Translations under genes and position numbers: made by a program
Origin: an uncultured Acidimicrobiales bacterium
GTDB taxonomy: Bacteria; Actinomycetota; Acidimicrobiia; Acidimicrobiales; SHLQ01
NCBI GenBank assembly: GCA_937969345.1
Contig: CALBVK010000246.1
Location: forward strand, 463 to 64,462
Length of the DNA: 64,000 nt
Direction: 5' to 3'
Part shown: positions 1-64,000 of the stretch, one piece after another
Position numbering within the stretch: position 1 is the stretch's first letter
How the letters are laid out: the number at the start of each line of letters is the position of its first letter
Notes under the pieces: generated by a model
What the model saw: the letters and a program-made list of their open reading frames with translations, nothing else
Database searches by the model: none
Told to the model about the DNA's origin: nothing

Positions 1-258
1 GGTCGACAGCAAGATGAGGCCTGCACAGGTGCCGAACACGGCCATACCTTCGTCTATGCGTACCGCGAGCGGGTCGAACAGCTCCGACGACTCGAGCAGC
101 ATCGACATCGTCGTGGACTCCCCGCCCGGCATAACGAGAGCGTCTACCTCGTCGAGATGAGGTGGCCGCCGGACTTCGATGACATCGACGCCAAGTTCAA
201 CAAGTTTGTCTGCGTGGGCCCGAAAGGCACCTTGCAGGGCGAGTACGCCGATCTTCAC
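1..258 (-). CDS. pdxT: Pyridoxal 5'-phosphate synthase glutaminase subunit PdxT, N-terminal part (gene runs off the window start)
   Basis: Absent from the ORF track because it is open at the window edge. Minus-strand translation from GTG at 256-258 gives [55 protein letters not shown]...[14 protein letters not shown], with the amidotransferase GTCAG nucleophile context. The start overlaps the pdxS stop as GTGA. Confidence 0.8.
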
Positions 259-1154
259 CAGCCGCGATCTTCGAACTTCACGTCGAGCTCGTCCATACCA
301 ATGCCGGTCATTGGAGCGCCGAGGCCCCGGGACACCTTGGCGAGGATGGCTGGGTCGTTGTAGTTGGTCGTCGCTTCGACGATGGCACGTGCGCGAGGCG
401 CTGGATCGGCACTCTTGAAGATACCCGAGCCAACAAAGACGGCGTCAGCACCGAGCTGCATCGCAAGCGCCGCGTCCGCTGGAGTAGCAAGACCGCCAGC
501 GCAAAAGAGAGGGACAGGAAGCTTGCCGGTCTCGGCGATCTCCTGCACCAACGGCAGTGGAGCACGGAGCTGCTTGGCCCATTCGAAGAGCTCGGCGGAG
601 TCTGCCTGGGTGAGCTTGCGAATGTCGCCGTTGATCGTGCGCAGATGGCGCACAGCCTGAACAACATCGCCGGTACCGGCTTCACCCTTGGAGCGAATCA
701 TGCATGCGCCCTCGGAGATACGACGAAGCGCCTCGCCAAGGTTGGTCGCTCCACAGACGAAGGGAACCTTGAAGGCCCACTTGTCGATGTGGTGGGTCTC
801 GTCAGCCGGGGTCAGAACCTCGGACTCATCGACGTAGTCGACTCCCAAGCTCTCAAGGATTTGGGCCTCCACAAAGTGACCAATGCGAGCCTTGGCCATC
901 ACCGGAATGGTGCAGATCTCTTGGATGCCCTCGATCATCTCGGGGTCGCTCATTCGAGCAACTCCGCCGTCGACACGAATGTCTGCTGGCACTCGCTCGA
1001 GGGCCATAACGGCAACCGCGCCGGCGTCCTCTGCGATCTTGGCCTGTTCGGGGTTGACGACGTCCATGATGACGCCGCCCTTCAGCATCTCGGCGAGACC
1101 TCGCTTGACGAGAGGTGTTCCGGTGGACTGTGACTGCTCGTTCATACCGCACAC
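255..1154 (-). CDS. pdxS: Pyridoxal 5'-phosphate synthase lyase subunit PdxS
   Basis: 299-aa ORF with blocks typical of PdxS/SNZ: [86 protein letters not shown]. An alternative ATG at 1145 (MNEQ...) is possible. Confidence 0.95.
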
Positions 1155-1247
1155 CCTAGCGAGGGTTTGCGCGAAGAAACGAAGACAACGACGAGATATA
1201 CGGACGAAAAAGGACTGAATTTGTAGCGGGTGAACGCTGTGCTCGAA

Positions 1248-2366
1248 CTAGCTCCGCTCGCGGAGCGCATCGGCTTCGACGAGGCTAATCTCCGCAGCTG
1301 TGCCGGCCGGGGTAAGGCTCACCCAGGTCTGGCCTGGTGCGAGCCCAATGATGTCGCCCTCAGGTGTCGTCAACGTAAACGGATCACGAGGGAAATCACG
1401 GGTCCATTCGCCCTCGATACGGAAGCCACCCGAGTAGACAACAACCGGTCCGCCGCCCAACGTGATGGCATCGACCGAAGCACGGTCGATCTGGCTCGGC
1501 AGGTAGGTCGTTGTCAGAACAACGACGTTGGCCGGAGTGATATGGACTCCGTCGCGAGTCACGTGGGGGTCATCACCCTGGAAGCGTAGATAGCCACCGT
1601 CCTGGGATGACCAGACATACACGGCGTCGGTTCGAGCCGAGATTCGCACGCCCGCTGAACCAGCGCCGAGGTCGATGACGTTGTCGGAGTAGTCAAAGAT
1701 CGGGGCTGGTGGTTCGCCGCCATCTGCTCGCTCGACCAATGCAGCTGCGTCGGCAACGAGATTGTTCGGTGCCCGGAAATCGCCAATACGCTTGAATTCC
1801 GAGTGTCCAAAGTCGGCGCTGGAACGGATCAACAGTCCTTCATTCTCGGCGGCACGAAGCTGTCCGCTCACCCCATCGTTGGCTCCCGAATAGGCAAAGA
1901 CCGGACGGTTCAGGTTCGAGACAATATCGACGTCGGAGGTACGGCCCGAACGCACGGAACCAACTTCGGTTGGCAGTTCCGAATGGAACACCGACGCAAA
2001 GCGGGTCGCCTGCTGCTCGATGCGTTCCTCGTAAATGATGTCGGCCTTGTCGAGTCCCATGAGCGCTGCACGAGCAGCAGCATCATTGTTCGAGACCTTA
2101 ATCACGACCGCTGCATGATTTGGCGAGTCATCGTCGCCAATCGGCTCACCGGTGAGCGGAAAGACGGGACCAAGGTCAGGGGCTTCGGTCGTCGTCGTTG
2201 TGCTCTCGGTGGTTGTTGGAGCGGTCGTTGGCGCTTCGGTGGTTGTGGTCTCGACGGCCGTGGTGGTCGACGACTCTGCGGTCTCGGCGTCGTCACCCCC
2301 GCCGCATGCAGCGGCAACCATGCCGAGCAGCGAAAGAACGGCGAGCAGACGGATCAACTTGTGCAT
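1248..2366 (-). CDS. Secreted lipoprotein, DUF3048-like
   Basis: Signal peptide with lipobox MHKLIRLLAVLSLLGMVAAAC, then a Thr/Glu-rich linker. The body (PLTGEP...AVVIKVSNNDAAARAALMGLDKADIIYEERIEQQATRFASVFHS...SVRSGR) resembles the DUF3048/YerB family as I remember it. Its ATG overlaps the upstream gene's TAA by 1 nt (TAATG). Confidence 0.7.
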   Translation of the reverse strand: MHKLIRLLAVLSLLGMVAAACGGGDDAETAESSTTTAVETTTTEAPTTAPTTTESTTTTTEAPDLGPVFPLTGEPIGDDDSPNHAAVVIKVSNNDAAARAALMGLDKADIIYEERIEQQATRFASVFHSELPTEVGSVRSGRTSDVDIVSNLNRPVFAYSGANDGVSGQLRAAENEGLLIRSSADFGHSEFKRIGDFRAPNNLVADAAALVERADGGEPPAPIFDYSDNVIDLGAGSAGVRISARTDAVYVWSSQDGGYLRFQGDDPHVTRDGVHITPANVVVLTTTYLPSQIDRASVDAITLGGGPVVVYSGGFRIEGEWTRDFPRDPFTLTTPEGDIIGLAPGQTWVSLTPAGTAAEISLVEADALRERS

Positions 2367-3112
2367 TACAACTCCCAGAGGACTTCGATTCGGTGGTCGA
2401 GGGGAACTCGCTGCGCTGCAGGAGGGATCAGCAAGGCTGCTCCCAATGAGTCCGCACCCGGAATATCTGTCGACCGCCCGTCGATTCGCTCTAATGCAGA
2501 GCGGAGCCCCGGTGGGTACCGGGTTAGCCCAACACCAGAAATATCAAACGAAATCACGCCCGCGTCGCCGGTTCCCCAGCGGCGGGCCAAATCGCGTTGT
2601 GCTCCAGTGATGAACGGATGTGCAGATGCCGCGAGGGTCTCGAAGGTGACCGCTCCCGTCGACATCTTGGTGAGACCGTGGGCGACGACGCCCTCCATCT
2701 CCATAACGTTGAGCTCGCTGAGTAGGCCGGTCGTCGCGATGAGCGCATCGTTGCGGCCCGATACCGAGATGAGGTTGCACGCCGGGGTATCGATTACGAG
2801 CAGCTCTGGCTGATCGATTCCCGAGGTGAGACACAGGTTTTCGACGGTGTTGCGAATGCGCTGTCCCTCGGTCTGACCGAGCGGGCGTGCGTCGAGCGAA
2901 CGGATGATTGCGTCGTCGGAGCGGTACCAGAAGTACCACACGGTCGCAGCGGCAGCCGGCAGCGAAAGCAGGGCAAGGGGCCACCACGCGAACCCGAGAA
3001 GTAGAAAGATTAGAAAGACCGCGAGAGCGGGGATTGCAAAGATCGCAAGAATCCTGGTGGGCATGCTCACCTTCAGCGTTGGGGCGTCATCATGATAGGG
3101 CGGTAATCGCAC
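2366..3112 (-). CDS. Membrane protein with an HtpX/M48-like fold but a degenerate metal motif
   Basis: Two N-terminal TM helices. The block GIDQPELLVIDTPACNLISVSGRNDALIATTGLLSELNVMEMEGVVAHGLTKM parallels the HtpX region ending in AHELSHI, but reads AHGLTKM (Glu and second His missing). Alternative start ATG at 3064. Confidence 0.5.
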   Translation of the reverse strand: MRLPPYHDDAPTLKVSMPTRILAIFAIPALAVFLIFLLLGFAWWPLALLSLPAAAATVWYFWYRSDDAIIRSLDARPLGQTEGQRIRNTVENLCLTSGIDQPELLVIDTPACNLISVSGRNDALIATTGLLSELNVMEMEGVVAHGLTKMSTGAVTFETLAASAHPFITGAQRDLARRWGTGDAGVISFDISGVGLTRYPPGLRSALERIDGRSTDIPGADSLGAALLIPPAAQRVPLDHRIEVLWEL

Positions 3113-3124
3113 CTTGCGGGACCA

Positions 3125-4213
3125 CTACCGAATCGAATGCTCCATGGTGATGGCTCGACGGTACGCATCGAGGTAGAGGTCGGCGAGGCGACGCATCGAG
3201 AACTCGGCCACCCGTTGCGAACCGCTGGCGATGAGCATCTGACAACGAGCCGTGTCCGTGAGGATCTCGTGCAGGGTGGTCGCGAGACGAGCAACGTCGC
3301 CGGGGGGAACAAGCGCTCCATCTGCACCTGCTCTCGTGACCTTTGCGTACCCGGGAATATCGCTGGCAACAACAGCGGTCTCGGCCGCCATTGCTTCGAG
3401 GAGGACGATCCCAAAGGACTCACCGTGGAGCGATGGTGCGCAGAACACGTCGGCTCCACGCATCCGCGCAATCTTCTCGACCTCATCGATCTCGCCGAGC
3501 CACTCGATGCGAGGATCGTCGCCGTGGAGACGTCGGAGCTCATCGGTTTCAGGCCCGACACCGCCTACCCACAGACGACTTGTATTGGGTAGACGGTCGA
3601 ACGCCTCGAGCAGGACCGCAAGCCCTTTGCGCTCTTCGTGTCGAGCAATAAAGAAGATGGTCGGACCTTTGGTCGGTGTGGGCGTTCCGTCGCGAAAGCG
3701 CTTGACCTCGACCGCGTTGAACGCCCGCTCGTAGGTTCCGCCCAGCGCATCGATAGCCAGGGCCTCAGCATCGTCGGAGACCGCGAAGCGGATCGCAAGC
3801 CGATTCGCCCCACGCGAGGTGAGCGGCTTAAAGACGTCGTACGCCACGCTATGGCCGGCTCGGTGGAACGTGCCGATCATCGGCGCTGGCTTCACCAAGA
3901 TCGCCGTCATGGTCGGCCCAGGTGCCATTGGCTCGTGCAGGTGCAAGATGTCGAACTCTTCGTCGCGAAGCGCCCGGATCGTGCGGAGCTGCGCTGCTGG
4001 GTCGGGAGCGAGGGGAACGATCGATCCGTTGGCGCCGGTCGGTACACAGTTGCCAAGTGGTGTCACGAAGGGCTCGGGTGGCGGCCCATCGCACGGTCCG
4101 AGTACTCGTACCGACTCGCCTCGGGCCCGAATGGCGCGGGCCAGTCCGAGGATCTGGCCCTGCACGCCGCCAGGAACCGTCAGGCTGTACGGGCTGATCA
4201 TGCCGATTCTCAT
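3125..4213 (-). CDS. pimA: GT4 glycosyltransferase, PimA-like phosphatidylinositol alpha-mannosyltransferase
   Basis: MRIGMISPYSLTVPGGVQGQILGLARAIRARGESVRVLGP plus the C-terminal GT-B motif FCAPSLHGESFGIVLLEAMAA. It sits downstream of pgsA and the acyltransferase as in M. tuberculosis Rv2612c-Rv2610c. ATGA overlap with the upstream gene. Confidence 0.85.
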   Translation of the reverse strand: MRIGMISPYSLTVPGGVQGQILGLARAIRARGESVRVLGPCDGPPPEPFVTPLGNCVPTGANGSIVPLAPDPAAQLRTIRALRDEEFDILHLHEPMAPGPTMTAILVKPAPMIGTFHRAGHSVAYDVFKPLTSRGANRLAIRFAVSDDAEALAIDALGGTYERAFNAVEVKRFRDGTPTPTKGPTIFFIARHEERKGLAVLLEAFDRLPNTSRLWVGGVGPETDELRRLHGDDPRIEWLGEIDEVEKIARMRGADVFCAPSLHGESFGIVLLEAMAAETAVVASDIPGYAKVTRAGADGALVPPGDVARLATTLHEILTDTARCQMLIASGSQRVAEFSMRRLADLYLDAYRRAITMEHSIR

Positions 4214-5184
4214 TGAAGCGAACGCAACTTCTCAGGGATTGGACGTCCGAGCGCTCGAAAGTCGCTCGGCCAGCCCGGTTGCAGGACATGCCACTGTTCG
4301 GGCGCCTTGCGAACAAAGCGTTCGAGTTCGTTGGCCAGGTCTTGGGTCACTCGCTGCACGTCATCGCGAAACCGGCCCTCGCGTTCGAGAGAAACCGATG
4401 GTCGCACCTCGGCGAAGTGGCGCTCCCCGTCGAAGTACACGGCGACGGGAAGGATGGGCACGCCGGTTCGAAGTCCGACCATGGCTGGTCCAGCTGGAAG
4501 CAGCGTTCGTTCGCCAAAGAAGTCAACGGGAACGCCGACAGCATCAGCAACGACGCGATCGGAGAGCAAACACACCACCGAGTTCTTGGAGAGCGCATCG
4601 AGAATGGCAGGGCCGGCGTCGGGCCCAACGGGGACCACATCCATACCCAGAGACTCCCGAAACGACTTGAACCACTCAAACAACTCCGGCGGCTCAAGCG
4701 GCTCGACAACCGCCGTAACCCGGAACCCATGGATCTTCGTCAGCCAGAACGCCGCCCATTCCCAGCCGCCGAGATGCGGCAGCACGAGCACACAGCCCTT
4801 GCCTGCATCGAGTGCTTCGGTGATGTGTTGAAAGCCGTTGTAGTGAAACCCATCATCGATGGTCTGCGCGTCGAGAGACGGCAGCCGGAAGCTGTCGAGG
4901 TAGTAGCGGCCATAGGCGCTGAAGGTTCGAGCGACGACCTGGCGTCGTTCCGTGGCCTTGAGCGGACGGCCCGTTGCTCGTTCGATGTTTCGTTCGACGA
5001 TGACCCGACGGTCACCGGCGAACAACGAGGCGAGCGTTCCACCCACCGTGACCGCGAAGTGGCTCACCGGGCGGGGCACGTAGCGCGCCGCGACGGCGGC
5101 CAGCTTGTGCGTTGTTGTGCTGTCGAGACGGAAAGACATGGGGCCGGCCAAAGCCGAAGTCAGCGCCGATCGGTCTTGCGCCAA
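4210..5184 (-). CDS. Lauroyl/myristoyl (HtrB/LpxL-family) acyltransferase, PatA-like PIM acyltransferase
   Basis: 324-aa ORF between pgsA and pimA, the position of Rv2611c. It has a family-like core (GCVLVLPHLGGWEWAAFWL ... VCLLSDR). Alternative start ATG at 5139 would remove the 25-nt overlap with pgsA. Confidence 0.75.
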   Translation of the reverse strand: MAQDRSALTSALAGPMSFRLDSTTTHKLAAVAARYVPRPVSHFAVTVGGTLASLFAGDRRVIVERNIERATGRPLKATERRQVVARTFSAYGRYYLDSFRLPSLDAQTIDDGFHYNGFQHITEALDAGKGCVLVLPHLGGWEWAAFWLTKIHGFRVTAVVEPLEPPELFEWFKSFRESLGMDVVPVGPDAGPAILDALSKNSVVCLLSDRVVADAVGVPVDFFGERTLLPAGPAMVGLRTGVPILPVAVYFDGERHFAEVRPSVSLEREGRFRDDVQRVTQDLANELERFVRKAPEQWHVLQPGWPSDFRALGRPIPEKLRSLQ

Positions 5185-5861
5185 CGGGCCGATGCAGGCT
5201 CGCGAGACGTTCGACGTGCCTCACGGGCCCGACGGCGGTTGACGGGCCCAGGTGGAGGCGTAGGACGGCCGACACTCGCCTGCTTCCAGACCTTGAAGAA
5301 CCGCTGGATTGCCGTGATCGCGGTAAGGGCCAACATCACCCACAGAACGCCGAGTAGCAGCGTCTCGTTGAACGCCCCGAGAAAGAGACCGAAGCCGAGA
5401 GCAATAAAGCGTTCGGCACGCTCCATGAGGCCACCTTTGGCGTCGAATCCGAGGGATTCTGCCTTGGCCCGCTGATAGCTGATCATGATTGCCAGGCCCA
5501 TGATGGCGACGGGAAGCATGTGGATCTGCCCATCACGGGTCACCGACAAGTGCCAAGCCACGCCGCAGAACAACATGATGTCGGTCAACCGGTCCGAAAC
5601 CGAATCGAAGTATGCGCCGCGCATCGATGATGTCCCGGAGGCCTTGGCGATCGCCCCATCGAGCAAATCGGGCAAACCGGTCAGAACCATTAGCACGAGC
5701 CCTGCCGCGAGATTGCCCGAACCAATGACGACCGCGGCCACCGCTGACATGGCAATACCGACGAGCGTCATCACATCGGCGGTGATTCCCATATTGACCA
5801 GGGCGGCGCCAACCGGCTGCACTCCCCTGTCGACCTGTTCTCTCATATTTCCATCGAACAT
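5160..5861 (-). CDS. pgsA: CDP-alcohol phosphatidyltransferase (phosphatidylinositol phosphate synthase, PgsA1-like)
   Basis: CDP-alcohol transferase motif DLLDGAIAKASGTSSMRGAYFDSVSDRLTD (D-x2-DG-x2-AR...G-x3-D-x3-D type), multiple TM helices, and synteny with Rv2612c. Confidence 0.85.
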   Translation of the reverse strand: MFDGNMREQVDRGVQPVGAALVNMGITADVMTLVGIAMSAVAAVVIGSGNLAAGLVLMVLTGLPDLLDGAIAKASGTSSMRGAYFDSVSDRLTDIMLFCGVAWHLSVTRDGQIHMLPVAIMGLAIMISYQRAKAESLGFDAKGGLMERAERFIALGFGLFLGAFNETLLLGVLWVMLALTAITAIQRFFKVWKQASVGRPTPPPGPVNRRRAREARRTSREPASARWRKTDRR

Positions 5862-5974
5862 GGGAAACCTCCCTGCCTACGTTCGAGTAAAGGCTAGCCG
5901 TCATTGCAGCGAGCGACATATGTGCAGCGGACTCCTCGCCCCGACCACCCATCGGCGCCGGGTAGCATGACGGT

Positions 5975-6469
5975 ATGGGAGATCGATACGACAGCCTTCA
6001 GCCCGCCAGCCTCATTGCGTCCATGACGTCGATGCCACGCCGGTGGAAGGACGGAATGCGGGTCAATCCGCCCAAGAACATCGATGACTACTTCACCGTC
6101 GATGGCGAGCAGGGTTCGCCAGCCGAACACGTCGGCGCAGCTATTGCGCAGTTGTCGACGCTCAGCGACGCTATTCGCACCACGAGCTACAACGTCCCAG
6201 AACCGCTAGCGAGCACTGTCGTTGCCGCGGCCTCAAACAGCGGCTCGGGTCCGTGGCCAGATTCTGCTTCTGCGGGCCTAGCCGAGCTGACACGCCTGTT
6301 CGAAACGCTGACAGGCCAGCTTCAACAGCTCAACCCGCGGGACTGGAACAAGTCCGCTGATGCTGGTTCGACGATGCTGACCGTTTTGGCGCTCGCTCAA
6401 GGCGCGAGTCGGGTCGCCGCCGATCGGCTGGCGATCGTCGAGCGCACGGTTCGTACGCTGGCCGACTAG
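5975..6469 (+). CDS. Hypothetical protein
   Basis: 164-aa ORF filling the gap between flanking genes, with GC-rich third positions. No motif recognised. Confidence 0.45.
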   Translation: MGDRYDSLQPASLIASMTSMPRRWKDGMRVNPPKNIDDYFTVDGEQGSPAEHVGAAIAQLSTLSDAIRTTSYNVPEPLASTVVAAASNSGSGPWPDSASAGLAELTRLFETLTGQLQQLNPRDWNKSADAGSTMLTVLALAQGASRVAADRLAIVERTVRTLAD

Positions 6470-6473
6470 TCGG

Positions 6474-7004
6474 CTACTCGGCAGGTTCGAGTGCAGCCCA
6501 GTCTTCCGGGTTGTCCTCGACGAGGATCGTGATGACCTCGCCGTCGACACCGTCGACCATGGCAAACCCGCGGCTCTTCGGCGGCGACTCATTCGAGTAC
6601 AGGAGAATGCGCCACGTCGGACGGCTGCGAAGTCCGCGCCATGCCATCTGCGCAGACGCGTGTCCGACCGGAAAGCCCACGGCCTTGGTGGCTTCGACAA
6701 GCGCGTCTTGTTCGTCGACGGCAAGGTTCCATCCGCCCTGGATGTGGTAAAGCCCAACCACGATGAGTCCGACTGCGGCGAGGGCAAGCCCGCCGTTCAT
6801 CAATGGCGAAGTATCGGCGCGTCCAAGAAACCAAAGCACGAGGAGCGCCCCACCAATCAACAGGTACAAGACACCGGGAATTCGGCGCTTGCTGTTGTTC
6901 GGGAAGAGGTACGGCCCAACGAAGTCCGCAGCGTTCAGGTCGTCTGGGAGTTCATCGACGTATTCGTCGTCATCAACCATTGGATCGACATCTTCGGTAG
7001 CCAC
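6474..7004 (-). CDS. Hypothetical membrane protein (acidic N-terminus, two TM helices)
   Basis: 176-aa ORF with hydrophobic segments IPGVLYLLIGGALLVLWFL and GGLALAAVGLIVVGLY. No family recognised. Confidence 0.5.
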   Translation of the reverse strand: MATEDVDPMVDDDEYVDELPDDLNAADFVGPYLFPNNSKRRIPGVLYLLIGGALLVLWFLGRADTSPLMNGGLALAAVGLIVVGLYHIQGGWNLAVDEQDALVEATKAVGFPVGHASAQMAWRGLRSRPTWRILLYSNESPPKSRGFAMVDGVDGEVITILVEDNPEDWAALEPAE

Positions 7005-7081
7005 AACGAGATGATACGCCCGAGGAGCGCGAGCGACACAGCCGTGCGATGAGGGTCACCCCACCATGGGCGTCACACCAA

Positions 7082-7627
7082 CTATTGGGCGATCAGACCT
7101 TCGACATCGGCGCTCAACGAGCCGTAACCACTCGTGCGCCACGTACCGTCGTCGTTGATGAACACGTACGTGCTCTGGCGGGTAACCCCAAAACGGTCCC
7201 AGATGTCATCAGCATTGTCGAGGTGTCGGAATCCCTCTACACCGGTCTCCTCGATGAACTCTTGCATCGCTGCGGAGTCGGCGAGTCCCGGCACGCCAAT
7301 AAACGTGACCTCGTCGCCAAACTGTTCCTGGACCCCTACGACCGTAGGAGCTTCACGGCGTCAAAACGGTCACCAGGGCGCCCAGAACCAGAGCACGACA
7401 TCTTCACCTTGCAGCGTGGCCAGATCGACCGTTGTCCCGTCGAGCGTTGCAAACTCTCCCGAGAGCGTTTCCTCGGCAGGTACAGCGGCTGTGTCATCCG
7501 CGGCAGCGGTATCGCTCGCGGTCGTCGTTCCGCCGCAGGCGGATGCGACGAAGCCCATGACGAGTGCGACTGCCAACAAGCGTCGAAACAGCGGCCCCGA
7601 ACCGGTTGAGCGTTTCGTCGACTGCAT
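7082..7627 (-). CDS. TlpA/ResA-family thioredoxin-fold thiol:disulfide oxidoreductase lipoprotein with TGA codons at both positions of the CxxC motif (candidate U-x-x-U selenoprotein; alternatively a pseudogene)
   Basis: Track ORFs 7370..7777 and 7082..7294 are in the same frame. They are separated only by TGA at 7370-7372 and TGA at 7361-7363. Read through, the frame gives ...DVVLWFWAPW-TGA-PF-TGA-RREAPTVVGVQEQFGDEVTFIGVPGLADSAAMQEFIEETGV...STYVFINDDGTW.... The likely start is ATG 7627 (MQSTKRSTGSGPLFRRLLAVALVMGFVASAC, a lipoprotein-type signal), which avoids overlap with the HIT gene. Confidence 0.6.
7332..7351 (-). promoter_or_regulatory. SECIS-like hairpin downstream of the two in-frame TGA codons
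   Basis: The mRNA sense is GCUCCUAC-GGUC-GUAGGGGU: an 8-bp stem (two G-U pairs) with a GGUC apical loop. The loop starts 17 nt after the second UGA and 26 nt after the first. As I recall, the E. coli fdhF SECIS presents a GGUC apical loop about 18 nt after its UGA. Confidence 0.45.
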
Positions 7628-7700
7628 AGGACCACAATACGGCGCGCTGAATCGATCGAATGGCACTCCCGCCAATTCTAACGAGTCACTTACCGTCTGT

Positions 7701-8270
7701 TCATTTCGTTGGCCAGGCCGCCCGAAGCCGCTTCCACGAATCACCGAGACTCTCGGGGAGCACCCGGGCCTCAGCAATGCTCGTCATGAAGTTCGTGTCG
7801 CCGCTCCAGCGGGGCAGGACGTGCACATGTATGTGATCCGGCACGCCGGCCCCGGACGCTCGTCCCAGGTTCATACCCATGTTCACCCCATCGGGTTGGT
7901 ACTCGACTTTGACCGCTTCGATCCCCATACGCACACCAGCGAACAGCTCGATGTAGGTGTCCTCGTCCAAGTCTTCGACGTTGACGGCCGCCTTCTTGGG
8001 CAGCACCATCAGATGTCCTGATGTGTACGGGTAGGCGTTGAGCAACGCAAAGCAATGCTCGCCACGCCACAACACATAGGTCACCGAGTCGTCGAGGCCC
8101 GACTGCTCGATCCCCTCGAACAGCGTCAATCCCTCGACATGTCCCTTCGACCGCTCATCGTCGTCGGCCAGAATGTAGGGAATTCGCCAACCCGACCACA
8201 GACGCGGCATCTGGTCACCGCCGGCGAGCGTGTTGTCGAGCGGTGAGTCGCCGACGTTAGGACTTGGCAT
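7701..8270 (-). CDS. HIT-family nucleotide hydrolase/phosphorylase (Rv2613c-like)
   Basis: Histidine-triad motif GAGVPDHIHVHVLPRW. It lies immediately downstream of thrS, as in mycobacteria. Confidence 0.85.
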   Translation of the reverse strand: MPSPNVGDSPLDNTLAGGDQMPRLWSGWRIPYILADDDERSKGHVEGLTLFEGIEQSGLDDSVTYVLWRGEHCFALLNAYPYTSGHLMVLPKKAAVNVEDLDEDTYIELFAGVRMGIEAVKVEYQPDGVNMGMNLGRASGAGVPDHIHVHVLPRWSGDTNFMTSIAEARVLPESLGDSWKRLRAAWPTK

Positions 8271-10221
8271 CGACTTCGGCGGCGAGACGTGCGATGAAAT
8301 CCTCGACGCTCACGTCGCGGTCGACCTCTTGCACACCGCGCTCGTTGACACCAACCGTTGAGTTTGCGACGTCGTCGTCGCCGACGACGAGCACGTACGG
8401 AGTCTTTTCGACCTTGCCCTTGCGAACGCGTTTGCCGAGCGGGTCGGTGGCCGGGTCGATCTCGACGCGGAATCCAGATTCTTTGAACTTCGCCATGATC
8501 TCGTACGCGTAGTCCTCGTGCGCCTCAGCAACCGGAAGCACCTTGATCTGGACCGGCGCAAGCCAGGCCGGGAAGTTGCCGGCGTAGTGCTCGATAAGCA
8601 CGCCAAAGAACCGCTCGATCGATCCCATCAACGCGCGATGGATCATGACGGGACGTTTGCGCTCGCCGTCTTGGGCCACGTACTCGAGGTCGAATCTGTC
8701 CGGAAGGTTGAAATCGAGCTGGATCGTTGACAATTGCCACGCACGACCGATCGCATCGCGAACGTCGACGTCGATCTTGGGCCCGTAGAACGCGCCGCCA
8801 CCCTCGTCAACGACGTAGTCGAGGCCCTGCTTCTCGAGCGCAGCCTTGAGCCCAGCCGTCGCAGAGTCCCAGATCTCATCGTCGCCCACCGACTTTTCGG
8901 TCGGACGAGTCGACAACTTTGCTTGGAAGTCGTCAAAGCCAAAGGCCCGCAGCACGGACAGGACAAAGTCGAGCAACGAGGCAAGCTCGTCCTCGATCAT
9001 CTCTCGTGTGCAGAAGATATGGCTGTCGTCCTGGGTGAACCCGCGGCTGCGCATAAGACCATGAACAGCACCAGAAAGCTCGTAGCGGTACACGGTTCCG
9101 AGCTCGAAGATGCGCTTGGGAAGATCCCGATAGGAACGCTGATCGCTCTTGTAGATCATCACGTGGAACGGGCAGTTCATGGGCTTCGGGTAGTACGTGG
9201 CACCGTCCATTTCCATGGGCGGGTACATACCGTCGGCGTAGAAGTCGAGGTGACCCGACGTCTCCCACAGCACCGACTTCGCAATGTGCGGGCTAAAGGC
9301 AAAGTCATAGCCGCCGTGCTCGTGACGGTCGCGGCTGTAGTCCTCCATGATCTTTCGGATCAGCGCACCCTTCGGGTGCCAGACCGACAGACCAGGACCG
9401 AGTTCTTCGGGCCAGGACACGAGGTCCATCTCTTGAGCGAGCCGACGATGGTCGCGCTTCTCGGCCTCTTCGAGACGATGCAGATGTGCCTTCAGGTCCT
9501 TCTTGTTCGACCATGCCGTGCCGTAGATGCGTTGGAGCATCGGACGCTTCTCGTCGCCTCGCCAATAGGCGCCAGCGACCTTCATGAGCTTGAAGTGCTC
9601 GAGCCGTCCCGTGCTCGGCACATGGGGCCCCGTGCACATATCGAGGAACGTGTCGGAGTTGCGGTAGTAGCTAACAACATCGCCGCTTACCTCCCCAGCG
9701 TCCTCGCTCGCGGCCGCACCGCTCGCAACATTCTGAATGATCTCGAGCTTGTAGGGCTCGTCCTTAAACAGGTCGAGCGCCTCGTCGACCGACACCTCAT
9801 GACGTTCGAAGGGCTGATCGGCCTTGACGAGTTCCTTCATTCGCGACTCGATTGCGCCGAGGTCGTCGTCCGACAACGTCTTGCCATCGGGAAGGTCGAA
9901 GTCGTAGTAGAAGCCATGCTCGATCGGCGGACCGATCGCAAAGCGAGCGCCCGGGTGCAGGTCCAAGATCGCCTGCGCCATCAGGTGCGCCGTCGAATGA
10001 CGGATCGTGTGCAGGCCCACGTCATCGGAGCCCGTTACCAACGCGACAGAGGCTCCATCGTCGAGCGGAACATCCAGATCGACCTCAACACCGTCGACGA
10101 CCGCGATCAACGCAGCTTTTGCGAGACCCGGGCCGATATCGGCCGCAAGGTCGGCGGCAGTCGCCCCAGAGGACAACTCGCGGGTTGATCCATCGGGCAG
10201 GGTGACATTTACAGCGCTCAT
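8257..10221 (-). CDS. thrS: Threonine--tRNA ligase
   Basis: 654-aa ORF with an N-terminal TGS-like domain and the editing-domain motif HSTAHLMAQA. The class II core includes FSPHIAKSVLWETSGHLDFYADGMYPPM and RGFTQDDSHIF. A C-terminal anticodon-binding domain is present. Confidence 0.97.
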   Translation of the reverse strand: MSAVNVTLPDGSTRELSSGATAADLAADIGPGLAKAALIAVVDGVEVDLDVPLDDGASVALVTGSDDVGLHTIRHSTAHLMAQAILDLHPGARFAIGPPIEHGFYYDFDLPDGKTLSDDDLGAIESRMKELVKADQPFERHEVSVDEALDLFKDEPYKLEIIQNVASGAAASEDAGEVSGDVVSYYRNSDTFLDMCTGPHVPSTGRLEHFKLMKVAGAYWRGDEKRPMLQRIYGTAWSNKKDLKAHLHRLEEAEKRDHRRLAQEMDLVSWPEELGPGLSVWHPKGALIRKIMEDYSRDRHEHGGYDFAFSPHIAKSVLWETSGHLDFYADGMYPPMEMDGATYYPKPMNCPFHVMIYKSDQRSYRDLPKRIFELGTVYRYELSGAVHGLMRSRGFTQDDSHIFCTREMIEDELASLLDFVLSVLRAFGFDDFQAKLSTRPTEKSVGDDEIWDSATAGLKAALEKQGLDYVVDEGGGAFYGPKIDVDVRDAIGRAWQLSTIQLDFNLPDRFDLEYVAQDGERKRPVMIHRALMGSIERFFGVLIEHYAGNFPAWLAPVQIKVLPVAEAHEDYAYEIMAKFKESGFRVEIDPATDPLGKRVRKGKVEKTPYVLVVGDDDVANSTVGVNERGVQEVDRDVSVEDFIARLAAEVDAKS

Positions 10222-10319
10222 AGATCAAGAAATACTACCGTCTTACCGACACAACGTTTGGTGTCTATCGAGCTAGTGCAACTAGCCTCGGTGATAGCGC
10301 GGCGTACGAAGGGAAGTTC

Positions 10320-11357
10320 ATGAAGCTCAGGACCCGATCGCTAGCGGTTGCTTCGGCGACCATAATGGCCTCCACGCTGCTCGCCGCCTCGCCGGCGGCC
10401 GCGCAGGAGACATGTGGCGGCCAAGCGGCAACGATCGTCTCAGACGACGCCGTGATTCGTGGAACCGAAGGCGTCGACGTCATCGTTGCTGGCGACGGCA
10501 ACAACCGAATCGAAGCCCTAGGCGGCGACGACTTCATCTGCTCACGGGCTGGCGATGACGAGATCATCGCTGGCGACGGCGACGACTTCATCCGTGCTGG
10601 TGGCGGTGCAGACGTCGTGTTCGGCGGTGCCGGCGACGACAGCATGTTCGGCGGCTGGGGCGGAGATACCCTCAACGGCGGCGACGGAATCGACCGCATC
10701 TGGGGCGAACAAAACCAGGACATCCTCAATGGCGGAGGCGGCGACGACATCATTCGTGGCGGCTTCGCGATCGACATCATGAACGGCGGCGCAGGAAACG
10801 ATCTCATGGTCGCCGGCTTTGGCCGTGACGAGGTCTTCGGAGGCCTCGGAGACGACCGCATGTACGGCCAGGGCTACGCCGACGTCATGGACGGCGGCTT
10901 CGGCAACGACTGGATCCACGGCGGCCCCGGCCCCGACGACATCCTCGGTGGCCGCGGTAGCGACACGATCATCGGCGGACCCGACGACGACTTCTTGCTC
11001 GGCGATGACGGCAAACAATACGACGAAGGTGGCACCACGATCACCCACCCCGGCGAGGCCGACATCATCAACGGCGGTCCGGGGAACGACTACCTCGGCG
11101 GCGAGGGTGGCAACGACATCTTGTTGGGCAACCAAGGACTCGACGTCGTCGACGGCTTCCACGGAAACGATCGGGTCGAGGGCAACCTCGCAAACGACCT
11201 ACTCAGCGGAGGCGCAGGCAACGACGTGCTCATCGGTGGCAATGGTGCCGACAAGTGCTGGCCAGAGTTCGTCGTCGTAAGCGCAGGCGTCGTCCCGCCG
11301 ATCAACGCCAACGACAGCACCCGAGAGTGTGAACAGATCAACCAGATCCTGAACTGA
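10320..11357 (+). CDS. Secreted calcium-binding protein with RTX-like (hemolysin-type GGxGxD) repeats
   Basis: Sec-type signal MKLRTRSLAVASATIMASTLLAASPAAAQ. It is followed by more than 20 degenerate nonapeptide repeats (GGDDFI, GGAGDDSMFGGWGGDTLNGGDGIDRIWG, GGPGNDYLGGEGGNDILLG ...). Confidence 0.8.
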   Translation: MKLRTRSLAVASATIMASTLLAASPAAAQETCGGQAATIVSDDAVIRGTEGVDVIVAGDGNNRIEALGGDDFICSRAGDDEIIAGDGDDFIRAGGGADVVFGGAGDDSMFGGWGGDTLNGGDGIDRIWGEQNQDILNGGGGDDIIRGGFAIDIMNGGAGNDLMVAGFGRDEVFGGLGDDRMYGQGYADVMDGGFGNDWIHGGPGPDDILGGRGSDTIIGGPDDDFLLGDDGKQYDEGGTTITHPGEADIINGGPGNDYLGGEGGNDILLGNQGLDVVDGFHGNDRVEGNLANDLLSGGAGNDVLIGGNGADKCWPEFVVVSAGVVPPINANDSTRECEQINQILN

Positions 11358-11535
11358 TCGGCAAAGGCCGGGCGGCTCCGCCGCAATTCTCCGGCCTTCG
11401 CGGATCAGCCTGCTCGTCCCCTCCGGGAGGACGTTGTATTGCCTTACCCCTTCGGGGATCGGCAAACTCGAGTTTGTCGCTGACGCTCCAAACATCGCCG
11501 ACGGCTCTTCAGGAACAGTAGGCGTTGGTCGGTTG

Positions 11536-12687
11536 TTATAGGGCTATTCCTAGTAGGGCGGCGGCTGCTTTTGTTCCGTGTCCTGTGGCTGCTGCTTCGT
11601 CGATCGCTGCGAGTGCTGTCGGGACGTCGAGGTCGTCATCGAGCGCCTCGCGTACTGCATCGAGCGGACCTTCCCCAGAACCCGCTGCCCGCCAGCGAGC
11701 GAGTCGGTCTGTCGCCTCCAACAACAGCTCGTCCTTCCACTCCCACTCGGTCGTGCGATAGTGCTGAGACAGCACAGCGAGACGCACCACCATCGGGTCG
11801 TGGTTCGCGATCAGGTCGTGCACAAAGATCAGGTTGCCGGTCGACTTCGACATCGGCTCCCCCTCGAGGTGAACGCACGATTGGTGTGTCCAATGCCCCG
11901 TCGATGGGACCCCTGCGGAGTCGAGTTGGGCCGCGCAGAACTCATGATGTGGATAGACCAGATCACACCCCCCTCCGTGCAGATCCATGGTGCCGAGCTC
12001 GCGCATGGACAGAGCCGTGCACTCGATGTGCCATCCGGGGCGACCGCTCCCCCACGGCGCCTCCCACGACGGTTCGTCGAGCGCCGATGGTTGCCACACG
12101 ACCGTGTCGAGCGGATGTTTCTTGCGACGATCGGTTGGATCCTCGCCGCGCCGCTCGCCGATCGTGCGCATGTCGACTCGCGTGTATCCGCTGATCGACC
12201 CAAAGCCGGTCGACGCATGGTGGTCGAAGTAGACCCACCCGTCGACCACATAGGCGGCACCGTCGTCGAGCATGCGCGAGATCAGTCCGCGAATGTCGGG
12301 AATTGCTGAGGTGGCTCTGGGCTCACTCCATGGTTCGAGCACCCCGAGCGCCTCCAGGTCGTCATCGAAGCGTCGCTTCTGTCCGAACGCAAGGTCGAGA
12401 TAGTTGACCCCGTCGCGCCGGGCACGTTCGAGTAAATCGTTGTCGATGTCGGTGATATTTCGCACCATACGGACCTCGTGACCCCGGTCGACCAGACGCC
12501 GATGCAGCACGTCGTACGTGACATAGGTGGCCGCGTGCCCCATGTGCGTCGAGTCATATGGGGTGATGCCGCAGATGTAGATCCTGGCGATCGAACCCGG
12601 CGAGAAGGGACGGACCATCCCGGTCGCCGTGTCGTAAAGCTGCATGTCGACCATGCGATTGACGCTAGCGGGCGAGCTCGCTCGCAC
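11536..12687 (-). CDS. mshC: Cysteine:1-D-myo-inosityl 2-amino-2-deoxy-alpha-D-glucopyranoside ligase (mycothiol ligase MshC; CysRS paralog)
   Basis: Class I synthetase core ICGITPYDSTHMGHAATYVTYDVL and a KMSKS-like PMSKSTGN. At 383 aa it lacks the CysRS anticodon-binding C-terminus, as MshC does. Starts at 12654 or 12645 are also possible. Confidence 0.75.
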   Translation of the reverse strand: MRASSPASVNRMVDMQLYDTATGMVRPFSPGSIARIYICGITPYDSTHMGHAATYVTYDVLHRRLVDRGHEVRMVRNITDIDNDLLERARRDGVNYLDLAFGQKRRFDDDLEALGVLEPWSEPRATSAIPDIRGLISRMLDDGAAYVVDGWVYFDHHASTGFGSISGYTRVDMRTIGERRGEDPTDRRKKHPLDTVVWQPSALDEPSWEAPWGSGRPGWHIECTALSMRELGTMDLHGGGCDLVYPHHEFCAAQLDSAGVPSTGHWTHQSCVHLEGEPMSKSTGNLIFVHDLIANHDPMVVRLAVLSQHYRTTEWEWKDELLLEATDRLARWRAAGSGEGPLDAVREALDDDLDVPTALAAIDEAAATGHGTKAAAALLGIAL

Positions 12688-12752
12688 AGATGACCGGACA
12701 CATCGGCAGCACCGGCGTGGACGAAGCGACCGACCTGAGCAAGACTGCGTCC

Positions 12753-13520
12753 ATGGGATTGCTCGAAGGCAAAAATGTTCTAATAACCGGCGTGCTCACA
12801 GACGCATCACTCGCGTTTGGGGTGGCGCAGCTCGCACAGGCGGAGGGGGCAAACATCATCCTGACGGGAGCTGGTCGTGGCCTTAGCTTGACCAGTCGCA
12901 CCGCTCGAAAGCTCGACGTTGAACCCGAGGTCCTCGAGTTCGACGTCACCGACCCAGATCACGTGGTTGCGCTGCGCGATCGGCTCGAATCGACCTGGGG
13001 CCGGGTCGACGCCGCACTCCATGCCATCGGCTTTGCTCCCGAATCCTGTCTCGGCGATGACTTCATGGCCGCCCCTTGGGAAGACGTGAAGGTCGCGCTC
13101 GAAATCTCCGCGTACAGCTACAAGACGCTGGCCGAGGTCGTGACTCCGCTCATGACGGACGGCGGTTCGGTCGTCGGGCTCGACTTCGATGCGACCGTGA
13201 GCTGGCCCGCCTACAACTGGATGGGCGTGGCGAAGGCAGCGCTCGAGTCCACGAACCGATACTTGGCCAAAGCCCACGGCCCGAACAACATTCGATTCAA
13301 CCTCGTCGCGGCCGGACCGATTCGCACCATCGCGGCAAAGTCGATTCCGGCGTTCTCAAAATTTGAAGACGTGTGGGACGACAAGGCACCGCTCGGTTGG
13401 GATGTTCGCGACAGCTCCGCAGTCGCCCGATCGACGGTAGCGATGCTGAGCGATTGGTTCCCCGCGACGACCGGATCGATGATTCACGTCGACGGCGGCT
13501 ACCACGCCATGGGCGCCTAG
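12753..13520 (+). CDS. fabI: NADH-dependent enoyl-ACP reductase (InhA/FabI type)
   Basis: MGLLEGKNVLITGVLTDASLAFGVAQLAQAEGANIILTG ... ISAYSY ... PAYNWMGVAKAALES ... NLVAAGPIRT is collinear with M. tuberculosis InhA as I remember it ([23 protein letters not shown]...). The track ORF begins at 12690; ATG 12753 matches the InhA N-terminus. Confidence 0.85.
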   Translation: MGLLEGKNVLITGVLTDASLAFGVAQLAQAEGANIILTGAGRGLSLTSRTARKLDVEPEVLEFDVTDPDHVVALRDRLESTWGRVDAALHAIGFAPESCLGDDFMAAPWEDVKVALEISAYSYKTLAEVVTPLMTDGGSVVGLDFDATVSWPAYNWMGVAKAALESTNRYLAKAHGPNNIRFNLVAAGPIRTIAAKSIPAFSKFEDVWDDKAPLGWDVRDSSAVARSTVAMLSDWFPATTGSMIHVDGGYHAMGA

Positions 13521-14369
13521 TTGTCGAACACACCGCGCCTTCTCATCTTTGGAGGCACAGGGTTTCTCGGAGGTCGTCTCTGTTTCCACGCGGCCGAACT
13601 CGGTTGGACCGTCGATGCAACGCACTTATCGAGCCCACCGTCACCTACGGAGCGAGTGAGTTGGCATCGCTGCGACATCGTCGAGCCGCTCGCTGTCAAC
13701 GCCCTGATCGACCGGGTAGGGCCAACCCACATCATCAACGCCGCATATCGCCAACGAGAGCGAGTGTCCAACATCTGTGCCGATGCTCCCGAGACCATCG
13801 CTCTGCGGGCTGCACGCAGCGGGATTCGGTTCGTTCAGTTATCGACCGACCTCGTTTTCGACGGGTCCCTCGGCCGCCGATATCGCGAGGACGACGCGGT
13901 GTCGCCGCTCGGTGAGTACGGGCAGGCCAAGGCTGAAGGCGAGGTTCGTGTGCGTTCCGCCGACCCGACCGCGGCGATCATCCGGACATCGCTGATCTAC
14001 GGAGACCCCAGCGCCCCTCAGGAGCAACTCGTCCATCGGGCGGTTCACGACGGCGACATCGCGTTCTTCACCGATGAGTACCGAACCGCCGTCCATGTCG
14101 ATGACCTCGCCCAAGCCACCCTTCAGATCACCAGCTCGGACGTTATGGGGGTAATTCACGTGGCAGGAACCGAACGCCAGAACCGACTCGAGTTGGCGAC
14201 GGTGCTCGCCTGCGCACTCGGTCTCGACGTTGAAAGACTTGTCGGCCGCACACAGGACCCACAGCTCGGCCCGCGTGCGAGCGATGTCAGTTTGGACACC
14301 ACGCTCAGCGCCTCACTCGGAATCACGTTGCCCGGGCCGACCGCACGGCTCGCTGCCGGCTATTCCTGA
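13521..14369 (+). CDS. NAD(P)-dependent SDR, RmlD (dTDP-4-dehydrorhamnose reductase)-like
   Basis: Rossmann motif LLIFGGTGFLGGRL, RmlD-like length (282 aa), and YGQAKAEGE (YxxxK). The TTG start directly follows the fabI TAG. Confidence 0.65.
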   Translation: MSNTPRLLIFGGTGFLGGRLCFHAAELGWTVDATHLSSPPSPTERVSWHRCDIVEPLAVNALIDRVGPTHIINAAYRQRERVSNICADAPETIALRAARSGIRFVQLSTDLVFDGSLGRRYREDDAVSPLGEYGQAKAEGEVRVRSADPTAAIIRTSLIYGDPSAPQEQLVHRAVHDGDIAFFTDEYRTAVHVDDLAQATLQITSSDVMGVIHVAGTERQNRLELATVLACALGLDVERLVGRTQDPQLGPRASDVSLDTTLSASLGITLPGPTARLAAGYS

Positions 14370-15403
14370 TCGGTCTCGTCGTAGATCTCTCCGACGAGTT
14401 CTTCGAGAACATCTTCGAGCGTCGCCATCCCAACGACCTTGCCGTGGGCGGTCACCAATGCCATGTGCCGGCGATTGCGTTGCATGACGAGCAACATGTC
14501 CTCGACCGTTTGTTCAATGCCGATCTTCGGCATGCGACGAACGAGCTCGAGCGGCACGACATCGGTTGTTGCCTCGGCCGGCAGTCGGACGAGATCCTTT
14601 GCGTGTACGAATCCGCGGAAGTCATCACCGACGGTCTGACGAATCGGGATTCGACTGTGCCCTTTGGAAACGACGAGCGCTTCGACGTCGGCGACTGTCG
14701 CGGTCAGTGAAACAGACACGATCTCGTCGAGCGGGATCATGACCGATTGCACCCGGATGTCACCAAAGTCGAGCGCTCCGGTAATCAGCGCATGCTCCTG
14801 TTCCTCGACGAGGCCCTCTTCGCGAGATACATCGAGCAACCGCACAAGCTCGGTCGGCGTCGATGCCTTGTTTAGGCCCGCATCGGGATCGACCCCGGCG
14901 AGACGGAGCAATGGACGGGCGAGCAGCTTGAGCACCCAAATGATCGGACTCACGAGGGTCACGATGACGGCATGTATCGGAGCGAGGAATCGGGCCGAAG
15001 TCTCGGGCGCTGCGATGACCACATTCTTTGGCACCATCTCTCCAAAGACGGTGTGTACGAACACCACGATGAACAGCGCAACGACAAACCCAATGCTGTG
15101 GAGCAGGCTCTCGGGAATCTCGATGACCGATGAGAGCACGGACTCGATGATGTGCGCGACTGCCTGCTCGGCGATCAGACCCAAGATCAACGATGCAATG
15201 GTGATGCCCAGCTGAGCGGCGAAGAGCTGTTGGGTGATGTTCTCGACCGATTCCGATGCGACCTTCGCGCCTCTCGCCCCATCTTCGGCCATTGCTTCGA
15301 GCTTCGTTTGCCGACTGGCAACGAACGCCAGCTCGACGCCAACGAAAAAGCCATTAATCACGATGAGAAACAGGGAGATGACGAGTGCGAGCGACGTGCT
15401 CAT
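14360..15403 (-). CDS. CNNM/DUF21 transmembrane protein with CBS pair (hemolysin-family, no CorC_HlyC domain)
   Basis: N-terminal DUF21-type TM region (FLIVINGFFVGVELAFVASR) followed by two CBS-like repeats. ATG at 15403 overlaps the stop of the upstream paralog (ATGA). Confidence 0.8.
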   Translation of the reverse strand: MSTSLALVISLFLIVINGFFVGVELAFVASRQTKLEAMAEDGARGAKVASESVENITQQLFAAQLGITIASLILGLIAEQAVAHIIESVLSSVIEIPESLLHSIGFVVALFIVVFVHTVFGEMVPKNVVIAAPETSARFLAPIHAVIVTLVSPIIWVLKLLARPLLRLAGVDPDAGLNKASTPTELVRLLDVSREEGLVEEQEHALITGALDFGDIRVQSVMIPLDEIVSVSLTATVADVEALVVSKGHSRIPIRQTVGDDFRGFVHAKDLVRLPAEATTDVVPLELVRRMPKIGIEQTVEDMLLVMQRNRRHMALVTAHGKVVGMATLEDVLEELVGEIYDETDQE

Positions 15404-16779
15404 GCCGTGTGCTCCACCAGCGGTGACGGGGCAACGAGTCGTATCGATGCGACACGCAACCGGTCCATCGCCACGACCTCGAAGCGCCACTCATCGCGTG
15501 AGAACCGTGCACCGGGAGACGGGATCCGTCCGAGCTCGTCGAGGACGAACCCTGCCAGTGTCTCGTATTCGCCCTCGGGCATCTCAAAGCCACACGCATC
15601 GAGGACCTCGTCATGGTGCAATGCTCCGGAGATGAGGTAGGTCCCCTCCCCTTCGACGGTGGTCAATGCCGTTGGCGGACTGTCGTACTCGTCGTCGATT
15701 TCGCCAACGATCTCTTCGAGGATGTCCTCGAGGGTAATAATCCCTGCTGTTCCCCCATGCTCGTCGACCACCACAACGAGGTGGTTGCGCGACTCCCGCA
15801 CTCCCTGAAGGAGCACATCGAGATCGACGGACTCGGGGATGAACACGGGTTCGCTCATGAGTTCGGTTACCGGTGTGGTTGCTCGTGCGTCTCTGGCGAC
15901 CCCGTGAATTGCCTTGATGTGCACCACACCGAGCACATCGTCGGCGTCGTCTCCGTACACCGGAAAACGGGACCGCCCGGACCGAGTGGCGAGCTCGACG
16001 AGGTCAACGCCGGTTGAGTGACGATCGAGCGCGATGACCTCGACCCGCGGGATGAGTGCTTCGGCGGCGGTCTTGTCGCTCAGCCGGATGCTGCGGGTCA
16101 ACAGCGCGACGTCTTCTTGATCGAGGATGCCCTCCTCGCCCGACGTGACGATCAGCCGACCGATCTCGTCGAGCGAGCGCACATGTTCGAGTTCTTCGGC
16201 AGGCTCCATACCGAGGCGTCGAACAATGGCGTTCGCCGCTGCGTCGAAGCCCAAGATGATCGGCTTTGCGATCGTGCCCCACGCCACGATTGCGGGGCCG
16301 AGCAGAATCGACACATCGAAGGGTCGGTCGATCGCAATGGTCTTGGGAACCAATTCGCCCACGACCATCTGAAAGACCGTCGCCATCGCTACCGCCAAGA
16401 CGACGGACAGTCCCGAGATTGCTGTTCCGCTGACGACGCCGCCGAGCACTCGTTCGATCTGGCTTGCCAGCGTCGGTTTCGCTATGAAGCCGAGAATCAG
16501 GGTGGAGCCGGTGATACCGAGCTGTGCACCAGACAAGTGGTACGACAGGTTTCCGACCAGCTTCTGCACGCGGGTTGCTGAACGAGACCCGCGCTCGGCC
16601 TCTTCGTTAATCCGCGAACGGTCGACGGCGATCAAACCAAATTCGGCCGCCACAAAGAATGCGTTCGCCGAGACGAGCAGTGCTACTGCCAGGAAGCCAA
16701 GTATGGTGCCGATGGCGCAGAGGCTAGCGGTCCTCGGGTGTCCAGCGAAGCCGAAGCCTGAACCGGCGCACGGCCGCAC
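15400..16779 (-). CDS. CNNM/DUF21-CBS-CorC_HlyC family protein (putative divalent-cation efflux, hemolysin-family)
   Basis: DUF21 region (ANAFFVAAEFGLIAVDRSR), a CBS pair, and a C-terminal CorC/HlyC-like domain (YLISGALHHDEVLDACGFEMPEGEYETLAGFVLDELGRIP). Confidence 0.8.
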   Translation of the reverse strand: MRPCAGSGFGFAGHPRTASLCAIGTILGFLAVALLVSANAFFVAAEFGLIAVDRSRINEEAERGSRSATRVQKLVGNLSYHLSGAQLGITGSTLILGFIAKPTLASQIERVLGGVVSGTAISGLSVVLAVAMATVFQMVVGELVPKTIAIDRPFDVSILLGPAIVAWGTIAKPIILGFDAAANAIVRRLGMEPAEELEHVRSLDEIGRLIVTSGEEGILDQEDVALLTRSIRLSDKTAAEALIPRVEVIALDRHSTGVDLVELATRSGRSRFPVYGDDADDVLGVVHIKAIHGVARDARATTPVTELMSEPVFIPESVDLDVLLQGVRESRNHLVVVVDEHGGTAGIITLEDILEEIVGEIDDEYDSPPTALTTVEGEGTYLISGALHHDEVLDACGFEMPEGEYETLAGFVLDELGRIPSPGARFSRDEWRFEVVAMDRLRVASIRLVAPSPLVEHTA

Positions 16780-16809
16780 ACGCGATGTTGATGCTGGGTC
16801 CGTTGGGAA

Positions 16810-17466
16810 CTAGTCGTCGAGCGCGCAGATCGTCGGGCGCACGACCATCAGCGTGCCGGCTGCGACCCGGATTGTCGCTTCTTCGCCGACGAACTCGTTG
16901 CTCACGCCTCGAGTGCTGGCGCCGCTAAGCGTTTCTGCGTCGAGCTCCCAACGCAGGCCGGTGGTCGACACTCCCTCGGCGTCACCAAACCGGGGAAGCA
17001 GCGAAACGAGGTCTCCTGGCTTGCCGGTCAGGTCGACCGATGCGTGCGTGTCTGCGTGGAGCACCGTTGCCCATCCGGCCATCGTGTGCACGTCGACACG
17101 AGCCGAGCGCTGGCCGCACAGCGTGGCCCAGTTTCCGAGTTCGTGATCGAGTCGGCCTCCGTCGACCCCAACCGCAACGATTCGCTCCACGCCGGTGTGT
17201 TCGGCGCGTTCGAGTGCGAGCTCGAGGTCGGTGGCATCTTTGTCGGCCGGGTGTTCGAGCACATCGGCCCCCTCGGCGCGTGCCCATGCCAGGTCGCCAT
17301 CCGAGGCAGAGTCGAGGTCTCCGACGACGAGGTGGATCGGGAGGCCGTGGGTACGGGCAATGCGAACACCGCCGTCAGCGGCGATAATCACCTCGGCTTG
17401 ATCGGCCCCGTCGAGAAGCCGTTTATCGGGGATTGTGCCACCGACGAGAACGACTGCAAAGCTCAT
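16810..17466 (-). CDS. Thiamine pyrophosphokinase
   Basis: N-terminal AVVLVGG...IIAADGG...PIHLVVGDLDS and ADKDATDLELAL motifs typical of TPK, with a C-terminal thiamine-binding beta domain of appropriate length. Confidence 0.7.
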   Translation of the reverse strand: MSFAVVLVGGTIPDKRLLDGADQAEVIIAADGGVRIARTHGLPIHLVVGDLDSASDGDLAWARAEGADVLEHPADKDATDLELALERAEHTGVERIVAVGVDGGRLDHELGNWATLCGQRSARVDVHTMAGWATVLHADTHASVDLTGKPGDLVSLLPRFGDAEGVSTTGLRWELDAETLSGASTRGVSNEFVGEEATIRVAAGTLMVVRPTICALDD

Positions 17467-17522
17467 GTTGCAAGGCTAGTAATGCCGCGTCGAGGACGCA
17501 CGGCGACGAGACGTCGGTCTGG

Positions 17523-18236
17523 TTACGGTTCGGGCAGGTATTCGATTGGGACGGCCAGCGTGACGCCACTACGGGCTTCTCGTCCAACAATGATTGCGAT
17601 GACCCGGCCGCTTGCGTCGACGACGGGACCGCCGGACCACCCGGGCTCGACCGCCGCTGCGATGACGTACACATCGGGCCGACCAATTCCGTATCCGGTA
17701 CCGGAGGTTCGGCTGATGATTTCTCCGGTGACGACTTCGATCCGCCCGCTCTCGGGGATTCCGGCGAGAGCGACTACCTGGCCAACGGAGCCGGAGTCCG
17801 GAGAAACGGACAGTGATTCGGGAAGCTGGTCTGCTGCGACTGCGGCCAGATCGTGCAGACGCGAGATAGCGACCGTGTCGAGGTCGAGTTGTTCGGTCGC
17901 TGGATCGCCGAGCAATGCCCCTCGGGCATCGATAAGGGCATGTGCGACAGAGGCGATACGGCCATCATCGAGCTGGAATGCGGTACCTCGTTGAAGGACG
18001 CTGTTTGCGTCGGTCGAGAGCCGAGTGATCGCATTTGTGTTGACCGAATCGGCACCGGCAGCCACGACCACCGCCGGTGCCAACTCGACATCCGGCAGAG
18101 CCGGATCCGACGTTGGGGTATCGTCGGCGGAGGCAACACCGAACATCGCAACAACAAGAAACCCAAATGCCATACCAACCAGCATTTGCATCTTGAGGCG
18201 CTTTGAGGCGCCTAGGCGATGACGCGTTACCTCCAC
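17523..18236 (-). CDS. Secreted trypsin-like (S1) serine protease
   Basis: Signal/TM segment MQMLVGMAFGFLVVAMFGVASA, His context SVAHAL, and Ser context EPGWSGGPVVDASGRVIAIIVG (GDSGGP-like). Alternative start 18191. Confidence 0.65.
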   Translation of the reverse strand: MEVTRHRLGASKRLKMQMLVGMAFGFLVVAMFGVASADDTPTSDPALPDVELAPAVVVAAGADSVNTNAITRLSTDANSVLQRGTAFQLDDGRIASVAHALIDARGALLGDPATEQLDLDTVAISRLHDLAAVAADQLPESLSVSPDSGSVGQVVALAGIPESGRIEVVTGEIISRTSGTGYGIGRPDVYVIAAAVEPGWSGGPVVDASGRVIAIIVGREARSGVTLAVPIEYLPEP

Positions 18237-18294
18237 ACGAAAAGGAATACCAGCCTTGTGGTCGGCACTTCATGGGCAATACGGCCTTGCCCCT

Positions 18295-18484
18295 AGCTCG
18301 CGGAGCGAACCGCAGGGCAACGGACGGTGTCGGCAGAAGTCCGACAAGGTCACCGAGAGCGGAGCTCGCGGAGCGAACCGCAGGGCAACGGACGGTGTCG
18401 GCGGAAGTCCGACAAGGTCACCGAGAGCGGAGCTCGCGGAGCGAACCGCAGGGCAACGGACGGTGTCGGCAGAAGTCCGACAAG
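18295..18484. repeat. 68-bp noncoding tandem repeat, 2.8 copies
   Basis: The unit AGCTCGCGGAGCGAACCGCAGGGCAACGGACGGTGTCGGCAGAAGTCCGACAAGGTCACCGAGAGCGG starts at 18295, 18363 and 18431. There is one A/G difference (18402), and the third copy is truncated after ...GACAAG. The period is not a multiple of 3. Confidence 0.95.
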
Positions 18485-18673
18485 TTATTGAAAGTCGAGG
18501 TGAAGGTGGTCGTCTTCTCGTAGGGCGAGGGCGCTGCGGAGGCCGTGTCCAGGTTCGCCGCAGATCCAGCATCCGGTGTCGTCTTCGGCGGTCCAGGCAA
18601 CTTCGCACGTGAGGCAACGGAACCGTACGCGTTGTTGTGCGAGGAGCGGTGTGGAGGAGGTGAGCGCCGGCAT
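18485..18673 (-). CDS. Possible small zinc-ribbon protein (62 aa)
   Basis: From ATG 18673: MPALTSSTPLLAQQRVRFRCLTCEVAWTAEDDTGCWICGEPGHGLRSALALREDDHLHLDFQ, with two CxxC pairs 14 residues apart. GC-rich third positions, TAA stop. No family recognised. Confidence 0.4.
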   Translation of the reverse strand: MPALTSSTPLLAQQRVRFRCLTCEVAWTAEDDTGCWICGEPGHGLRSALALREDDHLHLDFQ

Positions 18674-18705
18674 ACCGAGAGCATCGGCAAATCCGAAGAA
18701 GATGT

Positions 18706-18793
18706 AAGCGGCAGGGACCAAAGCGAATTTCGGCCCCCAAAGCAACGCAAGCGGCAAGGACCAAAGCGAATTTCGGCCCCCAGGGCCGAAATT
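18706..18793. repeat. 34-nt direct repeat (2 copies, 43-bp period) ending in an 11-bp-stem hairpin
   Basis: AAGCGGCA(G/A)GGACCAAAGCGAATTTCGGCCCCCA occurs at 18706-18739 and 18749-18782. The second copy pairs with 18783-18793 (AATTTCGGCCC-CCA-GGGCCGAAATT). A further hairpin GCAATGC-GAA-GCATTGC lies at 18798-18814, next to the tRNA 3' end. Confidence 0.85.
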
Positions 18794-18816
18794 TGACGCA
18801 ATGCGAAGCATTGCCG

Positions 18817-18890
18817 TGGGCCATACTGGACTTGAACCAGTGACCTCTGCCGTGTGAAGGCAGCGCTCTAGCCAGCTGAGCTAATGGCCC
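18817..18890 (-). tRNA. tRNA-Val (anticodon CAC)
   Basis: The minus strand reads GGGCCAT TA GCTC AGCTGGCTA GAGC G CTGCC TTCACAC GGCAG AGGTC ACTGG TTCAAGT CCAGT ATGGCCC A. This is a full cloverleaf: 7-bp acceptor stem, T-loop GTTCAAGTC, anticodon loop TT-CAC-AC. CCA is not encoded. Confidence 0.93.
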
Positions 18891-18908
18891 GGGATGGTGA
18901 ATCTAGCG

Positions 18909-19649
18909 CTAGTTGTCGGGAACGGTGTTGCTGCTGCCGGGAATCATCCGGGCCCAGCATAGGAAGAAGTCTTGGTCGGGGTCCTTCAACGGTTGGGTGT
19001 TCTCGGGACAGTTCCCGGCGTCGGGGGCGGTGCTGGTGACTTGCCCGTCGGACGTGCCCGATGCACATGACCGTTCGCGTGGCGAGTTTCCGACGAGGGC
19101 GAAGCAGTCGCCGATGTCCAGCTCGGCGTTGTTTTCGACCGCTGGGCGGCGGGAGTCGTCGCCGTTGTTCCCGGCAAACGCGGTCACTATCAGGATCCCG
19201 AGTACGAGTCCGAGAACGAGCAACACCGGCAGCGACGCCCAGACGCTGACGGAGCCGTCTCCTGGCTCGTCATCGATCGAGCGGGTAGCTCGCTGCTCGT
19301 TGCGTGGGGCTCCGGTGCTTGCAGCGGCTTTGGGCCGGGTGTTTTGGGTTCGTTGCTGGGCGGGCGGTGTCTTTGGCCGTTGGGTCGGCTGCTGGCGTGG
19401 CCTGGTTTGGTTTGTGGAGCTCCGAGGTTTGAGCGACTTGTCGTACTCGGACTTTTTCTTTGGGTCCGACAGCACGTTCCATGCGACATTGACGAGCTGC
19501 ATTGCTTGTTCGGCTTTGCGCGCCTCGGCTGGAGATCGACCTTGCTGACGGTCGGGGTGCAGTGCTCTGGCGCGCCGGAGGTATGCCTTGCGGATCTCCT
19601 GGTTGGTCGACCCGGGCTTTACGCCAAGGGTGTCGTAGTAACTGGCCAT
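18909..19649 (-). CDS. J-domain membrane protein
   Basis: N-terminal J domain YYDTLGVKPGSTNQEIRKAYLRRARALHPDR, then a Pro/Gln/Arg-rich linker and a TM helix VWASLPVLLVLGLVLGILIVTAF. The C-terminal domain carries 4 Cys. Confidence 0.75.
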   Translation of the reverse strand: MASYYDTLGVKPGSTNQEIRKAYLRRARALHPDRQQGRSPAEARKAEQAMQLVNVAWNVLSDPKKKSEYDKSLKPRSSTNQTRPRQQPTQRPKTPPAQQRTQNTRPKAAASTGAPRNEQRATRSIDDEPGDGSVSVWASLPVLLVLGLVLGILIVTAFAGNNGDDSRRPAVENNAELDIGDCFALVGNSPRERSCASGTSDGQVTSTAPDAGNCPENTQPLKDPDQDFFLCWARMIPGSSNTVPDN

Positions 19650-19877
19650 CGCAACCCAAACAGTATCGCTTGCACTGGTGCTAAACAGCGTCGGCCGGGC
19701 TCCCGACTACTCTCGTGAGCATGGCCCTGATCGCATGTGCCCAATGCGGCGAGCAGGAGAACCTCGATGGCGAGCGCGTTGGCGAGACGATCTGCGGTAC
19801 CTCTGCCCCGAATGCGAACCGGAGCTTCTTGCCGACTATCTCGCCAGCAAGTCGCCTCTTCCGCCCGACGAGCTGCC

Positions 19878-21197
19878 CTACTGAGGCCGCGAGCTGCTGT
19901 CGAGAAGTTCTGCTGCGACGGTTTCGAGGCCGGCTGAGCGCGACCCCTTGATCAAGACCGCGGTGTCGGCGTCGATCGAACCAATCGCTGCCATGACGTC
20001 CACCGCTGCCGGCTGGCCATAGAGGTCGGTGCCGACGGTGATGAGTTCGGCGCCGGTGGCGAGGGCCGCTTCGGCGATGTTTTGGTGGTCGTCGGCTTCA
20101 CTTTCCCCCAGTTCGGCCATGTACCCGAGCACCGCGATCTTGCGTGTTTGCGGCAGCCGGTCGAGCGAGTCGAGCGCTCCGGTCATCGATGTGGGGTTTG
20201 CGTTGTAGGCGTCGTTGATCACGAGCGCGCCGGTCGTCGTGTGCCGCACTTCCATCCGCCAGGGCGATACCTGGGCTTGGCTCAGCCCGGCTTCGACATC
20301 GGTGATACTCACGCCGAGCCAAAGAGCGGTTCCCGCAGCGGCGGCAACGTTGGTCGCCATGTGGGCACCTCGAGTGGACGGACGAGCCGTTACCGTCCCC
20401 CACTCGGTGTCGAGCACGAACGTTGCTCGCAGTTCGTTGTCGAGTTCGACCGAGCGCACGTGGATGCCAGCGTCAGCCGACGTGCCGAACGTTAGGACCG
20501 CGGCGTCTGTCCGGGTCGCCATCGCAAAGACGAGTGGGTTGTCTCGATTTAGAACGGCGAGTCCGTTGGTTGGAACGGCCTCGATCAGTTCGCCTTTGGC
20601 CAGGGCGATGTTCTCGATCGAGCCGAACTCGCCGGTGTGGGCAGCAGCGACGGTCGTGACCATGCCGATGGTGGGCGACGCGATGTCGCAGAGGTCCGCG
20701 ACGTGACCGATGCCCCGTGATCCCATTTCGATGATCGCCGCTTCGCTGCCTTGTGGCGTATTGATGAGGGTGAGCGGAACGCCGATCTCGTTGTTGAAAG
20801 ACTTGATCGATGCGTGGGTCGGCATCGTGGTTCGCATTGCACCGGCGAGGAGGTCTTTGGCCGATGTCTTACCGACCGACCCGGTGATCCCGATAACGGG
20901 GCCGTCGATTCGTTGTCTGGCGGCACGGGCAATATCGCGTAACGCCACCATGGTGTCCTCGACGAGGATTCCTCCGGCGACCGGTGTTGGACCGTGCGTG
21001 AGGTAGCCGCCTGCTCCCGAGGCCATTGCGGACTCGATGAAGTCATGGCCGTCGCGCTCGGCTACGAGCGGCACGAAGAGTTGTCCGGCCTCGATCGAGC
21101 GGCTGTCTTGGGTTGCGCCGTCGACCGTTCGGGAAGCGAATCCGGAGTCGCATCTCCCGTCGGCGATGTCGGTGAGTTGTTGGATCGTGAACTGCAC
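19878..21197 (-). CDS. murF: UDP-N-acetylmuramoyl-tripeptide--D-alanyl-D-alanine ligase
   Basis: Mur ligase motifs ITGSVGKTSAKD, a central domain, and the C-terminal DAYNANPTSM. The track ORF extends to 21401, but that extension overlaps the ddl start. GTG 21197 (VQFTIQQLTDIADG...) gives a typical MurF N-terminus; the start remains uncertain. Confidence 0.85.
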   Translation of the reverse strand: MQFTIQQLTDIADGRCDSGFASRTVDGATQDSRSIEAGQLFVPLVAERDGHDFIESAMASGAGGYLTHGPTPVAGGILVEDTMVALRDIARAARQRIDGPVIGITGSVGKTSAKDLLAGAMRTTMPTHASIKSFNNEIGVPLTLINTPQGSEAAIIEMGSRGIGHVADLCDIASPTIGMVTTVAAAHTGEFGSIENIALAKGELIEAVPTNGLAVLNRDNPLVFAMATRTDAAVLTFGTSADAGIHVRSVELDNELRATFVLDTEWGTVTARPSTRGAHMATNVAAAAGTALWLGVSITDVEAGLSQAQVSPWRMEVRHTTTGALVINDAYNANPTSMTGALDSLDRLPQTRKIAVLGYMAELGESEADDHQNIAEAALATGAELITVGTDLYGQPAAVDVMAAIGSIDADTAVLIKGSRSAGLETVAAELLDSSSRPQ

Positions 21198-21311
21198 GAT
21201 CGCAGCGTAGATCCGTGTCGCCCAAACACGCGGGAGGCTCTTGTTGGTTCCCGCGAACACAAAGGTTGCGCGGCAAGTCGTCGTCGACGTCGCGCAGCTA
21301 CTCTGTCTGCG

Positions 21312-22361
21312 ATGACGAATTCCAGCGCTCCATCTCGTTTGCTCGTGCTCTTCGGTGGGCAATCCGCCGAGCACGACGTTTCGTGTGTCACGGCGAAGCA
21401 TGTGCTCGATGCGGCACGCCGGGACCGGTACGACATTGTTCCCGTCGGCATTAGCCGCGACGGCCGATGGTCTTTGGCCGACTGGTCGTCCGATCTCGAG
21501 GCGCTCGATCCGTGTGGTACGCCCGTCGACCCGTTCACGATCCTTCGAGAGACCGCCCTCGCTGGTGGCGCCGTGCTCCCGCTTCTACATGGCCCAATGG
21601 GCGAAGATGGCACCCTTCAGGGCTTGTGTGAGATGGCCAATGTTCCCTATGCGGGATCTGGCGTTCTGGGTAGTGCGCTAGCGATGGACAAGATTGCGGC
21701 CAAGAACGCTCTGCTCGCTGCCGGTGTCCCCCAGGCTGCTTGGTTTGGGTTCAATGTCGATGAGATCACCGACGCCACCGCAACGAACCTGCTTCGCGAG
21801 CTCGGGAGCCCCGTGTTCGTGAAACCAGCCAATATGGGTTCTTCGGTCGGCGTGAGTCGGGCCGAAACCGTCGAGGAGACAAAGGCGGCCTTGGATCTTG
21901 CTGCGTCCTATGACGAGTGGATTGTTGTCGAGGAGGCCATCACCGGCCGAGAGATTGAGATCAGCGTCCTCGGCAACCGGTCACCGAGGACGTCGCTGCC
22001 TGGCGAGATCGTCGCTGGCGCGGACTTCTACACCTATGAGGACAAGTACCACGACGGTGTCGCCAAGCTCCTCATCCCGGCACCCCTCGATGATGCCGAG
22101 ATTGCGGAGATGGCGTCGATCGCCGTCGATGCGTATCGGGCGCTTCGGGTGGAGGGCTTGGCGCGTGCCGACTTCTTCTATGAGCCCGCCGGCCGCGGTT
22201 GGCTGGTCAATGAGCTGAACACGATGCCGGGGTTCACGCCGATCTCGATGTATCCAAAGATGTGGCAGGCATCGGGGCTCGAATATCCCGACCTGATCGA
22301 CGAACTCGTCGAGCTCGCCTACGAACGGGACACCAGGCGCAAACGAAACACAACGCGCTAG
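21312..22361 (+). CDS. ddl: D-alanine--D-alanine ligase
   Basis: From ATG 21312: MTNSSAPSRLLVLFGGQSAEHDVSCVTA..., an ATP-grasp core (PVFVKPANMGSSVGVS, ARADFFY...LVNELNTMPGFT). Divergent from murF. Confidence 0.92.
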   Translation: MTNSSAPSRLLVLFGGQSAEHDVSCVTAKHVLDAARRDRYDIVPVGISRDGRWSLADWSSDLEALDPCGTPVDPFTILRETALAGGAVLPLLHGPMGEDGTLQGLCEMANVPYAGSGVLGSALAMDKIAAKNALLAAGVPQAAWFGFNVDEITDATATNLLRELGSPVFVKPANMGSSVGVSRAETVEETKAALDLAASYDEWIVVEEAITGREIEISVLGNRSPRTSLPGEIVAGADFYTYEDKYHDGVAKLLIPAPLDDAEIAEMASIAVDAYRALRVEGLARADFFYEPAGRGWLVNELNTMPGFTPISMYPKMWQASGLEYPDLIDELVELAYERDTRRKRNTTR

Positions 22362-22372
22362 AACCACCACAG

Positions 22373-22490
22373 GCAAACACCGCGGGCAAACACCGCGGGC
22401 GAACACCGCCTCAGGCGTAAAGCCTGCGCCGTTCGCGCCGCTCACTAACCGCCACTGCGTGCGAACACCGCCTCAGGCGTAAAGCCTGCG
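22373..22490. repeat. Short intergenic direct repeats (14-bp tandem plus 30-bp dispersed pair)
   Basis: (G/C)AAACACCGCGGG(C) occurs in tandem at 22373-22400. GCGAACACCGCCTCAGGCGTAAAGCCTGCG occurs at 22399-22428 and again at 22461-22490; each copy contains the hairpin CAGGC-GTAAA-GCCTG. Confidence 0.85.
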
Positions 22491-22578
22491 TGGCGCTTGA
22501 ACGCTCCCCGAAGGGGAAGAAACGTGAGTTGCGTTCAACCGCCAAAATGACGACGGAGTCGTGGCGGTTGAAGGCAAC

Positions 22579-24846
22579 TCACCAGCCGCCGGAGCTGCCT
22601 CCACCGAAGCCGCCTCCGCCGCCTCCCCAGCCTCCTGAGCTGCCGCCGCCGAAACCTCCACCGAAACCTCCGCCTCCGCCGCCTCCCCAGCCACCGCCGC
22701 GGTGCGAGCGTCCGCCGCCGTGTCCTCGGAAGCCGCCGCCACCGATGATGATGCCGCCGCCGAACCCGCCGCCGAAGCCGCCGCGATTGTTGTGGCGTTG
22801 ACGGCGCTGCGCTTCTCGGTAGAGCTCGTCGGCGGTTACTTCGACCTGTTGCGCTTCGCTGATGGACTTGCGCGGGTCGGTATCGAGCGCGGATTGTGCG
22901 CGGTTGAGGTTGGCCCGCAGACGATCGATCGATGCCTGTGCTTCCTTTTCTCGGCGTCCGGAGAACATGTGGCTTTGGACGTGACGGTCAGCGCGATCTA
23001 GCGCCACGGTTGCGGACCGGATCTCGCTCTCGGCTTGGTGGCGCAGACGTTCGCGTTCGCCGACGGTGGTCTTGAATTCGTCGAGTTCGGTGTTGACGAT
23101 CGATTCGACCTGTCCAGCGAGTTCCATCGCCCGCAGATAGTCGGGTGGGCTGAGTCGCAATGCCTCTTCTGCGGCGCGTTGCGTGTCGACGACGCGTTGG
23201 ACGGTCTCGGGCGCCCGACTCGGCACGTCGTTGCGGTGTTCGGCGACGTAGTTGACCAACAGCTGAGCATCGTCGGCCGACGCTGCAACGGCGCTCGATG
23301 CTCCGCTCTTGGCTGCGGCGAGGAGAACATCGAGTTCGTCGAGTTCATCGAGCAGCTCGTCCGCGAGATCGACCGAGGTCTGAGCTTTCTCGAGCTCATC
23401 GTTGACCATCCGCATCGCTCCGAGATCCCTGGGGATCTCGCCAAGCGACTCGGCCTTAAGCAGGCTCTGTTCGGCGCGAGCGAGCTGGCGGTCCGCTTCG
23501 TCTGGGTGCGCCAGAACATCGTCGAACGAACTCGACGCGTGTGCGGCCACCCAGTTGTGCATGGTTGCTCGCAGTTGCATGACGCGGCCACGCTGGCCTT
23601 GGATCTCGGGCGCCATGTTGGAGCGCCTGACGCCGGTCTCGGCGTGGTGTTCTTCGAGTTCCTCGATGTCGCCTGCGACCGAGGCGATTTCTTCGGCGAT
23701 CGGCTCGAGGTCTTTGCCCATTGCATCGACATCGATTCGCATGGCGAATGGGTCGAGCAAGTCGAGCGCCGCAGCGAGCTCAGCGAGTCGTTGACGCCCC
23801 GAAGAAATCTCCCAACCTTCGGTCGCCCGCTGTTCAGCTGCGTTCAACCCGGAGGTGATCCGCTCACTGGCGGCTCGATGCTGCGCAGCGAGTGCGTCAG
23901 GTTTGCCGCGAAGATCGTCGATCACGGCTTCGAGGGCTGCAAGCTTCGTCTCGGCGTCCTCGGCAAAGCTCACCGCATCAGCGACATGTCCTTCGACCGT
24001 CGTTTGGTCTTCGATGCTGTAGCCACCGACGTCTTCAGGGGTTACTTCACTCACGGGCGACCACGCTTCGTATAGCGCACGCGATGCCTCGGCCGCCTCG
24101 AGTTGAGCGGTGTTGAGCCGGGCCATCGCTCCGCCGGTGATGCGCCCGCCAGCGATGGTCGCTTCCTGTTCGAGGTCGTACCAGCGCGCCTGGATGTTGG
24201 TGACGCGGTTGGATGACTCGGCGAAACGATCGGCGGCGACTTCGCCTCGAGACGTGCGTGTCCGGTTTTTGGTGTAGATCCATGCTCCACCTCCGACGAG
24301 TGCGGCGGTACTGAGGATTCCGCCCGCGAGCGGCGCCGTGTAGCTGGTGGGTGTGGTGCTGAGTCCCTCGACCGTGCCGCCGACACCGCTCGACAGGCCA
24401 GCGCTGATCTCCCCGTTAGCGAAGAAGACGTTCATTCGCCCCACGATGTCGTTGGAGTCGTCGTCAAGCCGCTCGTCGAGGTCGTCGCCATAGGCGACGA
24501 CGGTGTGGCGATCTCCGGTCGATACCGCGAGTAGCACCGTGTTGTCGGCCACGTTGCCGGGGCTGTTGAAGATGGCTGGACATTCTGCTCTCACCTGACC
24601 AGCAAGTCGAGAATCGAGGCTGCCGCTACCGGCGATGATCTCGTCGGTAGCGAATACGGCAAAATCGACTCCGGTCTCCTCCTCGGCGGACTGGATGGCC
24701 GCTCGCAGCCCGGACTCGTCGGCGAGCGAACCCAGGTCGTCCGTCAAGTCACACGCATCTGCTTGAGCTCCCGCCGTGGACGGTATGAGGACACCGAACA
24801 CCATCACGAGACATGCAATACCCGAATACAACCAGCTTCTTGCCAT
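22579..24846 (-). CDS. Large TPM-domain membrane protein with a long helical region and a Gly-rich tail
   Basis: Signal MARSWLYSGIACLVMVFGVLIPSTAGAQA, then a TPM/DUF477-like domain (LRAAIQSAEEETGVDFAVFATDEI...NTVLLAVSTGDRHTVVAYGDDL) and a TM helix. About 450 aa of Ala/Glu/Arg-rich helical sequence follow, then a C-terminal GGFGGGFGGG... tail. ATG 24846 chosen (GAGG upstream, no overlap with the upstream gene). Confidence 0.7.
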   Translation of the reverse strand: MARSWLYSGIACLVMVFGVLIPSTAGAQADACDLTDDLGSLADESGLRAAIQSAEEETGVDFAVFATDEIIAGSGSLDSRLAGQVRAECPAIFNSPGNVADNTVLLAVSTGDRHTVVAYGDDLDERLDDDSNDIVGRMNVFFANGEISAGLSSGVGGTVEGLSTTPTSYTAPLAGGILSTAALVGGGAWIYTKNRTRTSRGEVAADRFAESSNRVTNIQARWYDLEQEATIAGGRITGGAMARLNTAQLEAAEASRALYEAWSPVSEVTPEDVGGYSIEDQTTVEGHVADAVSFAEDAETKLAALEAVIDDLRGKPDALAAQHRAASERITSGLNAAEQRATEGWEISSGRQRLAELAAALDLLDPFAMRIDVDAMGKDLEPIAEEIASVAGDIEELEEHHAETGVRRSNMAPEIQGQRGRVMQLRATMHNWVAAHASSSFDDVLAHPDEADRQLARAEQSLLKAESLGEIPRDLGAMRMVNDELEKAQTSVDLADELLDELDELDVLLAAAKSGASSAVAASADDAQLLVNYVAEHRNDVPSRAPETVQRVVDTQRAAEEALRLSPPDYLRAMELAGQVESIVNTELDEFKTTVGERERLRHQAESEIRSATVALDRADRHVQSHMFSGRREKEAQASIDRLRANLNRAQSALDTDPRKSISEAQQVEVTADELYREAQRRQRHNNRGGFGGGFGGGIIIGGGGFRGHGGGRSHRGGGWGGGGGGGFGGGFGGGSSGGWGGGGGGFGGGSSGGW

Positions 24847-24856
24847 GCCTCGGACC

Positions 24857-26983
24857 CTATCGAGCAGTGAGGGCCTCATCCCAACTTCGATCATGAATCA
24901 GCTGATCCAGCCGTTTGCCGAATGCGTCCGCCATCGCTCGAGCGAACGTCACGGTGAGATGGTTGTCGTCACGTCGAACGAGAATGTCGTCGATGACCGC
25001 CGGGCACATGCCGTCGACGCAGAAGTAGTCCGTCAGGTCAAGGACAGCAAGCTCGTGAACCGCTGCTGCGTCAATGATCGGCCGCTCGCCATTGATCGCC
25101 TCCTCGATTGGTAATGCGCAGTCGACGAGGTCGCCAACGAGCAGAGAAGGGCAATCGAGTCCAACGACGTTGCCGCCAGGTACCGGACGAACGACCGCCA
25201 CCGGCACATCGATCTGTCCGAGGTAGTCCCATGATGCGATGTATGCATTGGTGAGGTGTGCTCGTTCGACATCGGTGGGATCGTGCAAGATTCGGTTCTC
25301 ACTGACAAGCACGAGATCGACGCCCTGGTCGTCGACGATCGCCGACAGCCCGGTCCGCACGGCGTCTGGCCATGTCTCACACCGTTCGAAGCGTTGTGAG
25401 GCTGATGGCGCACCGATAGCGGTCCGACAACCCGACGCCGCCATCACGGTCAATCGCCAGTCCCTCTCCTCTGCAAGACGTTCGAGCGTCGGAACCCAAT
25501 GAGCAGCGTGTGAGTTCCCCAAGATGAGCACGTGTGTCTCTGCGTTCGGGTTGCCTAGCGGGCACAGGAATTCAGCGAAGCAGCCGGATGCATAACCAGC
25601 GGGGAGCTCCTCGCGAGCGTCGATGAAGTTCGGCGTGATGTCCTCGGCGGTGACCTGCACGCCGAGCACTTCGACGATCTGTGGGACCGTTTCGGCCGCA
25701 GCGACGGTCTGCTCGACGTTGGTGGTCGTCTGCAAGAGCATCGCCCCCAGCATGTACGCCGCGACGGTAGCGAATCCGCCAAGCGCGACGCCGCGGATTG
25801 GCTGGCGGAGAACCCGGTGGTGGCGCAGCGGCTGTTCGATCCAGCGGTACGACAATGCTGCTGGCAGGAAGGAAAGCGCAATCGCTAGCACCGATTGCAT
25901 GACGGACAGTGTCCCAAAGAGGGCCATAGCAAACCACAACACTGGCCAGTGCCACAGGTACAACGAGTAGGAACGCTCCCCGATCCACTGAATCGGCGAG
26001 CTCTCGAGCAGTCGCGTAACCCCAGGGGTCGAACCAAGCGCTCCGCCAGCGAGTAACGCCAGCGTGCCTCCGACCGGCAACAGTGCCGCAATGCCGGGAA
26101 AGGGCGTCGATGCCCCGATCAAGACGCTCGACCCAAGGATCGTTGCTAGGCCGCTGACGGTCGCTATTGGGGCGATACGGCGAGCGGCTAACCGGCCTCG
26201 CAGACGTTCGATGACGCCAGGAAGAAGAACGGCGAGCATTGCGCCCGACGACATTTCCCAGATTCGCGTCGTGGTGACGAAATAGGCCCGCGCTGGCTCC
26301 GCAATCGAGTACCAGTAGGAATACGCAAAGCTGAGCACGGTGATGATGGTCAGCACCGCGAGCAACGTCCGTCGCGTTCGTCGAACACCGAGCGAGGCAG
26401 CAGCGACCCCGACCGCCAAGATCAACAGCGGCCACACCGCATAGAACTGCTCCTCGACCGAAAGCGACCAGAAATGCTGAAGCGGACTCGGGACGTCGGT
26501 GCTGTGGTAGTCGACGGCTCGCTCGGCGAACAACCAGTTCACGACGTACAGGCCGCTTCGCTGAATGTCCCAGGAGATCGATCGCCCGTAGAGCTGCGGG
26601 ATGATCAGATCGGGAATCCACCTCGGCACGATGAACAACACCGCCGATACTGCACCGAGCACCGTGAACGAGGCCGGAAGCAGCCGGCGGGCACGCTTGG
26701 CGTAGAAGTCGAGTAGACGGATCGTTCCGGTCGTCTCGAGTTCGCGAACGAGCAAGCCGGTGATCAGATACCCCGAGAGCACGAAGAACACATCGACTCC
26801 GACGAATCCTGCGCTGAGGTACGGGACGCTGCCGTGGTAGAGCAGCACGAGCAGGACCGCTACGGCGCGAAGACCCTGGATATCGTTGCGAAACGCCGTG
26901 GACACGTAGGCCAATCGGCCTATGTCTGTCCAAATTGAGAAACCCTCACCGCTCGCAAGTGAATTCTCGCGACTTTCTGACAT
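24857..26983 (-). CDS. Acyltransferase family 3 (OafA/YrhL-type) membrane protein with a C-terminal SGNH-like domain
   Basis: Start of the family-3 domain FRNDIQGLRAVAVLLVLLYH, about 10 TM helices, and a C-terminal soluble domain with VLILGNSHAAHW (GDSL-like block). ATG 26983 preferred over the TTG at 27010. Confidence 0.85.
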   Translation of the reverse strand: MSESRENSLASGEGFSIWTDIGRLAYVSTAFRNDIQGLRAVAVLLVLLYHGSVPYLSAGFVGVDVFFVLSGYLITGLLVRELETTGTIRLLDFYAKRARRLLPASFTVLGAVSAVLFIVPRWIPDLIIPQLYGRSISWDIQRSGLYVVNWLFAERAVDYHSTDVPSPLQHFWSLSVEEQFYAVWPLLILAVGVAAASLGVRRTRRTLLAVLTIITVLSFAYSYWYSIAEPARAYFVTTTRIWEMSSGAMLAVLLPGVIERLRGRLAARRIAPIATVSGLATILGSSVLIGASTPFPGIAALLPVGGTLALLAGGALGSTPGVTRLLESSPIQWIGERSYSLYLWHWPVLWFAMALFGTLSVMQSVLAIALSFLPAALSYRWIEQPLRHHRVLRQPIRGVALGGFATVAAYMLGAMLLQTTTNVEQTVAAAETVPQIVEVLGVQVTAEDITPNFIDAREELPAGYASGCFAEFLCPLGNPNAETHVLILGNSHAAHWVPTLERLAEERDWRLTVMAASGCRTAIGAPSASQRFERCETWPDAVRTGLSAIVDDQGVDLVLVSENRILHDPTDVERAHLTNAYIASWDYLGQIDVPVAVVRPVPGGNVVGLDCPSLLVGDLVDCALPIEEAINGERPIIDAAAVHELAVLDLTDYFCVDGMCPAVIDDILVRRDDNHLTVTFARAMADAFGKRLDQLIHDRSWDEALTAR

Positions 26984-27182
26984 GTCAGACGTCAGAATTG
27001 ATGTGAACAATGAAGTGCAAATGTTTTCGTCGGCATGGTTCGACGAAAAGGGAATCTCTGGAACGCAAAAACTGAAGATCGCGATGTGGATCGCAGTGTC
27101 GCTGGTATTGGCGACGATCGCATCGATCCTGCTCGCTACGCCGGTAATGGCCGCCCTCGGTATGACGGCGCTTTTAGGATAG
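26982..27182 (+). CDS. Possible small membrane protein (66 aa)
   Basis: MSDVRIDVNNEVQMFSSAWFDEKGISGTQKLKIAMWIAVSLVLATIASILLATPVMAALGMTALLG, with one clear C-terminal TM pair. It lies in a lower-GC gap. Weak evidence; alternative ATG 27021. Confidence 0.3.
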   Translation: MSDVRIDVNNEVQMFSSAWFDEKGISGTQKLKIAMWIAVSLVLATIASILLATPVMAALGMTALLG

Positions 27183-27204
27183 AGCGGCCGGACTTGCCCG
27201 TTGG

Positions 27205-27795
27205 TTAGACGGGGACGAGAGCCACTCGCAGAAATCGCAGGAGTTCCTGTCGGCGCTCGGCCAGCGTGCGCAGGCTCGGCTCGATACCCATTGCCCGAAG
27301 AACTTCGACCTCGGTCGCCACTCCCATAATCGTGGAGTAGAGCGAGAACAACAGCAGCCGAGCGTTGCCGCCAAGAACACGACCTTCTTGCAGCGCGTTT
27401 TCAAGTGCATGCTGAGCAGCGTCGATGTGCACGGCAAGCCTGGTCGACAGCTGTACGGCGACCATCGAACCGGGGCGTGAGGCTTCGCGCAGGAGTCCAA
27501 GCAATGCCGGGCGTTGCAGGGCGAGACGGAACACAACGCGAACCGCTCCTTCCACCTGGGCCCAAACGTCGCGTGGATCAACATCGGAAATCACGGCGTC
27601 GAGCTCGTCGATGAACTCGTTAGCGGCCTCGTCGACGACCGCTTGGAAGAGCGCGTTCTTTGAATTGAAGTAGTACAGAATCGACTGCTTTCGCAGGCCG
27701 AGCTCTCGGGCGAGCGCATCGAGCGAGGTCCCGTCGACACCGGTGGTGCCGAACGACTCGAGCGCCGTATCGAGGATCCGCTGACGTGTACTCAC
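27205..27795 (-). CDS. TetR-family transcriptional regulator
   Basis: N-terminal HTH RQRILDTALESFGTTGVDGTSLDALARELGLRKQSILYYFNSKNALF and typical length (196 aa). Confidence 0.88.
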   Translation of the reverse strand: MSTRQRILDTALESFGTTGVDGTSLDALARELGLRKQSILYYFNSKNALFQAVVDEAANEFIDELDAVISDVDPRDVWAQVEGAVRVVFRLALQRPALLGLLREASRPGSMVAVQLSTRLAVHIDAAQHALENALQEGRVLGGNARLLLFSLYSTIMGVATEVEVLRAMGIEPSLRTLAERRQELLRFLRVALVPV

Positions 27796-27825
27796 ACCTC
27801 GGAGACTAGAACGAAAGGTCTTCTG

Positions 27826-27841
27826 TCTACCAATTGGTAGA
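27826..27841. promoter_or_regulatory. Perfect 16-bp palindrome, candidate TetR operator
   Basis: TCTACCAATTGGTAGA lies in the 38-bp divergent gap between the TetR gene (start 27795) and the reductase-HAD gene. It overlaps the annotated TTG start at 27834. Confidence 0.5.
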
Positions 27842-30257
27842 ACAGCGGCAAAGGCTGCTAGAAACAGCTTCTGTGATCAGCGAAAATCTTGCGGGGAAAC
27901 GTATCGCCGTCACCGGGTCGACCGGCTTTCTCGGAACCGCGCTCATCGAACGCCTCATCCGATCCGTACCCGACTGCGAACTCGTCCTTCTCGTGCGCCC
28001 CGGACGGCGCGGCGCGCAGGCTCGCGTCACCCGCGATGTCCTGAAGAACGACGCCTTTGACGGCCTCCGTGCATCACTTGGCAAAGACGAGTTCAACGAG
28101 ATGTGTGCTCGGCGTGTCCAAGCTGTCGCAGGCGACGTCGGCACCGATGGCCTCGGCCTGTCCGGTGAAGACCTCGAGCTGTGGCTCAGCGCGGATGTCA
28201 TTATCCACTCCGCCGCGACCGTGTCCTTCGACTCTCCGCTCGACACTGCAGTGGAGGTCAACCTCCTCGGGCCGCAGCGGATAGCGAACCTGTGTAACGA
28301 ACATGGCGTCTCGCCACATCTCGTGGCCGTATCGACGTGCTACGTAGCCGGTAGCCGCCGCGGCGCCGCTCCCGAACAGCTCGTCGACGAAAGCCCGTAC
28401 TTCGTCGAGGTCGACTGGCGCAGAGAAGTCGACGCTGCTCGTCGGAGCCGCCTCGATGAAGAGACCGCAAGTCGCCAACCCAAGCGCTTGGAGCAGTTCC
28501 GCTCGGAAGCTCAGCGAGAGCTTGGAGCGGTTGGCACGCCAGCCCTCGCCGCCAAGACGGAGACGATTCGACAGGCGTGGGTCACGACCCAGATGGTCGA
28601 GAACGGCCGTGCTCGAGCGTCTTCGCTCGGGTTCCCCGATGCATATGCGTACACAAAGGCCCTCGGCGAGCTCGCTCTCGTCGAGGCTCGCGGCGAAATC
28701 CCCGTGTCGATCGTGCGGCCGTCGATCATCGAGTCGGCATGGTCGGAACCAACCGCAGGTTGGATTCGCGGCTTCCGCATGGCCGAACCGGTCATCATCT
28801 CCTACGCCCGTGGCCTGCTGAGCGAATTCCCTGGGGTTCCCGAAGGTGTCGTCGATGTCATCCCCGTCGACATGGTCGTGGCCGCGATCGTCGCTGTTGC
28901 GGCCCGCGGACCCAAAGACGATGGCCCTGACGTCACCCAGGTTGCGTCGGGAAGCGCAAACCCGCTCCGCTATAAGAACCTCGTCGACTATGCCGAAGAC
29001 TGGTTCACCCGCAACCCAATCTATGACGAGCTCGGCCAACCAATCGCCGTTGCCGCATGGCAGTTTCCTGGCCGTGGACGCGTCGAGAAGCAGCTGGTTC
29101 GCGCACGGACCAGCCTTGAGCGAGCCGACCGAGCACTCGAGAAACTGCCGCTTCGTGGACGGACAGCCGACTTCGCAATGCAGCTACAAGCACGCAAAGA
29201 GCTCCTCGACCAAGCATCGGGATATGTCGAGCTCTACGGCGCATACGCCGAGTGCGAAGCGCTCTATGGACTCGACAACCTGCTGGGACTCTGGGGTGAA
29301 CTCTCGCCCGAAGACCAAGAAGCATTCGGCTTCGACCCACGGGTCATCGACTGGAAGCACTACGTCCAGAACGTCCACCTTCCATCGGTTGTTCGCCAGG
29401 CCCGAGCCAAGACCACGCCGGGCAAGAAGGTTGGACCGAGCCGATCCACGCGGTTGCGCGGACAGGTGCTTTCCCCCGACCGTCAGCTCGCCGTCTTCGA
29501 TCTCGAAAACACCATCATTGCGTCGAACGTGGTCACCTCGTTTGCGTGGCTCGCCACCCGAAACCTCGCTCCTCGTGACCGCGTCATTTTTGCCGCTAAG
29601 GCGCTCTCACAAGGGCCGGGTTGGCTCGCCCTCGACCGCAAAGACCGCAGCGACTTCCTTCGCAGCTTCTACCGCAACTACCGCGGCGCCTACACCGATC
29701 AGATCGAAGCCGACGCTCAAGAACTTCTCAGCCACTACTTGCTGTCAAAGTCCTTCCCAGCAGCGATCCGACGCGTCCGCGAGCACCGTGCTCTCGGCCA
29801 TCGAACGCTTCTGATCACCGGGGCCCTCGAATTTGTTGTCGAACCCCTCCGACCACTGTTTGATGACATCATCTCCGCCGAGATGAGCTCGGTGAATGGG
29901 CGGTATACCGGAGGCATGTCGTCGGTCCCACCCACGGCCGAGAACCGCTACCAGGCCCTCGCCGACTACGCCGCGGCCAACAACATCGACCTACGCGAGT
30001 CGGTCGCCTACGCAGACTCCTCGAGCGACCTACCCATGCTCGAAGCCGTTGGCTTCCCCGTTGCGGTGAACCCCGAAACCAAACTCGCTGCCATCGCCCG
30101 AAAGCGCGGCTGGCTTGTCGAAGACTTCCGCAAGCAGTCCGGGGCCCCCGGACGACCACTTCCTATCGCGCCACGAACCGGCGCCCGTTCTGAACCGATG
30201 CTGAGTGCGATGATGAATCGCGGCTCTGGCCTCGCCAAGGAGAAAACCCGCCGATGA
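27834..30257 (+). CDS. Fusion protein: acyl-CoA/acyl-ACP reductase-type NAD-binding domain (NAD_binding_4, male-sterility type) plus C-terminal HAD-IB hydrolase domain
   Basis: N-terminal GKRIAVTGSTGFLGTALIERL ... IIHSAATVSFDSPLD ... STCYVAG ... YAYTKALGE (YxxxK). C-terminal HAD motifs: LAVFDLENTII (motif I, reading D-x-E rather than D-x-D), LITGA, and AYADSSSDLPMLEAVG. The start is uncertain (TTG 27834 or GTG 27873). Confidence 0.75.
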   Translation: MVEQRQRLLETASVISENLAGKRIAVTGSTGFLGTALIERLIRSVPDCELVLLVRPGRRGAQARVTRDVLKNDAFDGLRASLGKDEFNEMCARRVQAVAGDVGTDGLGLSGEDLELWLSADVIIHSAATVSFDSPLDTAVEVNLLGPQRIANLCNEHGVSPHLVAVSTCYVAGSRRGAAPEQLVDESPYFVEVDWRREVDAARRSRLDEETASRQPKRLEQFRSEAQRELGAVGTPALAAKTETIRQAWVTTQMVENGRARASSLGFPDAYAYTKALGELALVEARGEIPVSIVRPSIIESAWSEPTAGWIRGFRMAEPVIISYARGLLSEFPGVPEGVVDVIPVDMVVAAIVAVAARGPKDDGPDVTQVASGSANPLRYKNLVDYAEDWFTRNPIYDELGQPIAVAAWQFPGRGRVEKQLVRARTSLERADRALEKLPLRGRTADFAMQLQARKELLDQASGYVELYGAYAECEALYGLDNLLGLWGELSPEDQEAFGFDPRVIDWKHYVQNVHLPSVVRQARAKTTPGKKVGPSRSTRLRGQVLSPDRQLAVFDLENTIIASNVVTSFAWLATRNLAPRDRVIFAAKALSQGPGWLALDRKDRSDFLRSFYRNYRGAYTDQIEADAQELLSHYLLSKSFPAAIRRVREHRALGHRTLLITGALEFVVEPLRPLFDDIISAEMSSVNGRYTGGMSSVPPTAENRYQALADYAAANNIDLRESVAYADSSSDLPMLEAVGFPVAVNPETKLAAIARKRGWLVEDFRKQSGAPGRPLPIAPRTGARSEPMLSAMMNRGSGLAKEKTRR

Positions 30258-31861
30258 GCCCCCGCAAAGCACCTCGTCCTGGACTCGTGCTCGATGTCGA
30301 CGCCTCTACTCCCCCGGTGCTGTTCCACCACGGTGAGAACTTCCGCATGGAGAAGTTGCCCGTTGGACGATCACGAATCATCTACCCCGCCGAGCCACTG
30401 CGCGGACTGATCGATCCTGATCAGGCGATTCGCGACGCACTCGAGAACCCGATCGATTCCGAGCCGCTGCGGGCGTTGATGACCGCCGATATGAAGCTGA
30501 CGATCGCCTTTGACGACATCAGCTTGCCGCTTCCTCCAATGCGCAAGCCCGATATCCGCCAACGCGTGATCGAAGCGGTTCTCGACATTGCCGCCGAGGT
30601 CGGTGTGGACGATGTGCACATCATCGCTGCGCTCGCGCTGCACCGTCGGATGACCGAAGATGAGCTTCGACACGCCGTTGGCGACCGCGTGTACGACGCG
30701 TTCGCTCCGAGCGGACGCCTCTACAACCATGACGCCGAAGACCCTGATGGCATGACCCATCTCGGCACGACGAACCACGGTGAAGAGGTCCAGATCTCCA
30801 AGCGCGCGGTCGACAGCGACCTCACCGTCTACGTGAACATCAATCTCGTCTCGATGGACGGCGGACACAAGAGCACGGCGACTGGCCTGTCTGGCTACAC
30901 GGCGCTGCGACATCACCACAACGTCGACACCATGCAGAAGTCCAAGTCGTTTATGGACCCACCGAACTCCGAACTTCATACGAAGAACTGGCGTCAGGGC
31001 GATGTGATCCGCAACGCTGGCGTGAAGATCTTTCAGATCGAAACAACGATCAACAACAACACGTTCGGCGAGACCGGACCGCTGTCGATGCTGCAGAAGC
31101 GCGAATGGGAATGGACCGGTCGCGACCGAGCAAAGTTCCTCGCTATGCAGGGCGGGCTCAGCTACATGACCCCTTCGGCGCGTCGAAAGGTGTTCCACAG
31201 CTGGAAGGCTCCCTACGAGCTGACCTCGGTGCAGGCTGGCGAGATCGAAGCCGTCCATAAGGTCACGACAGAGAACACCTTTGCGCAACACCTGGTTCCC
31301 GTTGAAGGCCAAACCGACATCATGACAATGGGGCTGCCCTATATCTCCCCCTACAACGTCAACTCGGTCATGAACCCAATCCTTGTTGCGGTACTCGGGC
31401 TTGGGTACTTCTTCAATCTCTATCGGGGCAAGCCGCTCGTTCGCGAAGGCGGGGTGCTCATCATGAGCCATCCAACGCCATGGGATTTCAACCCGGTGCA
31501 CCACCCGAGCTACATCGACTTCTTCGAGCAAGTGCTCGCAGATACGACCGATCCGCACGAGATCGAGAAGAAGTACGAGAAGCAGTACGCCGAAGACGAG
31601 TGGTACCGACACCTGTACCGCACCAGCTACGCCTACCACGGCGTCCACCCCTTCTACATGTGGTATTGGTGCAGCCACGCCCTACAGCACCTCGGCCAGG
31701 TCATCATCGTCGGCGGCGACCCCAAAGCGGTACGACGCTTGGGCTTCCGCCCAGCCTCGACCTTGCAGGATGCGCTCGAGATGGCGACCGACACGGTTGG
31801 ACCACAGCCAACAATCACCCACTACCACAACCCGCCAATGCTGATGGCGGACGTGAAGTAG
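30254..31861 (+). CDS. LarA-like (lactate racemase N-terminal domain, DUF2088) protein
   Basis: 535-aa ORF, ATGA-coupled to the upstream gene. The blocks IIAALALHRRMTEDEL and SMDGGHKSTATGLSGYTALRHHHN resemble the His and GG-x-KS...H motifs of nickel-pincer-dependent LarA as I remember them. Confidence 0.6.
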   Translation: MSPRKAPRPGLVLDVDASTPPVLFHHGENFRMEKLPVGRSRIIYPAEPLRGLIDPDQAIRDALENPIDSEPLRALMTADMKLTIAFDDISLPLPPMRKPDIRQRVIEAVLDIAAEVGVDDVHIIAALALHRRMTEDELRHAVGDRVYDAFAPSGRLYNHDAEDPDGMTHLGTTNHGEEVQISKRAVDSDLTVYVNINLVSMDGGHKSTATGLSGYTALRHHHNVDTMQKSKSFMDPPNSELHTKNWRQGDVIRNAGVKIFQIETTINNNTFGETGPLSMLQKREWEWTGRDRAKFLAMQGGLSYMTPSARRKVFHSWKAPYELTSVQAGEIEAVHKVTTENTFAQHLVPVEGQTDIMTMGLPYISPYNVNSVMNPILVAVLGLGYFFNLYRGKPLVREGGVLIMSHPTPWDFNPVHHPSYIDFFEQVLADTTDPHEIEKKYEKQYAEDEWYRHLYRTSYAYHGVHPFYMWYWCSHALQHLGQVIIVGGDPKAVRRLGFRPASTLQDALEMATDTVGPQPTITHYHNPPMLMADVK

Positions 31862-31867
31862 GCCACG

Positions 31868-32842
31868 ATGACCGCTGTCAGCAACTACAGAGCAAAGGTT
31901 TCCCAGCGTCTCGCTGGAACCGAAGTTCCCTTGGTCGGCAAGCTCCGCAAGCCATTGCAAGCGCTGCCATTTCCGTACACGGCCCCCACGGTGCCCCAGA
32001 CGGTGGAGGCCCCCGAAAAGCAGAGTGTTACGGGCACGAACTTCCCAACGGACTGGGCCCGCACCGAACCCGCCCGCAGGACCCGCGCCGTGCTCATCGA
32101 CACGATGGTTCGCCCGGTGATGGCCGGGCTTGCGCAACCGACCAAGCGAGGCATGGACCGCCTTCATGGCCTCGAGGGGCCGGCGGTCTTTGCAGCGAAC
32201 CATCACAGTCACGTCGACACCCCCCTGCTCTTGAGTTCTCTGCCGATGCCGTGGCGACATCGGGTGGTTATCGGCGCCGCCGCTGACTACTTCTTCGGCA
32301 CCCGCGTCACCGGCGTCCTTTCCGCACTGGTCATCGGCGCCATTCCAATCGATAGAACCAAGATCAGTCGCGCGTCGACGGACCTCGCGCGCGATTTGAT
32401 CGACGAGGGCTGGTCATTGGTGGTCTTTCCCGAGGGTGGACGAAGCCCAGATGGCTGGGGTCAGCCATTCCGTGGCGGCGCGGCCTTTATTGCTCAGCGG
32501 ACGAGTGTCCCGGTAGTCCCTGTGCACATCGAAGGCACCGGCCGGATCCTGCGCAAGGGCAAGAGCACCCCTACCCCAAGCCGCACCACGATCACCTTTG
32601 GCGAACCCATGTACTGCGATCCCGACGAGGACGCTCGGGCGTTCAACGATCGGATCGAGGCCCGCGTCGCCGAGCTCGCTGACGAAGCTATGACCAACTG
32701 GTGGGACGCTCGCAAGCGTGCGCACGCCCAGGACACGCCATTGCTGACCGGACCGCAGACGGCGACGTGGCGACGGGTGTGGGAACTCGATGCCGACCGG
32801 CCGCGACGCAACGGCCCGAAGTCCCGAAGCTGGCCCAAGTAG
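31868..32842 (+). CDS. 1-acyl-sn-glycerol-3-phosphate acyltransferase family (PlsC/AGPAT-like)
   Basis: Acyltransferase motif I NHHSHVDTPLL (H-x4-D), motif III VFPEGGRS, and motif IV-like VPVVPVHI. Confidence 0.85.
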   Translation: MTAVSNYRAKVSQRLAGTEVPLVGKLRKPLQALPFPYTAPTVPQTVEAPEKQSVTGTNFPTDWARTEPARRTRAVLIDTMVRPVMAGLAQPTKRGMDRLHGLEGPAVFAANHHSHVDTPLLLSSLPMPWRHRVVIGAAADYFFGTRVTGVLSALVIGAIPIDRTKISRASTDLARDLIDEGWSLVVFPEGGRSPDGWGQPFRGGAAFIAQRTSVPVVPVHIEGTGRILRKGKSTPTPSRTTITFGEPMYCDPDEDARAFNDRIEARVAELADEAMTNWWDARKRAHAQDTPLLTGPQTATWRRVWELDADRPRRNGPKSRSWPK

Positions 32843-32976
32843 TCAACACATACTCACCGAATTCAGGCTCTCAGACCCCGTTTGGGACCGAAGTGGGACC
32901 CGACTCATCTAAAACACGGTCATGGACGGCGGTTCATACCCGTTCGACGCCCAGCCGTCGAACGGACGCTCGTAGC

Positions 32977-33061
32977 GGGCACCTGCTTACGTACGAAGAT
33001 CGTGACTTATGACAATCCCGCCGTTGTGAGTGGCGGCGCGATCTTTCCCAAGCAGGTGCCC
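32977..33061 (+). other. 85-nt nested inverted repeat (long imperfect hairpin) in a 406-bp intergenic region
   Basis: GGGCACCTGCTT (32977-32988) pairs perfectly with AAGCAGGTGCCC (33050-33061). Nested inside are GAAGATCG (32995-33002) pairing with CGATCTTT (33039-33046), and an inner CCGCC-GTTGTGAGT-GGCGG. It is preceded by the hairpin GTTCGACG-CCCAGC-CGTCGAAC (32942-32963). Confidence 0.6.
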
Positions 33062-33248
33062 CGCTGCACCTTCGACGTGGTCGCCATACGTGCGCGCCCG
33101 CCACACATTGCCCGATCGGGCGCTCCCTTTTGAGCATGCGGGTGCCCAAATAGGTAGGTCTGTGGCACTTCGCGCAAGAATTGTCGTGCTCACGAACCAA
33201 AATTGGGCCAAACTATGGGCTGGCGGTTGGAAGGATTGTGCACGATTA

Positions 33249-35966
33249 ATGAGGTTGGGTGACGCACGCGAATGGCGGGAGAGAGTGTCCGCCCTTGTCT
33301 TTTCTTCAACACATCCCACGGTCATCGCTGCTCCTCCGGGATTCGGCGTCGGCTCGATTGCTGCGCACCTGCAGTCGAGCGAGCAGGCGGTTCCAGCGAC
33401 CGTCCTCGACCTCGACTCGGTCGACCCGTCGCGACTCGGCATCGAGAAGCTGCTGAGAAAACATGTCGTCTTTACAGGTCGCGAGATCCCAAACCTTGCC
33501 CAGATCCCGAACGCCCAGCTCATCGATCACCGCACGCTTCGCTTCACCGAGAGTGAGGCGATCCACGAAGCAGCGCGCCTCGGCGTCGATGAGTCGGTAG
33601 CCCGCTCGATACATCTCTTCACACGCGGCTGGCCAGAGTACTTCTGCGCCTGTCTCGATGTTGCGAGCCAGACGGACCAGTTGAGTCCTTCGGAGGCATA
33701 CGATCGTCTCCACAAGGGCCCACACCTGCAGCCGCTGATCGACTCGTGCACGATCGAACTGTCGAAGACGGACCGGCACCAGGTTGGCCAGCTCACCCAT
33801 TTCACCAAGATCTCCCCGGGAATCGTCTCGTCACTGCTTGGCGAACGCGGTCTCGCCCGCATCCAGCGCGCTGGCCTACCGATCATCGAGACCCATCCGG
33901 GCTGGTACGAGATCCTCGAGCCCGTACGATCGTCGTTGCGAGCGAGCGCGACCCTCGATGAGCAGACCGCAAGGTCGCTCGCCCCTGAGCTCGTCGCCGA
34001 TGCCGGAATGGTAGCAGGCGCTCGAATCCTGCTCACCGCAGGGCAACCTGCCGCTGCTGCCACAGCACTACGATCGGTGCCGGTCCATAAGCTCGACGAG
34101 GGCAGCCAGTCCCTGTTGCTGTCCTTGCTTCGCACGGTGCTCGACACCGAGAAGGACGATGGTTCACTCCACCTGCGATTGGCGCGGGTCCACCACAATC
34201 ACGGCGACCTCATCTCCATGCGCCGCACCCTCCAGCAAGCGGCCACGATCGCGGAAGATCAGTTGCGACCCGACCTCGAGATCGAGGCAAAGGCTGAGCT
34301 CCTACTACTCGACCTTCCTGACACCGACGAAGCAGCCATCCGCTCACGGCACCGGATCCTGCTCGACCAGGCCCGGGAACATGCAAGCTCGCTCGCTCAA
34401 ATTCGCCTGCGTGAAGTGGAAGTGATTCTGGAGATCCAAAACGGCGGCGATCTCCAAGGCATGTACCAGGCAGCGGCCAACCTCGAGTCCGTCGCGAACG
34501 ACTGGGAGCTCGTTGGTGAGCCAGCACGAGCCTCGTCGGCAATCCGTGTTCTCGCGAGCTCCGCCTTCTTCCATTTCGGTAGCTACGCCCGAGCTATCGA
34601 GATCCTCGGCCGCGCATGCGAACTTGCCACCGGACAGCCCCAAGCGCTGCTGAAGAGCCTGACCTTGCTCGAGCGCAACTACGCAATGCTCGGCGATGTC
34701 GAGCTCGCAATGCAGACCAGTCAGAAGGTCGACGAACTTCTCGACGGAGCAGGCCTGCCCTGGATCGACGCGTACCACGGCTGGTCGGCCATGATCCTTG
34801 CCGGGTATCAGCAAGACCGCGACGGTGTCATCACGAACCAACGGCGAGCCGAAACGCTCCTCGGCAGCTTGTTCAGCCATCCGACAGGAGCGGTCTTTCT
34901 TGCAGATGCGGCCGTCGCTGCAGCAGCAGCCGGAGACTACGACTCGGCAATCGGATTCCTGGAACGAGCCAGGGCTCGCCAGGTTGAGTCGCCGGTCGAG
35001 GTCGGATGTGCCCAGGTCTATGTCGCCGCGTTCCGCCGAGACCCCGATGTGCGGATGCTCGCCACCGAACTCCGAGAGACAGCGGAGATACCCCTCGAAC
35101 GCGAGTGGCGTATCGATCTTGCTGTTGCGCTCTCCGAGGGTCATACCGACATCACGCACGCGCAAGACGAGGCGAACCGATACGGACTTGGTCCGCTCGT
35201 CGACACCATGGTCCGCTCGTTTAACGCAAGCTCGAGCTCTCCGAAAATTCGGCTTCAGCTATTGGGCAACTTCGCCGTACAGGCCCCCGACGGCGAGCGG
35301 GTGATCTCGGGCGGCAAAGCGACCGAACTCGTCAAATTCCTTGGTGTCCGACTCAAGGCCGTACCGGTCGATGTCGTCATCGAGCATTTATGGGGAGACG
35401 TGCCAACCGATGTTGGGCTGCGCCGGTTAAAGAACGTCGTTAGCAGGGCCCGGCTGGCCCTGGGCCAAGAGGCCGTCGAGCGTCGCGGGCAGTCGATCGG
35501 ACTGAGCACCGACGTCACGTCGGACTTGATCGAGGTTCGCGATCTGCTCCGTCGCCTCCGAACACATCCAGACGATGTAGAGGCGGCCGCCGCAGTAGTC
35601 GATATGTATCAGGGCCCGCTGTTGGAGCTCGATGTGTATCACGACTGGGTCGATTCCGAGCGTCGCTCTCTCGATGTTGCGGTTTCCTCAGCGCTCGAAC
35701 TGGTCGTCGATCATGGAGAGGCATCGGCATCGTGGGCCCTCGACGCGCTCCGCAGACTTGCACCGGTAGATGAGCGACCATTCATGGCCGTCGCAGACCT
35801 CGCTCATCGACACGACGATCTAGCAACACTGCAGCTCGCACTCGATGAGGTGCGTCGGGTCTGCGACGACCTCGAGGTCCGGCTGCCAACCGGCTACGAC
35901 CGATTGGCAGCCCGAATCTCGGTATCAGCCGGTCCAGATTCCGACAGCACCTTCGAGGGTTCCTGA
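33249..35966 (+). CDS. Large transcriptional regulator: MalT/STAND-like N-terminal region with repeat-rich middle and a C-terminal SARP module (OmpR-type winged helix plus BTAD)
   Basis: The C-terminus IRLQLLGNFAVQAPDGERVISGGKATELVKFLG...HLWGDVP...LRRLKNVVSRARLAL then DLIEVRDLLRR...MYQGPLLELDVYHDWVDSERRSL is SARP-like. The N-terminal P-loop position reads VIAAPPGFGVGS (no Lys). The start is uncertain (track 33030; ATG 33249 chosen). Confidence 0.65.
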   Translation: MRLGDAREWRERVSALVFSSTHPTVIAAPPGFGVGSIAAHLQSSEQAVPATVLDLDSVDPSRLGIEKLLRKHVVFTGREIPNLAQIPNAQLIDHRTLRFTESEAIHEAARLGVDESVARSIHLFTRGWPEYFCACLDVASQTDQLSPSEAYDRLHKGPHLQPLIDSCTIELSKTDRHQVGQLTHFTKISPGIVSSLLGERGLARIQRAGLPIIETHPGWYEILEPVRSSLRASATLDEQTARSLAPELVADAGMVAGARILLTAGQPAAAATALRSVPVHKLDEGSQSLLLSLLRTVLDTEKDDGSLHLRLARVHHNHGDLISMRRTLQQAATIAEDQLRPDLEIEAKAELLLLDLPDTDEAAIRSRHRILLDQAREHASSLAQIRLREVEVILEIQNGGDLQGMYQAAANLESVANDWELVGEPARASSAIRVLASSAFFHFGSYARAIEILGRACELATGQPQALLKSLTLLERNYAMLGDVELAMQTSQKVDELLDGAGLPWIDAYHGWSAMILAGYQQDRDGVITNQRRAETLLGSLFSHPTGAVFLADAAVAAAAAGDYDSAIGFLERARARQVESPVEVGCAQVYVAAFRRDPDVRMLATELRETAEIPLEREWRIDLAVALSEGHTDITHAQDEANRYGLGPLVDTMVRSFNASSSSPKIRLQLLGNFAVQAPDGERVISGGKATELVKFLGVRLKAVPVDVVIEHLWGDVPTDVGLRRLKNVVSRARLALGQEAVERRGQSIGLSTDVTSDLIEVRDLLRRLRTHPDDVEAAAAVVDMYQGPLLELDVYHDWVDSERRSLDVAVSSALELVVDHGEASASWALDALRRLAPVDERPFMAVADLAHRHDDLATLQLALDEVRRVCDDLEVRLPTGYDRLAARISVSAGPDSDSTFEGS

Positions 35967-36038
35967 GGCAAGCGCCGAGCCAGCCGCTGCGCCGAGAACC
36001 GCTGAAGCGGTGATGATCAAACGTTTGATGGACTTCAT
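35925..36038 (-). CDS. Possible small secreted peptide (37 aa)
   Basis: MKSIKRLIITASAVLGAAAGSALA-SGTLEGAVGIWTG. AAAGGA lies 9 nt upstream of ATG 36038. It overlaps the 3' end of the convergent regulator gene by 42 nt. Weak evidence. Confidence 0.25.
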   Translation of the reverse strand: MKSIKRLIITASAVLGAAAGSALASGTLEGAVGIWTG

Positions 36039-36242
36039 GTCGTGGGGTCCTTTTGTTGAGGTACCCACACCAAACATTGGGATCGTCCCAGTCGGGTCAG
36101 CGCTCGCGCTGGGACTCGATAGGGACCGCACCACTCTCAGTACCAGCTCCGCAATCCGCCTCGCGATCTGCGTACGTGCGCCCGCGCCCGGTTAGCAATC
36201 CTGCGTGAAACGGTTGTCTCGCGGTGTTGAAACAGCGAGGGC

Positions 36243-36821
36243 TCAGATTTCTCCGGCAGCGCACACAACGAACGCGTGCGCCTCAAAGGGGTCGAGTCCC
36301 ACACCAAAATTTGGGGAATCGAACACGTCATCGGCATACACCTCGATCAACTGATCGACGATGCACGTGGCATCTTCGACGGTGCGGCCGAACGACTCAA
36401 GCCGCGATATCGCCCGTTGACGTCGCGCTCCAGCGTCAGAACCTGTTGGTTCCGAATACTCCGAACCTCCCGACACCCCACTCGCCGACGGCTCTGGATC
36501 GCTGGCTGGCGGATTGACGATCTGGGTCCCGGCCACCTCCACGTCCGGGACCGAACCGGTTCCGATACAACGACCTGAGGCACTCACGAGTGCTTCATGA
36601 TCCTGCGACGTCCGGTCGCGACGCGGGTCGGCTGCCTCGACGCGACCGAGCACATCGAGGGTGTCGGCCATACACGTAGCCTCGGCCTCGCTTGCTCCGG
36701 TCGTCTCGAGTGCGTTGATCGCGTCTTCGCGAGCAAAGTCGTCCGATCCCGCACACGACGAGAGCACTACGATCGCGAAGAACGCACTCAGTAGACGTCG
36801 ATGGATGGCGAGGTGCAACAC
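36243..36821 (-). CDS. Hypothetical lipoprotein
   Basis: Signal plus lipobox LLSAFFAIVVLSSC. There are two internal similar segments (…ASEAEATCMADTLDVL… and …TVEDATCIVDQLIEVY…). No family recognised. Confidence 0.55.
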   Translation of the reverse strand: MLHLAIHRRLLSAFFAIVVLSSCAGSDDFAREDAINALETTGASEAEATCMADTLDVLGRVEAADPRRDRTSQDHEALVSASGRCIGTGSVPDVEVAGTQIVNPPASDPEPSASGVSGGSEYSEPTGSDAGARRQRAISRLESFGRTVEDATCIVDQLIEVYADDVFDSPNFGVGLDPFEAHAFVVCAAGEI

Positions 36822-36924
36822 ACGGTGCCCGTCGGCATCGATGCGCCAAGCTTGAGTTCCCGGATCTCTACGGCCTCGGCACGGTAAGCTTGCACTGTTT
36901 GCCGAGCAACCGAGGTATCGCCAC

Positions 36925-39207
36925 GTGGCCGTTTACGCCAACACCCCTATCGAACTGATCAACGCCGTCTACGGCACGCTCGATGAGCGTCTTGCGAAGG
37001 GCCGTGAGCGTCTCGGCCGGGCGCTGACGCTCACCGAGAAGATCTTGATCAACCACCTCGACGACGTCGACACCGGTGGCATGGAGCGCGGCGTTAGCTA
37101 CACCGACCTTCGCCCAGATCGTGTCGCGATGCAGGATGCCACTGCACAGATGGCCTGGCTGCAATTCATGACCGCAGGTCTTCCGCAGACAGCGGTCCCG
37201 ACCACAACACACTGCGACCACCTGATTCAGGCCCGCGTCGACGGCAAGACCGACCTCGCTGTCGCCGCCGACACCAACAAAGAGGTGTATCAGTTCCTCG
37301 AGGATGTCAGCGCCAAGTTCGGTGGCGGATTCTGGGCCCCGGGCTCGGGCATTATCCATCAGGTTGTGCTCGAGAACTACGCGTTTCCCGGCGGCATGAT
37401 GCTCGGCACCGACAGCCACACGCCAAACGCTGGTGGCCTCGGCATGATCGCTGTCGGCGTGGGCGGCGCGGACGCTGTCGACGTCATGACCGGATTCCCG
37501 TGGAACGTCCGTTGGCCAAAGGCGATCGGCGTGCACCTGACCGGTGAGCTCACCGGATGGGCTGCGCCGAAGGACGTCATCTTGAAGGTCGCCGAGATCC
37601 TCACCGTCAAGGGTGGAACCGGCGCAATCGTTGAATACTTCGGCCCCGGAGCCGAAAGCATGTCCGCTACGGGCAAGGCCACGATCTGCAACATGGGTGC
37701 CGAGATCGGCGCTACCACGTCGTTGTTTGCCTACGACGACGCCACGAGTCGTTACCTAAAGGCCACCGGCCGCGAAGAAATCGACGACGCTGCTCGCAAG
37801 GTCGCCCACCATCTGCGGGCCGACGACGAGGTCTACGCAAACCCCGGCGACTACTTCGACCAGGTCATCGAAATCGACCTCAGCACCCTCGAGCCGCTGA
37901 TCAACGGCCCACATACCCCTGACCTTGCCCGTCCGCTCAGCAAACTCGGTGCCGAAGCCGAGCTCAACGGATGGCCAAAGGAAATCTCGGCGGCCCTGAT
38001 CGGTTCTTGCACGAACTCTTCCTATGAGGACATCAGCCGTGCAGCCTCGATCGCCCGCGATGCTGCCGCCAAGGGTCTCACCGCCAAGGTGCCGTTCATG
38101 GTTACGCCTGGCTCTGAGGCAACAATGCGCACCATCGAACGCGATGGCTTCCTCGCCGACCTCGAAGCAATCGGGGGCATCGTTCTCGCCAACGCCTGCG
38201 GTCCATGTATTGGCCAGTGGAAGCGCGATGACCGCGAAGGCAGCGAAGGCACCGCCAACAGCATCGTGACGTCGTACAACCGCAACTTCCCAAAGCGCAA
38301 CGATGGCGACGGAGCAACCCTTGCCTTTGTGACGTCGCCCGAGACAACGGTTGCACTCGCTCTCGCAGGCACGCTCGACTTCGATCCAAAGACCGACACG
38401 TTGACCAACGACGCTGGCGAACAGGTCATGCTCACCGTGGGTGCGGCGATCGAATTGCCGAGCGCCGGGTTCGAAGACGGCACGTCGATGTTCATCGCTC
38501 CCCCAGAGGACGCTTCCGACATCGACATCAGCGTCTCCCCGGACTCTGATCGACTCCAGTTGCTCACGCCATTCCCGGCATGGGACGGCAACGACTACCT
38601 CGAGCTCCCGATCCTTGGCAAAGGCATGGGCAAGGTCACCACCGACCACATCTCGATGGCTGGCCCATGGCTCAAGTACCGCGGCCACCTCGAGAACATT
38701 TCGGGCAACCTGTACCTCGGTGTCGTCAACGCCTATACCGGCGAGAGCGAGCTAGCCGTCGACCCATCCGATGGCCAGACCAAGAGCTACCCAAACATTG
38801 CAAAAAGCCTGCACGAAAAGGGCATCAACTGGGTGTTCATTGGTGAGGAAAACGTCGGTGAGGGTTCCAGCCGTGAACATGCGGCCATGGAGCCACGCTT
38901 CCGTGGGTGCCATGCCGTGTTCGCCAAGTCGTTTGCTCGAATCCACGAGACGAACCTGAAGAAGCAGGGCGTGTTGGCACTCACGTTTGCCGACCCTGAC
39001 TTTTGGCTTGCAATCGAAGAGGGAGACACGATCTCGATCACCGGCCTCGCCGAGCTCTCCCCGGGCAAGCCCGTCGATTGTGTCCTGCATAAGGCCGACG
39101 GCGAGAGCATCGAATTCCAGGCAAACCAGACGCTCTCCCCCGATCAGATCGAGTGGTTCCACGCAGGATCTGCACTCAACCTGATCCGACAGCAGACAGC
39201 AGGCTGA
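36925..39207 (+). CDS. acn: Aconitate hydratase, mitochondrial-type (about 760 aa)
   Basis: GRALTLTEKILINHLDD matches the N-terminal signature of mitochondrial aconitase (RPLTLSEKIVYGHLDD). Fe-S ligand contexts are GTDSHTPNAGGLG, IGSCTNSSYEDI and ANACGPCIGQW. The swivel domain contains GEGSSREHAA. GTG start. Confidence 0.93.
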   Translation: MAVYANTPIELINAVYGTLDERLAKGRERLGRALTLTEKILINHLDDVDTGGMERGVSYTDLRPDRVAMQDATAQMAWLQFMTAGLPQTAVPTTTHCDHLIQARVDGKTDLAVAADTNKEVYQFLEDVSAKFGGGFWAPGSGIIHQVVLENYAFPGGMMLGTDSHTPNAGGLGMIAVGVGGADAVDVMTGFPWNVRWPKAIGVHLTGELTGWAAPKDVILKVAEILTVKGGTGAIVEYFGPGAESMSATGKATICNMGAEIGATTSLFAYDDATSRYLKATGREEIDDAARKVAHHLRADDEVYANPGDYFDQVIEIDLSTLEPLINGPHTPDLARPLSKLGAEAELNGWPKEISAALIGSCTNSSYEDISRAASIARDAAAKGLTAKVPFMVTPGSEATMRTIERDGFLADLEAIGGIVLANACGPCIGQWKRDDREGSEGTANSIVTSYNRNFPKRNDGDGATLAFVTSPETTVALALAGTLDFDPKTDTLTNDAGEQVMLTVGAAIELPSAGFEDGTSMFIAPPEDASDIDISVSPDSDRLQLLTPFPAWDGNDYLELPILGKGMGKVTTDHISMAGPWLKYRGHLENISGNLYLGVVNAYTGESELAVDPSDGQTKSYPNIAKSLHEKGINWVFIGEENVGEGSSREHAAMEPRFRGCHAVFAKSFARIHETNLKKQGVLALTFADPDFWLAIEEGDTISITGLAELSPGKPVDCVLHKADGESIEFQANQTLSPDQIEWFHAGSALNLIRQQTAG

Positions 39208-39217
39208 TCCAAGACTC

Positions 39218-40138
39218 ATGGATCTTCGCCAGCTCAACGCCATCGTGGCGGTCTCGGAACACCGAAGCTTCTCTGCCGCTGCCCGAGCCCTCCACACGGT
39301 GCAGTCAAATGTTTCAACGCACGTGGCTCGCCTCGAGCGAGAACTCGACGCGGTGTTGGTCGACCGGCGCACCGGCGAGTTAACCGCAGAGGGCGAGGTT
39401 GTCGTCCTTCGAGCGCTACGTATCAAGGCCGAGCTCCAGGCAATCCCCGCCGATGTGTCTGCGCTCCGCGACGACATTCGTGGCACTGTTCGCTTCGGCA
39501 TCATCGGCACGACAGGACGTTGGCTCGTGCCAGCGCTCCTGACGGCACTGAAGAAGGACTTCCCTGGTGTACACCTCGTCGTGGTCGACGCGACCACCAC
39601 AGGCTTGTTGCCGCAGCTGCAGAGTGGGCAGTTAACAATGGCTGTTCTGAACCTGCCGCTGAGCGAACCCGAACTTGCCTCCGAGCCGCTCTTCGATGAG
39701 GAACGCATCCTCATTGTTCCCAAGACGCATCCGTTGTCCAAACACGAGAGAGTGACGCTGGCCGACCTCGCAAAGCACGAAATCGTGTTGCCTCCGGAGG
39801 GGACTCAGTTCCGAAACGAGGTCGACGAAGCCGCCGCCGAACTCGGCATCGTGCTCAAGCCAGCGGCCGAACTCGATGGCATGCGCCTGCTGGCGTCGCT
39901 CGCGTTTCAGGGATATGCACCCGCTTTGGTTCCCGCTACGGCGGCTCCCTTTGGCGAAGGCAACGACTGGTGCATCGTCAATGTCGACGATATGTCGACC
40001 CGAAGCGTTGGGCTGGCGTACCGTCGCTGGACCACACTTCCGGCGCCGGCGAGGGCTGTCCAGCAGGTAATCGGCGAGGTCGTGGCCGAGCGCGGAGCGC
40101 AGCAACCAGGCCTTCACGTCACCGTTGCAGACGACTAG
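39218..40138 (+). CDS. LysR-family transcriptional regulator
   Basis: N-terminal HTH MDLRQLNAIVAVSEHRSFSAAARALHTVQSNVSTHVARLE and a LysR substrate-binding domain of appropriate length. Confidence 0.9.
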   Translation: MDLRQLNAIVAVSEHRSFSAAARALHTVQSNVSTHVARLERELDAVLVDRRTGELTAEGEVVVLRALRIKAELQAIPADVSALRDDIRGTVRFGIIGTTGRWLVPALLTALKKDFPGVHLVVVDATTTGLLPQLQSGQLTMAVLNLPLSEPELASEPLFDEERILIVPKTHPLSKHERVTLADLAKHEIVLPPEGTQFRNEVDEAAAELGIVLKPAAELDGMRLLASLAFQGYAPALVPATAAPFGEGNDWCIVNVDDMSTRSVGLAYRRWTTLPAPARAVQQVIGEVVAERGAQQPGLHVTVADD

Positions 40139-40152
40139 CGGCCGCGTCGGCG

Positions 40153-40629
40153 CTACTTGCCGTTGTTGTCTTTGACGTTCGTGTTCTGATTGGTGTTTCC
40201 CTTGCCGTTGCCGGGAATGTCCTTTTCACAAATCAGGCCATCGCCATTGGCATCGACGTCTTGGCCGTTCTTTTTGGTCGAGTTGTTGGGGATCAAACGC
40301 CAGCCCGTTGGGCAGGTCCTGTCACCGTCGTCGTAGACATCCAAGGCTCCGCCGTTTGACGTCTGATCTGGGTCGGAGTCATCGGACTCGCTGCCGGAGG
40401 GACCAGCGCCGGTCGCCAGGTCGACGGCTTCGTCCTCCACCGGCGCCATCGATTGCACGACGGCAACGATGTCGTCGAAATCTGATGCGACGTGCTGAGA
40501 TATCAGCTGGACGCTGCCAAGCGACATGGCAGCGAGCGTTCCCATGAGCATCGCGTATTCGACGATGGCGGTGCCTCGATCGCCGCGAGCCTTCAGTCTA
40601 TGAAGAAGTCTTTTCACCATGATCGCCAC
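40153..40629 (-). CDS. Flp-like (type IVb/Tad) prepilin N-terminus fused to a roughly 110-aa acidic/Asn-rich C-terminal extension
   Basis: RGDRG-TAIVEYAMLMGTLAAMSLGSV matches the Flp leader/G-x4-EY motif plus hydrophobic helix. The C-terminal part carries a DxDxDG-type loop (VDANGDGLICEKD) and a low-GC Asn/Lys-rich tail. Confidence 0.55.
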   Translation of the reverse strand: MAIMVKRLLHRLKARGDRGTAIVEYAMLMGTLAAMSLGSVQLISQHVASDFDDIVAVVQSMAPVEDEAVDLATGAGPSGSESDDSDPDQTSNGGALDVYDDGDRTCPTGWRLIPNNSTKKNGQDVDANGDGLICEKDIPGNGKGNTNQNTNVKDNNGK

Positions 40630-40798
40630 CTGCCGTCTGTCCGTATCTCGTTTTGTCTACGACAGCTACTACGGAATATTCGGCGCGGAACAAAAGTGCC
40701 AAAACTGTTGCCTTTAGGTGTCCGCTTGCGAGCGAGAATTTCTGAAATCACGCTCTCGATGCGGTCGGCGCTGACAAGGCAGCAATACACTTCGGGAC

Positions 40799-42133
40799 GT
40801 GACGGCTCTCGATCCTGATGTTCAACGCAGTACCCGCGTGGTCGAGCGAGGAAGCGATGGTCGCCGACGCGTCGTCGTCCGTATCGCGACTCGCGAGGAA
40901 AGCGCACTCACGTCCGCCGACGCGAATCTCATTGCATCGGGCGCAGCGAACGCCCGTGAGCAGGGAATTCCGTTTGTCTGTGAATTCCGGGCCAACGGAC
41001 CGTCCGCTGAGGAAGAGCTCGCTGTAACGTTCGCCATCGGCAGCGCAGCTCGCCAGCTCACCGCGTGCTCGGGCCGCGTACCGATGATCGGTGTGCTCCA
41101 CGGAGACGCCGTTGCCGGTCCGGCCCTGCTTCTCGGACTCCTCGATCACGTAATCGTCGTCGACCACAGCCACGCCTTCGTAAGCGGCCCTGCGATGGTG
41201 AGCGAGTTCACCGGCGTTGAGTTCAACCGCACCGAGCTCGGCGGAGCGAGCGTTCTGGCGAACCAAGCCGGCGTTGCATCGATGCAAGTTCCTGACATCG
41301 ACGCGGCATACGCGCTCGTCGACGACTTGCTGAGCGTCTTGCCATCGAACAACGAAGAGCCAGCGCCTTTCATTGCGAGCACCGACCCGATCGACCGCCC
41401 GGTTCCCGAGGCGGGCGAGATCATCCCGGACACACCGACCGGGGCGTACGACGTCCGCGATGTGATTGCCGAGATCGTCGACGACGGCTGGTTCCTCGAG
41501 TCACGTCCAACCTACGCAAACAACCTCGTCACGGGCTTTGCTTCGATCGGAGGCTTGCCGGTAGGCATCGTTGCGAATCAGCCCATGGCGATCGCTGGCA
41601 CGCTCGATATCCCGTCCTCGCAAAAGGGAGGCCGATTTGTTGCGTTCTGCGATGCCTTTAACCTTCCGCTCGTGACGTTGGTCGATACCTCCGGCTTCTA
41701 CCCCGGCAAGGACCTCGAGTGGCGCGGCATGATTCGCTACGGAGCGCAACTCGCCTTTGCCTACGCCAGGGCGACAGTCCCCCGGATCAACGTGACCCTC
41801 CGCAAGAGCTACGGCGGTGCGTACATCGTCATGGACTCAAAGAACATGGGCAATGACCTCGCCTTCGCCTGGCCATCGGCTGAGATTGCGGTGATGGGCG
41901 CCAAGGGGGCCGTCGAGATCTTGCACCGCAAGGCCGATGCCGACGAACGTGTTGAACTCGAAGCCGCCTACGAGGAGCGACTGCTCAATCCCTACATCGC
42001 CGCCCAACGTGGCACGGTCGATGCGGTGATAACCCCAGAGCAGACGCGTTCCGAGATCGGACATGGCTTGCAGCTGCTTGCATCCAAGCGCGAGATCCTC
42101 CCGCGACGCAAGCACGACAACACCCCGCTGTAA
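40799..42133 (+). CDS. Acyl-CoA carboxylase carboxyltransferase (beta) subunit, short form
   Basis: Carboxyl_trans family blocks: PVGIVANQPMAIAGTLDIPSSQKGGRFVAFCDAFNLPLVTLVDTSGFYPGKDLEWRGMIRYGAQL, YGGAYIVM, and AWPSAEIAVMGAKGAVEIL. GTG start. The N-terminal domain is shorter than in PccB/AccD5. Confidence 0.82.
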   Translation: MTALDPDVQRSTRVVERGSDGRRRVVVRIATREESALTSADANLIASGAANAREQGIPFVCEFRANGPSAEEELAVTFAIGSAARQLTACSGRVPMIGVLHGDAVAGPALLLGLLDHVIVVDHSHAFVSGPAMVSEFTGVEFNRTELGGASVLANQAGVASMQVPDIDAAYALVDDLLSVLPSNNEEPAPFIASTDPIDRPVPEAGEIIPDTPTGAYDVRDVIAEIVDDGWFLESRPTYANNLVTGFASIGGLPVGIVANQPMAIAGTLDIPSSQKGGRFVAFCDAFNLPLVTLVDTSGFYPGKDLEWRGMIRYGAQLAFAYARATVPRINVTLRKSYGGAYIVMDSKNMGNDLAFAWPSAEIAVMGAKGAVEILHRKADADERVELEAAYEERLLNPYIAAQRGTVDAVITPEQTRSEIGHGLQLLASKREILPRRKHDNTPL

Positions 42134-42322
42134 CTTCTGCTGTCGCAATCCCTCGCCTAGCGGCTCGTCGATGCTCGGCAGCCAGCCAGAGGCCCCCACC
42201 CGTATCCGCCGCCCTAGTGCAGGCAGCACAGCAATAGGGCCGTATGATGGATCGGGACGCAATGCCGCTCAATGGGGAGCTGGACGGGCGCTTCTTATCT
42301 CACCCTCGATACTGGAGATTTC

Positions 42323-43591
42323 GTGAGCGAAAGCATCACCATTACTGACAACCGCACCGGCGAGACCGTAGAGGTTCCAATCGTTAACGGAGCGGTTGAC
42401 GCCGGAGCCTGGAAGAAGCTCATGCCCGGTACGTGGTTCCTGGACCCAGCGTTCGGAACAACTGCGAGCACCGAGTCAGCAATCACCTTCCTCGATGGTG
42501 GCAATGGTGTGCTCGAATACCGCGGCTACCCAATCGATCAGCTGGCCGAGAAGTCATCACATCTCGAGGTGTCGTACCTCCTGCTGAACGGCGAACTGCC
42601 CAACACGACCGAACTCGATGCGTGGACGAACGAAATCACCCATCACACCTACTTGCATGAGAACTTCCGTCGTCACGTGCACGATGCATTTCACTACGAC
42701 GCTCACCCAATGGGCCTGCTCACGTCCTCGGTCGCTGGCTTGTCGACCTTCTACCCCGAGTCGAAGGACATCGAGGATCCCGAGAACCGGATGCATCAGA
42801 TCGTTCGTCTGATCGCAAAGATGCCAACCCTCGCCGCCGCCGCGTACCGCTTCAGCAAGGGCCTCCCGTTCGTGTTCCCTCGCAACGACCTCGACTATGC
42901 GTCGAACTTCTTGTCGATGATGTTCTCGATCGCCGAGGACGACTACATCCCCGATCCGGCACTCAAGCGCGCCATGGAGATTCTCTTCATCCTGCACGCT
43001 GATCACGAGCAGAACTGTTCGACGACGGCCGCCCGCGTCGTTGGCTCGGCACATGCCGATCCATATGTATCGGTCGCCGCCGCATGTGCAGCGCTCTACG
43101 GCCCACGCCACGGTGGAGCGAACGAAGCAGTCCTCCGGATGCTCGCCGAGATCGGAAGCTACGAGAACGTTCCTGCGTACATGGAGCGGGTTAAGAGCGG
43201 CGAAGAACGCCTCATGGGCTTTGGCCACCGGGTGTACAAGAACTACGACCCACGCGCTCGGATCATCAAGGACGCCGCACACGACGTCTTTAAGGTGACC
43301 GGCCAGAACCCACTGCTCGACATTGCGCTCAAGCTTGAAGAGGTCGCATTGGCCGATCCCTACTTCATCGACCGCAAGTTGTACCCGAACGTCGATTTCT
43401 ACTCGGGCCTGATCTACCAGTCGATGGGCTTCCCCGTCGAAATGTTCACCGTACTGTTTGCTATTCCACGCACGGTTGGTTGGCTTGCGCACTGGCAAGA
43501 GATGCTCCAGCAAGAGTCACGTATTGCGCGTCCTCGTCAGGTGTACACCGGTGTCGAGAGCCGTGATTACGTCTCGATCGATAACCGCTAA
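42323..43591 (+). CDS. gltA: Citrate synthase (type II)
   Basis: ILHADHEQNCSTTAARVVGS, GPRHGGANE and MGFGHRVYKNYDPRA are catalytic His/Asp contexts. GTG 42323 has GGAG 6 nt upstream (the track ORF starts at 42272). Confidence 0.93.
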   Translation: MSESITITDNRTGETVEVPIVNGAVDAGAWKKLMPGTWFLDPAFGTTASTESAITFLDGGNGVLEYRGYPIDQLAEKSSHLEVSYLLLNGELPNTTELDAWTNEITHHTYLHENFRRHVHDAFHYDAHPMGLLTSSVAGLSTFYPESKDIEDPENRMHQIVRLIAKMPTLAAAAYRFSKGLPFVFPRNDLDYASNFLSMMFSIAEDDYIPDPALKRAMEILFILHADHEQNCSTTAARVVGSAHADPYVSVAAACAALYGPRHGGANEAVLRMLAEIGSYENVPAYMERVKSGEERLMGFGHRVYKNYDPRARIIKDAAHDVFKVTGQNPLLDIALKLEEVALADPYFIDRKLYPNVDFYSGLIYQSMGFPVEMFTVLFAIPRTVGWLAHWQEMLQQESRIARPRQVYTGVESRDYVSIDNR

Positions 43592-43663
43592 CACCAGTTC
43601 GCGCATGTCACATGCCGCATCTCCGATGTGGCCATATTCCTTGCCTGGTTTACCCTAGCCACA

Positions 43664-45832
43664 ATGACTTCGCCGCTGCTCCGCCGCGCCCGAACGGGCC
43701 GACTCGGGGGCATCGTCGCGGGTTGTCTGCTCGCAACGACCCTTGGGATTGCGCCCGCGGCAGCTCAAGAGGCCGGGCCCGACGAATCCCCGGCTCCCCA
43801 CATCGATAATTCGGTTGACGAAGAGTCCATTGGTGACAGCGAGCTCGCCGAGTTGGCGGCCGATCCCTCGAGAGCGCCACAAGGCACCACCGTCGATGTC
43901 GAGGTCTACGGCCCAGACCTCGAAATCGTCACCGCGGCGATCACCGCGGCGAGCGGTGAAGCGTATGCACGAGTGCCCGGCTTCTTCGTCGAAGCCCGTG
44001 TGCCAGCGTTCGCGCTCGAACGGTTGAACGCAGCCAACGGCGTCACTCGAGTGGCCCAAGTAACAACCGCGATTCCGGCCTCGCAATCCCTGCAGATCAA
44101 TCCTGCATTGACGAACACCGTCGAGAACACCCTGCAGCTCAAACCCTGGCACGACGTTGGACACAAGGGAGTGGGGCAAAAGGTCGGCATCCTCGACATC
44201 TTTGGCACCGAAGAACTCGAGTTTGCGATCGCACAGGGTCGCGTCCCCGCCCCAGCGGGCACCTTCTGCCAGGAGAAAGGTCGCTCGTGCGCGATCACGG
44301 TCCGCAACGGCGGCCCCCACGGTGTAGCGGTAGCGGAGATTATCCACCGGGTCGCCCCCGACGCAGAGTTGTACTTTGCCACGGTTGCGACCACCGGAGA
44401 CCTCGCCGCGGCGATCGACTGGTTTGCAGAGCAGGGCGTCACCGTCATCAACAGGTCGGAAACCTCCGAATTCGACGGCGCCGGCGACGGCTCCGGGCCG
44501 ACAGCGGCATTGGTCAACCGGGCGGTGTCGCACGACATGGTCTGGGTTGCCGCGGGCGGAAACGCCGGAGGCAGCGAGGACCGTCCCGGACAGAACTGGA
44601 TCGGCCAGTTCAACGACCCGGACGGCAACGGGTTCCACAATTGGGCCGACGGCTCGGAGCGCATGGGCTTCACGTGCGGTTTCCTTCTCGGCATGCGTTG
44701 GGACGACTGGGACACGTCGACGATCGCCACCGACTACGACATCTGGATCTACGACGACGAGGGGGACCTCACTCCCGAAGCCCGCGGCGAGGACACCCAG
44801 AACGAAGCCGCCCACCGGCCGCTCGAGCACATCGAAACTCGCTGCTCGGGATCGACCGACCGCGACTACCTCGCGATTCGCCGCTTCGGAGACCCCCAGC
44901 CCGACGGCGTCGACACCATCCAGATCCTCGGCAACCAAACGCTGATGGATGAATGGGTCAACGCCGGCGCCGCCACTGGTCCTGGCGCCGACTCACGTAG
45001 CACCGGAGCGCTAACGGTGGGAGCGACCGTGCAGCCCGCAAGCCCGCTGCTGGCCGACTACTCCTCGCACGGGCCGACTCTCGACGGCCGGAACGGCGTC
45101 GATCTTGCGGGCCCGTCATGTCTGCCGGTTCCCGACTTTTTCAACTTCTGTTTCTCAGGGACCAGCGCAAGCGCACCAGTGGTCAGCGGTGTCATGGCGG
45201 TCATGCGTGGCGCTCGAGTCATCGAGTCCGCCACCGAAGCCGAGGCGCTGATTCCGCTCATTACCTCGGACCAAGGCGAACCCGGCGCAGACACCCGCTA
45301 CGGCCACGGCAGCCTTTCGCTCCCCGGCCCCGTAGATCTAAACGCTCGCGCCTTCCTCCCCTCTTGTGCCGGTGTCCCTGCAACGATTGTTGGTACCAAC
45401 GGCGATGACGTGCTCGTGGGGACAGAACGACGAGACGTGATCTTCGCCGGGCTCGGCAACGACACGGTCAATGCGCTCGGCGGGGACGATCTCATCTGTG
45501 GCGGCTTTGGCGAGGACATCATCGACGCTGGCGATGGCAACGACACGATCCTCGGTGGTCCCGGGGCCGACCAGATACGCGGTCGGGGTGGCGCCGACGA
45601 CATCAACGGCGGCCACGGCCACGACGACATCGAAGGCAACGCTGGAAACGACGACCTAAAGGGCTTTACCGGGCGCGACTACGTCAAGGGAGGCCTTGGT
45701 GACGATGTGGTCTTCGGCGGCGCTGGGAACGATCGGCTCGTGGGCGGCAAAGGTCTCGACGAGCTCTTTGGCGGAAACGGCGTCGACCGCTGTCGCGTGC
45801 CGGCCGAAACAATGGTGAGCTGCCGCCCGTAA
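43664..45832 (+). CDS. Secreted subtilisin-like (S8) serine protease with C-terminal RTX-like calcium-binding repeats
   Basis: Signal MTSPLLRRARTGRLGGIVAGCLLATTLGIAPAAAQ. Catalytic-triad contexts are VGILDIFG, GPHGVAVAEII and FSGTSASAPVVSGVMAVM. The C-terminal repeats read GTNGDDVLVG...GLGNDTVNALGGDDLICGGFGEDIIDAGDGNDTILGGPGAD.... Confidence 0.85.
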   Translation: MTSPLLRRARTGRLGGIVAGCLLATTLGIAPAAAQEAGPDESPAPHIDNSVDEESIGDSELAELAADPSRAPQGTTVDVEVYGPDLEIVTAAITAASGEAYARVPGFFVEARVPAFALERLNAANGVTRVAQVTTAIPASQSLQINPALTNTVENTLQLKPWHDVGHKGVGQKVGILDIFGTEELEFAIAQGRVPAPAGTFCQEKGRSCAITVRNGGPHGVAVAEIIHRVAPDAELYFATVATTGDLAAAIDWFAEQGVTVINRSETSEFDGAGDGSGPTAALVNRAVSHDMVWVAAGGNAGGSEDRPGQNWIGQFNDPDGNGFHNWADGSERMGFTCGFLLGMRWDDWDTSTIATDYDIWIYDDEGDLTPEARGEDTQNEAAHRPLEHIETRCSGSTDRDYLAIRRFGDPQPDGVDTIQILGNQTLMDEWVNAGAATGPGADSRSTGALTVGATVQPASPLLADYSSHGPTLDGRNGVDLAGPSCLPVPDFFNFCFSGTSASAPVVSGVMAVMRGARVIESATEAEALIPLITSDQGEPGADTRYGHGSLSLPGPVDLNARAFLPSCAGVPATIVGTNGDDVLVGTERRDVIFAGLGNDTVNALGGDDLICGGFGEDIIDAGDGNDTILGGPGADQIRGRGGADDINGGHGHDDIEGNAGNDDLKGFTGRDYVKGGLGDDVVFGGAGNDRLVGGKGLDELFGGNGVDRCRVPAETMVSCRP

Positions 45833-45844
45833 CGCAAGCGGCCT

Positions 45845-46516
45845 CTACTCGAGGACGATGTCGGGACGGCCCTGGCCAGCAGTCCAGTGCTTACGGCAGC
45901 GGAGTTCGTACCGGACGTCGGGCGCCTGTGCTGGGTCGTCGACGACCATCAGCTCTCCGTCGTATACCTGAACGCCGTCGACCACGCGAGCGTTGTGCGT
46001 GGCTCTGTCGCCGCACCAACAGCGAGCCTCGCATTGAATTGCCTCGGCAACATCGGCAAGCTCGAGCAACCGTGCCGTACCGTCGAACAAACGACCTCGA
46101 AAGTCGGTGAGTAAACCAAACGCAAAGACGTCGAGGCGCAGTTCATCAACGATCTCCGCGAGCTGTTCGATTTGGGTCGGTGAGTAGAACTGGACCTCAT
46201 CGCACACGAGGTAGTCCAGAACCTGTCCCCCGTTCCGAGCAATCTCTCGAATATCGACCTCGGGGTCGATCACCACTGCCTCTGCGCTGACACCGAGCCG
46301 GGAACTCACTCGGGCTCCCTTGCGATCGAGCATGCTACACAGCGCGCCGTTGAGGCCGCCATGGGTCAGGTTGTGATGGATCTGGAGAGCCTGGGTCGAC
46401 TTGCCAGAGCCCATTGTTCCAAAGGAAAACCGTAGGACGCCGATAACGGAGGTGTTGCTGCGCCGGGTACCCGGGATCGTCTGTTGAATAGAGAAGTTCG
46501 AAGGCGTAACCGTCAT
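45845..46516 (-). CDS. tdk: Thymidine kinase
   Basis: P-loop FGTMGSGKST and a C-terminal zinc-ligand pattern (CEARCWCG ... LRCRKH). ATG 46516 overlaps the nrdJ TGA (ATGA). Confidence 0.88.
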   Translation of the reverse strand: MTVTPSNFSIQQTIPGTRRSNTSVIGVLRFSFGTMGSGKSTQALQIHHNLTHGGLNGALCSMLDRKGARVSSRLGVSAEAVVIDPEVDIREIARNGGQVLDYLVCDEVQFYSPTQIEQLAEIVDELRLDVFAFGLLTDFRGRLFDGTARLLELADVAEAIQCEARCWCGDRATHNARVVDGVQVYDGELMVVDDPAQAPDVRYELRCRKHWTAGQGRPDIVLE

Positions 46517-49293
46517 GAGCATCCGCTAGTCGAGCCGCAATCGCGGCAGGCATAGCAGCTTCCCGCACGAACCATCTGCGTGCCGCACTGGCCGCAGAAA
46601 GGAGCGTCAGACACCGCTGCATCAGCGACCGGCGCTGGAGCCGTTGGTGCGTAGGCCGGGGTCGACGGAGGATCGCTCGGCACATCGAGCCCTTGGATCG
46701 ACGGGGTGACGGCCTCGTCCACGCCCGGAAGTGTTGGTTGGCTCCGTTCACCAGTGGTCAAGATGTTGCGAGCCTTGCGCTCCTCAATCGTCATGTATTC
46801 GACCGCGAGCCGGCGGAAGAGGTAATCCATGAGGCTCGATGCGATCCGCAGGTCTGCGTCGTCGGTCATGCCGGCGGGCTCAAAGCGCATGCCGACGAAG
46901 GCATCGACGAAAGCGCCGAGGGGCACTCCGTACTGCAACCCGTGACTGACCGAGATAGCGAACGCATCCATAATGCCGGCGAGGGTCGATCCCTGCTTGG
47001 ACACCCTGATGAACAGCTCACCCGGGCGGCCATCGGTGTACTCGCCCACGGTGACAAATCCCTTGCAGTCGGCGACCCGGAATTCAAATGTTCGCGAGGC
47101 TCGAGACCTCGGAAGCTTCTCCCGGCTCGGTTGTGCGACGGCTGCGACCACGGCATCGGCGACAGCCGCGGGTGACGCGGCGTCGTCGGTCTCGGCCGAC
47201 TTTGCGGTGAGCGGCTGTCCGACCTTGCAGTTGTCGCGGTAGAGCGCCACCGCCTTGAGTCCCAGCTTCCAGCTCTCGACCATGATGTCTTCGAACTCCT
47301 CGACGGACGTGGACTCCGGCGTGTTCACGGTCTTGCTGATCGCACCCGACAGGAACGGCTGCACGGCGGCCATCATCTTGATGTGTCCACCAGGGGCTAT
47401 CACGTTGTCGCCCATCGAGCATGCAAAGACCGCAACGTGCTCATCGGCGAGGCGTGGCGCTCCGAGAACCGAGCCGGTCTCGGCAATGTGGTCGATGATC
47501 CCATCGACAGCCTCGGTGTCGTAGCCCAGCTGGGTGAGCGCTCGACCCACACCCTGGTTCACGATCTGCATCGTCCCACCGCCGACCAGCTTCTTCATCT
47601 TCACCAAACCAAGGTCTGGCTCGATGCCGGTGGTGTCACAGTCCATGAGGAAGCTGATCGTTCCCGTAGGCGCCAAGACGGTCGCCTGGGCGTTGCGTAC
47701 ACCATGCTCGGCGGCTCGAACACACGTGTCGTCCCACGCTGCCTGAGCGGCTTGCAGGAGCTCCTCGGGGACGAGCGAGGCATCGATCTCGCCGACGGCG
47801 GCTGTGTGCATGCCGAGCACACGCTGCACGTTGTGGGCATCGGCTTCGTACCCATCGAAAGGACCAACACGTGCGGCCATTCGCGCCGACATGTTGTACG
47901 CAGAACCGCCCATGAGCGCAGTCACCGCAGCAGCGATTGCACGGCCGCGGTCCGAGTCGTATGGAGCACCAACGGCCATGAGCAAGGCCCCGAGGTTTGC
48001 ATAACCCAGTCCGAGCTGGCGGAACTTACGGGTGTTCTCGGCAATCTTGTCCGTTGGGTAGTCGGCGGGGCCAACAATGATCTCTTGGGCGGCAAACACC
48101 AGCTCAGCGGCGGCCACGAACTCATCGGTCTCAAAGAGCGCGCCGCTCTCTTCGGGACGATGGAAGGCGAGCAGGTTCAGGCTTGCGAGGTTGCACGCGC
48201 TGTTATCGACATGCATGTACTCAGAACACGGGTTGCTTCCGTTGATTCGGCCTGCGTTTGGAGTGGTGTGCCACCGGTTGATCGTGGTGTCGTACTGCAC
48301 GCCAGGATCGGCACACTCCCACGCCGCCTTTGCGATGTCACGCAGCAGTTCCCGGGCGGGCACCGTACGCATGACCTCACCCGTGGTGACCGAGCGTAGG
48401 TGCCACTCCGCGCCGGCCTCCACCGCTGCCATGAACTCATCGGTGACCCGAACAGAGTTGTTCGCATTTTGGTACTGGATGGAGAAGGAGTCGGCTCCGT
48501 CGAGATCCATGTCGAATCCGGCGTCGCGAAGGGCGCGAGCCTTTTGCTCCTCTTTGGCCTTGCACCATACGAACTCTTGGACGTCGGGATGGTCGATGTC
48601 GAGCATGACCATCTTCGCCGCCCGTCGGGTCTTGCCCCCGCTCTTGATCGTTCCCGCAGACGCATCGGCTCCACGCATGAAGCTCACCGGCCCCGACGCG
48701 GTACCTCCGCCGTTCAGCGTCTCGACCGACGAGCGGATCTTCGACAGGTTCACGCCAGCGCCTGAGCCACCCTTGAAGATCATGCCCTCTTCGGCGTACC
48801 AGTTGAGGATTGACTCCATGTCGTCCTCGACCGACAAGATGAAACATGCCGACGCCTGCTGCGGCACGTCGGCTACACCGATGTTGAACCACACCGGGCT
48901 ATTGAACGCCATCCGTTGCGAGACGATCAGATACTTGAGCTCAGCGTTGAACGTTTCGGCCTCGGCCTCGTCGGCGAAATACCCGCCATGGCGTCCCCAT
49001 GCCGTGATCGTGTCGACGACGCGATCGGCCACCTGACGAAGCGAGGTCTCGCGCTCGACGGTTCCCGGGGTCCCGCGGAAGTATTTCTGGGCGAGGATAT
49101 TGACCGCGTTCATCGACCAGTTGGTCGGCACCTCGATGTCGAGCTGTTCAAAGGCAACAGAGCCGTCACGCCAGTCATGAATGCGGGCGTCGCGACGTTC
49201 CCACTCGAACATGTCGTACACGTCGATTCCCGGGGAAGTGTGTACTCGCCGAAAGCCGAGAGCTGCGCCGAGAGGATGCGATGCGAGCGACAT
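46513..49293 (-). CDS. nrdJ: Class II (adenosylcobalamin-dependent) ribonucleoside-diphosphate reductase
   Basis: FEWERRDARIHDWRDGSVAFEQLDIEVPTNWSMNAVNILAQKYFRG, the catalytic region NPCSEYMHVDNSACNLASLNL, and a C-terminal Cys cluster CGQCGTQMVRAGSCYACRDCGSTSGC. ATG 49293 has AAGGA 5 nt upstream; the track ORF's 130 extra N-terminal codons look noncoding. Confidence 0.93.
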   Translation of the reverse strand: MSLASHPLGAALGFRRVHTSPGIDVYDMFEWERRDARIHDWRDGSVAFEQLDIEVPTNWSMNAVNILAQKYFRGTPGTVERETSLRQVADRVVDTITAWGRHGGYFADEAEAETFNAELKYLIVSQRMAFNSPVWFNIGVADVPQQASACFILSVEDDMESILNWYAEEGMIFKGGSGAGVNLSKIRSSVETLNGGGTASGPVSFMRGADASAGTIKSGGKTRRAAKMVMLDIDHPDVQEFVWCKAKEEQKARALRDAGFDMDLDGADSFSIQYQNANNSVRVTDEFMAAVEAGAEWHLRSVTTGEVMRTVPARELLRDIAKAAWECADPGVQYDTTINRWHTTPNAGRINGSNPCSEYMHVDNSACNLASLNLLAFHRPEESGALFETDEFVAAAELVFAAQEIIVGPADYPTDKIAENTRKFRQLGLGYANLGALLMAVGAPYDSDRGRAIAAAVTALMGGSAYNMSARMAARVGPFDGYEADAHNVQRVLGMHTAAVGEIDASLVPEELLQAAQAAWDDTCVRAAEHGVRNAQATVLAPTGTISFLMDCDTTGIEPDLGLVKMKKLVGGGTMQIVNQGVGRALTQLGYDTEAVDGIIDHIAETGSVLGAPRLADEHVAVFACSMGDNVIAPGGHIKMMAAVQPFLSGAISKTVNTPESTSVEEFEDIMVESWKLGLKAVALYRDNCKVGQPLTAKSAETDDAASPAAVADAVVAAVAQPSREKLPRSRASRTFEFRVADCKGFVTVGEYTDGRPGELFIRVSKQGSTLAGIMDAFAISVSHGLQYGVPLGAFVDAFVGMRFEPAGMTDDADLRIASSLMDYLFRRLAVEYMTIEERKARNILTTGERSQPTLPGVDEAVTPSIQGLDVPSDPPSTPAYAPTAPAPVADAAVSDAPFCGQCGTQMVRAGSCYACRDCGSTSGCS

Positions 49294-49639
49294 GATGTTC
49301 CTTGCTGAGACCACGAGGTCTCGCCGGTTCTGAGTGGAGGCGGTACCTCCAGAAGAACGAATGATTCGGGTATTTGTCAACGATTTCGAGCAGTGAATTG
49401 TTCCCTGAACGCGTTGGCAGCCGGCGCAGGGTCCCCTGGGGTCAAGTTCCCACGTGAGTGGTCCCTCCAGCGTGCCTAGGTTCCCTACTCCGGCTGCGCA
49501 CATCACGATACGGACGCTTGCCTGTGGGCGAAAAGAGGACGAGCTGTGAATATCTATGTGGATTTCGGTCGAGTTGTCCACATCTTGCGAGCAGCGGGTA
49601 CCCGTGCGTGCGTGCCGACCGTCGATATCGTTGCGGCGT

Positions 49640-50380
49640 ATGGACCAACTCTTCCCCACCCCTGTGGATGACGTCGATACCACCGCGATCTACGCTGCCG
49701 ACGAGAGAGCGGCCATCGCCGACCGACCGTGGGTGCTTGCCAACATGATCTCGTCGGTCGATGGCGCCGTTGCCATCGACGGGGTCTCCGGCGGGCTTGG
49801 CGGACCTGGCGATAAGGCCGCGTTTCGTGCAATCCGTGCCGTAGCCGACGTGATCATCGCCGCATCGGGAACCGTGATTGCCGAAAACTACCGCCGGCCG
49901 CAGACGCCTCCGGACATCCAGGAGATGCGGGTAGCGAGGGGTCAGTCCCCGCTCCCACGCATCGCCATCGTGAGCGGGTCGCTCAACATCTCGCCGGATC
50001 ATCGGGTCTTCGACCCCGAGGCGCGTCCTTTAGTGATCACCCATGCCAAGTCCCCCGCCGACCGCCGCGACATGCTCGGTACCGTCGCCGACATCATCAG
50101 CGCCGGGGATACCACCGTGGACCTCGCCGACGCACTGCGACAGCTCAAGACACTCGGGGCAAAAACGGTGCTCATCGAGGGCGGCCCGACGCTCAACGCC
50201 GCATTCGTTGGGGAAGACTTGATCGATGAGTTCTGTCTATCGTTCTCACCGTTGCTGGTCGGTGGCAACGGGCCCCGGGTCGTGGGGTCCACCCACAGCC
50301 ACGATCCACGACCAATGCGCCTCGACCGGACGCTTCACCAGGACGGATTTCTCTTCCATCGCTATCTTCGACAGCGCTAG
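49640..50380 (+). CDS. RibD C-terminal domain / dihydrofolate-reductase-like pyrimidine reductase family protein
   Basis: ANMISSVDGAVAIDGVSGGLGGPGDKAAFRAIRAVADVIIAASGTV and LIEGGPTLNAAFVGEDLIDEFCLSFSPLLVGG are typical RibD_C blocks. ATG 49640 chosen. Confidence 0.72.
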   Translation: MDQLFPTPVDDVDTTAIYAADERAAIADRPWVLANMISSVDGAVAIDGVSGGLGGPGDKAAFRAIRAVADVIIAASGTVIAENYRRPQTPPDIQEMRVARGQSPLPRIAIVSGSLNISPDHRVFDPEARPLVITHAKSPADRRDMLGTVADIISAGDTTVDLADALRQLKTLGAKTVLIEGGPTLNAAFVGEDLIDEFCLSFSPLLVGGNGPRVVGSTHSHDPRPMRLDRTLHQDGFLFHRYLRQR

Positions 50381-50482
50381 CAGCACCAGCACCGTGCAAT
50401 GCGGACGCGTCGACCCACGACGCATACCGCTTCCACACACGCTGAACCGTGCCTTGGGCTCGTGAACGCTGGGCGACCATCG

Positions 50483-50908
50483 TTACCCGCGAATGGTGGC
50501 GTGGTCGATGATGACGCGCTGGCCAATGTCGAGCTGGGCGCCGCCGGTTAGCTCCTTCAGCGCATCGACGATGGGGCGAATGTCCTCGCCTGGACGAGCA
50601 ACCTCGGTAGCGATCGCCCACAACGTGTCGCCTGGCTGCACGATGTACACCTCGATGGTGTCGTCGACGAGCTGCGACCGATCCGACACCGGCTCGACGG
50701 GACCGTTTGCGGCGGCGTCTCCACCGAAGCCGACGAGCGCACCGATAATCGCCAGGGCGAGAAGCGCAGCGACGACGAGGTTGATCACCGGGCCATCGGT
50801 GTTGCCAGCGTTGTGGCGGTTCGGCCGGCCCGAGCGCTGCGAGTCGTGTGCGGCCATAGGTGAACGCGGTGTGGCGGGGTGAGGATGAAGTTCGTGGGTC
50901 ATGGTCAT
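50483..50908 (-). CDS. LysM-domain membrane protein (Rv2719c-like, divergent from lexA)
   Basis: From ATG 50908 (AGGAG 7 nt upstream): MTMTHELHP..., then a TM helix VINLVVAALLALAIIGALVGF. The C-terminal LysM reads YIVQPGDTLWAIATEV...LDIGQRVII. Confidence 0.8.
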   Translation of the reverse strand: MTMTHELHPHPATPRSPMAAHDSQRSGRPNRHNAGNTDGPVINLVVAALLALAIIGALVGFGGDAAANGPVEPVSDRSQLVDDTIEVYIVQPGDTLWAIATEVARPGEDIRPIVDALKELTGGAQLDIGQRVIIDHATIRG

Positions 50909-51072
50909 CAGTATTCTCCTGGGGTGTGACACTGTCCCCGAAACCGTTGAAATCACGGCACTTTCGGGACAATTCCGTCGGACCTGGCTCCACCCAACTC
51001 CAGCGACTTCGGCCATGCGAGGTATGCAAAGCGAAGAAATCGTGGAGGTCCTTGACCGGGTACGGTTGTTCG

Positions 51073-51088
51073 GCGAACATGTGTTTGG
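51073..51088. promoter_or_regulatory. SOS (LexA) box, one mismatch in the GAAC-N4-GTTC core
   Basis: GCGAACATGTGTTTGG versus the actinobacterial consensus TCGAAC-N4-GTTCGA. It lies in the LysM/lexA divergent region. Confidence 0.55.
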
Positions 51089-51113
51089 CGAACTTCCGTT
51101 CCCTATGTATAGT

Positions 51114-51129
51114 ACGAACAGTTGTACGA
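51114..51129. promoter_or_regulatory. SOS (LexA) box, one core mismatch
   Basis: ACGAACAGTTGTACGA, adjacent to a TATAGT -10-like hexamer (51108-51113). Confidence 0.55.
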
Positions 51130-51142
51130 TGCAACGCTGAAG

Positions 51143-51158
51143 TCGAAAGTTTGTTCGA
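51143..51158. promoter_or_regulatory. SOS (LexA) box, one core mismatch
   Basis: TCGAAAGTTTGTTCGA, 50 nt upstream of the lexA ATG. It is largely enclosed by the 11-bp inverted repeat GCTGAAGTCGA (51136-51146) / TCGACTTCAGC (51159-51169). Confidence 0.65.
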
Positions 51159-51207
51159 TCGACTTCAGCGAAGTCCTCGGACACGAATCCACTACCGAAA
51201 GATCACC

Positions 51208-51840
51208 ATGACTGGCACCAATCTGACCGATCGCCAACAGTCGATTCTCGACTACATCGATTCTCAAAACCGCGAGCGCGGCTACCCACCGAGCGTCCGC
51301 GAAATCGGAACCGCTGTAGGTCTCACTTCTCCATCGACGGTGCATAGCCATCTCAATACCCTGCAAAAGCTCGGCTACTTGCGCCGCGACCCGTCAAAGC
51401 CACGTGCGATCGAGGTTCGGTACGACCCGAACTCGGGTGCGGTCATGGAGCGGTCTGCGGTCACCCACGTACCGCTCGTTGGCGACGTGGCTGCCGGAAC
51501 CGATGTCCTGGCCCACGAGAACGTCGAAGAACTCATGCCGTTGCCAACCGAATTCACGGGCGAGGGCGAGCTCTACATGCTTCGTGTCCGGGGCGAGTCG
51601 ATGATCAACGCCGGTATCCACGATGGGGACTTCGTCGTCGTCTGTCGACAAGACACCGCCCAGAACGGCGAGATCGTCATCGCTGGCATTCCCGGCGAAG
51701 AAGCGACCGTCAAGACCTACACGGCATCTGGTTCGACAGTTACGCTGCTCCCGGCCAACGACAGCCTCGAACCCATGGTCTTCAACGTCGGCGAAGTTCA
51801 AGTATTCGGCAAGGTCGTCACCGTACTGCGACGCTACTGA
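51208..51840 (+). CDS. lexA: LexA repressor
   Basis: MTGTNLTDRQQSILDYIDSQNRERGYPPSVREIG (winged HTH). Cleavage-site region VPLVGDVAAG. S24 peptidase motifs LRVRGESMINAGI and VVTVLRR. Confidence 0.95.
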   Translation: MTGTNLTDRQQSILDYIDSQNRERGYPPSVREIGTAVGLTSPSTVHSHLNTLQKLGYLRRDPSKPRAIEVRYDPNSGAVMERSAVTHVPLVGDVAAGTDVLAHENVEELMPLPTEFTGEGELYMLRVRGESMINAGIHDGDFVVVCRQDTAQNGEIVIAGIPGEEATVKTYTASGSTVTLLPANDSLEPMVFNVGEVQVFGKVVTVLRRY

Positions 51841-51919
51841 ACGCTCTTCGGCCGAGCGAGACACGCTCGAGGGCCGCAGGCAACCACACACTGCAACAAC
51901 GTCAGACCGAGGTCAGCGG

Positions 51920-52987
51920 TCAGACACCAGTTGTGAGGAGCTCTTCGAGCGCCTGATACGTCATCACCAAGGGCACCTCATTGAGGTGCTCTTGTTGCGT
52001 GTGGGCCAGAGTTGGTTCGCCCGGCCCGAAGTTCACCGCCGGGATCCCTTGTTCGGCAAAGAACGCAACGTCGGTCCACCCGAGCTTGGCACGAACCAAG
52101 ATGTCGTTTCGACCAATAAACGACGCCATGAGCGGATGGCGCAGGTCCGGCATCGCGGCAGGGCTCATGTCGGTGAGTTCGAACGTGTCCCCGTCACGCA
52201 TATATGGGGCAAGCACGGATCGAACGAACGCTTCGGCTTCATGTGGCGAGCGGTCGGGGGCGAAACGATGGTTCACCGTCACGGTTACCGCGTCGGGAAC
52301 CACGTTGCCGGCGACACCACCTTCGATAAACACCGCCTGCATGGCTTCACGGAACTCGCATCCGTCGATGACGGGCGTGCGATGTTCATACGCCTCCAGA
52401 GCGCTCAGCAGCGCTCCCACCCGATGAATGGCATTACTCCCCATCCACGGACGAGCGGTATGGGCACGGGCGCCGCGCAAGGTGATTCGAGCGCGCATGG
52501 TTCCCTGACAGCCCGCCTCGACGACCGCGTCAGTGGGCTCGCCGAGAATCGCAACGTCTGCAGCCAACAACTTGGGAACATCGCGGAACAGCTCGCGTAG
52601 GCCATTGTGTTCGACCGCAACTTCTTCGCGAGCATAAAAGACATAGGTGACATCGACCGCTGGTTCGGTGACCGTACGGGCGAGTTCGAGCATGACGGCC
52701 AAGCCGCCCTTCATGTCGGATGCGCCAAGACCATGCAACACGTCGCCATCGATCCGCGCCGTTGCGTTGTCGTTCACCGGGACCGTATCGAGGTGTCCTC
52801 CAATGGCGAGCCGGTACTGACGGCCGAGCATTGTGCGTGCAACGACGTTGTCCCCCACCCGCGTGACCTCGAGGCCCGGGACCGCCCGAAGTTCAGCCTC
52901 GAACCAATCGGCGATCGGCCCTTCGTTGAAGCTCACCGACGGCATGTCGATGAGATCGGCGGTCAGGTGCAGCAGAGGGTGTGCCAT
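51920..52987 (-). CDS. dapE: Succinyl-diaminopimelate desuccinylase (M20 family)
   Basis: The actinobacterial DapE-like N-terminus HLTADLIDMPSVSFNEGPIADWFEAEL...VTRVGDNVVART, metal ligands GHLDTV and GASDMKGG, and a C-terminal PAVNFGPG. ATG 52987 (TTG 52993 also possible). Confidence 0.82.
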   Translation of the reverse strand: MAHPLLHLTADLIDMPSVSFNEGPIADWFEAELRAVPGLEVTRVGDNVVARTMLGRQYRLAIGGHLDTVPVNDNATARIDGDVLHGLGASDMKGGLAVMLELARTVTEPAVDVTYVFYAREEVAVEHNGLRELFRDVPKLLAADVAILGEPTDAVVEAGCQGTMRARITLRGARAHTARPWMGSNAIHRVGALLSALEAYEHRTPVIDGCEFREAMQAVFIEGGVAGNVVPDAVTVTVNHRFAPDRSPHEAEAFVRSVLAPYMRDGDTFELTDMSPAAMPDLRHPLMASFIGRNDILVRAKLGWTDVAFFAEQGIPAVNFGPGEPTLAHTQQEHLNEVPLVMTYQALEELLTTGV

Positions 52988-53033
52988 TGCCAAAGACTAA
53001 CGCTAGCGAAGGGGCACCGACGGCTCCGGAACG

Positions 53034-54140
53034 CTACGAGCTAAGGCGTTCGGCTGCGAGTGCGATCGCTTCGATTGGCTGTACGACGGCAACGCGCACG
53101 TGGCCAGCTCCCGGGGAGCCATAGAACTCACCAGGCGAGACGATGACGCCAGCGTCCTCGGCGAGGCGTCGGGTAAGAGCCCATGCGTCCCCATCGGGAG
53201 CCTTTGCCCAAACGTAGAAGCCACCTTCTGGCATGTTCGCCTCGATGCCGAGCGAGGTGAACAACTCGACCATCGCCCGTAATCGGGCCTCGTAGAGCTC
53301 ACGCTGGGCAACGACATGGTCCTGGTCGCTGAATGCCACAACCGATGCGGCTTGGTTCGGGCCAGGCACCATGGCGCCGGTGTGTTTGCGAATCTCGGTA
53401 AGCCACCGCACGAGTTCGGGATCACCGGTGTAAAACCCAGCGCGGACGCCGGCGAGGTTCGACCGCTTCGACAGGCTGTGCACCGACAGAACACCGTCAA
53501 CACCAGACTGAAGGATGGTCTTCGGCGGGCCGTTCCAGGTGAACTCGATGTAGCACTCATCGCTGGCGATCGGAACGCCATGAGTGCGCCCCCATGCAGC
53601 AACGGCCGGCAAATCCTGCAGCGCACCAGCCGGGTTGCCGGGGCTGTCGACCCACAGCACGATGGCCCGCGCAATGTCGGCGGGATCGATCTGATCGAGC
53701 CGCAGACGCCAATGCTCATCTACGGGAACAGCGACGGAACGGCCGTGCGCCAGGTCGGCACCCATTGCGTAGCTCGGATACGACACTGCCGGGTACAGCA
53801 CGGTGTCCTTCGACGGATCTTTCAGCCGGAGCAGATGTGGCAGCCCAGCAACAAACTCTTTGAGTCCCATGGTCGCGCCGATCTGGGACGGCTCGATGGA
53901 AACCCCGAACTGGGTGTCGAGCCACGTCGATGCCGCCGTGCGGAAGTCGAGCGTCCCCGGTGACGGTGGATATCCGCGCTCGGCGTTCGAGGAGGACAAT
54001 GCCGCAACGACCGCTGGAGGCGGAGCGTCGAAGGGGGTTCCGATCGACATATCGATAGCTGCGCCGAACTTCTCGACGGCGAGCGATCGTAGCTCGTTGA
54101 GACGGTCGTATGGATACGGCGGAAGGTCAAACGCTTTCAC
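53034..54140 (-). CDS. dapC: Class I/II aminotransferase, succinyldiaminopimelate aminotransferase (DapC) type
   Basis: LPPYPYDRLNEL...AIDMSIGTPFDAPP N-terminus, with a PLP lysine context SLSKRSNLAGVRAGF. GTG 54140 chosen so as not to overlap hflX; the track ORF starts at 54245. Confidence 0.75.
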   Translation of the reverse strand: MKAFDLPPYPYDRLNELRSLAVEKFGAAIDMSIGTPFDAPPPAVVAALSSSNAERGYPPSPGTLDFRTAASTWLDTQFGVSIEPSQIGATMGLKEFVAGLPHLLRLKDPSKDTVLYPAVSYPSYAMGADLAHGRSVAVPVDEHWRLRLDQIDPADIARAIVLWVDSPGNPAGALQDLPAVAAWGRTHGVPIASDECYIEFTWNGPPKTILQSGVDGVLSVHSLSKRSNLAGVRAGFYTGDPELVRWLTEIRKHTGAMVPGPNQAASVVAFSDQDHVVAQRELYEARLRAMVELFTSLGIEANMPEGGFYVWAKAPDGDAWALTRRLAEDAGVIVSPGEFYGSPGAGHVRVAVVQPIEAIALAAERLSS

Positions 54141-54190
54141 GACATCGAGCCTATTCGGTTGATCCCGGTCGCCAGCGCCGACGGAGTCGA

Positions 54191-55606
54191 CTATTCCCAG
54201 GGTTCGGGGACTGCCTCTGGGACGGTATCGGGCCCCGATAGCCAATCTGCGAGCCGGCCTTTGGAGTCGGGGTCGAGCCGTGCGCGAACCGTGATCCCGT
54301 TCTCCCCGGCAAGTTCGGTGAGCACCTGACCCTCACGATGGATCTTTGCGAGCACGTCGCCCCGGTCGTAGGGGACCGTGAGCTCGACAAGTTCGGTCAT
54401 CGAGCGGAGGCGGTCACCGATTGCCTCGAGCAAGGCGTCGATACCAAGTCCCTCTTGTGCCGAAACAGCCACCGACCCGGGGTAGCGCAGCTGCATACCA
54501 GCGACGTCGGGTTCGATATCGATCTTGTTGAAGACCATTACTTCGGGTACATCGTTGGCACCGATGGCCTGGAGCGTCCGTCGGACCGCGTCGATGTTGC
54601 CTTGGATATCTGGCGCGGACGCATCGACGACGTGGAGGAGCAGGTCGGCATCGATTACCACGTCGAGGGTGCTCTTGAACGCCTCGACGAGTTGGGTCGG
54701 CAGTTTGCGTACAAACCCAACCGTGTCCGTGAGAAAGATCATCTCGCCGCCCGGCATCGACAGTTTTCGCGTCGTGGCATCGAGCGTGGCGAACAGGCGG
54801 TCTTCGGCGAGCACACCAGCATCGGTTAGCCGATTGAGCACTGAGGACTTGCCGGCGTTTGTGTAGCCGACCAACGCAACACGACGGTTCGACGTGCGCT
54901 TGCGCGCCTTGGACTGGACGTCGCGATTCTTTGCGAGCTTTCGCAGATCGTCTTCGAGCTTGTGCACCCGTCGGACGAGTCGTCGGCGATCGACTTCGAG
55001 CTGGGTCTCACCTGGACCTCGGGTGCCGATACCTCCACCTTGCTGAGAGAACGTGCGAGCCGAGCTCCGCAGGCGCGGAAGTCGGTACTTGAGTTGGGCC
55101 AGTTCGACTTGGGCTTTGCCTTCGGTGCTCGATGCGTTCTGCGCGAAAATGTCGAGGATCACCGCGGTCCGGTCGAGCGCCGAACGTCCGAGGAGTTTCT
55201 CGAGGTTGCCTTGTTGGGCCGGCGACAGTTCGTCATCAAACACGACCGTGTCGGAGTCCGTGGCGAGCGACATGTCCTTGATCTCTTGGGCCTTACCCTT
55301 GCCAACGAACGTTGCGGGGTCCGGTGCTTGGCGGCGCTGATGGATCCGGCCGACCTCGTCTGCACCGGCGGTATCGACCAGCAGTGCGAGCTCGTCGAGC
55401 GACGCATCGGTTTCGTCAGCGCTGCCGTCGGGCATCGTCACGCCGACGAGAACAATTCGTTCCCGGAACGTTCGATCGATAAGACCCGATGACTCGCCAC
55501 CGTATTCGCCAAAGGCCCCTCGATGGTCGGAGGTGAAGTCGTTTGGGTTGATCTTGCCGGAACCTTCGTAGTCGTCACCCACGCGGAACCTCAACGCTTC
55601 CGACAA
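54191..55606 (-). CDS. hflX: GTPase HflX
   Basis: HflX N-terminal domain (AVILDIFAQNASSTEGKAQVELAQLKY) and G motifs LVGYTNAGKSSVLN, DTVGF and NKID. Start TTG 55606 or GTG 55582. Confidence 0.92.
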   Translation of the reverse strand: MSEALRFRVGDDYEGSGKINPNDFTSDHRGAFGEYGGESSGLIDRTFRERIVLVGVTMPDGSADETDASLDELALLVDTAGADEVGRIHQRRQAPDPATFVGKGKAQEIKDMSLATDSDTVVFDDELSPAQQGNLEKLLGRSALDRTAVILDIFAQNASSTEGKAQVELAQLKYRLPRLRSSARTFSQQGGGIGTRGPGETQLEVDRRRLVRRVHKLEDDLRKLAKNRDVQSKARKRTSNRRVALVGYTNAGKSSVLNRLTDAGVLAEDRLFATLDATTRKLSMPGGEMIFLTDTVGFVRKLPTQLVEAFKSTLDVVIDADLLLHVVDASAPDIQGNIDAVRRTLQAIGANDVPEVMVFNKIDIEPDVAGMQLRYPGSVAVSAQEGLGIDALLEAIGDRLRSMTELVELTVPYDRGDVLAKIHREGQVLTELAGENGITVRARLDPDSKGRLADWLSGPDTVPEAVPEPWE

Positions 55607-56387
55607 AGGTGGCCGTACCGCTCAACACCGCAGTGGGCCGATCCGGTGTCGCGACATCGACAATGGCCGAACCGCCTGGCATGGAGACGCTCACACGCTC
55701 CCCTGCAGCGCCCCAGTCGTGCATACGTTGAGCGGAAACCGTTGCTCCTGAGCCGCATGCTTGGGTGATACCAGCGCCTCGCTCCCAGACGCGCAAGAGC
55801 ACCTCATCGGGACCTCCCGAGCGTACGAAATGGGCGTTCACGCCGTGCGGGAAGTGTGCTTCGATCTGTGGGCCCACATGGGCGAGATCGACCGAACTCG
55901 GATCGTCGATGTCGATGACCACGTGGGGGTTCCCAACCGCACCGATAGCCCAGCGATTCACGCCGTCAAGGCCGTCGATACCGGCCAGGAAGTCGTCGGA
56001 GTCGGGGGCGTCACCAGCGGTGACCTCTCCCATGTCCGTGGAGGCAAAGGCGACCGTGGGATCGTTGGTACTTTCCAGCTCGCAAGCTCGCACACCGGCG
56101 AGCGTGTCGATGTCTATCTGCAACGACGTGACACTGCGACGCATGGCAACTGCTTGTACGAAACAACGAAGCCCGTTACCGGAGATTTCGGCGGACGAAC
56201 CGTCGTTGTTGAACAAACGCATGACGGGGTTCGCTCCCGTATCGATACCGAAGATCAAACCATCGGCGCCAATACCGATGCGCCGATCACACAGCTCGAT
56301 CGCGAGCGCGGGCGCGTCCGATGGCACCTCGTCGACAAAGGTGACGAGAAAATCGTTTCCGAGACCGTGGTGTTTCGTCAGGTGCAT
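55575..56387 (-). CDS. dapF: Diaminopimelate epimerase
   Basis: From ATG 56387 (GGAGG upstream): MHLTKHHGLGNDFLV. Catalytic Cys contexts SGNGLRCF and ITQACGSGA. Confidence 0.9.
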   Translation of the reverse strand: MHLTKHHGLGNDFLVTFVDEVPSDAPALAIELCDRRIGIGADGLIFGIDTGANPVMRLFNNDGSSAEISGNGLRCFVQAVAMRRSVTSLQIDIDTLAGVRACELESTNDPTVAFASTDMGEVTAGDAPDSDDFLAGIDGLDGVNRWAIGAVGNPHVVIDIDDPSSVDLAHVGPQIEAHFPHGVNAHFVRSGGPDEVLLRVWERGAGITQACGSGATVSAQRMHDWGAAGERVSVSMPGGSAIVDVATPDRPTAVLSGTATFVGSVEVPRG

Positions 56388-56397
56388 GCGGCCTCCA

Positions 56398-57366
56398 TTA
56401 TGGACACGGTTCGTCGCTTTCGACGATCGCGACGGCGCGTGCGACAGCTTCGTCGTGCGAGACGCGCCCTGAGCGGTCGATATCGATCCATTCGATCCGA
56501 GGGTCACGCACGAACCATTTCATCTGTCGTCGAGCAAACCGACGGGTTCGCACACGTGCTGTCTCGAGTGCGTCGTCGAGAGAAGTGTCGTCTTCGATAT
56601 GGGCAAGCAGCTCCCGATAGCCGAGCGCTTGACGTGCGGTCTTGCCGATCGGACGTTCCCGCTCGACGAGTGAACGGACTTCCTCGAGAAAGCCCTGCTC
56701 CATCTGGACGTCGTACCGTGCGTTGATCCGGTCGATCATGCGGTCTCTGTCGAGGCGAAGTCCGAGCAACCGAAACGACACTTCGGGATAGTCCTCCATG
56801 CCCGGACCAAACGACGAGAACGGACGCCCTGAACCAATCGTGACCTCGAGAGCTCGAAGGAGTCGCCTATCGTTATTGGCGTCCATTCGCGAGGCGGCCA
56901 ACGGATCGAGTCGGACGAGTTCGTCGTACAGCGCTGGTAGCTCATCGATTCGTTCGTCGAGAGCGGCGCGCACCTCGGGATACCGGCCCGGCAGCTCCAG
57001 GGCATCGATCACCGAGCGAAGATAGAGGCCGGTTCCACCCACCAGAATTGGAATCGCACCGCGGTCTGCAATGTCGGTAGCGACACGACGCCATTCGTCT
57101 TGAAACATCGATACCGCAAAGTCGTCTGCAGGGTCCGAGAGGTCGATGAGGTGATGACGCACCTCGGCTTGCTCTTCCGCCGAGGGCTTTGCGGTCCCGA
57201 TGTTCATGTCTCGATAGACCTGCATCGAGTCGATCGAGACCAACTCGACGTTGTCGACATGGCGCGCCACCGCCATGGCCACACCCGATTTGCCCGACGC
57301 TGTTGGCCCAAGAATGCACAGTGGCGGTGCCGCAAAACGCTCGGCGACAGCGACCGATCGTGTCAT
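56398..57366 (-). CDS. miaA: tRNA dimethylallyltransferase
   Basis: P-loop ILGPTASGKS, IDSMQVYRDMNIGTAKP, and GGTGLYLRS. ATG 57366 overlaps the upstream stop (ATGA). Confidence 0.92.
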   Translation of the reverse strand: MTRSVAVAERFAAPPLCILGPTASGKSGVAMAVARHVDNVELVSIDSMQVYRDMNIGTAKPSAEEQAEVRHHLIDLSDPADDFAVSMFQDEWRRVATDIADRGAIPILVGGTGLYLRSVIDALELPGRYPEVRAALDERIDELPALYDELVRLDPLAASRMDANNDRRLLRALEVTIGSGRPFSSFGPGMEDYPEVSFRLLGLRLDRDRMIDRINARYDVQMEQGFLEEVRSLVERERPIGKTARQALGYRELLAHIEDDTSLDDALETARVRTRRFARRQMKWFVRDPRIEWIDIDRSGRVSHDEAVARAVAIVESDEPCP

Positions 57367-57920
57367 CGGAATGCGGCAACCACGCCGTACCAATCGAGGG
57401 TTGGGCCGTGGGGCAACGCTCCGCCCGCTTCGACATATCCATCGAGAAAGGTGGCTGCGACCTCTGAGGTGAAGGTCTCTGCGATCGACCGGATTGCGAT
57501 CGAGAGGTCCCGTTCGGCGGGATCGAGCCCTGCTGTGCCAGCAGGCTCAAAGGTCACCACCGAGTCGACGAGCACCGCGGCTGAAACGATCGGAGCACCA
57601 TGTGTCAAGACCGCCGTCGAGAGATCCGGCCGGTTGGCGAGCATTGACCGAAGCGTCTCTGGACGGACCCGATCAAACGGTGCTGGCGGCAGCTCACCTC
57701 GTTCGACCATGGCAACGGCGGCGAGCGCCTCGTCGTTGGTCCGTCCAGTCAGCCCAACCGGGGGTTCGGTGAGATGAAGCGTCGCTAGAGCGCGTCCCAT
57801 AGCGCGTGCGACAGGGAGTGGATTTTGGGCGAACTGGGCATCGGTTGCACGTCCGTTGAGACGCAACCGTTCGAGATCATCCGGCAATGACTGGGATCTT
57901 TGTTCGAACGCGAGGGCCAC
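57363..57920 (-). CDS. Hypothetical Ala/Val-rich protein (position of Rv2728c between miaB-side genes and miaA)
   Basis: 185-aa ORF translationally coupled to miaA. No catalytic motif recognised. Its 5' end overlaps the miaB 3' end by 44 nt, so the true start may be later. Confidence 0.5.
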   Translation of the reverse strand: MALAFEQRSQSLPDDLERLRLNGRATDAQFAQNPLPVARAMGRALATLHLTEPPVGLTGRTNDEALAAVAMVERGELPPAPFDRVRPETLRSMLANRPDLSTAVLTHGAPIVSAAVLVDSVVTFEPAGTAGLDPAERDLSIAIRSIAETFTSEVAATFLDGYVEAGGALPHGPTLDWYGVVAAFR

Positions 57921-59340
57921 GCAGCACTTCGCGGAGTTCGCCGAGCATGTAGAACGGCTTCGCTTCGGTGACCTCGACCATCGCGAGCGCTCCCGCTTTA
58001 AGGTCTCCCTCGAAGTGCAGCAGCTTGTTCTGGCGCGTGCGCCCCGAGATCACACCCGGGTTGCGCTTGGAAGGACCTTCGACGACGACCTCTTCGAGGC
58101 GGCCTATTCGAGCAGTTGTTTTCTTCAACGCGGACCGTTCGATCACCCGATGCAGGCGCTCCATACGTTCCTTCGTGACCGCCTTTGGAATGAAGTCATC
58201 GACCATCTCGGCGGCCTCGGTGCCTTCTCGAGCAGAGAAGACAAACGTGTACGCCAAGTCGTATTGGGCCTCCGCTGCTACTTCGAGGGTCTTCACAAAA
58301 TCCGCCTCGGTCTCTCCGGGGAACCCAATGATGATGTCGGTGCTCACCGCGAGGTCGTCGATACCGGCATAGGCAGCATGTAGACGTTCGAGGTACCGCT
58401 CTGCGGTATAGCCACGATGCATCCGCTTGAGAATTTCGTCGCTACCCGACTGCAGCGGGAAGTGCAGATGGTTGCAGACGGTGTCGACCTCGGCCATGGC
58501 CGCAATCGTGTCCTCGCGCAGATCCTTTGGGTGAGGGCTCGTGAACCGAACTCGTTCGATCCCCTCGACCGCTCCGGTGGCTCGCATGAGGTCGGCGAAG
58601 AGCGGCCGTCCACGGCGACGCCCGGTCTGTGTCCACAGCTCCCCCGCTTCGTGGACATCGAAGTCTTCTGGGTCGCGACCGCCAAGCTTTAGTGTGATGT
58701 CACGACCGTAGCTATTGACGTTCTGGCCAAGCAGTGTGATCTCGGCGACTCCATCTTTGGCCAGGTGCTCTACTTCTCGGACGAGATCACCAAACGGACG
58801 CGAGATTTCGGGGCCACGGACCGACGGCACAATGCAGAAGGCGCAGCTGTTGTCGCAGCCGATCTGAATCGTGACCCATGCCGCGTAGTCGACCTCCCGC
58901 TTTTCGGGGAGCGCTGACGGAAACGCAGCATGTTCGGCGTCGACGGCGGCTTCGAGGATCTCAACGATCTGGCCGTGCTCACGGCTCTCAGCCAGCAATT
59001 CGGCAGCTCGATGTACGTTGTGCGTGCCAAAGACAACGTCGACGTGTCCAGCCTTCTCGGCAACCAAGTCTTTGTCTTTTTGTGCGAGGCACCCACCGAC
59101 GGCAATCTGCATTCCGGGGCGCTTGGCCTTTTCGGCTTTGAGGTCGCCGAGAGCGCTGTAGAGCTTGTTGTCGGCGTTTTCACGAATGCAACAGGTGTTG
59201 AGCATCACGACATCGGCCTCGGCCACGTCGGTCGTTGCTTCATATCCCTCGGACTCGAGCAAGCCCGCAATCCGTTCGGAGTCGTGTTCGTTCATCTGGC
59301 ACCCGTAAGTGCGGAGGAGATACTTGCCGGTCACGCCCAC
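57877..59340 (-). CDS. miaB: tRNA-2-methylthio-N6-dimethylallyladenosine synthase (radical SAM methylthiotransferase)
   Basis: UPF0004 N-terminal Cys pattern (TYGCQMN ... NTCCIRE), the radical-SAM CxxxCxxC (IGCDNSCAFCIVP), and a C-terminal TRAM domain. Confidence 0.95.
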   Translation of the reverse strand: MGVTGKYLLRTYGCQMNEHDSERIAGLLESEGYEATTDVAEADVVMLNTCCIRENADNKLYSALGDLKAEKAKRPGMQIAVGGCLAQKDKDLVAEKAGHVDVVFGTHNVHRAAELLAESREHGQIVEILEAAVDAEHAAFPSALPEKREVDYAAWVTIQIGCDNSCAFCIVPSVRGPEISRPFGDLVREVEHLAKDGVAEITLLGQNVNSYGRDITLKLGGRDPEDFDVHEAGELWTQTGRRRGRPLFADLMRATGAVEGIERVRFTSPHPKDLREDTIAAMAEVDTVCNHLHFPLQSGSDEILKRMHRGYTAERYLERLHAAYAGIDDLAVSTDIIIGFPGETEADFVKTLEVAAEAQYDLAYTFVFSAREGTEAAEMVDDFIPKAVTKERMERLHRVIERSALKKTTARIGRLEEVVVEGPSKRNPGVISGRTRQNKLLHFEGDLKAGALAMVEVTEAKPFYMLGELREVLRGPRVRTKIPVIAG

Positions 59341-59374
59341 AGTCTAGAAGGCGGATTCGCCGTGCTGCTCGTGT

Positions 59375-59419
59375 GCAAAACGCACCAGACGCCCGTCACG
59401 ATTCGTGGCAGGCGTCTGG
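59375..59419 (-). terminator. Intrinsic terminator after the PH-domain gene
   Basis: The minus-strand RNA is CCAGACGCC-UGC-CACG-AAU-CGUG-ACG-GGCGUCUGG followed by UGCGUUUUGC. Confidence 0.6.
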
Positions 59420-59465
59420 CGTTTGGAGGGGATAGATGTGATCCGACCGTAGGCCGAGCCACGTG

Positions 59466-60224
59466 CTACCTTCCTATCCTTCGGACCGGCCTCACGTCAA
59501 TAAAGTTTTTCAGGTCGATCTCGGCCGGTTTCGTCGCAAGGCGCACCGCAAGGCGATGGAAGGTTCGCGGTTCGACCAAGAAGTTGACGTTGGCGAGCGA
59601 CTGGTCTTGGCCCGCCGATTCGATCCGTAAGTTGCCGTACCCGAAGGCCTCGCCTGCGGTCGTGCGATCGAGGACTAGATCGGTCACCCTCGTCACGGGC
59701 ATGGACGCCACACGCAGACCAAGGAATCCAGTGGCCTCAATAATTCGCCGGTTGGTGAGGTAGCGAACTTCGTACTTGTACCAACGCAAGATCTTCAGAC
59801 CGAAGCGGGCAATAAACCACAACCCCACGCTCGGCACGAGCACGATTGGGTCGAGCTGACTGGTCGCCATCACGTATGCCACGACGACGGCCGTTGCGAG
59901 CGCCGACCACCCCCAGTCGCGCGACTTGACCCAGCGCCACACCACGATGGCGGAGAGAACAACGAGCAGGAGCCCAACGTTGAGGCCCTCGTACTCTGGG
60001 CGAGCGAGGATCGTCGTCACTACGACCAAAACGGCGAGCGTCTCCACAAAGGGTTCAGCCAAACTCATGAGGTGCTTGGGAGCCTTGTAATACACAAGCT
60101 CATCGGCGATCAGCACGTCGACATCGCGCGGAGGCGCGAAGAGCAGACGTAGATGATCGCCAGTTGACGGCCTCTTGGCGATGTAGCCGGCCGCCGGGTG
60201 TTGACCCGGAACCGGATCGGTCAC
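59466..60224 (-). CDS. Membrane protein with bacterial PH (bPH_2/DUF304) domain
   Basis: Several TM helices, then YEVRYLTNRRIIEATGFLGLRVASMPVTRVTDLVLDRTTAGEAFGYGNLRIESAG, the typical bPH_2 pattern. Confidence 0.72.
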   Translation of the reverse strand: MTDPVPGQHPAAGYIAKRPSTGDHLRLLFAPPRDVDVLIADELVYYKAPKHLMSLAEPFVETLAVLVVVTTILARPEYEGLNVGLLLVVLSAIVVWRWVKSRDWGWSALATAVVVAYVMATSQLDPIVLVPSVGLWFIARFGLKILRWYKYEVRYLTNRRIIEATGFLGLRVASMPVTRVTDLVLDRTTAGEAFGYGNLRIESAGQDQSLANVNFLVEPRTFHRLAVRLATKPAEIDLKNFIDVRPVRRIGR

Positions 60225-60418
60225 AGCCCGATGACGCCCAACGCCTGTGTTACGGCACCGTCGCCGGCCAAGCCGCGCAAGAAGTCGAGCATGGCATTGC
60301 CAAGCCCGCCCACGATCGCGAGGAAGTCATTGCCACGTTGACCGGTCTCGGTCGCGTTTAGCGAGATCAAATACAACACAAACAACCCGAGCAACGGGTA
60401 GCCAAAACGTTTCGTCAT
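60221..60418 (-). CDS. Small membrane protein (65 aa)
   Basis: From ATG 60418 (GGAGG 7 nt upstream): MTKRFGYPLLGLFVLYLISL.... Its stop overlaps the downstream ATG. Confidence 0.55.
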   Translation of the reverse strand: MTKRFGYPLLGLFVLYLISLNATETGQRGNDFLAIVGGLGNAMLDFLRGLAGDGAVTQALGVIGL

Positions 60419-60585
60419 GATAGGTCCTCCAGGAATACCAAGAAGCCCTGCCAGAGGTCCTTTCGGACACCTAGCCTCCACTCGCCATTGATCACGCTAT
60501 CACCACTCATTCGCGCAGATGGTGCATTTGTTCGCGCGCTGCGTGTTACATCGATGTAATTTGCCTCGCAGATTTGTCAGTCACG

Positions 60586-60629
60586 ACAAAACGGCACAAG
60601 CCCGACCCCACGCTCGGTGGAGTCGGGCT
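60586..60629 (-). terminator. Intrinsic terminator after recA
   Basis: The minus-strand RNA is AGCCCGAC-U-CCAC-CGAGC-GUGG-G-GUCGGGCU followed by UGUGCCGUUUUGUCG. It begins 20 nt after the recA stop. Confidence 0.6.
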
Positions 60630-60648
60630 GGAGGGCCACTACTCCGCG

Positions 60649-61710
60649 TCAGTCTTCAAGAAGAATTGGCTCGTCGTCAGCCTCGGTGAAGCCTTCTTCA
60701 GAAATATCGATTGCTTCCTCTTCTTGCGGATCCGGCATCACCAGTTTGGTGACACGGTCGGTAATTTCGACCATGACCTCTGGGTTCTCCGTCAAGAAGT
60801 CCTTGGCCTTCTCTCGGCCCTGTCCAAGCTGTTCGCCCTCGTAGGTGTACCACGCACCGGATTTCTTAACCACGTCATGTTCGGCTGCGAGGTCGAGCAC
60901 AGACCCCTCTCGACTAATACCCACGCCGTACATGATGTCGAACTCTGCTTGGCGGAAGGGTGGCGCAACCTTGTTCTTGACGACCTTGACACGGGTGCGG
61001 TTACCAACAACCTCTGCACCCTGCTTGATCGATTCAATACGGCGGATGTCGAGACGTACCGACGAGTAGAACTTGAGTGCACGACCGCCAGGCGTGGTCT
61101 CGGGCGAACCGAACATGACGCCAATCTTCTCGCGCAACTGGTTGATGAAGATGCAGATCGTGTCGGTCTTGTTCAGGTTGGCGGTGAGCTTACGAAGCGC
61201 CTGGGACATCAGTCGAGCCTGAGCACCCACGTGGTGATCGCCCATATCGCCTTCGATCTCAGCCTTTGGCGTGAGCGCTGCAACCGAGTCGATAACGATG
61301 ACATCGAGTGCACCGGATCGAACGAGCATGTCGCAGATCTCGAGCGCTTGCTCACCGGTATCTGGCTGGGAGATCAGCAAGCTGTCGATGTCGACGCCGA
61401 TCGCCTTGGCATAGATCGGGTCCATGGCGTGCTCTGCGTCGATGTACGCACACGTTCCACCGTTGCGCTGCGCCTCGGCAACGACGTGGGTTGCAAGCGT
61501 CGACTTACCCGAGGACTCCGGACCGTAGATCTCGGTCACTCGACCACGAGGCAGGCCGCCTATGCCGAGGGCGAGATCCAATGCGAGTGCGCCGGTAGGA
61601 ACACTTCCGATTGCGAGCGAGCCCTTCTCGCCCATCCGCATGACGGATCCCTTACCGAACTGCTTCTCGATTTGGCCAAGTGCCATGTCGAGTGCCTTTT
61701 CACGCTCCAT
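60649..61710 (-). CDS. recA: Recombinase RecA
   Basis: From ATG 61710 (AGGAG upstream): [28 protein letters not shown], then the Walker [12 protein letters not shown], and [22 protein letters not shown] and [37 protein letters not shown]. No intein. Confidence 0.97.
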
Positions 61711-61725
61711 TTGGATTCTCCTTCG

Positions 61726-61792
61726 CTCGCCGTGGCGAGTTGTGATTGTGCTCGCCACCAGGCGAGATGTGATTGGTCTCGCTTCGAGCGAG
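61726..61792 (-). promoter_or_regulatory. Three tandem hairpin units in the recA 5' leader
   Basis: The mRNA sense is ...AUCAC-CUCGC-UCGAA-GCGAG-ACCAAUCACAU-CUCGCC-UGGU-GGCGAG-CACAAUCACAA-CUCGC-CACG-GCGAG-CGAAGGAGAAUCCAA-AUG. The period is about 26 nt, and each stem is preceded by AAUCAC(A). Confidence 0.7.
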
Positions 61793-61868
61793 GTGATAGC
61801 GCAAACCCTACGGATGGGGTGTGACACGATCCTGCGAACGCAATTTTCCTAACGACAGGAATGTAATT

Positions 61869-61884
61869 GCGAACAACTGTTCGG
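61869..61884. promoter_or_regulatory. SOS (LexA) box with perfect GAAC-N4-GTTC core
   Basis: GCGAACAACTGTTCGG lies between recA (ATG 61710) and the divergent gene starting at 61951. Confidence 0.75.
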
Positions 61885-61950
61885 TGCAAGCCTTTCGAGT
61901 GAATTCTTTCTTTACGCAGGCTTTTCGCCCCGTGCCGTACAACGAAGCCC

Positions 61951-62763
61951 ATGACGGACAACGTGATCGACTTTCGCGCCTGGGCCGAGGCCCGCTCCCG
62001 GCGCCGCCACCCATCGACCTACACCCCCGATGCTCCACCGTCTCGAATCGACGATCACTCCCCTGCCTCGCTCTGGCGCGCCGACTTCGCGGTCCACGCT
62101 GGGCAACACGCTGACGTCTCAACATCGGGCATGTGGGTCCTGGCTCCGGCGATCGAACGGGCCCTGCAAACATCGTTACCCGTATTCCAGGTTGGAGAGA
62201 TCGGCACGGGTCAGCATCTCCTCGACAGTGCGTGCGGAGTCGTCGGCGAAGATCACCTCCAAGCCCTTCGATCGTTCGTAATCGAGAACCAGGAACATGC
62301 GCGCATCTTGGCGTTGGTGTGCGCTGCACTCGATATCGAGATGCTCGACGATCACTGGACCGAGCGGCTCTTTCGGCGCGGCCGATATCTGCGAGGCTTC
62401 CGAGTCGAGATGTTGATGATCGTTATCGCACAGCTCATCACCGCACAGGTGTACGAGGTACTCGCCCATGGCGTTGGAGATCCAACGTTGTCACGGATCT
62501 TCGCCCGGCTCCACGCCGACGAACTCCGTCACCTCGAATTCCACGCTGCGACGCTCCCCGAGCACATCGAATCCCTGCCGCGCTCGGCACGTAACGCGGT
62601 ACCCCCGCTATGGCACATCGCAGCCGCAGCCGCACTCGTCTCGGTTACCTGGGAACATCGTCGACTACTGCGAGCAAACGCCTGCCCGGCTCACTTCTTC
62701 CTCACCGACACCTGGCGGACGATCCGGGCACAAGGTAAGCGCTTCTTTCGGAGCGAGGACTAG
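61951..62763 (+). CDS. Ferritin-like di-iron carboxylate-type protein (hypothetical)
   Basis: The spacing of putative ligands E...ExxH...E...ExxH is FQVGEIG, ENQEHARIL, AQVYEVL, ADELRHLEFH. No family named with confidence. Confidence 0.5.
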   Translation: MTDNVIDFRAWAEARSRRRHPSTYTPDAPPSRIDDHSPASLWRADFAVHAGQHADVSTSGMWVLAPAIERALQTSLPVFQVGEIGTGQHLLDSACGVVGEDHLQALRSFVIENQEHARILALVCAALDIEMLDDHWTERLFRRGRYLRGFRVEMLMIVIAQLITAQVYEVLAHGVGDPTLSRIFARLHADELRHLEFHAATLPEHIESLPRSARNAVPPLWHIAAAAALVSVTWEHRRLLRANACPAHFFLTDTWRTIRAQGKRFFRSED

Positions 62764-62766
62764 CCC

Positions 62767-63615
62767 GTGATCGCTGCGGGCATCAGGGAACCTAAGGACC
62801 CGCTGCGAGCGCTCGACCGGGTATCGATGCCCGAGCTCGTCCGGGAGTTTGTCGCATTCGGAATCAAAGAGGCGCAATCGTGCGTCTTTGCAGGCTCGTT
62901 CTTTGCGTTGCTATTCATCAGCACACAGTTCGAGGTACCCGGGCTCGCACGTTACGACCTCATCTTGCTCGGCGCCCTCCTCATCCAGGCCGTGTTGCTC
63001 GCAACCGGGGTCGAGAGTCGAGACGAGCTGAAGATGATCATGGCGTTCCACGTCATTGGCTTCGTGCTCGAGTTCTACAAGACGCAACCGGCGATTGGAT
63101 CGTGGTCCTATCCAGAGGACGGACTCACCAAGGTCGGCACGGTGCCGTTGTACAGCGGCTTCATGTACTCCGCCATTGGCTCGTACATGTCCCAGGCCTG
63201 GCGACGTCTCGACCTGCGACTCACCAACTACCCAAACCGGGCCGTCACCCTCGTGTTGTGTATTGCGATCTATGTCAACTTCTTCACGAACGCGTTCTTC
63301 TACGACATCCGTTACTGGTTGATCGCTGCGGTCGTGGTGACCTTTTCTCGATCACGGGTCTATTTCACGCCGATGCATCGAACGTTTTGGATGCCGATCT
63401 GGGTTTCGTTCGGACTCATCGCCGCCTTCGTGTGGGTCGCGGAGAACATCTCGACGTTCTTCGGCGCATGGCAGTATCCAGATCAAGCCCTCGGGTGGAG
63501 TGTGGTCGACGTGTCCAAGCTGGTCTCGTGGTCGCTGCTCGTGATCTTGAGCTTCGTCCTCATCGCCGAGCTCAAGCACGTGAAAGCCGAGCGGACCGAG
63601 AAGGCCGAGACCTAG
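62767..63615 (+). CDS. Polytopic membrane protein, DUF817-like
   Basis: About 8 TM helices. The block KTQPAIGSWSYPEDG ... PLYSGFMYSAIGSY resembles DUF817 as I remember it. GTG 62767 or ATG 62827. Confidence 0.55.
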   Translation: MIAAGIREPKDPLRALDRVSMPELVREFVAFGIKEAQSCVFAGSFFALLFISTQFEVPGLARYDLILLGALLIQAVLLATGVESRDELKMIMAFHVIGFVLEFYKTQPAIGSWSYPEDGLTKVGTVPLYSGFMYSAIGSYMSQAWRRLDLRLTNYPNRAVTLVLCIAIYVNFFTNAFFYDIRYWLIAAVVVTFSRSRVYFTPMHRTFWMPIWVSFGLIAAFVWVAENISTFFGAWQYPDQALGWSVVDVSKLVSWSLLVILSFVLIAELKHVKAERTEKAET

Positions 63616-64000
63616 CCGACGGGCTCGGCCTGGCTGAGCCGGATGCTGTGGCGAAGCTTTAGTGCGTACACAAAGCCGACATACGTCAGCGCCGCGGCGA
63701 ACAACGACGACAGCGTGAAGCCGCGTTCCAGCGCCGGCACGACATCGGGCGAGACGGCAACCGGTTCGTCGCCCAGCAGGTCTCGAACAACGTCAGCCTC
63801 GCCGAGGCGTCGAGCAACAGTGACGAACAGAAGCGCTCCCCCGATGCCGGCGCCGTAGGTGAACCCGAGCGTCCGAACAAATTGGTGAGCAGAGTTCACA
63901 CGGCCCATTTCTGACGGCTTCGCATTGGACTGCAACACCCCGACGCCAGCCGAGGAAACGCCGCCCATGCCCATGCCGATCATCGAGAAACCGAGGAAGA
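63612..64000 (-). CDS. MFS-type transporter, C-terminal part (gene continues beyond the window end)
   Basis: The frame is open to the window edge. Hydrophobic helices and a loop typical of MFS C-terminal halves (GMGMGGVSSAGVGVLQSNAKPSEMGRVNSAHQFVRTLGFTYGAGIGG). Confidence 0.6.
   Translation of the reverse strand, partial: FLGFSMIGMGMGGVSSAGVGVLQSNAKPSEMGRVNSAHQFVRTLGFTYGAGIGGALLFVTVARRLGEADVVRDLLGDEPVAVSPDVVPALERGFTLSSLFAAALTYVGFVYALKLRHSIRLSQAEPVG

Follow-up and report, generated by a model that had tools for sequence, protein, structure and literature searches.

The sharing of one SECIS by closely spaced UGA codons (UxxU) is not new and is already in the literature. Bacterial SelL is reported to have a single in-frame SECIS for both Sec residues. 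One SECIS for the two UGA codons of UxxU in SelL is also stated in PMC4989117, after Shchedrina et al. 2007. UxxC and UxxU forms of a Prx-like thiol:disulfide oxidoreductase have been listed for bacteria (PMC9312934, PMC13188914), and the GOS data include "Prx-like 2" UxxU sequences (PMC2398784). For UXXU variants of the large subunits of Group 4b [NiFe] hydrogenases, one downstream SECIS has been proposed to serve both UGAs (PMC13582414).

The SECIS of Escherichia coli fdhF has a minimal 17-nt upper stem-loop with a bulged U17 and an exposed G23/U24 (PMC8659212). More generally, the bacterial SECIS model quoted in PMC13188914 calls for a 3–9 nt loop with G at its first or second position, a stem of 4–16 bp, a distance of 16–37 nt, and a folding energy no higher than −7.5 kcal/mol; in the bSECISearch consensus, the loop G is usually followed by G or U.

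Here, we examine a hairpin that lies downstream of two in-frame UGA codons (UGA1 and UGA2) in a 64-kb window, the whole stretch of DNA analyzed in this work. Our results support its interpretation as a SECIS, which was put forward in an original prediction on this DNA. The hairpin at 7332–7351 probably acts as a SECIS within the gene of an exported DsbE/DsbF-like oxidoreductase and directs Sec into both UGAs. The UxxU design is conserved in ~55 Acidimicrobiales species, and a DsbE/DsbF-type protein of Acidimicrobiales, predicted to be a lipoprotein, is a new case of it.

Like SelL and the Prx-like UxxU selenoproteins, the window protein would have both cysteines of a CxxC box replaced by Sec in a thioredoxin fold, with a single SECIS presumed for both, and it is likewise associated with an aquatic or marine habitat; unlike them, it belongs to the DsbE/DsbF type. 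WFWAPWU, UPFU, and related motifs were not found in the GOS supplementary files, in which such strings could be masked by wrapped lines or a nucleotide format. The UXXU hydrogenase is an unrelated protein from different organisms, and its motif ligates metal rather than forming a redox box; the likeness to it lies in the UXXU motif and in the single downstream SECIS proposed for both UGAs. At the protein level, the window product resembles Mycobacterium tuberculosis DsbE (MPT53) and DsbF, which are exported actinobacterial thioredoxin-like oxidoreductases with a W-[AT]-P-W-C-P-x-C site in the same place. M. tuberculosis DsbE has CPFC where the window protein has UPFU; in contrast to the latter, the mycobacterial proteins contain cysteine at these positions and lack a SECIS.

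The DsbE/DsbF-like gene and its orthologues

The features of the gene are listed in Table 1. Its active-site box reads WFWAPW-U86-P-F-U89, with both CxxC cysteines encoded as in-frame UGA. When U was replaced by C in the query, the protein matched Pfam Redoxin (1.1e-14, 55 bits against a cut-off of 26.6) and AhpC-TSA (1.2e-11, 45 bits). The closest solved structures are M. tuberculosis DsbF (3IOS, 2.4e-25) and DsbE/MPT53 (1LU4, 4.9e-24), and these alignments extend across the active site, pairing WAPWUPFU with WAPWCPTC and WTPWCPFC of 3IOS/1LU4. As expected for a TlpA/ResA/DsbE-type protein, a redoxin/thioredoxin-fold domain is present, and its helix 1 begins with W-x-x-W-C-x-x-C, the Cys positions being UGA. 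An export signal or membrane anchor, the other mark of this type, was recognized by motif reading only, as a basic and hydrophobic N terminus followed by A-S-A-C31. A hydrophobic stretch followed by [AG]-C also occurs in the truncated orthologues P0067, P0079, and P0080 and in CxxC homologues. Judging from this lipobox-like motif, the product may be a lipoprotein.

Table 1. Coordinates of the gene, its UGA codons, and the hairpin in the window
Feature	Position	Strand	Remark
CDS, DsbE/DsbF-like (TlpA/redoxin) predicted lipoprotein	7082..7627	-	181 residues, two in-frame UGA read through; from translation
ATG start	7627-7625	-	
TAG stop	7084-7082	-	
Putative signal peptide ending in lipobox Cys, MQSTKRSTGSGPLFRRLLAVALVMGFVASA-C31	7535..7627	-	Read from translation
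UGA1, codon 86	7370..7372	-	First Cys position of CxxC box
UUU, Phe88, directly 5' of UGA2	7364..7366	-	Codon choice unusually constrained
UGA2, codon 89	7361..7363	-	Second Cys position of CxxC box
Spacer CGCCGUGAA, 9 nt, UGA2 to hairpin base	7352..7360	-	Length invariant in all orthologues
5' arm GCUCCUAC	7344..7351	-	Alignment columns 22-29
Apical loop GGUC, putative SelB contact	7340..7343	-	Encoded by ACG-GUC
3' arm GUAGGGGU	7332..7339	-	Alignment columns 34-41

To place the gene in its lineage, genomes were scanned for the pattern W-F-W-A-P-W-TGA-xx-TGA, in which the hairpin was not specified. The scan gave 63 loci, 61 of them genuine orthologues from ~55 species genomes, nearly all Acidimicrobiales metagenome-assembled genomes, including Ilumatobacter and Ca. 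Microthrix. TGA occupies the UGA1 position at all 61 genuine loci, and L001–L003, orthologues found without any DNA pattern, likewise have it. By six-frame regular expression over all fetched loci, we counted 72 UxxU and 15 CxxC forms, the latter all from a metagenome scan; the same search, limited to these fetched loci, found no mixed UxxC or CxxU form. In a divergent orthologue trio (L008, L041, and L052), two tandem hairpins stand in place of one.

The two UGAs sit on catalytic Cys positions, and selection at the protein level continues in frame past them. Namely, both codons line up with the CxxC cysteines of DsbE/DsbF and of ~75 database homologues, and the residues after the UGAs are conserved among orthologues while their codons vary synonymously, which indicates that the downstream half is translated in frame. 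Elsewhere in the window, TGA is an ordinary stop (18 of 52 ORFs); for example, the HIT gene immediately upstream ends with TGA at 7701–7703. We found no full-length annotated version of the UxxU protein in the protein database. No NCBIfam model reaches its cut-off with this protein, and NF040769 (SelL_rel_redox) scores 17 bits against a cut-off of 120, which places it outside the SelL-related family despite its UxxU design. Clustering of neighbors within 3 kb, where an operon partner such as CcdA/DsbD was sought, gave no family in more than 6 loci; the genomic context is therefore uninformative.

ARAGORN returned no tRNA-Sec in the 64-kb window and 60 loci, and tblastn with E. coli SelA, SelB, and SelD queries gave nothing relevant in the window and all related loci, about 0.6 Mb. 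Pfam matches for 20 window ORFs chosen by size were to housekeeping genes only. Cultured Acidimicrobiales have SelD, SelA, and SelB together with unusually large selenoproteomes (PMC5029168 Tables S1 and S2), of 15 in Ilumatobacter coccineus, 10 in I. nonamiensis, and 7 in Ca. Microthrix parvicella; Actinomarina, of the same class, has selA-D (bioRxiv 10.64898/2026.04.03.716425). Other selenoprotein genes nearby were sought in two ways, as in-frame TGA flanked on either side by coding signal and as GGUC-loop hairpins downstream of in-frame TGA over ~0.6 Mb. Apart from junk frames, both scans yielded only the known family, so the natural spacing of this lineage cannot be read from any independent example.

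A hairpin conserved at the RNA level

The original prediction had described, on the minus strand, UGA-CCG-UUU-UGA followed by a hairpin with an 8-bp stem and a GGUC loop. Direct reading returned exactly this arrangement: UGG UGA CCG UUU UGA, the spacer CGCCGUGAA, and the hairpin GCUCCUAC-GGUC-GUAGGGGU, up to the C that completes the last GUC codon. All eight claimed pairs are present, running outward from the loop as C-G, A-U, U-A, C-G, C-G, U-G, C-G, and G-U, and the coordinates bear out a loop start 17 nt past UGA2 and 26 nt past UGA1. The two values that the prediction had given for comparison also held. The GGUC of the E. coli fdhF sequence lies 18 nt past its UGA, and a search range of 16–37 nt with a loop G agrees with the criteria quoted in PMC13188914. 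The fdhF sequence that we used matched 5,413 E. coli records at 99% identity or more.

The window hairpin fits the published bacterial SECIS model for both UGAs. It has an 8-bp stem and a loop of 4 nt that begins with GG, spacings of 17 and 26 nt, and an energy of −10.4 to −11.1 kcal/mol, and it lies directly downstream of in-frame UGA aligned with Cys in homologues. The bSECISearch model assumes one UGA per element, whereas here two UGAs fall inside the allowed range. No Rfam SECIS family reached its gathering threshold anywhere in the window or matched at E values up to 10 in 7250–7450; bacterial SECIS elements are thinly covered in Rfam (bioRxiv 10.64898/2026.04.03.716425).

The resemblance to fdhF is close in several respects. 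The GGUC apical loop is identical, a 4-bp apical stem is followed by an irregularity and then 2–3 more pairs, and the element is part of the coding sequence and follows directly on the UGA. Measured from UGA2, the loop starts within 1 nt of the fdhF distance, the core starts after 10–11 nt (11 nt in fdhF), and the exposed GU falls at positions 22–23 (23–24 in fdhF), or at 31–32 from UGA1. Unlike fdhF, the element lacks the bulged U17, in place of which most orthologues have a C·A 1×1 mismatch and the window copy is fully paired; it has no extended lower stem including UGA; it would be shared by a second UGA 9 nt upstream; and its host is an actinobacterium whose SelB is uncharacterized.

Folding, which had been suggested as a check, gave a divided answer. 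On its own, the hairpin has an energy of −11.1 kcal/mol as a 27-nt RNA (z = −2.6; equalled by 2 of 200 shuffles) and of −10.4 kcal/mol as a 20-nt RNA. In an 86-nt context (z = −1.1), however, a different fold has the lowest energy, since the GACCGU at UGA1 is able to pair with ACGGUC. The single-sequence folding signal is modest; a signal well beyond chance comes from the comparison of orthologues.

In this comparison, both the hairpin and its loop prove to be conserved as RNA, with stem changes that compensate each other. GGUC is invariant in 62 of 62 distinct sequences and holds the same position in all 60 aligned orthologues, with no length variation in the loop spacing from either UGA. Across these 60 sequences, 86.7% of stem cells are paired, against 36–62% when the partner is slid, and none of 500 shuffles attains the observed pairing or covariation score. 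Conservation of the stem among TGA-containing orthologues, without which the original prediction had held that the hairpin should be dismissed, is accompanied by covariation at three pairs that contain no unpaired cell: 27-36 (CG 41, UA 18, GC 1), 28-35 (AU 53, GC 7), and 24-39 (CG 52, UA 4, GC 3, UG 1). On a neighbor-joining tree built without the hairpin region, their states switch at least 12, at least 6, and at least 6 times, respectively, always on both sides together, amounting to roughly 24 or more independent double changes. In the 60 nt that follow UGA1, the only consensus structure returned by RNAalifold is the hairpin, and there is no second conserved structure within SECIS range. 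Orthologue stems comprise 4 apical pairs and 2–3 lower pairs; the C·A mismatch occurs in 41 of 60, and a standard pair in the remaining 19, window included. As isolated hairpins, 46 of 60 reach −7.5 kcal/mol or lower (median −8.5), with 14 of 60 weaker, and in 52 of 60 the RNA that follows UGA2 has a minimum-energy fold that includes the apical stem and loop.

Codon choice is constrained around the same element. The loop codons show no synonymous variation, being ACG in 49 of 49 cases of Thr and GTC in 56 of 56 cases of Val. Synonymous entropy is accordingly 0 bits at ACG and GUC, against 1.1–2.0 bits at other conserved four-fold codons of the gene, and Thr elsewhere in the gene is usually ACC. 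Phe88 is TTT in 41 of the 42 orthologues with Phe there, compared with TTC for 70–96% of Phe elsewhere in the same gene. At least 90% of 60 sequences (about 58 by reading the alignment) have U directly before UGA2, in the codons UUU, CAU, UAU, ACU, or GUU, against the gene's usual preference for C-ending codons. In the spacer, 84% of sequences encode Glu by GAA, GAG being usual elsewhere in the gene.

The original prediction would also have fallen if Cys orthologues carried the same hairpin. They do not: among 15 metagenomic CxxC homologues chosen for CGGTCG at the same position, just 2–4 of 8 stem positions pair despite that selection. The T-V-V-E residues that encode the stem are not kept in the closest CxxC proteins, and the identity of the window protein to its CxxC relatives is only about 45–56%. 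The CxxC relatives thus have no hairpin.

Decoding of the two UGA codons

If the hairpin is a SECIS for both codons, as we consider probable, it would bind SelB, the residues inserted would be Sec rather than Cys, and one element would serve twice. With UGA1 in the A site, the whole hairpin would lie outside the mRNA channel, its base 18 nt downstream; the GGUC loop would be presented to the C-terminal domain of SelB, and SelB would deliver Sec-tRNA(Sec) at UGA1. Three codons on, with UGA2 in the A site, the same hairpin would adopt the geometry of the fdhF minimal SECIS. At this point, given the 9-nt spacer, the ribosome would probably have opened the two or three lowest pairs, and a second SelB complex would bring the second selenocysteine. 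The resulting U-P-F-U redox box would face the outside of the membrane and could form a diselenide or a selenol pair.

Several other readings would account for part of these observations. The hairpin lies wholly in the coding sequence, the EAPTVVE peptide is conserved in the family, and the window fold is just marginally better than shuffles, so that one could see in it a by-product of coding constraint on E-A-P-T-V-V-E with no RNA function. This is extremely unlikely: synonymous sites are frozen exactly at the loop (ACG and GUC, 100%), every third-position change in Pro or Val is a compensatory one, and amino acid replacements come in pairs (P/E to A/A in L036, T/V to A/A in seven sequences) or, for P to S, restore a U-A pair. 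Covariation, frozen synonymous sites, and the stemless CxxC homologues, in which T-V-V-E is not conserved, effectively refute it. There is scarcely any chance that we are dealing with a pseudogene or a split gene in which the UGAs are true stops and an N-terminal fragment or two fragments are made. Automatic gene callers do annotate it so, P0067, P0079, and P0080 stopping at ...WFWAPW and a downstream 86-residue ORF being called in L002 and L003. Yet both TGAs fall exactly at catalytic Cys without indels in ~55 species, the downstream half retains fold-defining residues with codons free to vary, and a split there would cut the thioredoxin fold at the active site; TGA placement and downstream protein-level conservation effectively refute this reading. 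It is very unlikely, too, that the functional structure is instead the helix between GACCGU (UGA1 plus CCG-U) and ACGGUC, acting as a switch that masks UGA1 or the loop. This helix belongs to the minimum-energy fold of the 86-nt context and is 93% paired across orthologues, but its complementarity follows automatically from UGA plus the Pro codon and the GGUC loop. Moreover, 4 of its 6 pairs never vary, the others covary no more than shuffles do (354 of 500 score as well), a pair breaks with Pro CCA, CCU, or CCC in 13 of 60 sequences, and a ribosome translating at UGA1 would abolish it.

The remaining alternatives accept a SECIS and differ in what it does. It may serve one codon, likeliest UGA2, with the other decoded in another way, for example by low-level near-cognate read-through or an unrecognized second signal. 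The 17-nt spacing of UGA2 is within 1 nt of the 18 nt of fdhF, with UGA1 9 nt further; the tandem hairpins of L008, L041, and L052 could represent one element per codon; and the U-ending constraint before UGA2 hints at a site-specific context signal. E. coli experiments indicate that a SECIS tolerates little change in its distance from the UGA, which counts against one element acting at two spacings 9 nt apart with equal efficiency. We nevertheless regard service to a single codon as unlikely, since 26 nt is still in the 16–37 nt range of natural bacterial SECIS elements, the main family has no second conserved structure, and both UGAs are equally invariant and both at catalytic Cys. Because both replace catalytic cysteines, the redox box would be lost if either site held anything but Sec or Cys. 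Cys itself could be inserted if SelB were recruited and one or both UGAs were read by tRNA-ReC, a Cys-accepting tRNA that resembles tRNA(Sec), giving a mature CxxC, UxxC, or CxxU protein. This has been raised for UXXU hydrogenase genes, whose hosts are enriched in tRNA(ReC) (PMC13582414), and the present data do not distinguish Sec from Cys. It appears quite improbable here, however: no such tRNA was found in the window or loci, though these amount to little sequence; related cultured genera are recorded with SelA, which makes Sec-tRNA, and with many selenoproteins; and maintaining two UGAs and a SECIS in ~55 species merely for Cys would seem costly, with no evident benefit.

Implications of a proposed shared element

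How a single SECIS would act at both codons can be suggested only tentatively. One minimal fdhF-like SECIS may support two successive SelB deliveries three codons apart, the second aided by local context, namely, the near-invariant U before UGA2 and the fixed 9-nt spacer. If this is true, closely spaced double Sec insertion in bacteria would follow a rule so far undescribed, the tandem-hairpin trio would represent an alternative solution to the same problem, and aerobic marine actinobacteria would possess an extracytoplasmic diselenide oxidoreductase.

Since the concept of UxxU with one SECIS has been published, the value of this family lies in the quality of the example and not in a new principle. 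Its ~60 natural variants, with fixed geometry and clean covariation, offer a ready-made test bed for asking how far SelB reaches from its mRNA anchor and whether one hairpin can be re-used within three codons. A practical use would be in engineering proteins that carry a diselenide or a pair of closely placed selenocysteines. Public annotation of the gene is wrong: gene callers end it at the first UGA, and a whole clade of putatively exported redox enzymes in abundant aquatic Acidimicrobiales is therefore invisible to them. Several species carry 2–3 copies of the gene or tandem pairs.

An exported oxidoreductase with two in-frame UGA codons

The UxxU gene, named for a redox box with predicted Sec (U, encoded by UGA) at both active-site positions, translates around this box as ...GEDVVLWFWAPW*PF*RREAPTVVGVQ.... 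With both stops read as Cys, its product matches the Pfam families Redoxin (1.1e-14) and AhpC-TSA (1.2e-11). The closest solved structures are Mycobacterium tuberculosis DsbF (3IOS, 2.4e-25) and DsbE/MPT53 (1LU4, 4.9e-24), whose active sites, WAPWCPTC and WTPWCPFC, match WAPW-U-PF-U residue by residue. Given this alignment and the assignment to exported thioredoxin-fold oxidoreductases, both catalytic Cys positions are UGA encoded (U86 and U89). A basic and hydrophobic signal forms the N terminus and closes with A-S-A-C31, which resembles a lipobox. It contains F-R-R-L-L-A, and an RR pair ahead of the hydrophobic core is also found in two of the three truncated orthologues described below; the export signal may be of the Tat type instead of the Sec type, which, if true, would be relevant to the protein possibly folding before export.

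Judging by the codon alignment of orthologues, the region 3′ of both UGAs is translated: the invariant or nearly invariant residues W, F-G, Y, D-D-G, Y-G, and two Leu are each written with 2 to 6 codons, and no indels occur near the UGAs among the orthologues. TGA is an ordinary stop, used by 18 of the 52 ORFs in the window and by the HIT gene just upstream of the UxxU gene; therefore, a reassigned genetic code is excluded.

Coordinates of the UxxU gene, its RNA elements, related loci, and other genes in the window
Feature	Sequence	Position	Strand	Remarks
UxxU gene	window	ATG 7627 to TAG 7082	-	181-residue product, two UGAs in frame
UGA1	window	7372-7370	-	codon 86
Phe codon before UGA2	window	7364-7366	-	
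UGA2	window	7363-7361	-	codon 89
Hairpin 5′ arm	window	7351-7344	-	
GGUC loop	window	7343-7340	-	
Hairpin 3′ arm	window	7339-7332	-	
UGA1-loop helix	window	7366-7371 with 7340-7345	-	
R15-R16 of signal peptide	window	7582-7587	-	
TGA stop of HIT gene	window	7701-7703		
Housekeeping block	window	2366-12687		
RTX-type repeats	window	10320-11357	+	345 aa, repeats only
RTX-type repeats with subtilase domain	window	43628-45832	+	734 aa
ORF of coding-like composition	window	60574-61824	+	416 residues
Split gene call	L001	6001-6309		
Split gene calls	L002	384-710 and 741-1001		
Split gene calls	L003	1381-1737 and 1768-2028		
Divergent locus	L008	317-376	-	uncultured Actinomycetes MAG
Divergent locus	L041	7546-7605	-	uncultured Actinomycetes MAG
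Divergent locus	L052	7711-7770	+	uncultured Actinomycetes MAG

Searching at the protein level gave about 75 CxxC homologues of full length (32 to 56% identity) and three database fragments (P0067, P0079, and P0080), each stopping exactly at ...WFWAPW; on the contigs of all three, TGG TGA CCN TTT TGA precedes the same hairpin. We then scanned one genome per species across 185,579 species for TGG-TTY-TGG-GCN-CCN-TGG-TGA-N6-TGA, leaving the hairpin unspecified. The resulting 63 loci comprised 61 orthologues from about 55 genomes, nearly all labelled Acidimicrobiales and including Ilumatobacter and Ca. Microthrix MAGs, plus two Proteobacteria loci rejected as chance matches. Public gene calls split the gene, the N-terminal ORF stopping at ...WFWAPW, and in the orthologue loci L002 and L003 they add a spurious 86-residue ORF with a GTG start within the hairpin. 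The protein search yielded truncated fragments and no full-length UxxU version, which suggests that no selenoprotein annotation exists for the family.

Tandem UxxU duplicates occur at L024, L025, L026, L030, L043, and L054, with WYWAPW replacing WFWAPW in some, and five MAGs (JBCCIC, CALLGK, CAZEMU, CALHTB, and CALJSB) have UxxU copies on two to three contigs each; all of these copies carry the same GGUC hairpin. Locus L037 is collinear with the window at 89% identity across 6.8 kb, and L001 (76%) and L047 (72%) share its thrS-HIT-UxxU-...-pgsA order. In the window, the gene lies within a conserved actinobacterial housekeeping block, in an arrangement common to these three loci. The block starts with a gene resembling class I Cys-type tRNA synthetases and continues through thrS and a HIT-family gene to the UxxU gene; beyond it come two small genes of unknown function and genes for a CDP-alcohol phosphatidyltransferase, an acyltransferase, and a glycosyltransferase. 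Among neighbours within 3 kb, every family is present in at most six loci, so UxxU genes have no conserved operon partner. The window also encodes two proteins with RTX-type calcium-binding nonapeptide repeats, one of repeats only and one fused to a subtilase domain, and a 416-residue ORF with no Pfam match at E values up to 1e-5.

Pairing and covariation of the hairpin

Read back from the minus strand, 7372-7332 is UGA-CCG-UUU-UGA-CGCCGUGAA-GCUCCUAC-GGUC-GUAGGGGU, identical to the layout of the original prediction. The 8-bp stem and GGUC loop proposed there form in the isolated 27-nt segment (-11.1 kcal/mol, z = -2.6, equalled by 2 of 200 shuffles) but not in an 86-nt context, whose minimum-energy fold pairs GACCGU at UGA1 with ACGGUC. 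Values of z in longer contexts ranged from -1.1 to +0.3, and Rfam holds no family matching the hairpin. By the window sequence alone, the hairpin exceeds chance only marginally; therefore, the case depends on comparison across sequences.

GGUC occupies the same position in 62 of 62 distinct sequences. In an alignment of 60 orthologues, 86.7% of stem cells are paired, versus 36 to 62% when the 3′ partner is slid by one to three columns, and none of 500 shuffles reached the observed pairing or covariation score. Three pairs covary with zero unpaired cells: 27-36 (CG 41, UA 18, GC 1), 28-35 (AU 53, GC 7), and 24-39 (CG 52, UA 4, GC 3, UG 1). The stem is thus conserved among TGA-carrying orthologues, as the original prediction required. 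At pair 25-38, 41 of the 60 sequences have a C.A mismatch, and the other 19, the window among them, form a standard pair. With the alignment as sole input, RNAalifold returned the hairpin as the only structure within 60 nt after UGA1. Because sequence counts are not event counts, independent changes were counted by Fitch parsimony on a neighbour-joining tree built from the protein without the hairpin segment. Both sides together changed at least 12, 6, and 6 times for the three covarying pairs, counts that are rough since the tree is short and noisy; on this reconstruction, the data show many independent compensatory events. Some of these events involve paired amino acid replacements (P/E to A/A in L036 and, in seven sequences, T/V to A/A) or a P-to-S replacement yielding a U-A pair, which indicates that RNA pairing is maintained at the cost of protein sequence.

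One candidate SECIS for two codons and its alternatives

The bacterial SECIS model, as quoted in PMC13188914, comprises a 3- to 9-nt loop with G in its first two positions, a 4- to 16-bp stem, a UGA-to-loop distance of 16 to 37 nt, and an energy of at most -7.5 kcal/mol. The window hairpin agrees with all four of these requirements for both UGA1 (loop at 26 nt) and UGA2 (17 nt). The energy requirement is passed by 46 of 60 orthologues, and the apical 4 bp with the loop belong to the minimum-energy fold of the RNA 3′ of UGA2 in 52 of 60. The GGUC loop of Escherichia coli fdhF, placed about 18 nt past its UGA in the original prediction, indeed starts at 18 nt in a sequence confirmed against 5,413 records. 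Below its 4-bp apical stem, that element has a bulged U17 and then two more pairs, which start 11 nt past the UGA (PMC8659212). Relative to UGA2, the hairpin described here has the same loop and the same design displaced by one nucleotide, whereas the fdhF bulge is replaced by the C.A mismatch or, in the window copy, a normal pair.

We consider that the hairpin probably acts as a SECIS serving both UGA codons. With UGA1 in the A site, its base would lie 18 nt downstream, wholly clear of the ribosome, and SelB, anchored to the GGUC loop, would bring Sec-tRNA to UGA1. Three translocations later, UGA2 would occupy the A site with the hairpin core from 10 to 11 nt downstream, as in fdhF; the lowest pairs would probably have melted, but the apical stem-loop could nonetheless accommodate a second SelB complex. 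The resulting protein would carry a U-P-F-U box facing outward at the membrane.

It is highly improbable that the hairpin is a coding artefact. Across 56 distinct genes aligned by codon, the loop Thr and Val codons have a synonymous entropy of 0 bits (ACG 49/49, GTC 56/56), versus 1.1 to 2.0 bits for other conserved four-fold codons, and ACC is the preferred Thr codon elsewhere in the gene. As the hardest case, we sought CxxC homologues with CGGTCG at the loop position in 241 million metagenome records. The 15 found pair just 2 to 4 of 8 stem positions, and the same hairpin, which the original prediction said would reflect coding constraint if present in Cys orthologues, is not there. The nearest CxxC proteins lack the T-V-V-E peptide. 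Frozen loop codons and stemless CxxC homologues rule out pure coding constraint. That the UxxU gene, with its translated 3′ region, is a pseudogene is scarcely credible.

Service to one codon only is unlikely, both loop distances lying inside the range of the model, and SelB delivery of Cys through tRNA(ReC), discussed for UXXU hydrogenases (PMC13582414), is unlikely too. A further reading makes a UGA1-loop helix a switch: GACC (GA of UGA1 plus CC from the Pro codon) complements the GGUC loop exactly, and the resulting helix of 4 to 6 bp belongs to the in-context minimum-energy fold and is 93% paired across orthologues. However, four of its six pairs are invariant and covariation is absent, so the complementarity may be an automatic by-product of UGA-Pro and a GGUC loop, and a switch is quite improbable.

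Precedents, machinery, and local variation

The 2007 SelL paper reportedly covered bacterial SelL genes in which one in-frame SECIS serves both codons. PMC4989117 gives SelL a single SECIS and two UGAs two codons apart, and a single SECIS has been proposed for UXXU hydrogenases (PMC13582414). UxxU sequences are on record in a marine Prx-like family (PMC2398784), and two reviews list a "Prx-like thiol:disulfide oxidoreductase, UxxC/UxxU" (PMC9312934, PMC13188914). Our protein falls outside the SelL family, scoring 17 bits where the cut-off is 120, and reached no NCBIfam cut-off. UxxU redox boxes are thus already known, and the Acidimicrobiales DsbE/DsbF-like lipoprotein is a well-supported added, non-SelL example, whose main value is that it offers a clean natural setting in which to test how one SECIS serves two codons.

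Searches of the window and of about 0.6 Mb of related loci turned up no Sec machinery. SelD, SelA, and SelB are recorded for Ilumatobacter coccineus, I. nonamiensis, and Ca. Microthrix parvicella (PMC5029168 Tables S1 and S2). Their known selenoproteins number 15, 10, and 7, respectively, well above the counts in other Actinobacteria (PMC5029168). The UxxU carriers include MAGs that bear the names Ilumatobacter and Microthrix. Actinomarina, of the same class, has selA-D (bioRxiv 10.64898/2026.04.03.716425).

U directly precedes UGA2 (alignment column 9) in about 58 of the 60 orthologues, at least 90%, across codons for five amino acids (UUU, CAU, UAU, ACU, and GUU). Phe at this position is TTT in 41 of 42 cases, versus 70 to 96% TTC elsewhere in the gene, and the Glu codon ahead of the stem is GAA in 84%, where the gene otherwise favours GAG. 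This pattern suggests a nucleotide-level context signal at the second UGA. In the divergent loci L008, L041, and L052, with the peptide WFWAPW-U-[SH]T-U-[RQ]GEAPLVAQ, GGUC is in place, the family hairpin is unable to form, and two strong tandem hairpins take its place. One (CGGGGGG-AGGC-CCCCCUG) lies directly 3′ of UGA2 with its loop 16 nt past UGA1, and the other (UCGCGC-AGUUG-GCGCGA) has its loop 25 nt past UGA2; these three sequences may have one element for each UGA.

Follow-up and report, generated by a model that had tools for sequence, protein, structure and literature searches.

Bacterial ether-lipid synthesis has been linked genetically to the elbABCDE cluster of M. xanthus (MXAN_1531-1527; MIBiG BGC0000871), which we cite as it is presented in two later articles (Lorenzen et al., 2014, via PMC9131029 and PMC13012113). 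Mutants in elbD lose the ether lipids, inactivation of ElbE reduces them, and an elbB insertion that is likely polar on elbC is partially rescued by elbD alone. Clusters of sponge symbionts often hold elbD and elbB only. Structures of LarA-like NPN enzymes with a single histidine, LarASp and LarABw, have been deposited as PDB 9q2u, 9q3k and 9q3j (Gatreddi et al., 2025; PMC12611868). In an independent listing, COGs for PlsC, a SerB-type HAD and a reductase adjoin the LarA homologs (LarAH) of groups 14, 15 and 16 (Desguin et al., 2020, Table S1; PMC7583248).

The locus analyzed here lies in a window of 64 kb, the whole stretch of DNA under study. Three closely packed genes, coding for a fused fatty-acyl reductase (FAR)/HAD-IB hydrolase, a LarA homolog and a PlsC-type acyltransferase, are located next to a divergent tetR gene (Table 1). 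All four ORFs are found where the first-pass annotation had placed them, and the ATGA overlap at 30254-30257, in which the LarA-like start lies over the upstream stop, as well as the 6-nt gap at 31862-31867 between the LarA-like and the acyltransferase gene are evident in the sequence itself. Downstream of the acyltransferase gene lie about 400 bp without coding sequence. The 807-aa reductase of the same annotation does exist as the maximal ORF (27834-30257, plus strand, start TTG 27834). However, translation probably starts at GTG 27873, since TTG 27834 is the centre of a conserved operator palindrome. This GTG is also the start chosen by gene callers (794 aa), and alignments with reductase homologues mostly begin only at residue 11-15.

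Table 1. Features of the operon and its upstream region. Coordinates refer to the window.
Feature	Position	Strand	Description	Support
TetR-family regulator, 196 aa	27205..27795	-	divergent from operon	TetR_N 3.5e-13
Perfect 16-bp palindrome TCTACCAATTGGTAGA, likely TetR operator	27826..27841	.	in 77-bp tetR-reductase intergenic region	
Fused fatty-acyl reductase/HAD-IB hydrolase gene	27873..30257	+	794 aa from GTG 27873 (probable start)	Pfam, NCBIfam
Reductase region, ElbD N-terminal type	27909..29375	+	NAD_binding_4 residues 26-352, Sterile 459-514 (807-aa numbering)	
HAD-IB hydrolase domain, ElbB type, motif I F-D-L-E-N-T	29484..30131	+	residues 551-766	
LarA homolog of group 14, 535 aa	30254..31861	+	orthologue-level relative of ElbC/MXAN_1529	
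PlsC/AGPAT-type acyltransferase, 324 aa	31868..32842	+	last operon gene	PF01553 6e-20

The palindrome, with TTG 27834 at its midpoint, is present as a single copy in the window, where 0 copies are expected by chance. Its core, TACCA-NN-TGGTA, was found in 55 of the 92 fetched loci, in one copy each except for locus L039 with three, and this motif was the best palindrome in most of the tetR-reductase intergenic regions that were checked (n = 51). Among 63 related loci whose flanks are long enough, 50 carry a divergent TetR orthologue upstream. We conclude that the palindrome is likely the predicted TetR operator, and that the three genes probably form one operon that is repressed by the divergent TetR via this conserved site.

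The gene set is also kept outside the window. In 64/64 Acidimicrobiales loci with enough flank the reductase, HAD and acyltransferase surround the LarA homolog, and gene order is maintained. Because all these loci keep the set and most carry the divergent TetR, the co-occurrence is far more than chance, and the co-conservation that the first-pass annotation had proposed to look for in gene neighbourhoods was thus confirmed. A Zn-ADH gene is additionally found in 35 of 79 Acidimicrobiales loci; the window has none. These data bear on another explanation, namely a housekeeping or remodelling pathway to phosphatidic acid carried out by HAD and PlsC, with the reductase adjoining by chance. Several related genomes indeed contain a separate HAD-IB-PlsC fusion paralogue near the operon, and its existence shows cooperation of the two domains in ordinary actinobacterial lipid synthesis. 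However, this paralogue is a gene of its own whose motif is the canonical DxD, the HAD domain of the operon is fused to the reductase and not to PlsC, and the four domains are conserved together, under a dedicated repressor. We consider this explanation extremely improbable.

Domain searches assigned the three proteins to the NAD_binding_4, HAD, Lar_N and Acyltransferase families, in agreement with the first-pass annotation, and the motifs GSTGFLG, YxxxK, FDLENT and H-x4-D it had read are present in the sequence and invariant or nearly so in 75-81 orthologues. The reductase contains the full FAR domain pair (NAD_binding_4, 1e-57, and Sterile; Pfam) and is 30% identical to ElbD residues 9-539 (E 4e-43). 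Its motifs GxTGFLG, S167 and Y271xxxK275 are kept in 72-75 of 75 sequences. Full-length reductase-HAD fusions extend down to approximately 36% identity. Below these, the best-scoring matches include many ElbD-type multidomain proteins, and the relatives comprise FAR-HAD, FAR-ACS-HAD, FAR-ACS-ACP-AT and FAR-AT fusions.

The HAD domain (PF12710, 4e-27) is 34% identical to full-length ElbB (E 1e-30), and both exceed the cutoff of TIGR01490 (110.9 bits for the window protein vs. a cutoff of 98.3). It had been suspected that the FDLENT motif, in which the Asp+2 is replaced by Glu, might abolish phosphatase chemistry. The comparison does not support this idea. Residues D556, E558, T560, T662, D728 and D732, which include the nucleophile, the Thr of motif II and the Asp residues of motif IV, are invariant in 75/75 sequences, and the Asp+2 position is Glu in all 75 Acidimicrobiales sequences. 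Since DxD and DxE alternate in motif I of distant, otherwise orthologous fusions, the comparison suggests that the Glu still works as acid/base.

The acyltransferase is encoded as a separate protein in the window and its gene is present in all of the 64 loci mentioned above. It is 34% identical to the acyltransferase domain of ElbD (1269-1403; E 7e-16), H112 and D117 of its HX4D motif (H112x4D117) are invariant in 79/79 sequences, and FPEGGRS is invariant or nearly so. A full FAR domain pair together with an acyltransferase could also point to a fatty-alcohol or wax-type neutral lipid, in which a free alcohol, or a related acceptor, is esterified by the PlsC-type enzyme, HAD and LarAH carry out unrelated side reactions and no ether bond is made. 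In line with this, NCBI has given one distant fusion the name 'alcohol-forming fatty acyl-CoA reductase', and control by TetR suggests a conditional function rather than one in the core membrane. On the contrary, wax synthesis normally proceeds via WS/DGAT enzymes and not via HX4D acyltransferases. Furthermore, ElbD-type proteins are frequent among the best-scoring reductase relatives below the fusions, the partner genes are the ElbB/ElbC set, and Rubrobacteraceae have a sister cluster with translational coupling to plsY, which encodes a glycerol-3-phosphate acyltransferase. A wax-type product is therefore unlikely.

The LarA homolog carries a Lar_N domain (PF09861, 2e-39; Pfam) and reaches 878 bits against NF052592, the NCBIfam model for LarAH14/15/16 (cutoff 740), while ElbC scores 849 bits. 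The two proteins share 51% identity over 525 aa, and ElbC (MXAN_1529) falls into LarAH group 15. The analysis shows that ElbC belongs to the nickel-pincer LarA enzyme family. Sequence matches in the PDB (9q2u, E 1e-31) cover both domains of the window protein, and its structural model (pLDDT 89) has the LarA two-domain fold, with 9q3k as best match (TM 0.77/0.85) and significant matches to LarA-family structures only. Residues D88, H130, K206 and H222 (Asp72, His108, Lys184 and His200) are invariant in 81 Acidimicrobiales LarAH sequences and also in the alignment with myxobacterial ElbC relatives. Acidimicrobiia, Rubrobacteraceae and Myxococcota, with an overall identity of about 50%, all have the Lys that tethers the cofactor, the His that binds Ni, the Asp that binds the ribose and the catalytic His. 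Of the operon's proteins, LarAH is moreover the best conserved (median 76% vs. 71% for aconitase).

The second catalytic His (His174) is absent from the window protein, whose alignment to 9q2u shows a deletion of the loop, and the position is a gap for groups 14 and 15 in Dataset S2 of Desguin et al. (PMC7583248). The Arg75 position is L91; in the same dataset groups 14 and 15 have I/L/V, S, a gap and N at Arg75, Tyr294, Gln295 and Lys298, the last three replacements being those given for the groups rather than results of a re-alignment of the window protein. Since it is without the second catalytic His and the carboxylate-binding Arg, LarAH is, as far as its sequence tells, probably not a hydroxyacid racemase. 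For a group 14 orthologue, Frankia LarAH14, seven hydroxyacid reactions were assayed and none showed activity (Desguin et al., 2020; PMC7583248). Of the 'nickel-pincer-type epimerase' proposed before, the nickel-pincer part is backed by the cofactor-binding residues, but the epimerase part conflicts with the two missing residues and the inactive orthologue.

These replacements also bear on a lipid with a 2-hydroxy acid or diol backbone (e.g., 2-hydroxyacyl, glycerate or 1,2-diol), for which LarAH would be a true hydroxyacid isomerase, or an aldose-ketose-type hydride-shift isomerase acting on a 2-hydroxy-aldehyde made by the reductase. Every characterised LarA homologue acts on 2-hydroxy acids, and NF052592 bears the name 'hydroxyacid isomerase'. 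We regard such a lipid as quite unlikely, with the carboxylate-binding R75, Y294, Q295 and K298 replaced in groups 14 and 15, the Frankia protein inactive, and the sole genetics for the gene set pointing to alkyl-glycerol ethers.

Genes for larB, larC or larE were seen neither in the window nor near related loci, and a motif scan, which is a weak test, detected none in 1.58 Mb of flanks. This would fit LarAH/ElbC being a structural or regulatory subunit without cofactor, or with another one, while the reductase, HAD and acyltransferase, together with NAD(P)-dependent dehydrogenases, do all of the chemistry. The partial rescue of the polar elbB insertion by elbD alone points in the same direction, as do ElbD-type clusters without LarAH; none was found within 8 kb at a FAR-ACS-HAD locus with Zn-ADH or at a canonical ElbD locus. 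However, the four residues for cofactor binding and catalysis do not vary across the three groups named above, and LarAH is the most constrained protein of the operon. Group 16, a degenerate paralogue group without the Lys, shows what loss of this residue looks like. A role without the nickel-pincer cofactor is hence very improbable.

We favour the reading of this locus as the bacterial elb ether-lipid gene set in its Acidimicrobiales form, working by the mechanism outlined below, and regard it as reasonably probable. Homology and synteny establish that the predicted domains match ElbB, ElbC and both ends of ElbD, with catalytic motifs intact. The first-pass annotation was correct in taking a fatty-acyl reductase together with an AGPAT domain as hallmark of elb. 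Nevertheless, it did not recognize the combination as a described pathway and treated the HAD and LarA-like proteins as additions to the elb theme. The combination matches the partly characterised elb cluster, in which the two proteins have ElbB and ElbC as their homologues, and a sister operon occurs in Rubrobacteraceae, where ether lipids are abundant.

In the proposed pathway, the reductase would turn acyl-CoA or acyl-ACP from the pool into a fatty aldehyde or alcohol. The ACS and ACP domains of ElbD may be missing from the window because the cellular acyl-CoA/acyl-ACP pool makes activating and carrier domains needless. The alkyl chain would then be joined to sn-1 of a glycerol-phosphate backbone. 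For LarAH and HAD, we infer the chemical roles as follows. LarAH, with its tethered nickel-pincer nucleotide and single catalytic His, might move a hydride to and from a secondary alcohol of an intermediate that is not a carboxylate; the sn-2 carbinol is the most plausible site (a G3P/DHAP-type interconversion). No inversion would be needed at this step, since the hydride could be returned to the same face. A neighbouring NAD(P)-linked step could be carried out by Zn-ADH in the sister clusters and by ElbA/ElbE in myxobacteria. The fused HAD domain would perform Mg-dependent phosphoryl transfer on a phosphorylated intermediate, and the PlsC-type enzyme would acylate the free hydroxyl, yielding 1-O-alkyl-2-acyl-glycerol-3-phosphate, which could enter the ordinary head-group pathways.

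Several points count against the elb reading. ElbE and the ACS/ACP domains of ElbD are absent, LarAH is not universal among ElbD-type loci, and our literature search turned up no description of ether lipids from Acidimicrobiia. Furthermore, the case of Pontiella shows that ether lipids need not accompany an elbD homologue. Indirect support for a link between the operon and ether-lipid production comes by analogy from the Rubrobacteraceae cluster, since in Rubrobacterales approximately 46% of the core lipids are reported to be ether-linked. A 2023 study by Sinninghe Damste et al. reportedly names, in its abstract, a putative operon of Rubrobacter for 1-O-alkyl glycerol phosphate.

The Rubrobacteraceae sister cluster (loci L090-L092) consists of plsY, FAR-HAD, Zn-ADH and LarAH. 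Its FAR-HAD is 43% identical to the window protein over 769 aa and its LarAH 54%, and their order is the same. In contrast, its partner acyltransferase is an upstream PlsY whereas that of the window is PlsC-type and downstream, a Zn-ADH absent from the window lies between fusion and LarAH, and the HAD motif is DxD instead of DxE. No TetR was seen at these clusters. Compared with LarASp, LarABw and Frankia LarAH14, the window LarAH has the same two-domain fold, cofactor Lys, Ni-His, ribose Asp and one catalytic His at a similar length of about 500 aa or more, and it shares group 14 with the Frankia protein. While LarASp and LarABw have Asn at His174 and a carbohydrate-metabolism gene context, groups 14 and 15 lack the His174 loop, have Leu/Ile/Val at Arg75 and lie among lipid genes. 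The AGPS-dependent route (eukaryotic FAR1, GNPAT and AGPS; MXAN_1676-1674 in M. xanthus) also makes 1-O-alkyl glycerolipids with a FAR-type reductase and an HX4D acyltransferase, and a FAR-AT fusion of this type is among the reductase relatives (P0319). The window encodes no AGPS flavoenzyme; the elb route likewise operates without it.

The elb cluster and the window have in common a HAD-IB protein (ElbB), a LarA homolog (ElbC) and FAR and HX4D acyltransferase domains (ElbD), and the order HAD, LarAH, acyltransferase corresponds to elbB, elbC, elbD. ElbD additionally contains AMP-binding (ACS) and PP-binding (ACP) domains, which Pfam finds in none of the three window proteins, and it aligns to the window solely over its FAR and acyltransferase ends. 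An ElbA/ElbE-type NAD-dependent epimerase/dehydratase (SDR) gene is not present between 27205 and 33250. Unlike in elb, the reductase is fused to HAD and not to ACS-ACP-AT, the acyltransferase is separate, there is a divergent TetR whose operator is conserved, motif I of HAD is DxE instead of DxD, and the phylum is Actinomycetota. Judged by its predicted proteins, each domain of the three-gene operon has a counterpart in M. xanthus elbABCDE, and the locus is a rearranged actinobacterial version of that cluster. The placement of ElbC in the LarA family suggests a candidate, open to experiment, for the chemistry by which bacteria make ether lipids.

The four open reading frames (ORFs) of the first-pass annotation were found where it had placed them, and both the ATGA stop/start overlap and the 6-nt gap between the plus-strand genes could be read in the sequence. 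Its domain calls were all borne out by Pfam and NCBIfam annotation. For the first gene the ORF of up to 807 aa stands, but a start at TTG 27834 is unlikely. A perfect 16-bp palindrome, TCTACCAATTGGTAGA (27826-27841), is centred on this codon; it was confirmed by direct reading and a DNA pattern search and occurs a single time in the window (0 expected by chance). Gene callers start the gene at GTG 27873, giving 794 aa, and the alignment of most homologues begins only at residue 11-15. The core of the palindrome, TACCA-NN-TGGTA, was present in 55 of the 92 loci fetched, in one copy each except for locus L039, where three copies lie in the tetR-reductase intergenic region (L039:7576-7654). Of the 51 tetR-reductase intergenic regions examined, most have this motif as their best palindrome. 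We therefore regard the palindrome as the probable TetR operator and 27873 as the most likely start of the reductase gene. A scan for promoter and terminator consensus sequences revealed nothing above chance, and the operon boundaries consequently rest on gene spacing and synteny.

Positions, strands and annotation of lipid-related genes in the window
Feature	Position	Strand	Annotation
GT4 glycosyltransferase	3125-4213	-	
Lip_A_acyltrans/PatA-like acyltransferase	4210-5184	-	
CDP-alcohol phosphatidyltransferase	5160-5861	-	
TetR gene	27205-27795	-	ORF
Reductase-HAD ORF, maximally 807 aa	27834-30257	+	NAD_binding_4, Sterile, HAD (TIGR01490 above cutoff)
LarA-homolog ORF, 535 aa	30254-31861	+	Lar_N; NF052592 'LarAH14/15/16', 878 bits (cutoff 740)
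PlsC-type acyltransferase ORF, 324 aa	31868-32842	+	Acyltransferase domain

The combination of genes had initially been taken not to be a described pathway, with a lead to the myxobacterial ether-lipid genes. The lead proved right and the set matches the known elb cluster, since every domain of the window operon has a counterpart in elbB, elbC or elbD. Desguin et al. (2020; PMC7583248) divided LarA homologs (LarAHs) into 25 groups, and their Table S1 lists COGs for PlsC, a SerB-type HAD and a thioester reductase or epimerase as neighbours of groups 14, 15 and 16, all labelled 'unknown function', with a long-chain acyl-CoA synthetase COG in addition for group 15. Their Dataset S2 assigns MXAN_1529 of Myxococcus xanthus to group 15. 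Since the elb operon spans MXAN_1531 (elbA) to MXAN_1527 (elbE), MXAN_1529 is elbC. Our searches for close homologues were filled with near-identical Acidimicrobiia and gave no taxonomic breadth; the MXAN_1529 sequence from the supplement of the paper was used instead. The fetched M. xanthus locus comprises elbA (epimerase family), elbB (HAD, PF12710), elbC (Lar_N), elbD (NAD_binding_4, Sterile, AMP-binding, PP-binding and Acyltransferase domains) and elbE (epimerase family). In BLASTP, the LarA homolog was 51% identical to ElbC over 525 aa, the HAD domain 34% to full-length ElbB (E 1e-30), the reductase 30% to ElbD residues 9-539 (E 4e-43) and the acyltransferase 34% to ElbD residues 1269-1403 (E 7e-16). 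Furthermore, ElbC reached 849 bits on the NCBIfam equivalog of the LarA homolog, and ElbB passes the HAD-IB subfamily model of the window HAD. Judged by these matches and shared models, the window operon is a domain-shuffled elbB-elbC-elbD set.

The closest solved relatives of the LarA homolog in a sequence search are the single-histidine nickel-pincer nucleotide (NPN) enzymes LarASp and LarABw (E 1e-31). Its AlphaFold model (pLDDT 89, pTM 0.89) matched 9q3k with TM 0.77/0.85, and only LarA-family structures matched significantly. A nickel-pincer-type epimerase had been proposed. Its cofactor part is retained, since all sequences from Acidimicrobiia to Myxococcota share the ribose Asp, the tethering Lys, the Ni-binding His and one catalytic His, but the loop with the second catalytic His is deleted and Leu91 replaces Arg75, the substrate carboxylate binder of LarA. 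In the alignment of Desguin et al. (2020; PMC7583248) groups 14 and 15 also lack Tyr294, Gln295 and Lys298, and Frankia LarAH14 was active in none of seven hydroxyacid reactions. From the loss of the second His and the carboxylate binders, together with the inactivity of the Frankia protein, we infer a substrate other than an alpha-hydroxy acid, and take the NCBIfam name 'hydroxyacid isomerase' to be extrapolated from the family level. Residue 205 (30866-30868), preceding the tethering Lys206, is dimorphic among orthologues (Trp, n=52; His, n=29), and is His in the window protein and in ElbC. In group 16 of Dataset S2 the Frankia paralogues FRAAL3757 and Francci3_2278 have Gly for Lys184, one of them also Asn for His108, and still adjoin PlsC and HAD genes (Desguin et al., 2020; PMC7583248); they may be degenerate, cofactor-free copies.

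A relative is encoded in more than 598 species-level genomes, the best match among genomes having 94% identity at the LarA homolog. Cultured carriers of the operon include Salinilacustrithrix flava (NZ_CP133888), Aquihabitans sp. G128 (NZ_CP077604) and McL0605 (NZ_CP188252), and Ilumatobacter coccineum. Synteny was analyzed in the best 80 of these relatives, all of Acidimicrobiales type. The order reductase-HAD, LarA homolog, acyltransferase is maintained wherever the contig allows, and the co-conservation on which the initial proposal depended was found in 64/64 loci with enough flank, with a divergent TetR gene in 50/63. In 35 of 79 loci the fusion gene and the LarA homolog are separated by a gene for a Zn-dependent alcohol dehydrogenase (Zn-ADH; ~400 aa), which the window lacks; the presence of this gene did not covary with the Trp/His dimorphism at residue 205 or with any other LarAH column. 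The catalytic motifs of all parts are intact among 75-81 orthologues: GxTGFLG and YxxxK of the reductase, D556, T560, T662, D728 and D732 of the HAD (807-aa numbering), D88, H130, K206 and H222 of the LarA homolog, and HX4D and FPEGGRS of the acyltransferase. In the C-terminal part of the LarA homolog, further His and Tyr residues are invariant, among them H335, H406, H417, H462, H465, Y367 and Y385. Of the operon's proteins the LarA homolog is under the strongest constraint, with a median identity to the window protein of 76%, followed by HAD (66%), reductase (62%) and acyltransferase (55%), and 71% for a nearby aconitase, a ranking that may be mildly biased because the loci were picked by LarA-homolog similarity.

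This aconitase, which scores 1042 bits as the 'mitochondrial-type' equivalog TIGR01340, precedes genes for a LysR regulator, a carboxyltransferase and a citrate synthase (36925-43591, plus strand). It lies <0.1 to ~9 kb downstream of the operon in 35 related loci (aligned at >=60% coverage), which is probably plain synteny. On the other side (22579-27010, minus strand), an AT3-SGNH acyltransferase ORF, weakly similar to mycobacterial SucT (240 bits, cutoff 1275), overlaps the start of a downstream 771-aa TPM-domain gene by 38 nt, a pair not conserved beyond the closest relatives. As conservation of the flanking AT3-SGNH, TPM and TPR genes is limited to the closest relatives or absent, we rejected them as cluster members. 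A second lipid locus of the window, by position unrelated to the operon, is a classic actinobacterial phosphatidylinositol-mannoside gene set downstream of threonyl-tRNA synthetase (3125-5861 and 8257-10221, minus strand), made up of the CDP-alcohol phosphatidyltransferase, the Lip_A_acyltrans/PatA-like acyltransferase and the GT4 glycosyltransferase of the table. Two proteins with RTX calcium-binding nonapeptide repeats (10320-11357 and 43628-45832, plus strand), one fused to a subtilase domain, are presumably secreted.

The fusion protein was searched exhaustively against 1.84 billion representatives. Full-length reductase-HAD fusions were found down to ~36% identity, and the next-best matches include many proteins of ~1,370-1,520 aa that align over the N-terminal reductase domain only. 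Pfam annotation of a sample revealed reductase-HAD, canonical ElbD, reductase-acyl-CoA synthetase (ACS)-HAD (match P0273), reductase-acyltransferase and reductase-ACS architectures, the reductase-ACS-HAD family reaching 80% identity with canonical ElbD proteins in the part that both possess. Since an ElbB-type HAD appears to have been fused to the reductase independently, we argue that it takes a working part in the pathway and is no passenger. The earlier suspicion that FDLENT, with Glu at Asp+2, might abolish phosphatase chemistry was not supported. FDLENT is invariant in 75 Acidimicrobiales orthologues, distant full-length fusions have either DxD or DxE, and DxD is found in ElbB as well as in the Rubrobacter fusion and in reductase-ACS-HAD proteins. 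With the remaining catalytic residues all intact, FDLENT seems to be a conservative exchange of the acid/base residue and not an inactivation.

Two loci, L088 (8001-12973) and L089 (8001-12344), share upstream genes for sulfatase, SDR, AP_endonuc_2 and SIS/PGI proteins. L088 encodes a reductase-ACS-HAD protein and a translationally coupled Zn-ADH, L089 a canonical ElbD and, after it, a DAG kinase and a CDP-alcohol transferase. P0273, which is closely related to the L088 protein, shares 80% identity with the fatty-acyl reductase-ACS part of the L089 ElbD, and the two loci look like a recent C-terminal module swap, HAD versus ACP-acyltransferase. Several related genomes carry, 7-10 kb downstream of the operon, a fusion of HAD-IB (canonical FFDLDRT) and PlsC-type acyltransferase (NHRSYLD), as in the 468-aa protein of L034 (18724-20127, minus strand); weaker matches occur in L011, L020, L046, L047 and L055, and no copy in the window. 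We take this protein to resemble M. tuberculosis Rv2483c. The fusion shows HAD-IB and PlsC modules cooperating also in lipid synthesis that is probably housekeeping.

A sister cluster is present in Rubrobacteraceae. One cluster of fusion proteins, P0247, has 44% identity to the window protein and includes members from Rubrobacter sp. and a Rubrobacteraceae MAG, and its loci have the order plsY, reductase-HAD, Zn-ADH, LarA homolog. The fusion is 43% and the LarA homolog 54% identical to its window counterpart, and the dehydrogenase is 46% identical to that of Acidimicrobiales locus L020. Whereas Acidimicrobiales have the PlsC-type gene, here plsY (acyl-phosphate:glycerol-3-phosphate acyltransferase; L090:7418-8008 and L091:3917-4492) replaces it and overlaps the reductase-HAD start by 8-17 nt, which ties the cluster to glycerol-3-phosphate acylation. 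For Rubrobacterales, ~46% of the core lipids are given as ether-linked in a report that names Sinninghe Damste et al. (2023) as its source. Alkyl and vinyl ether lipids are lost in elbD mutants of M. xanthus. A putative operon for 1-O-alkyl glycerol phosphate, like one in other aerobic bacteria, is reportedly mentioned for Rubrobacter in the 2023 abstract by Sinninghe Damste et al.; a Rubrobacter operon was probably already noted in that year.

Taken together, we consider it fairly likely that the operon functions in alkyl-ether glycerolipid synthesis. The reductase would convert acyl-thioesters from the pool to a fatty aldehyde or alcohol, and a glycerol-phosphate backbone would receive the chain at sn-1. 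The LarA homolog would shuttle a hydride at the secondary carbinol of a non-carboxylate intermediate, with return to the same face, the HAD would perform phosphoryl transfer on a phosphorylated intermediate, and the PlsC-type enzyme would acylate the remaining hydroxyl. That the LarA homolog itself supplies or enables the ether-forming step is a tentative idea and rather unlikely. Similarly doubtful is the joint reading, by which ElbC and LarAH group 14 would be the first NPN enzymes to act in lipid metabolism and also the first whose substrate is not a hydroxyacid, acting as a redox-neutral 'borrowed-hydride' catalyst that supplies or enables the long-sought AGPS-independent ether-bond step of the aerobic bacterial elb pathway. 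Here, either the sn-2 carbinol of a glycerol-phosphate intermediate would be transiently oxidised or an aldehyde-derived hemiacetal reduced, and the smallest system able to make 1-O-alkyl-2-acyl-glycerol-3-phosphate would be the three-gene operon of Acidimicrobiales.

Several observations count against these proposals. The reductase-ACS-HAD gene of L088 is coupled to a Zn-ADH of the same type (45-50% identity) with no LarA homolog within 8 kb, and the syntenic canonical ElbD locus L089 has neither HAD nor LarA homolog; we therefore reject LarAH as an obligatory partner of every ElbD-type reductase. Sponge-symbiont clusters often consist of elbD and elbB alone, an elbB insertion is rescued in part by elbD alone, and an elbD homologue is no guarantee of ether lipids. 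Genes larB, larC and larE were seen neither among the ~50 Pfam-annotated ORFs of the window (only housekeeping genes) nor, in the weaker test of a motif scan, in 1.58 Mb of flanks, and in the LarA literature we found no discussion of carriers lacking larBCE. Our literature search likewise found no ether-lipid report for Acidimicrobiia.

The elb cluster, ElbD matches in Actinobacteria and the gene neighbourhood in the supplement of Desguin et al. (2020; PMC7583248) were already known. New are the compact TetR-controlled three-gene architecture of Acidimicrobiales with its conserved predicted operator, and the explicit identification, by sequence comparison, of ElbC as a group-15 LarA homolog that appears to keep the cofactor site and to have lost the hydroxyacid site. 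[quoted passage not shown] Our literature search found no paper naming lactate racemase together with elbD or ether lipids. The two orphans are one protein family. If confirmed, ether-lipid capacity would reach a widespread aquatic, soil and sponge-associated actinobacterial order, with bearing on the interpretation of environmental alkyl-glycerol biomarkers, a marker gene set other than ElbD-only searching would be suggested, and nickel-pincer chemistry would be broadened past alpha-hydroxy acids. Compared with the elb operon of M. xanthus, the window operon dispenses with acyl-activating and carrier domains and with ElbA and ElbE, and its three proteins form a compact construct for reconstitution with larBCE.
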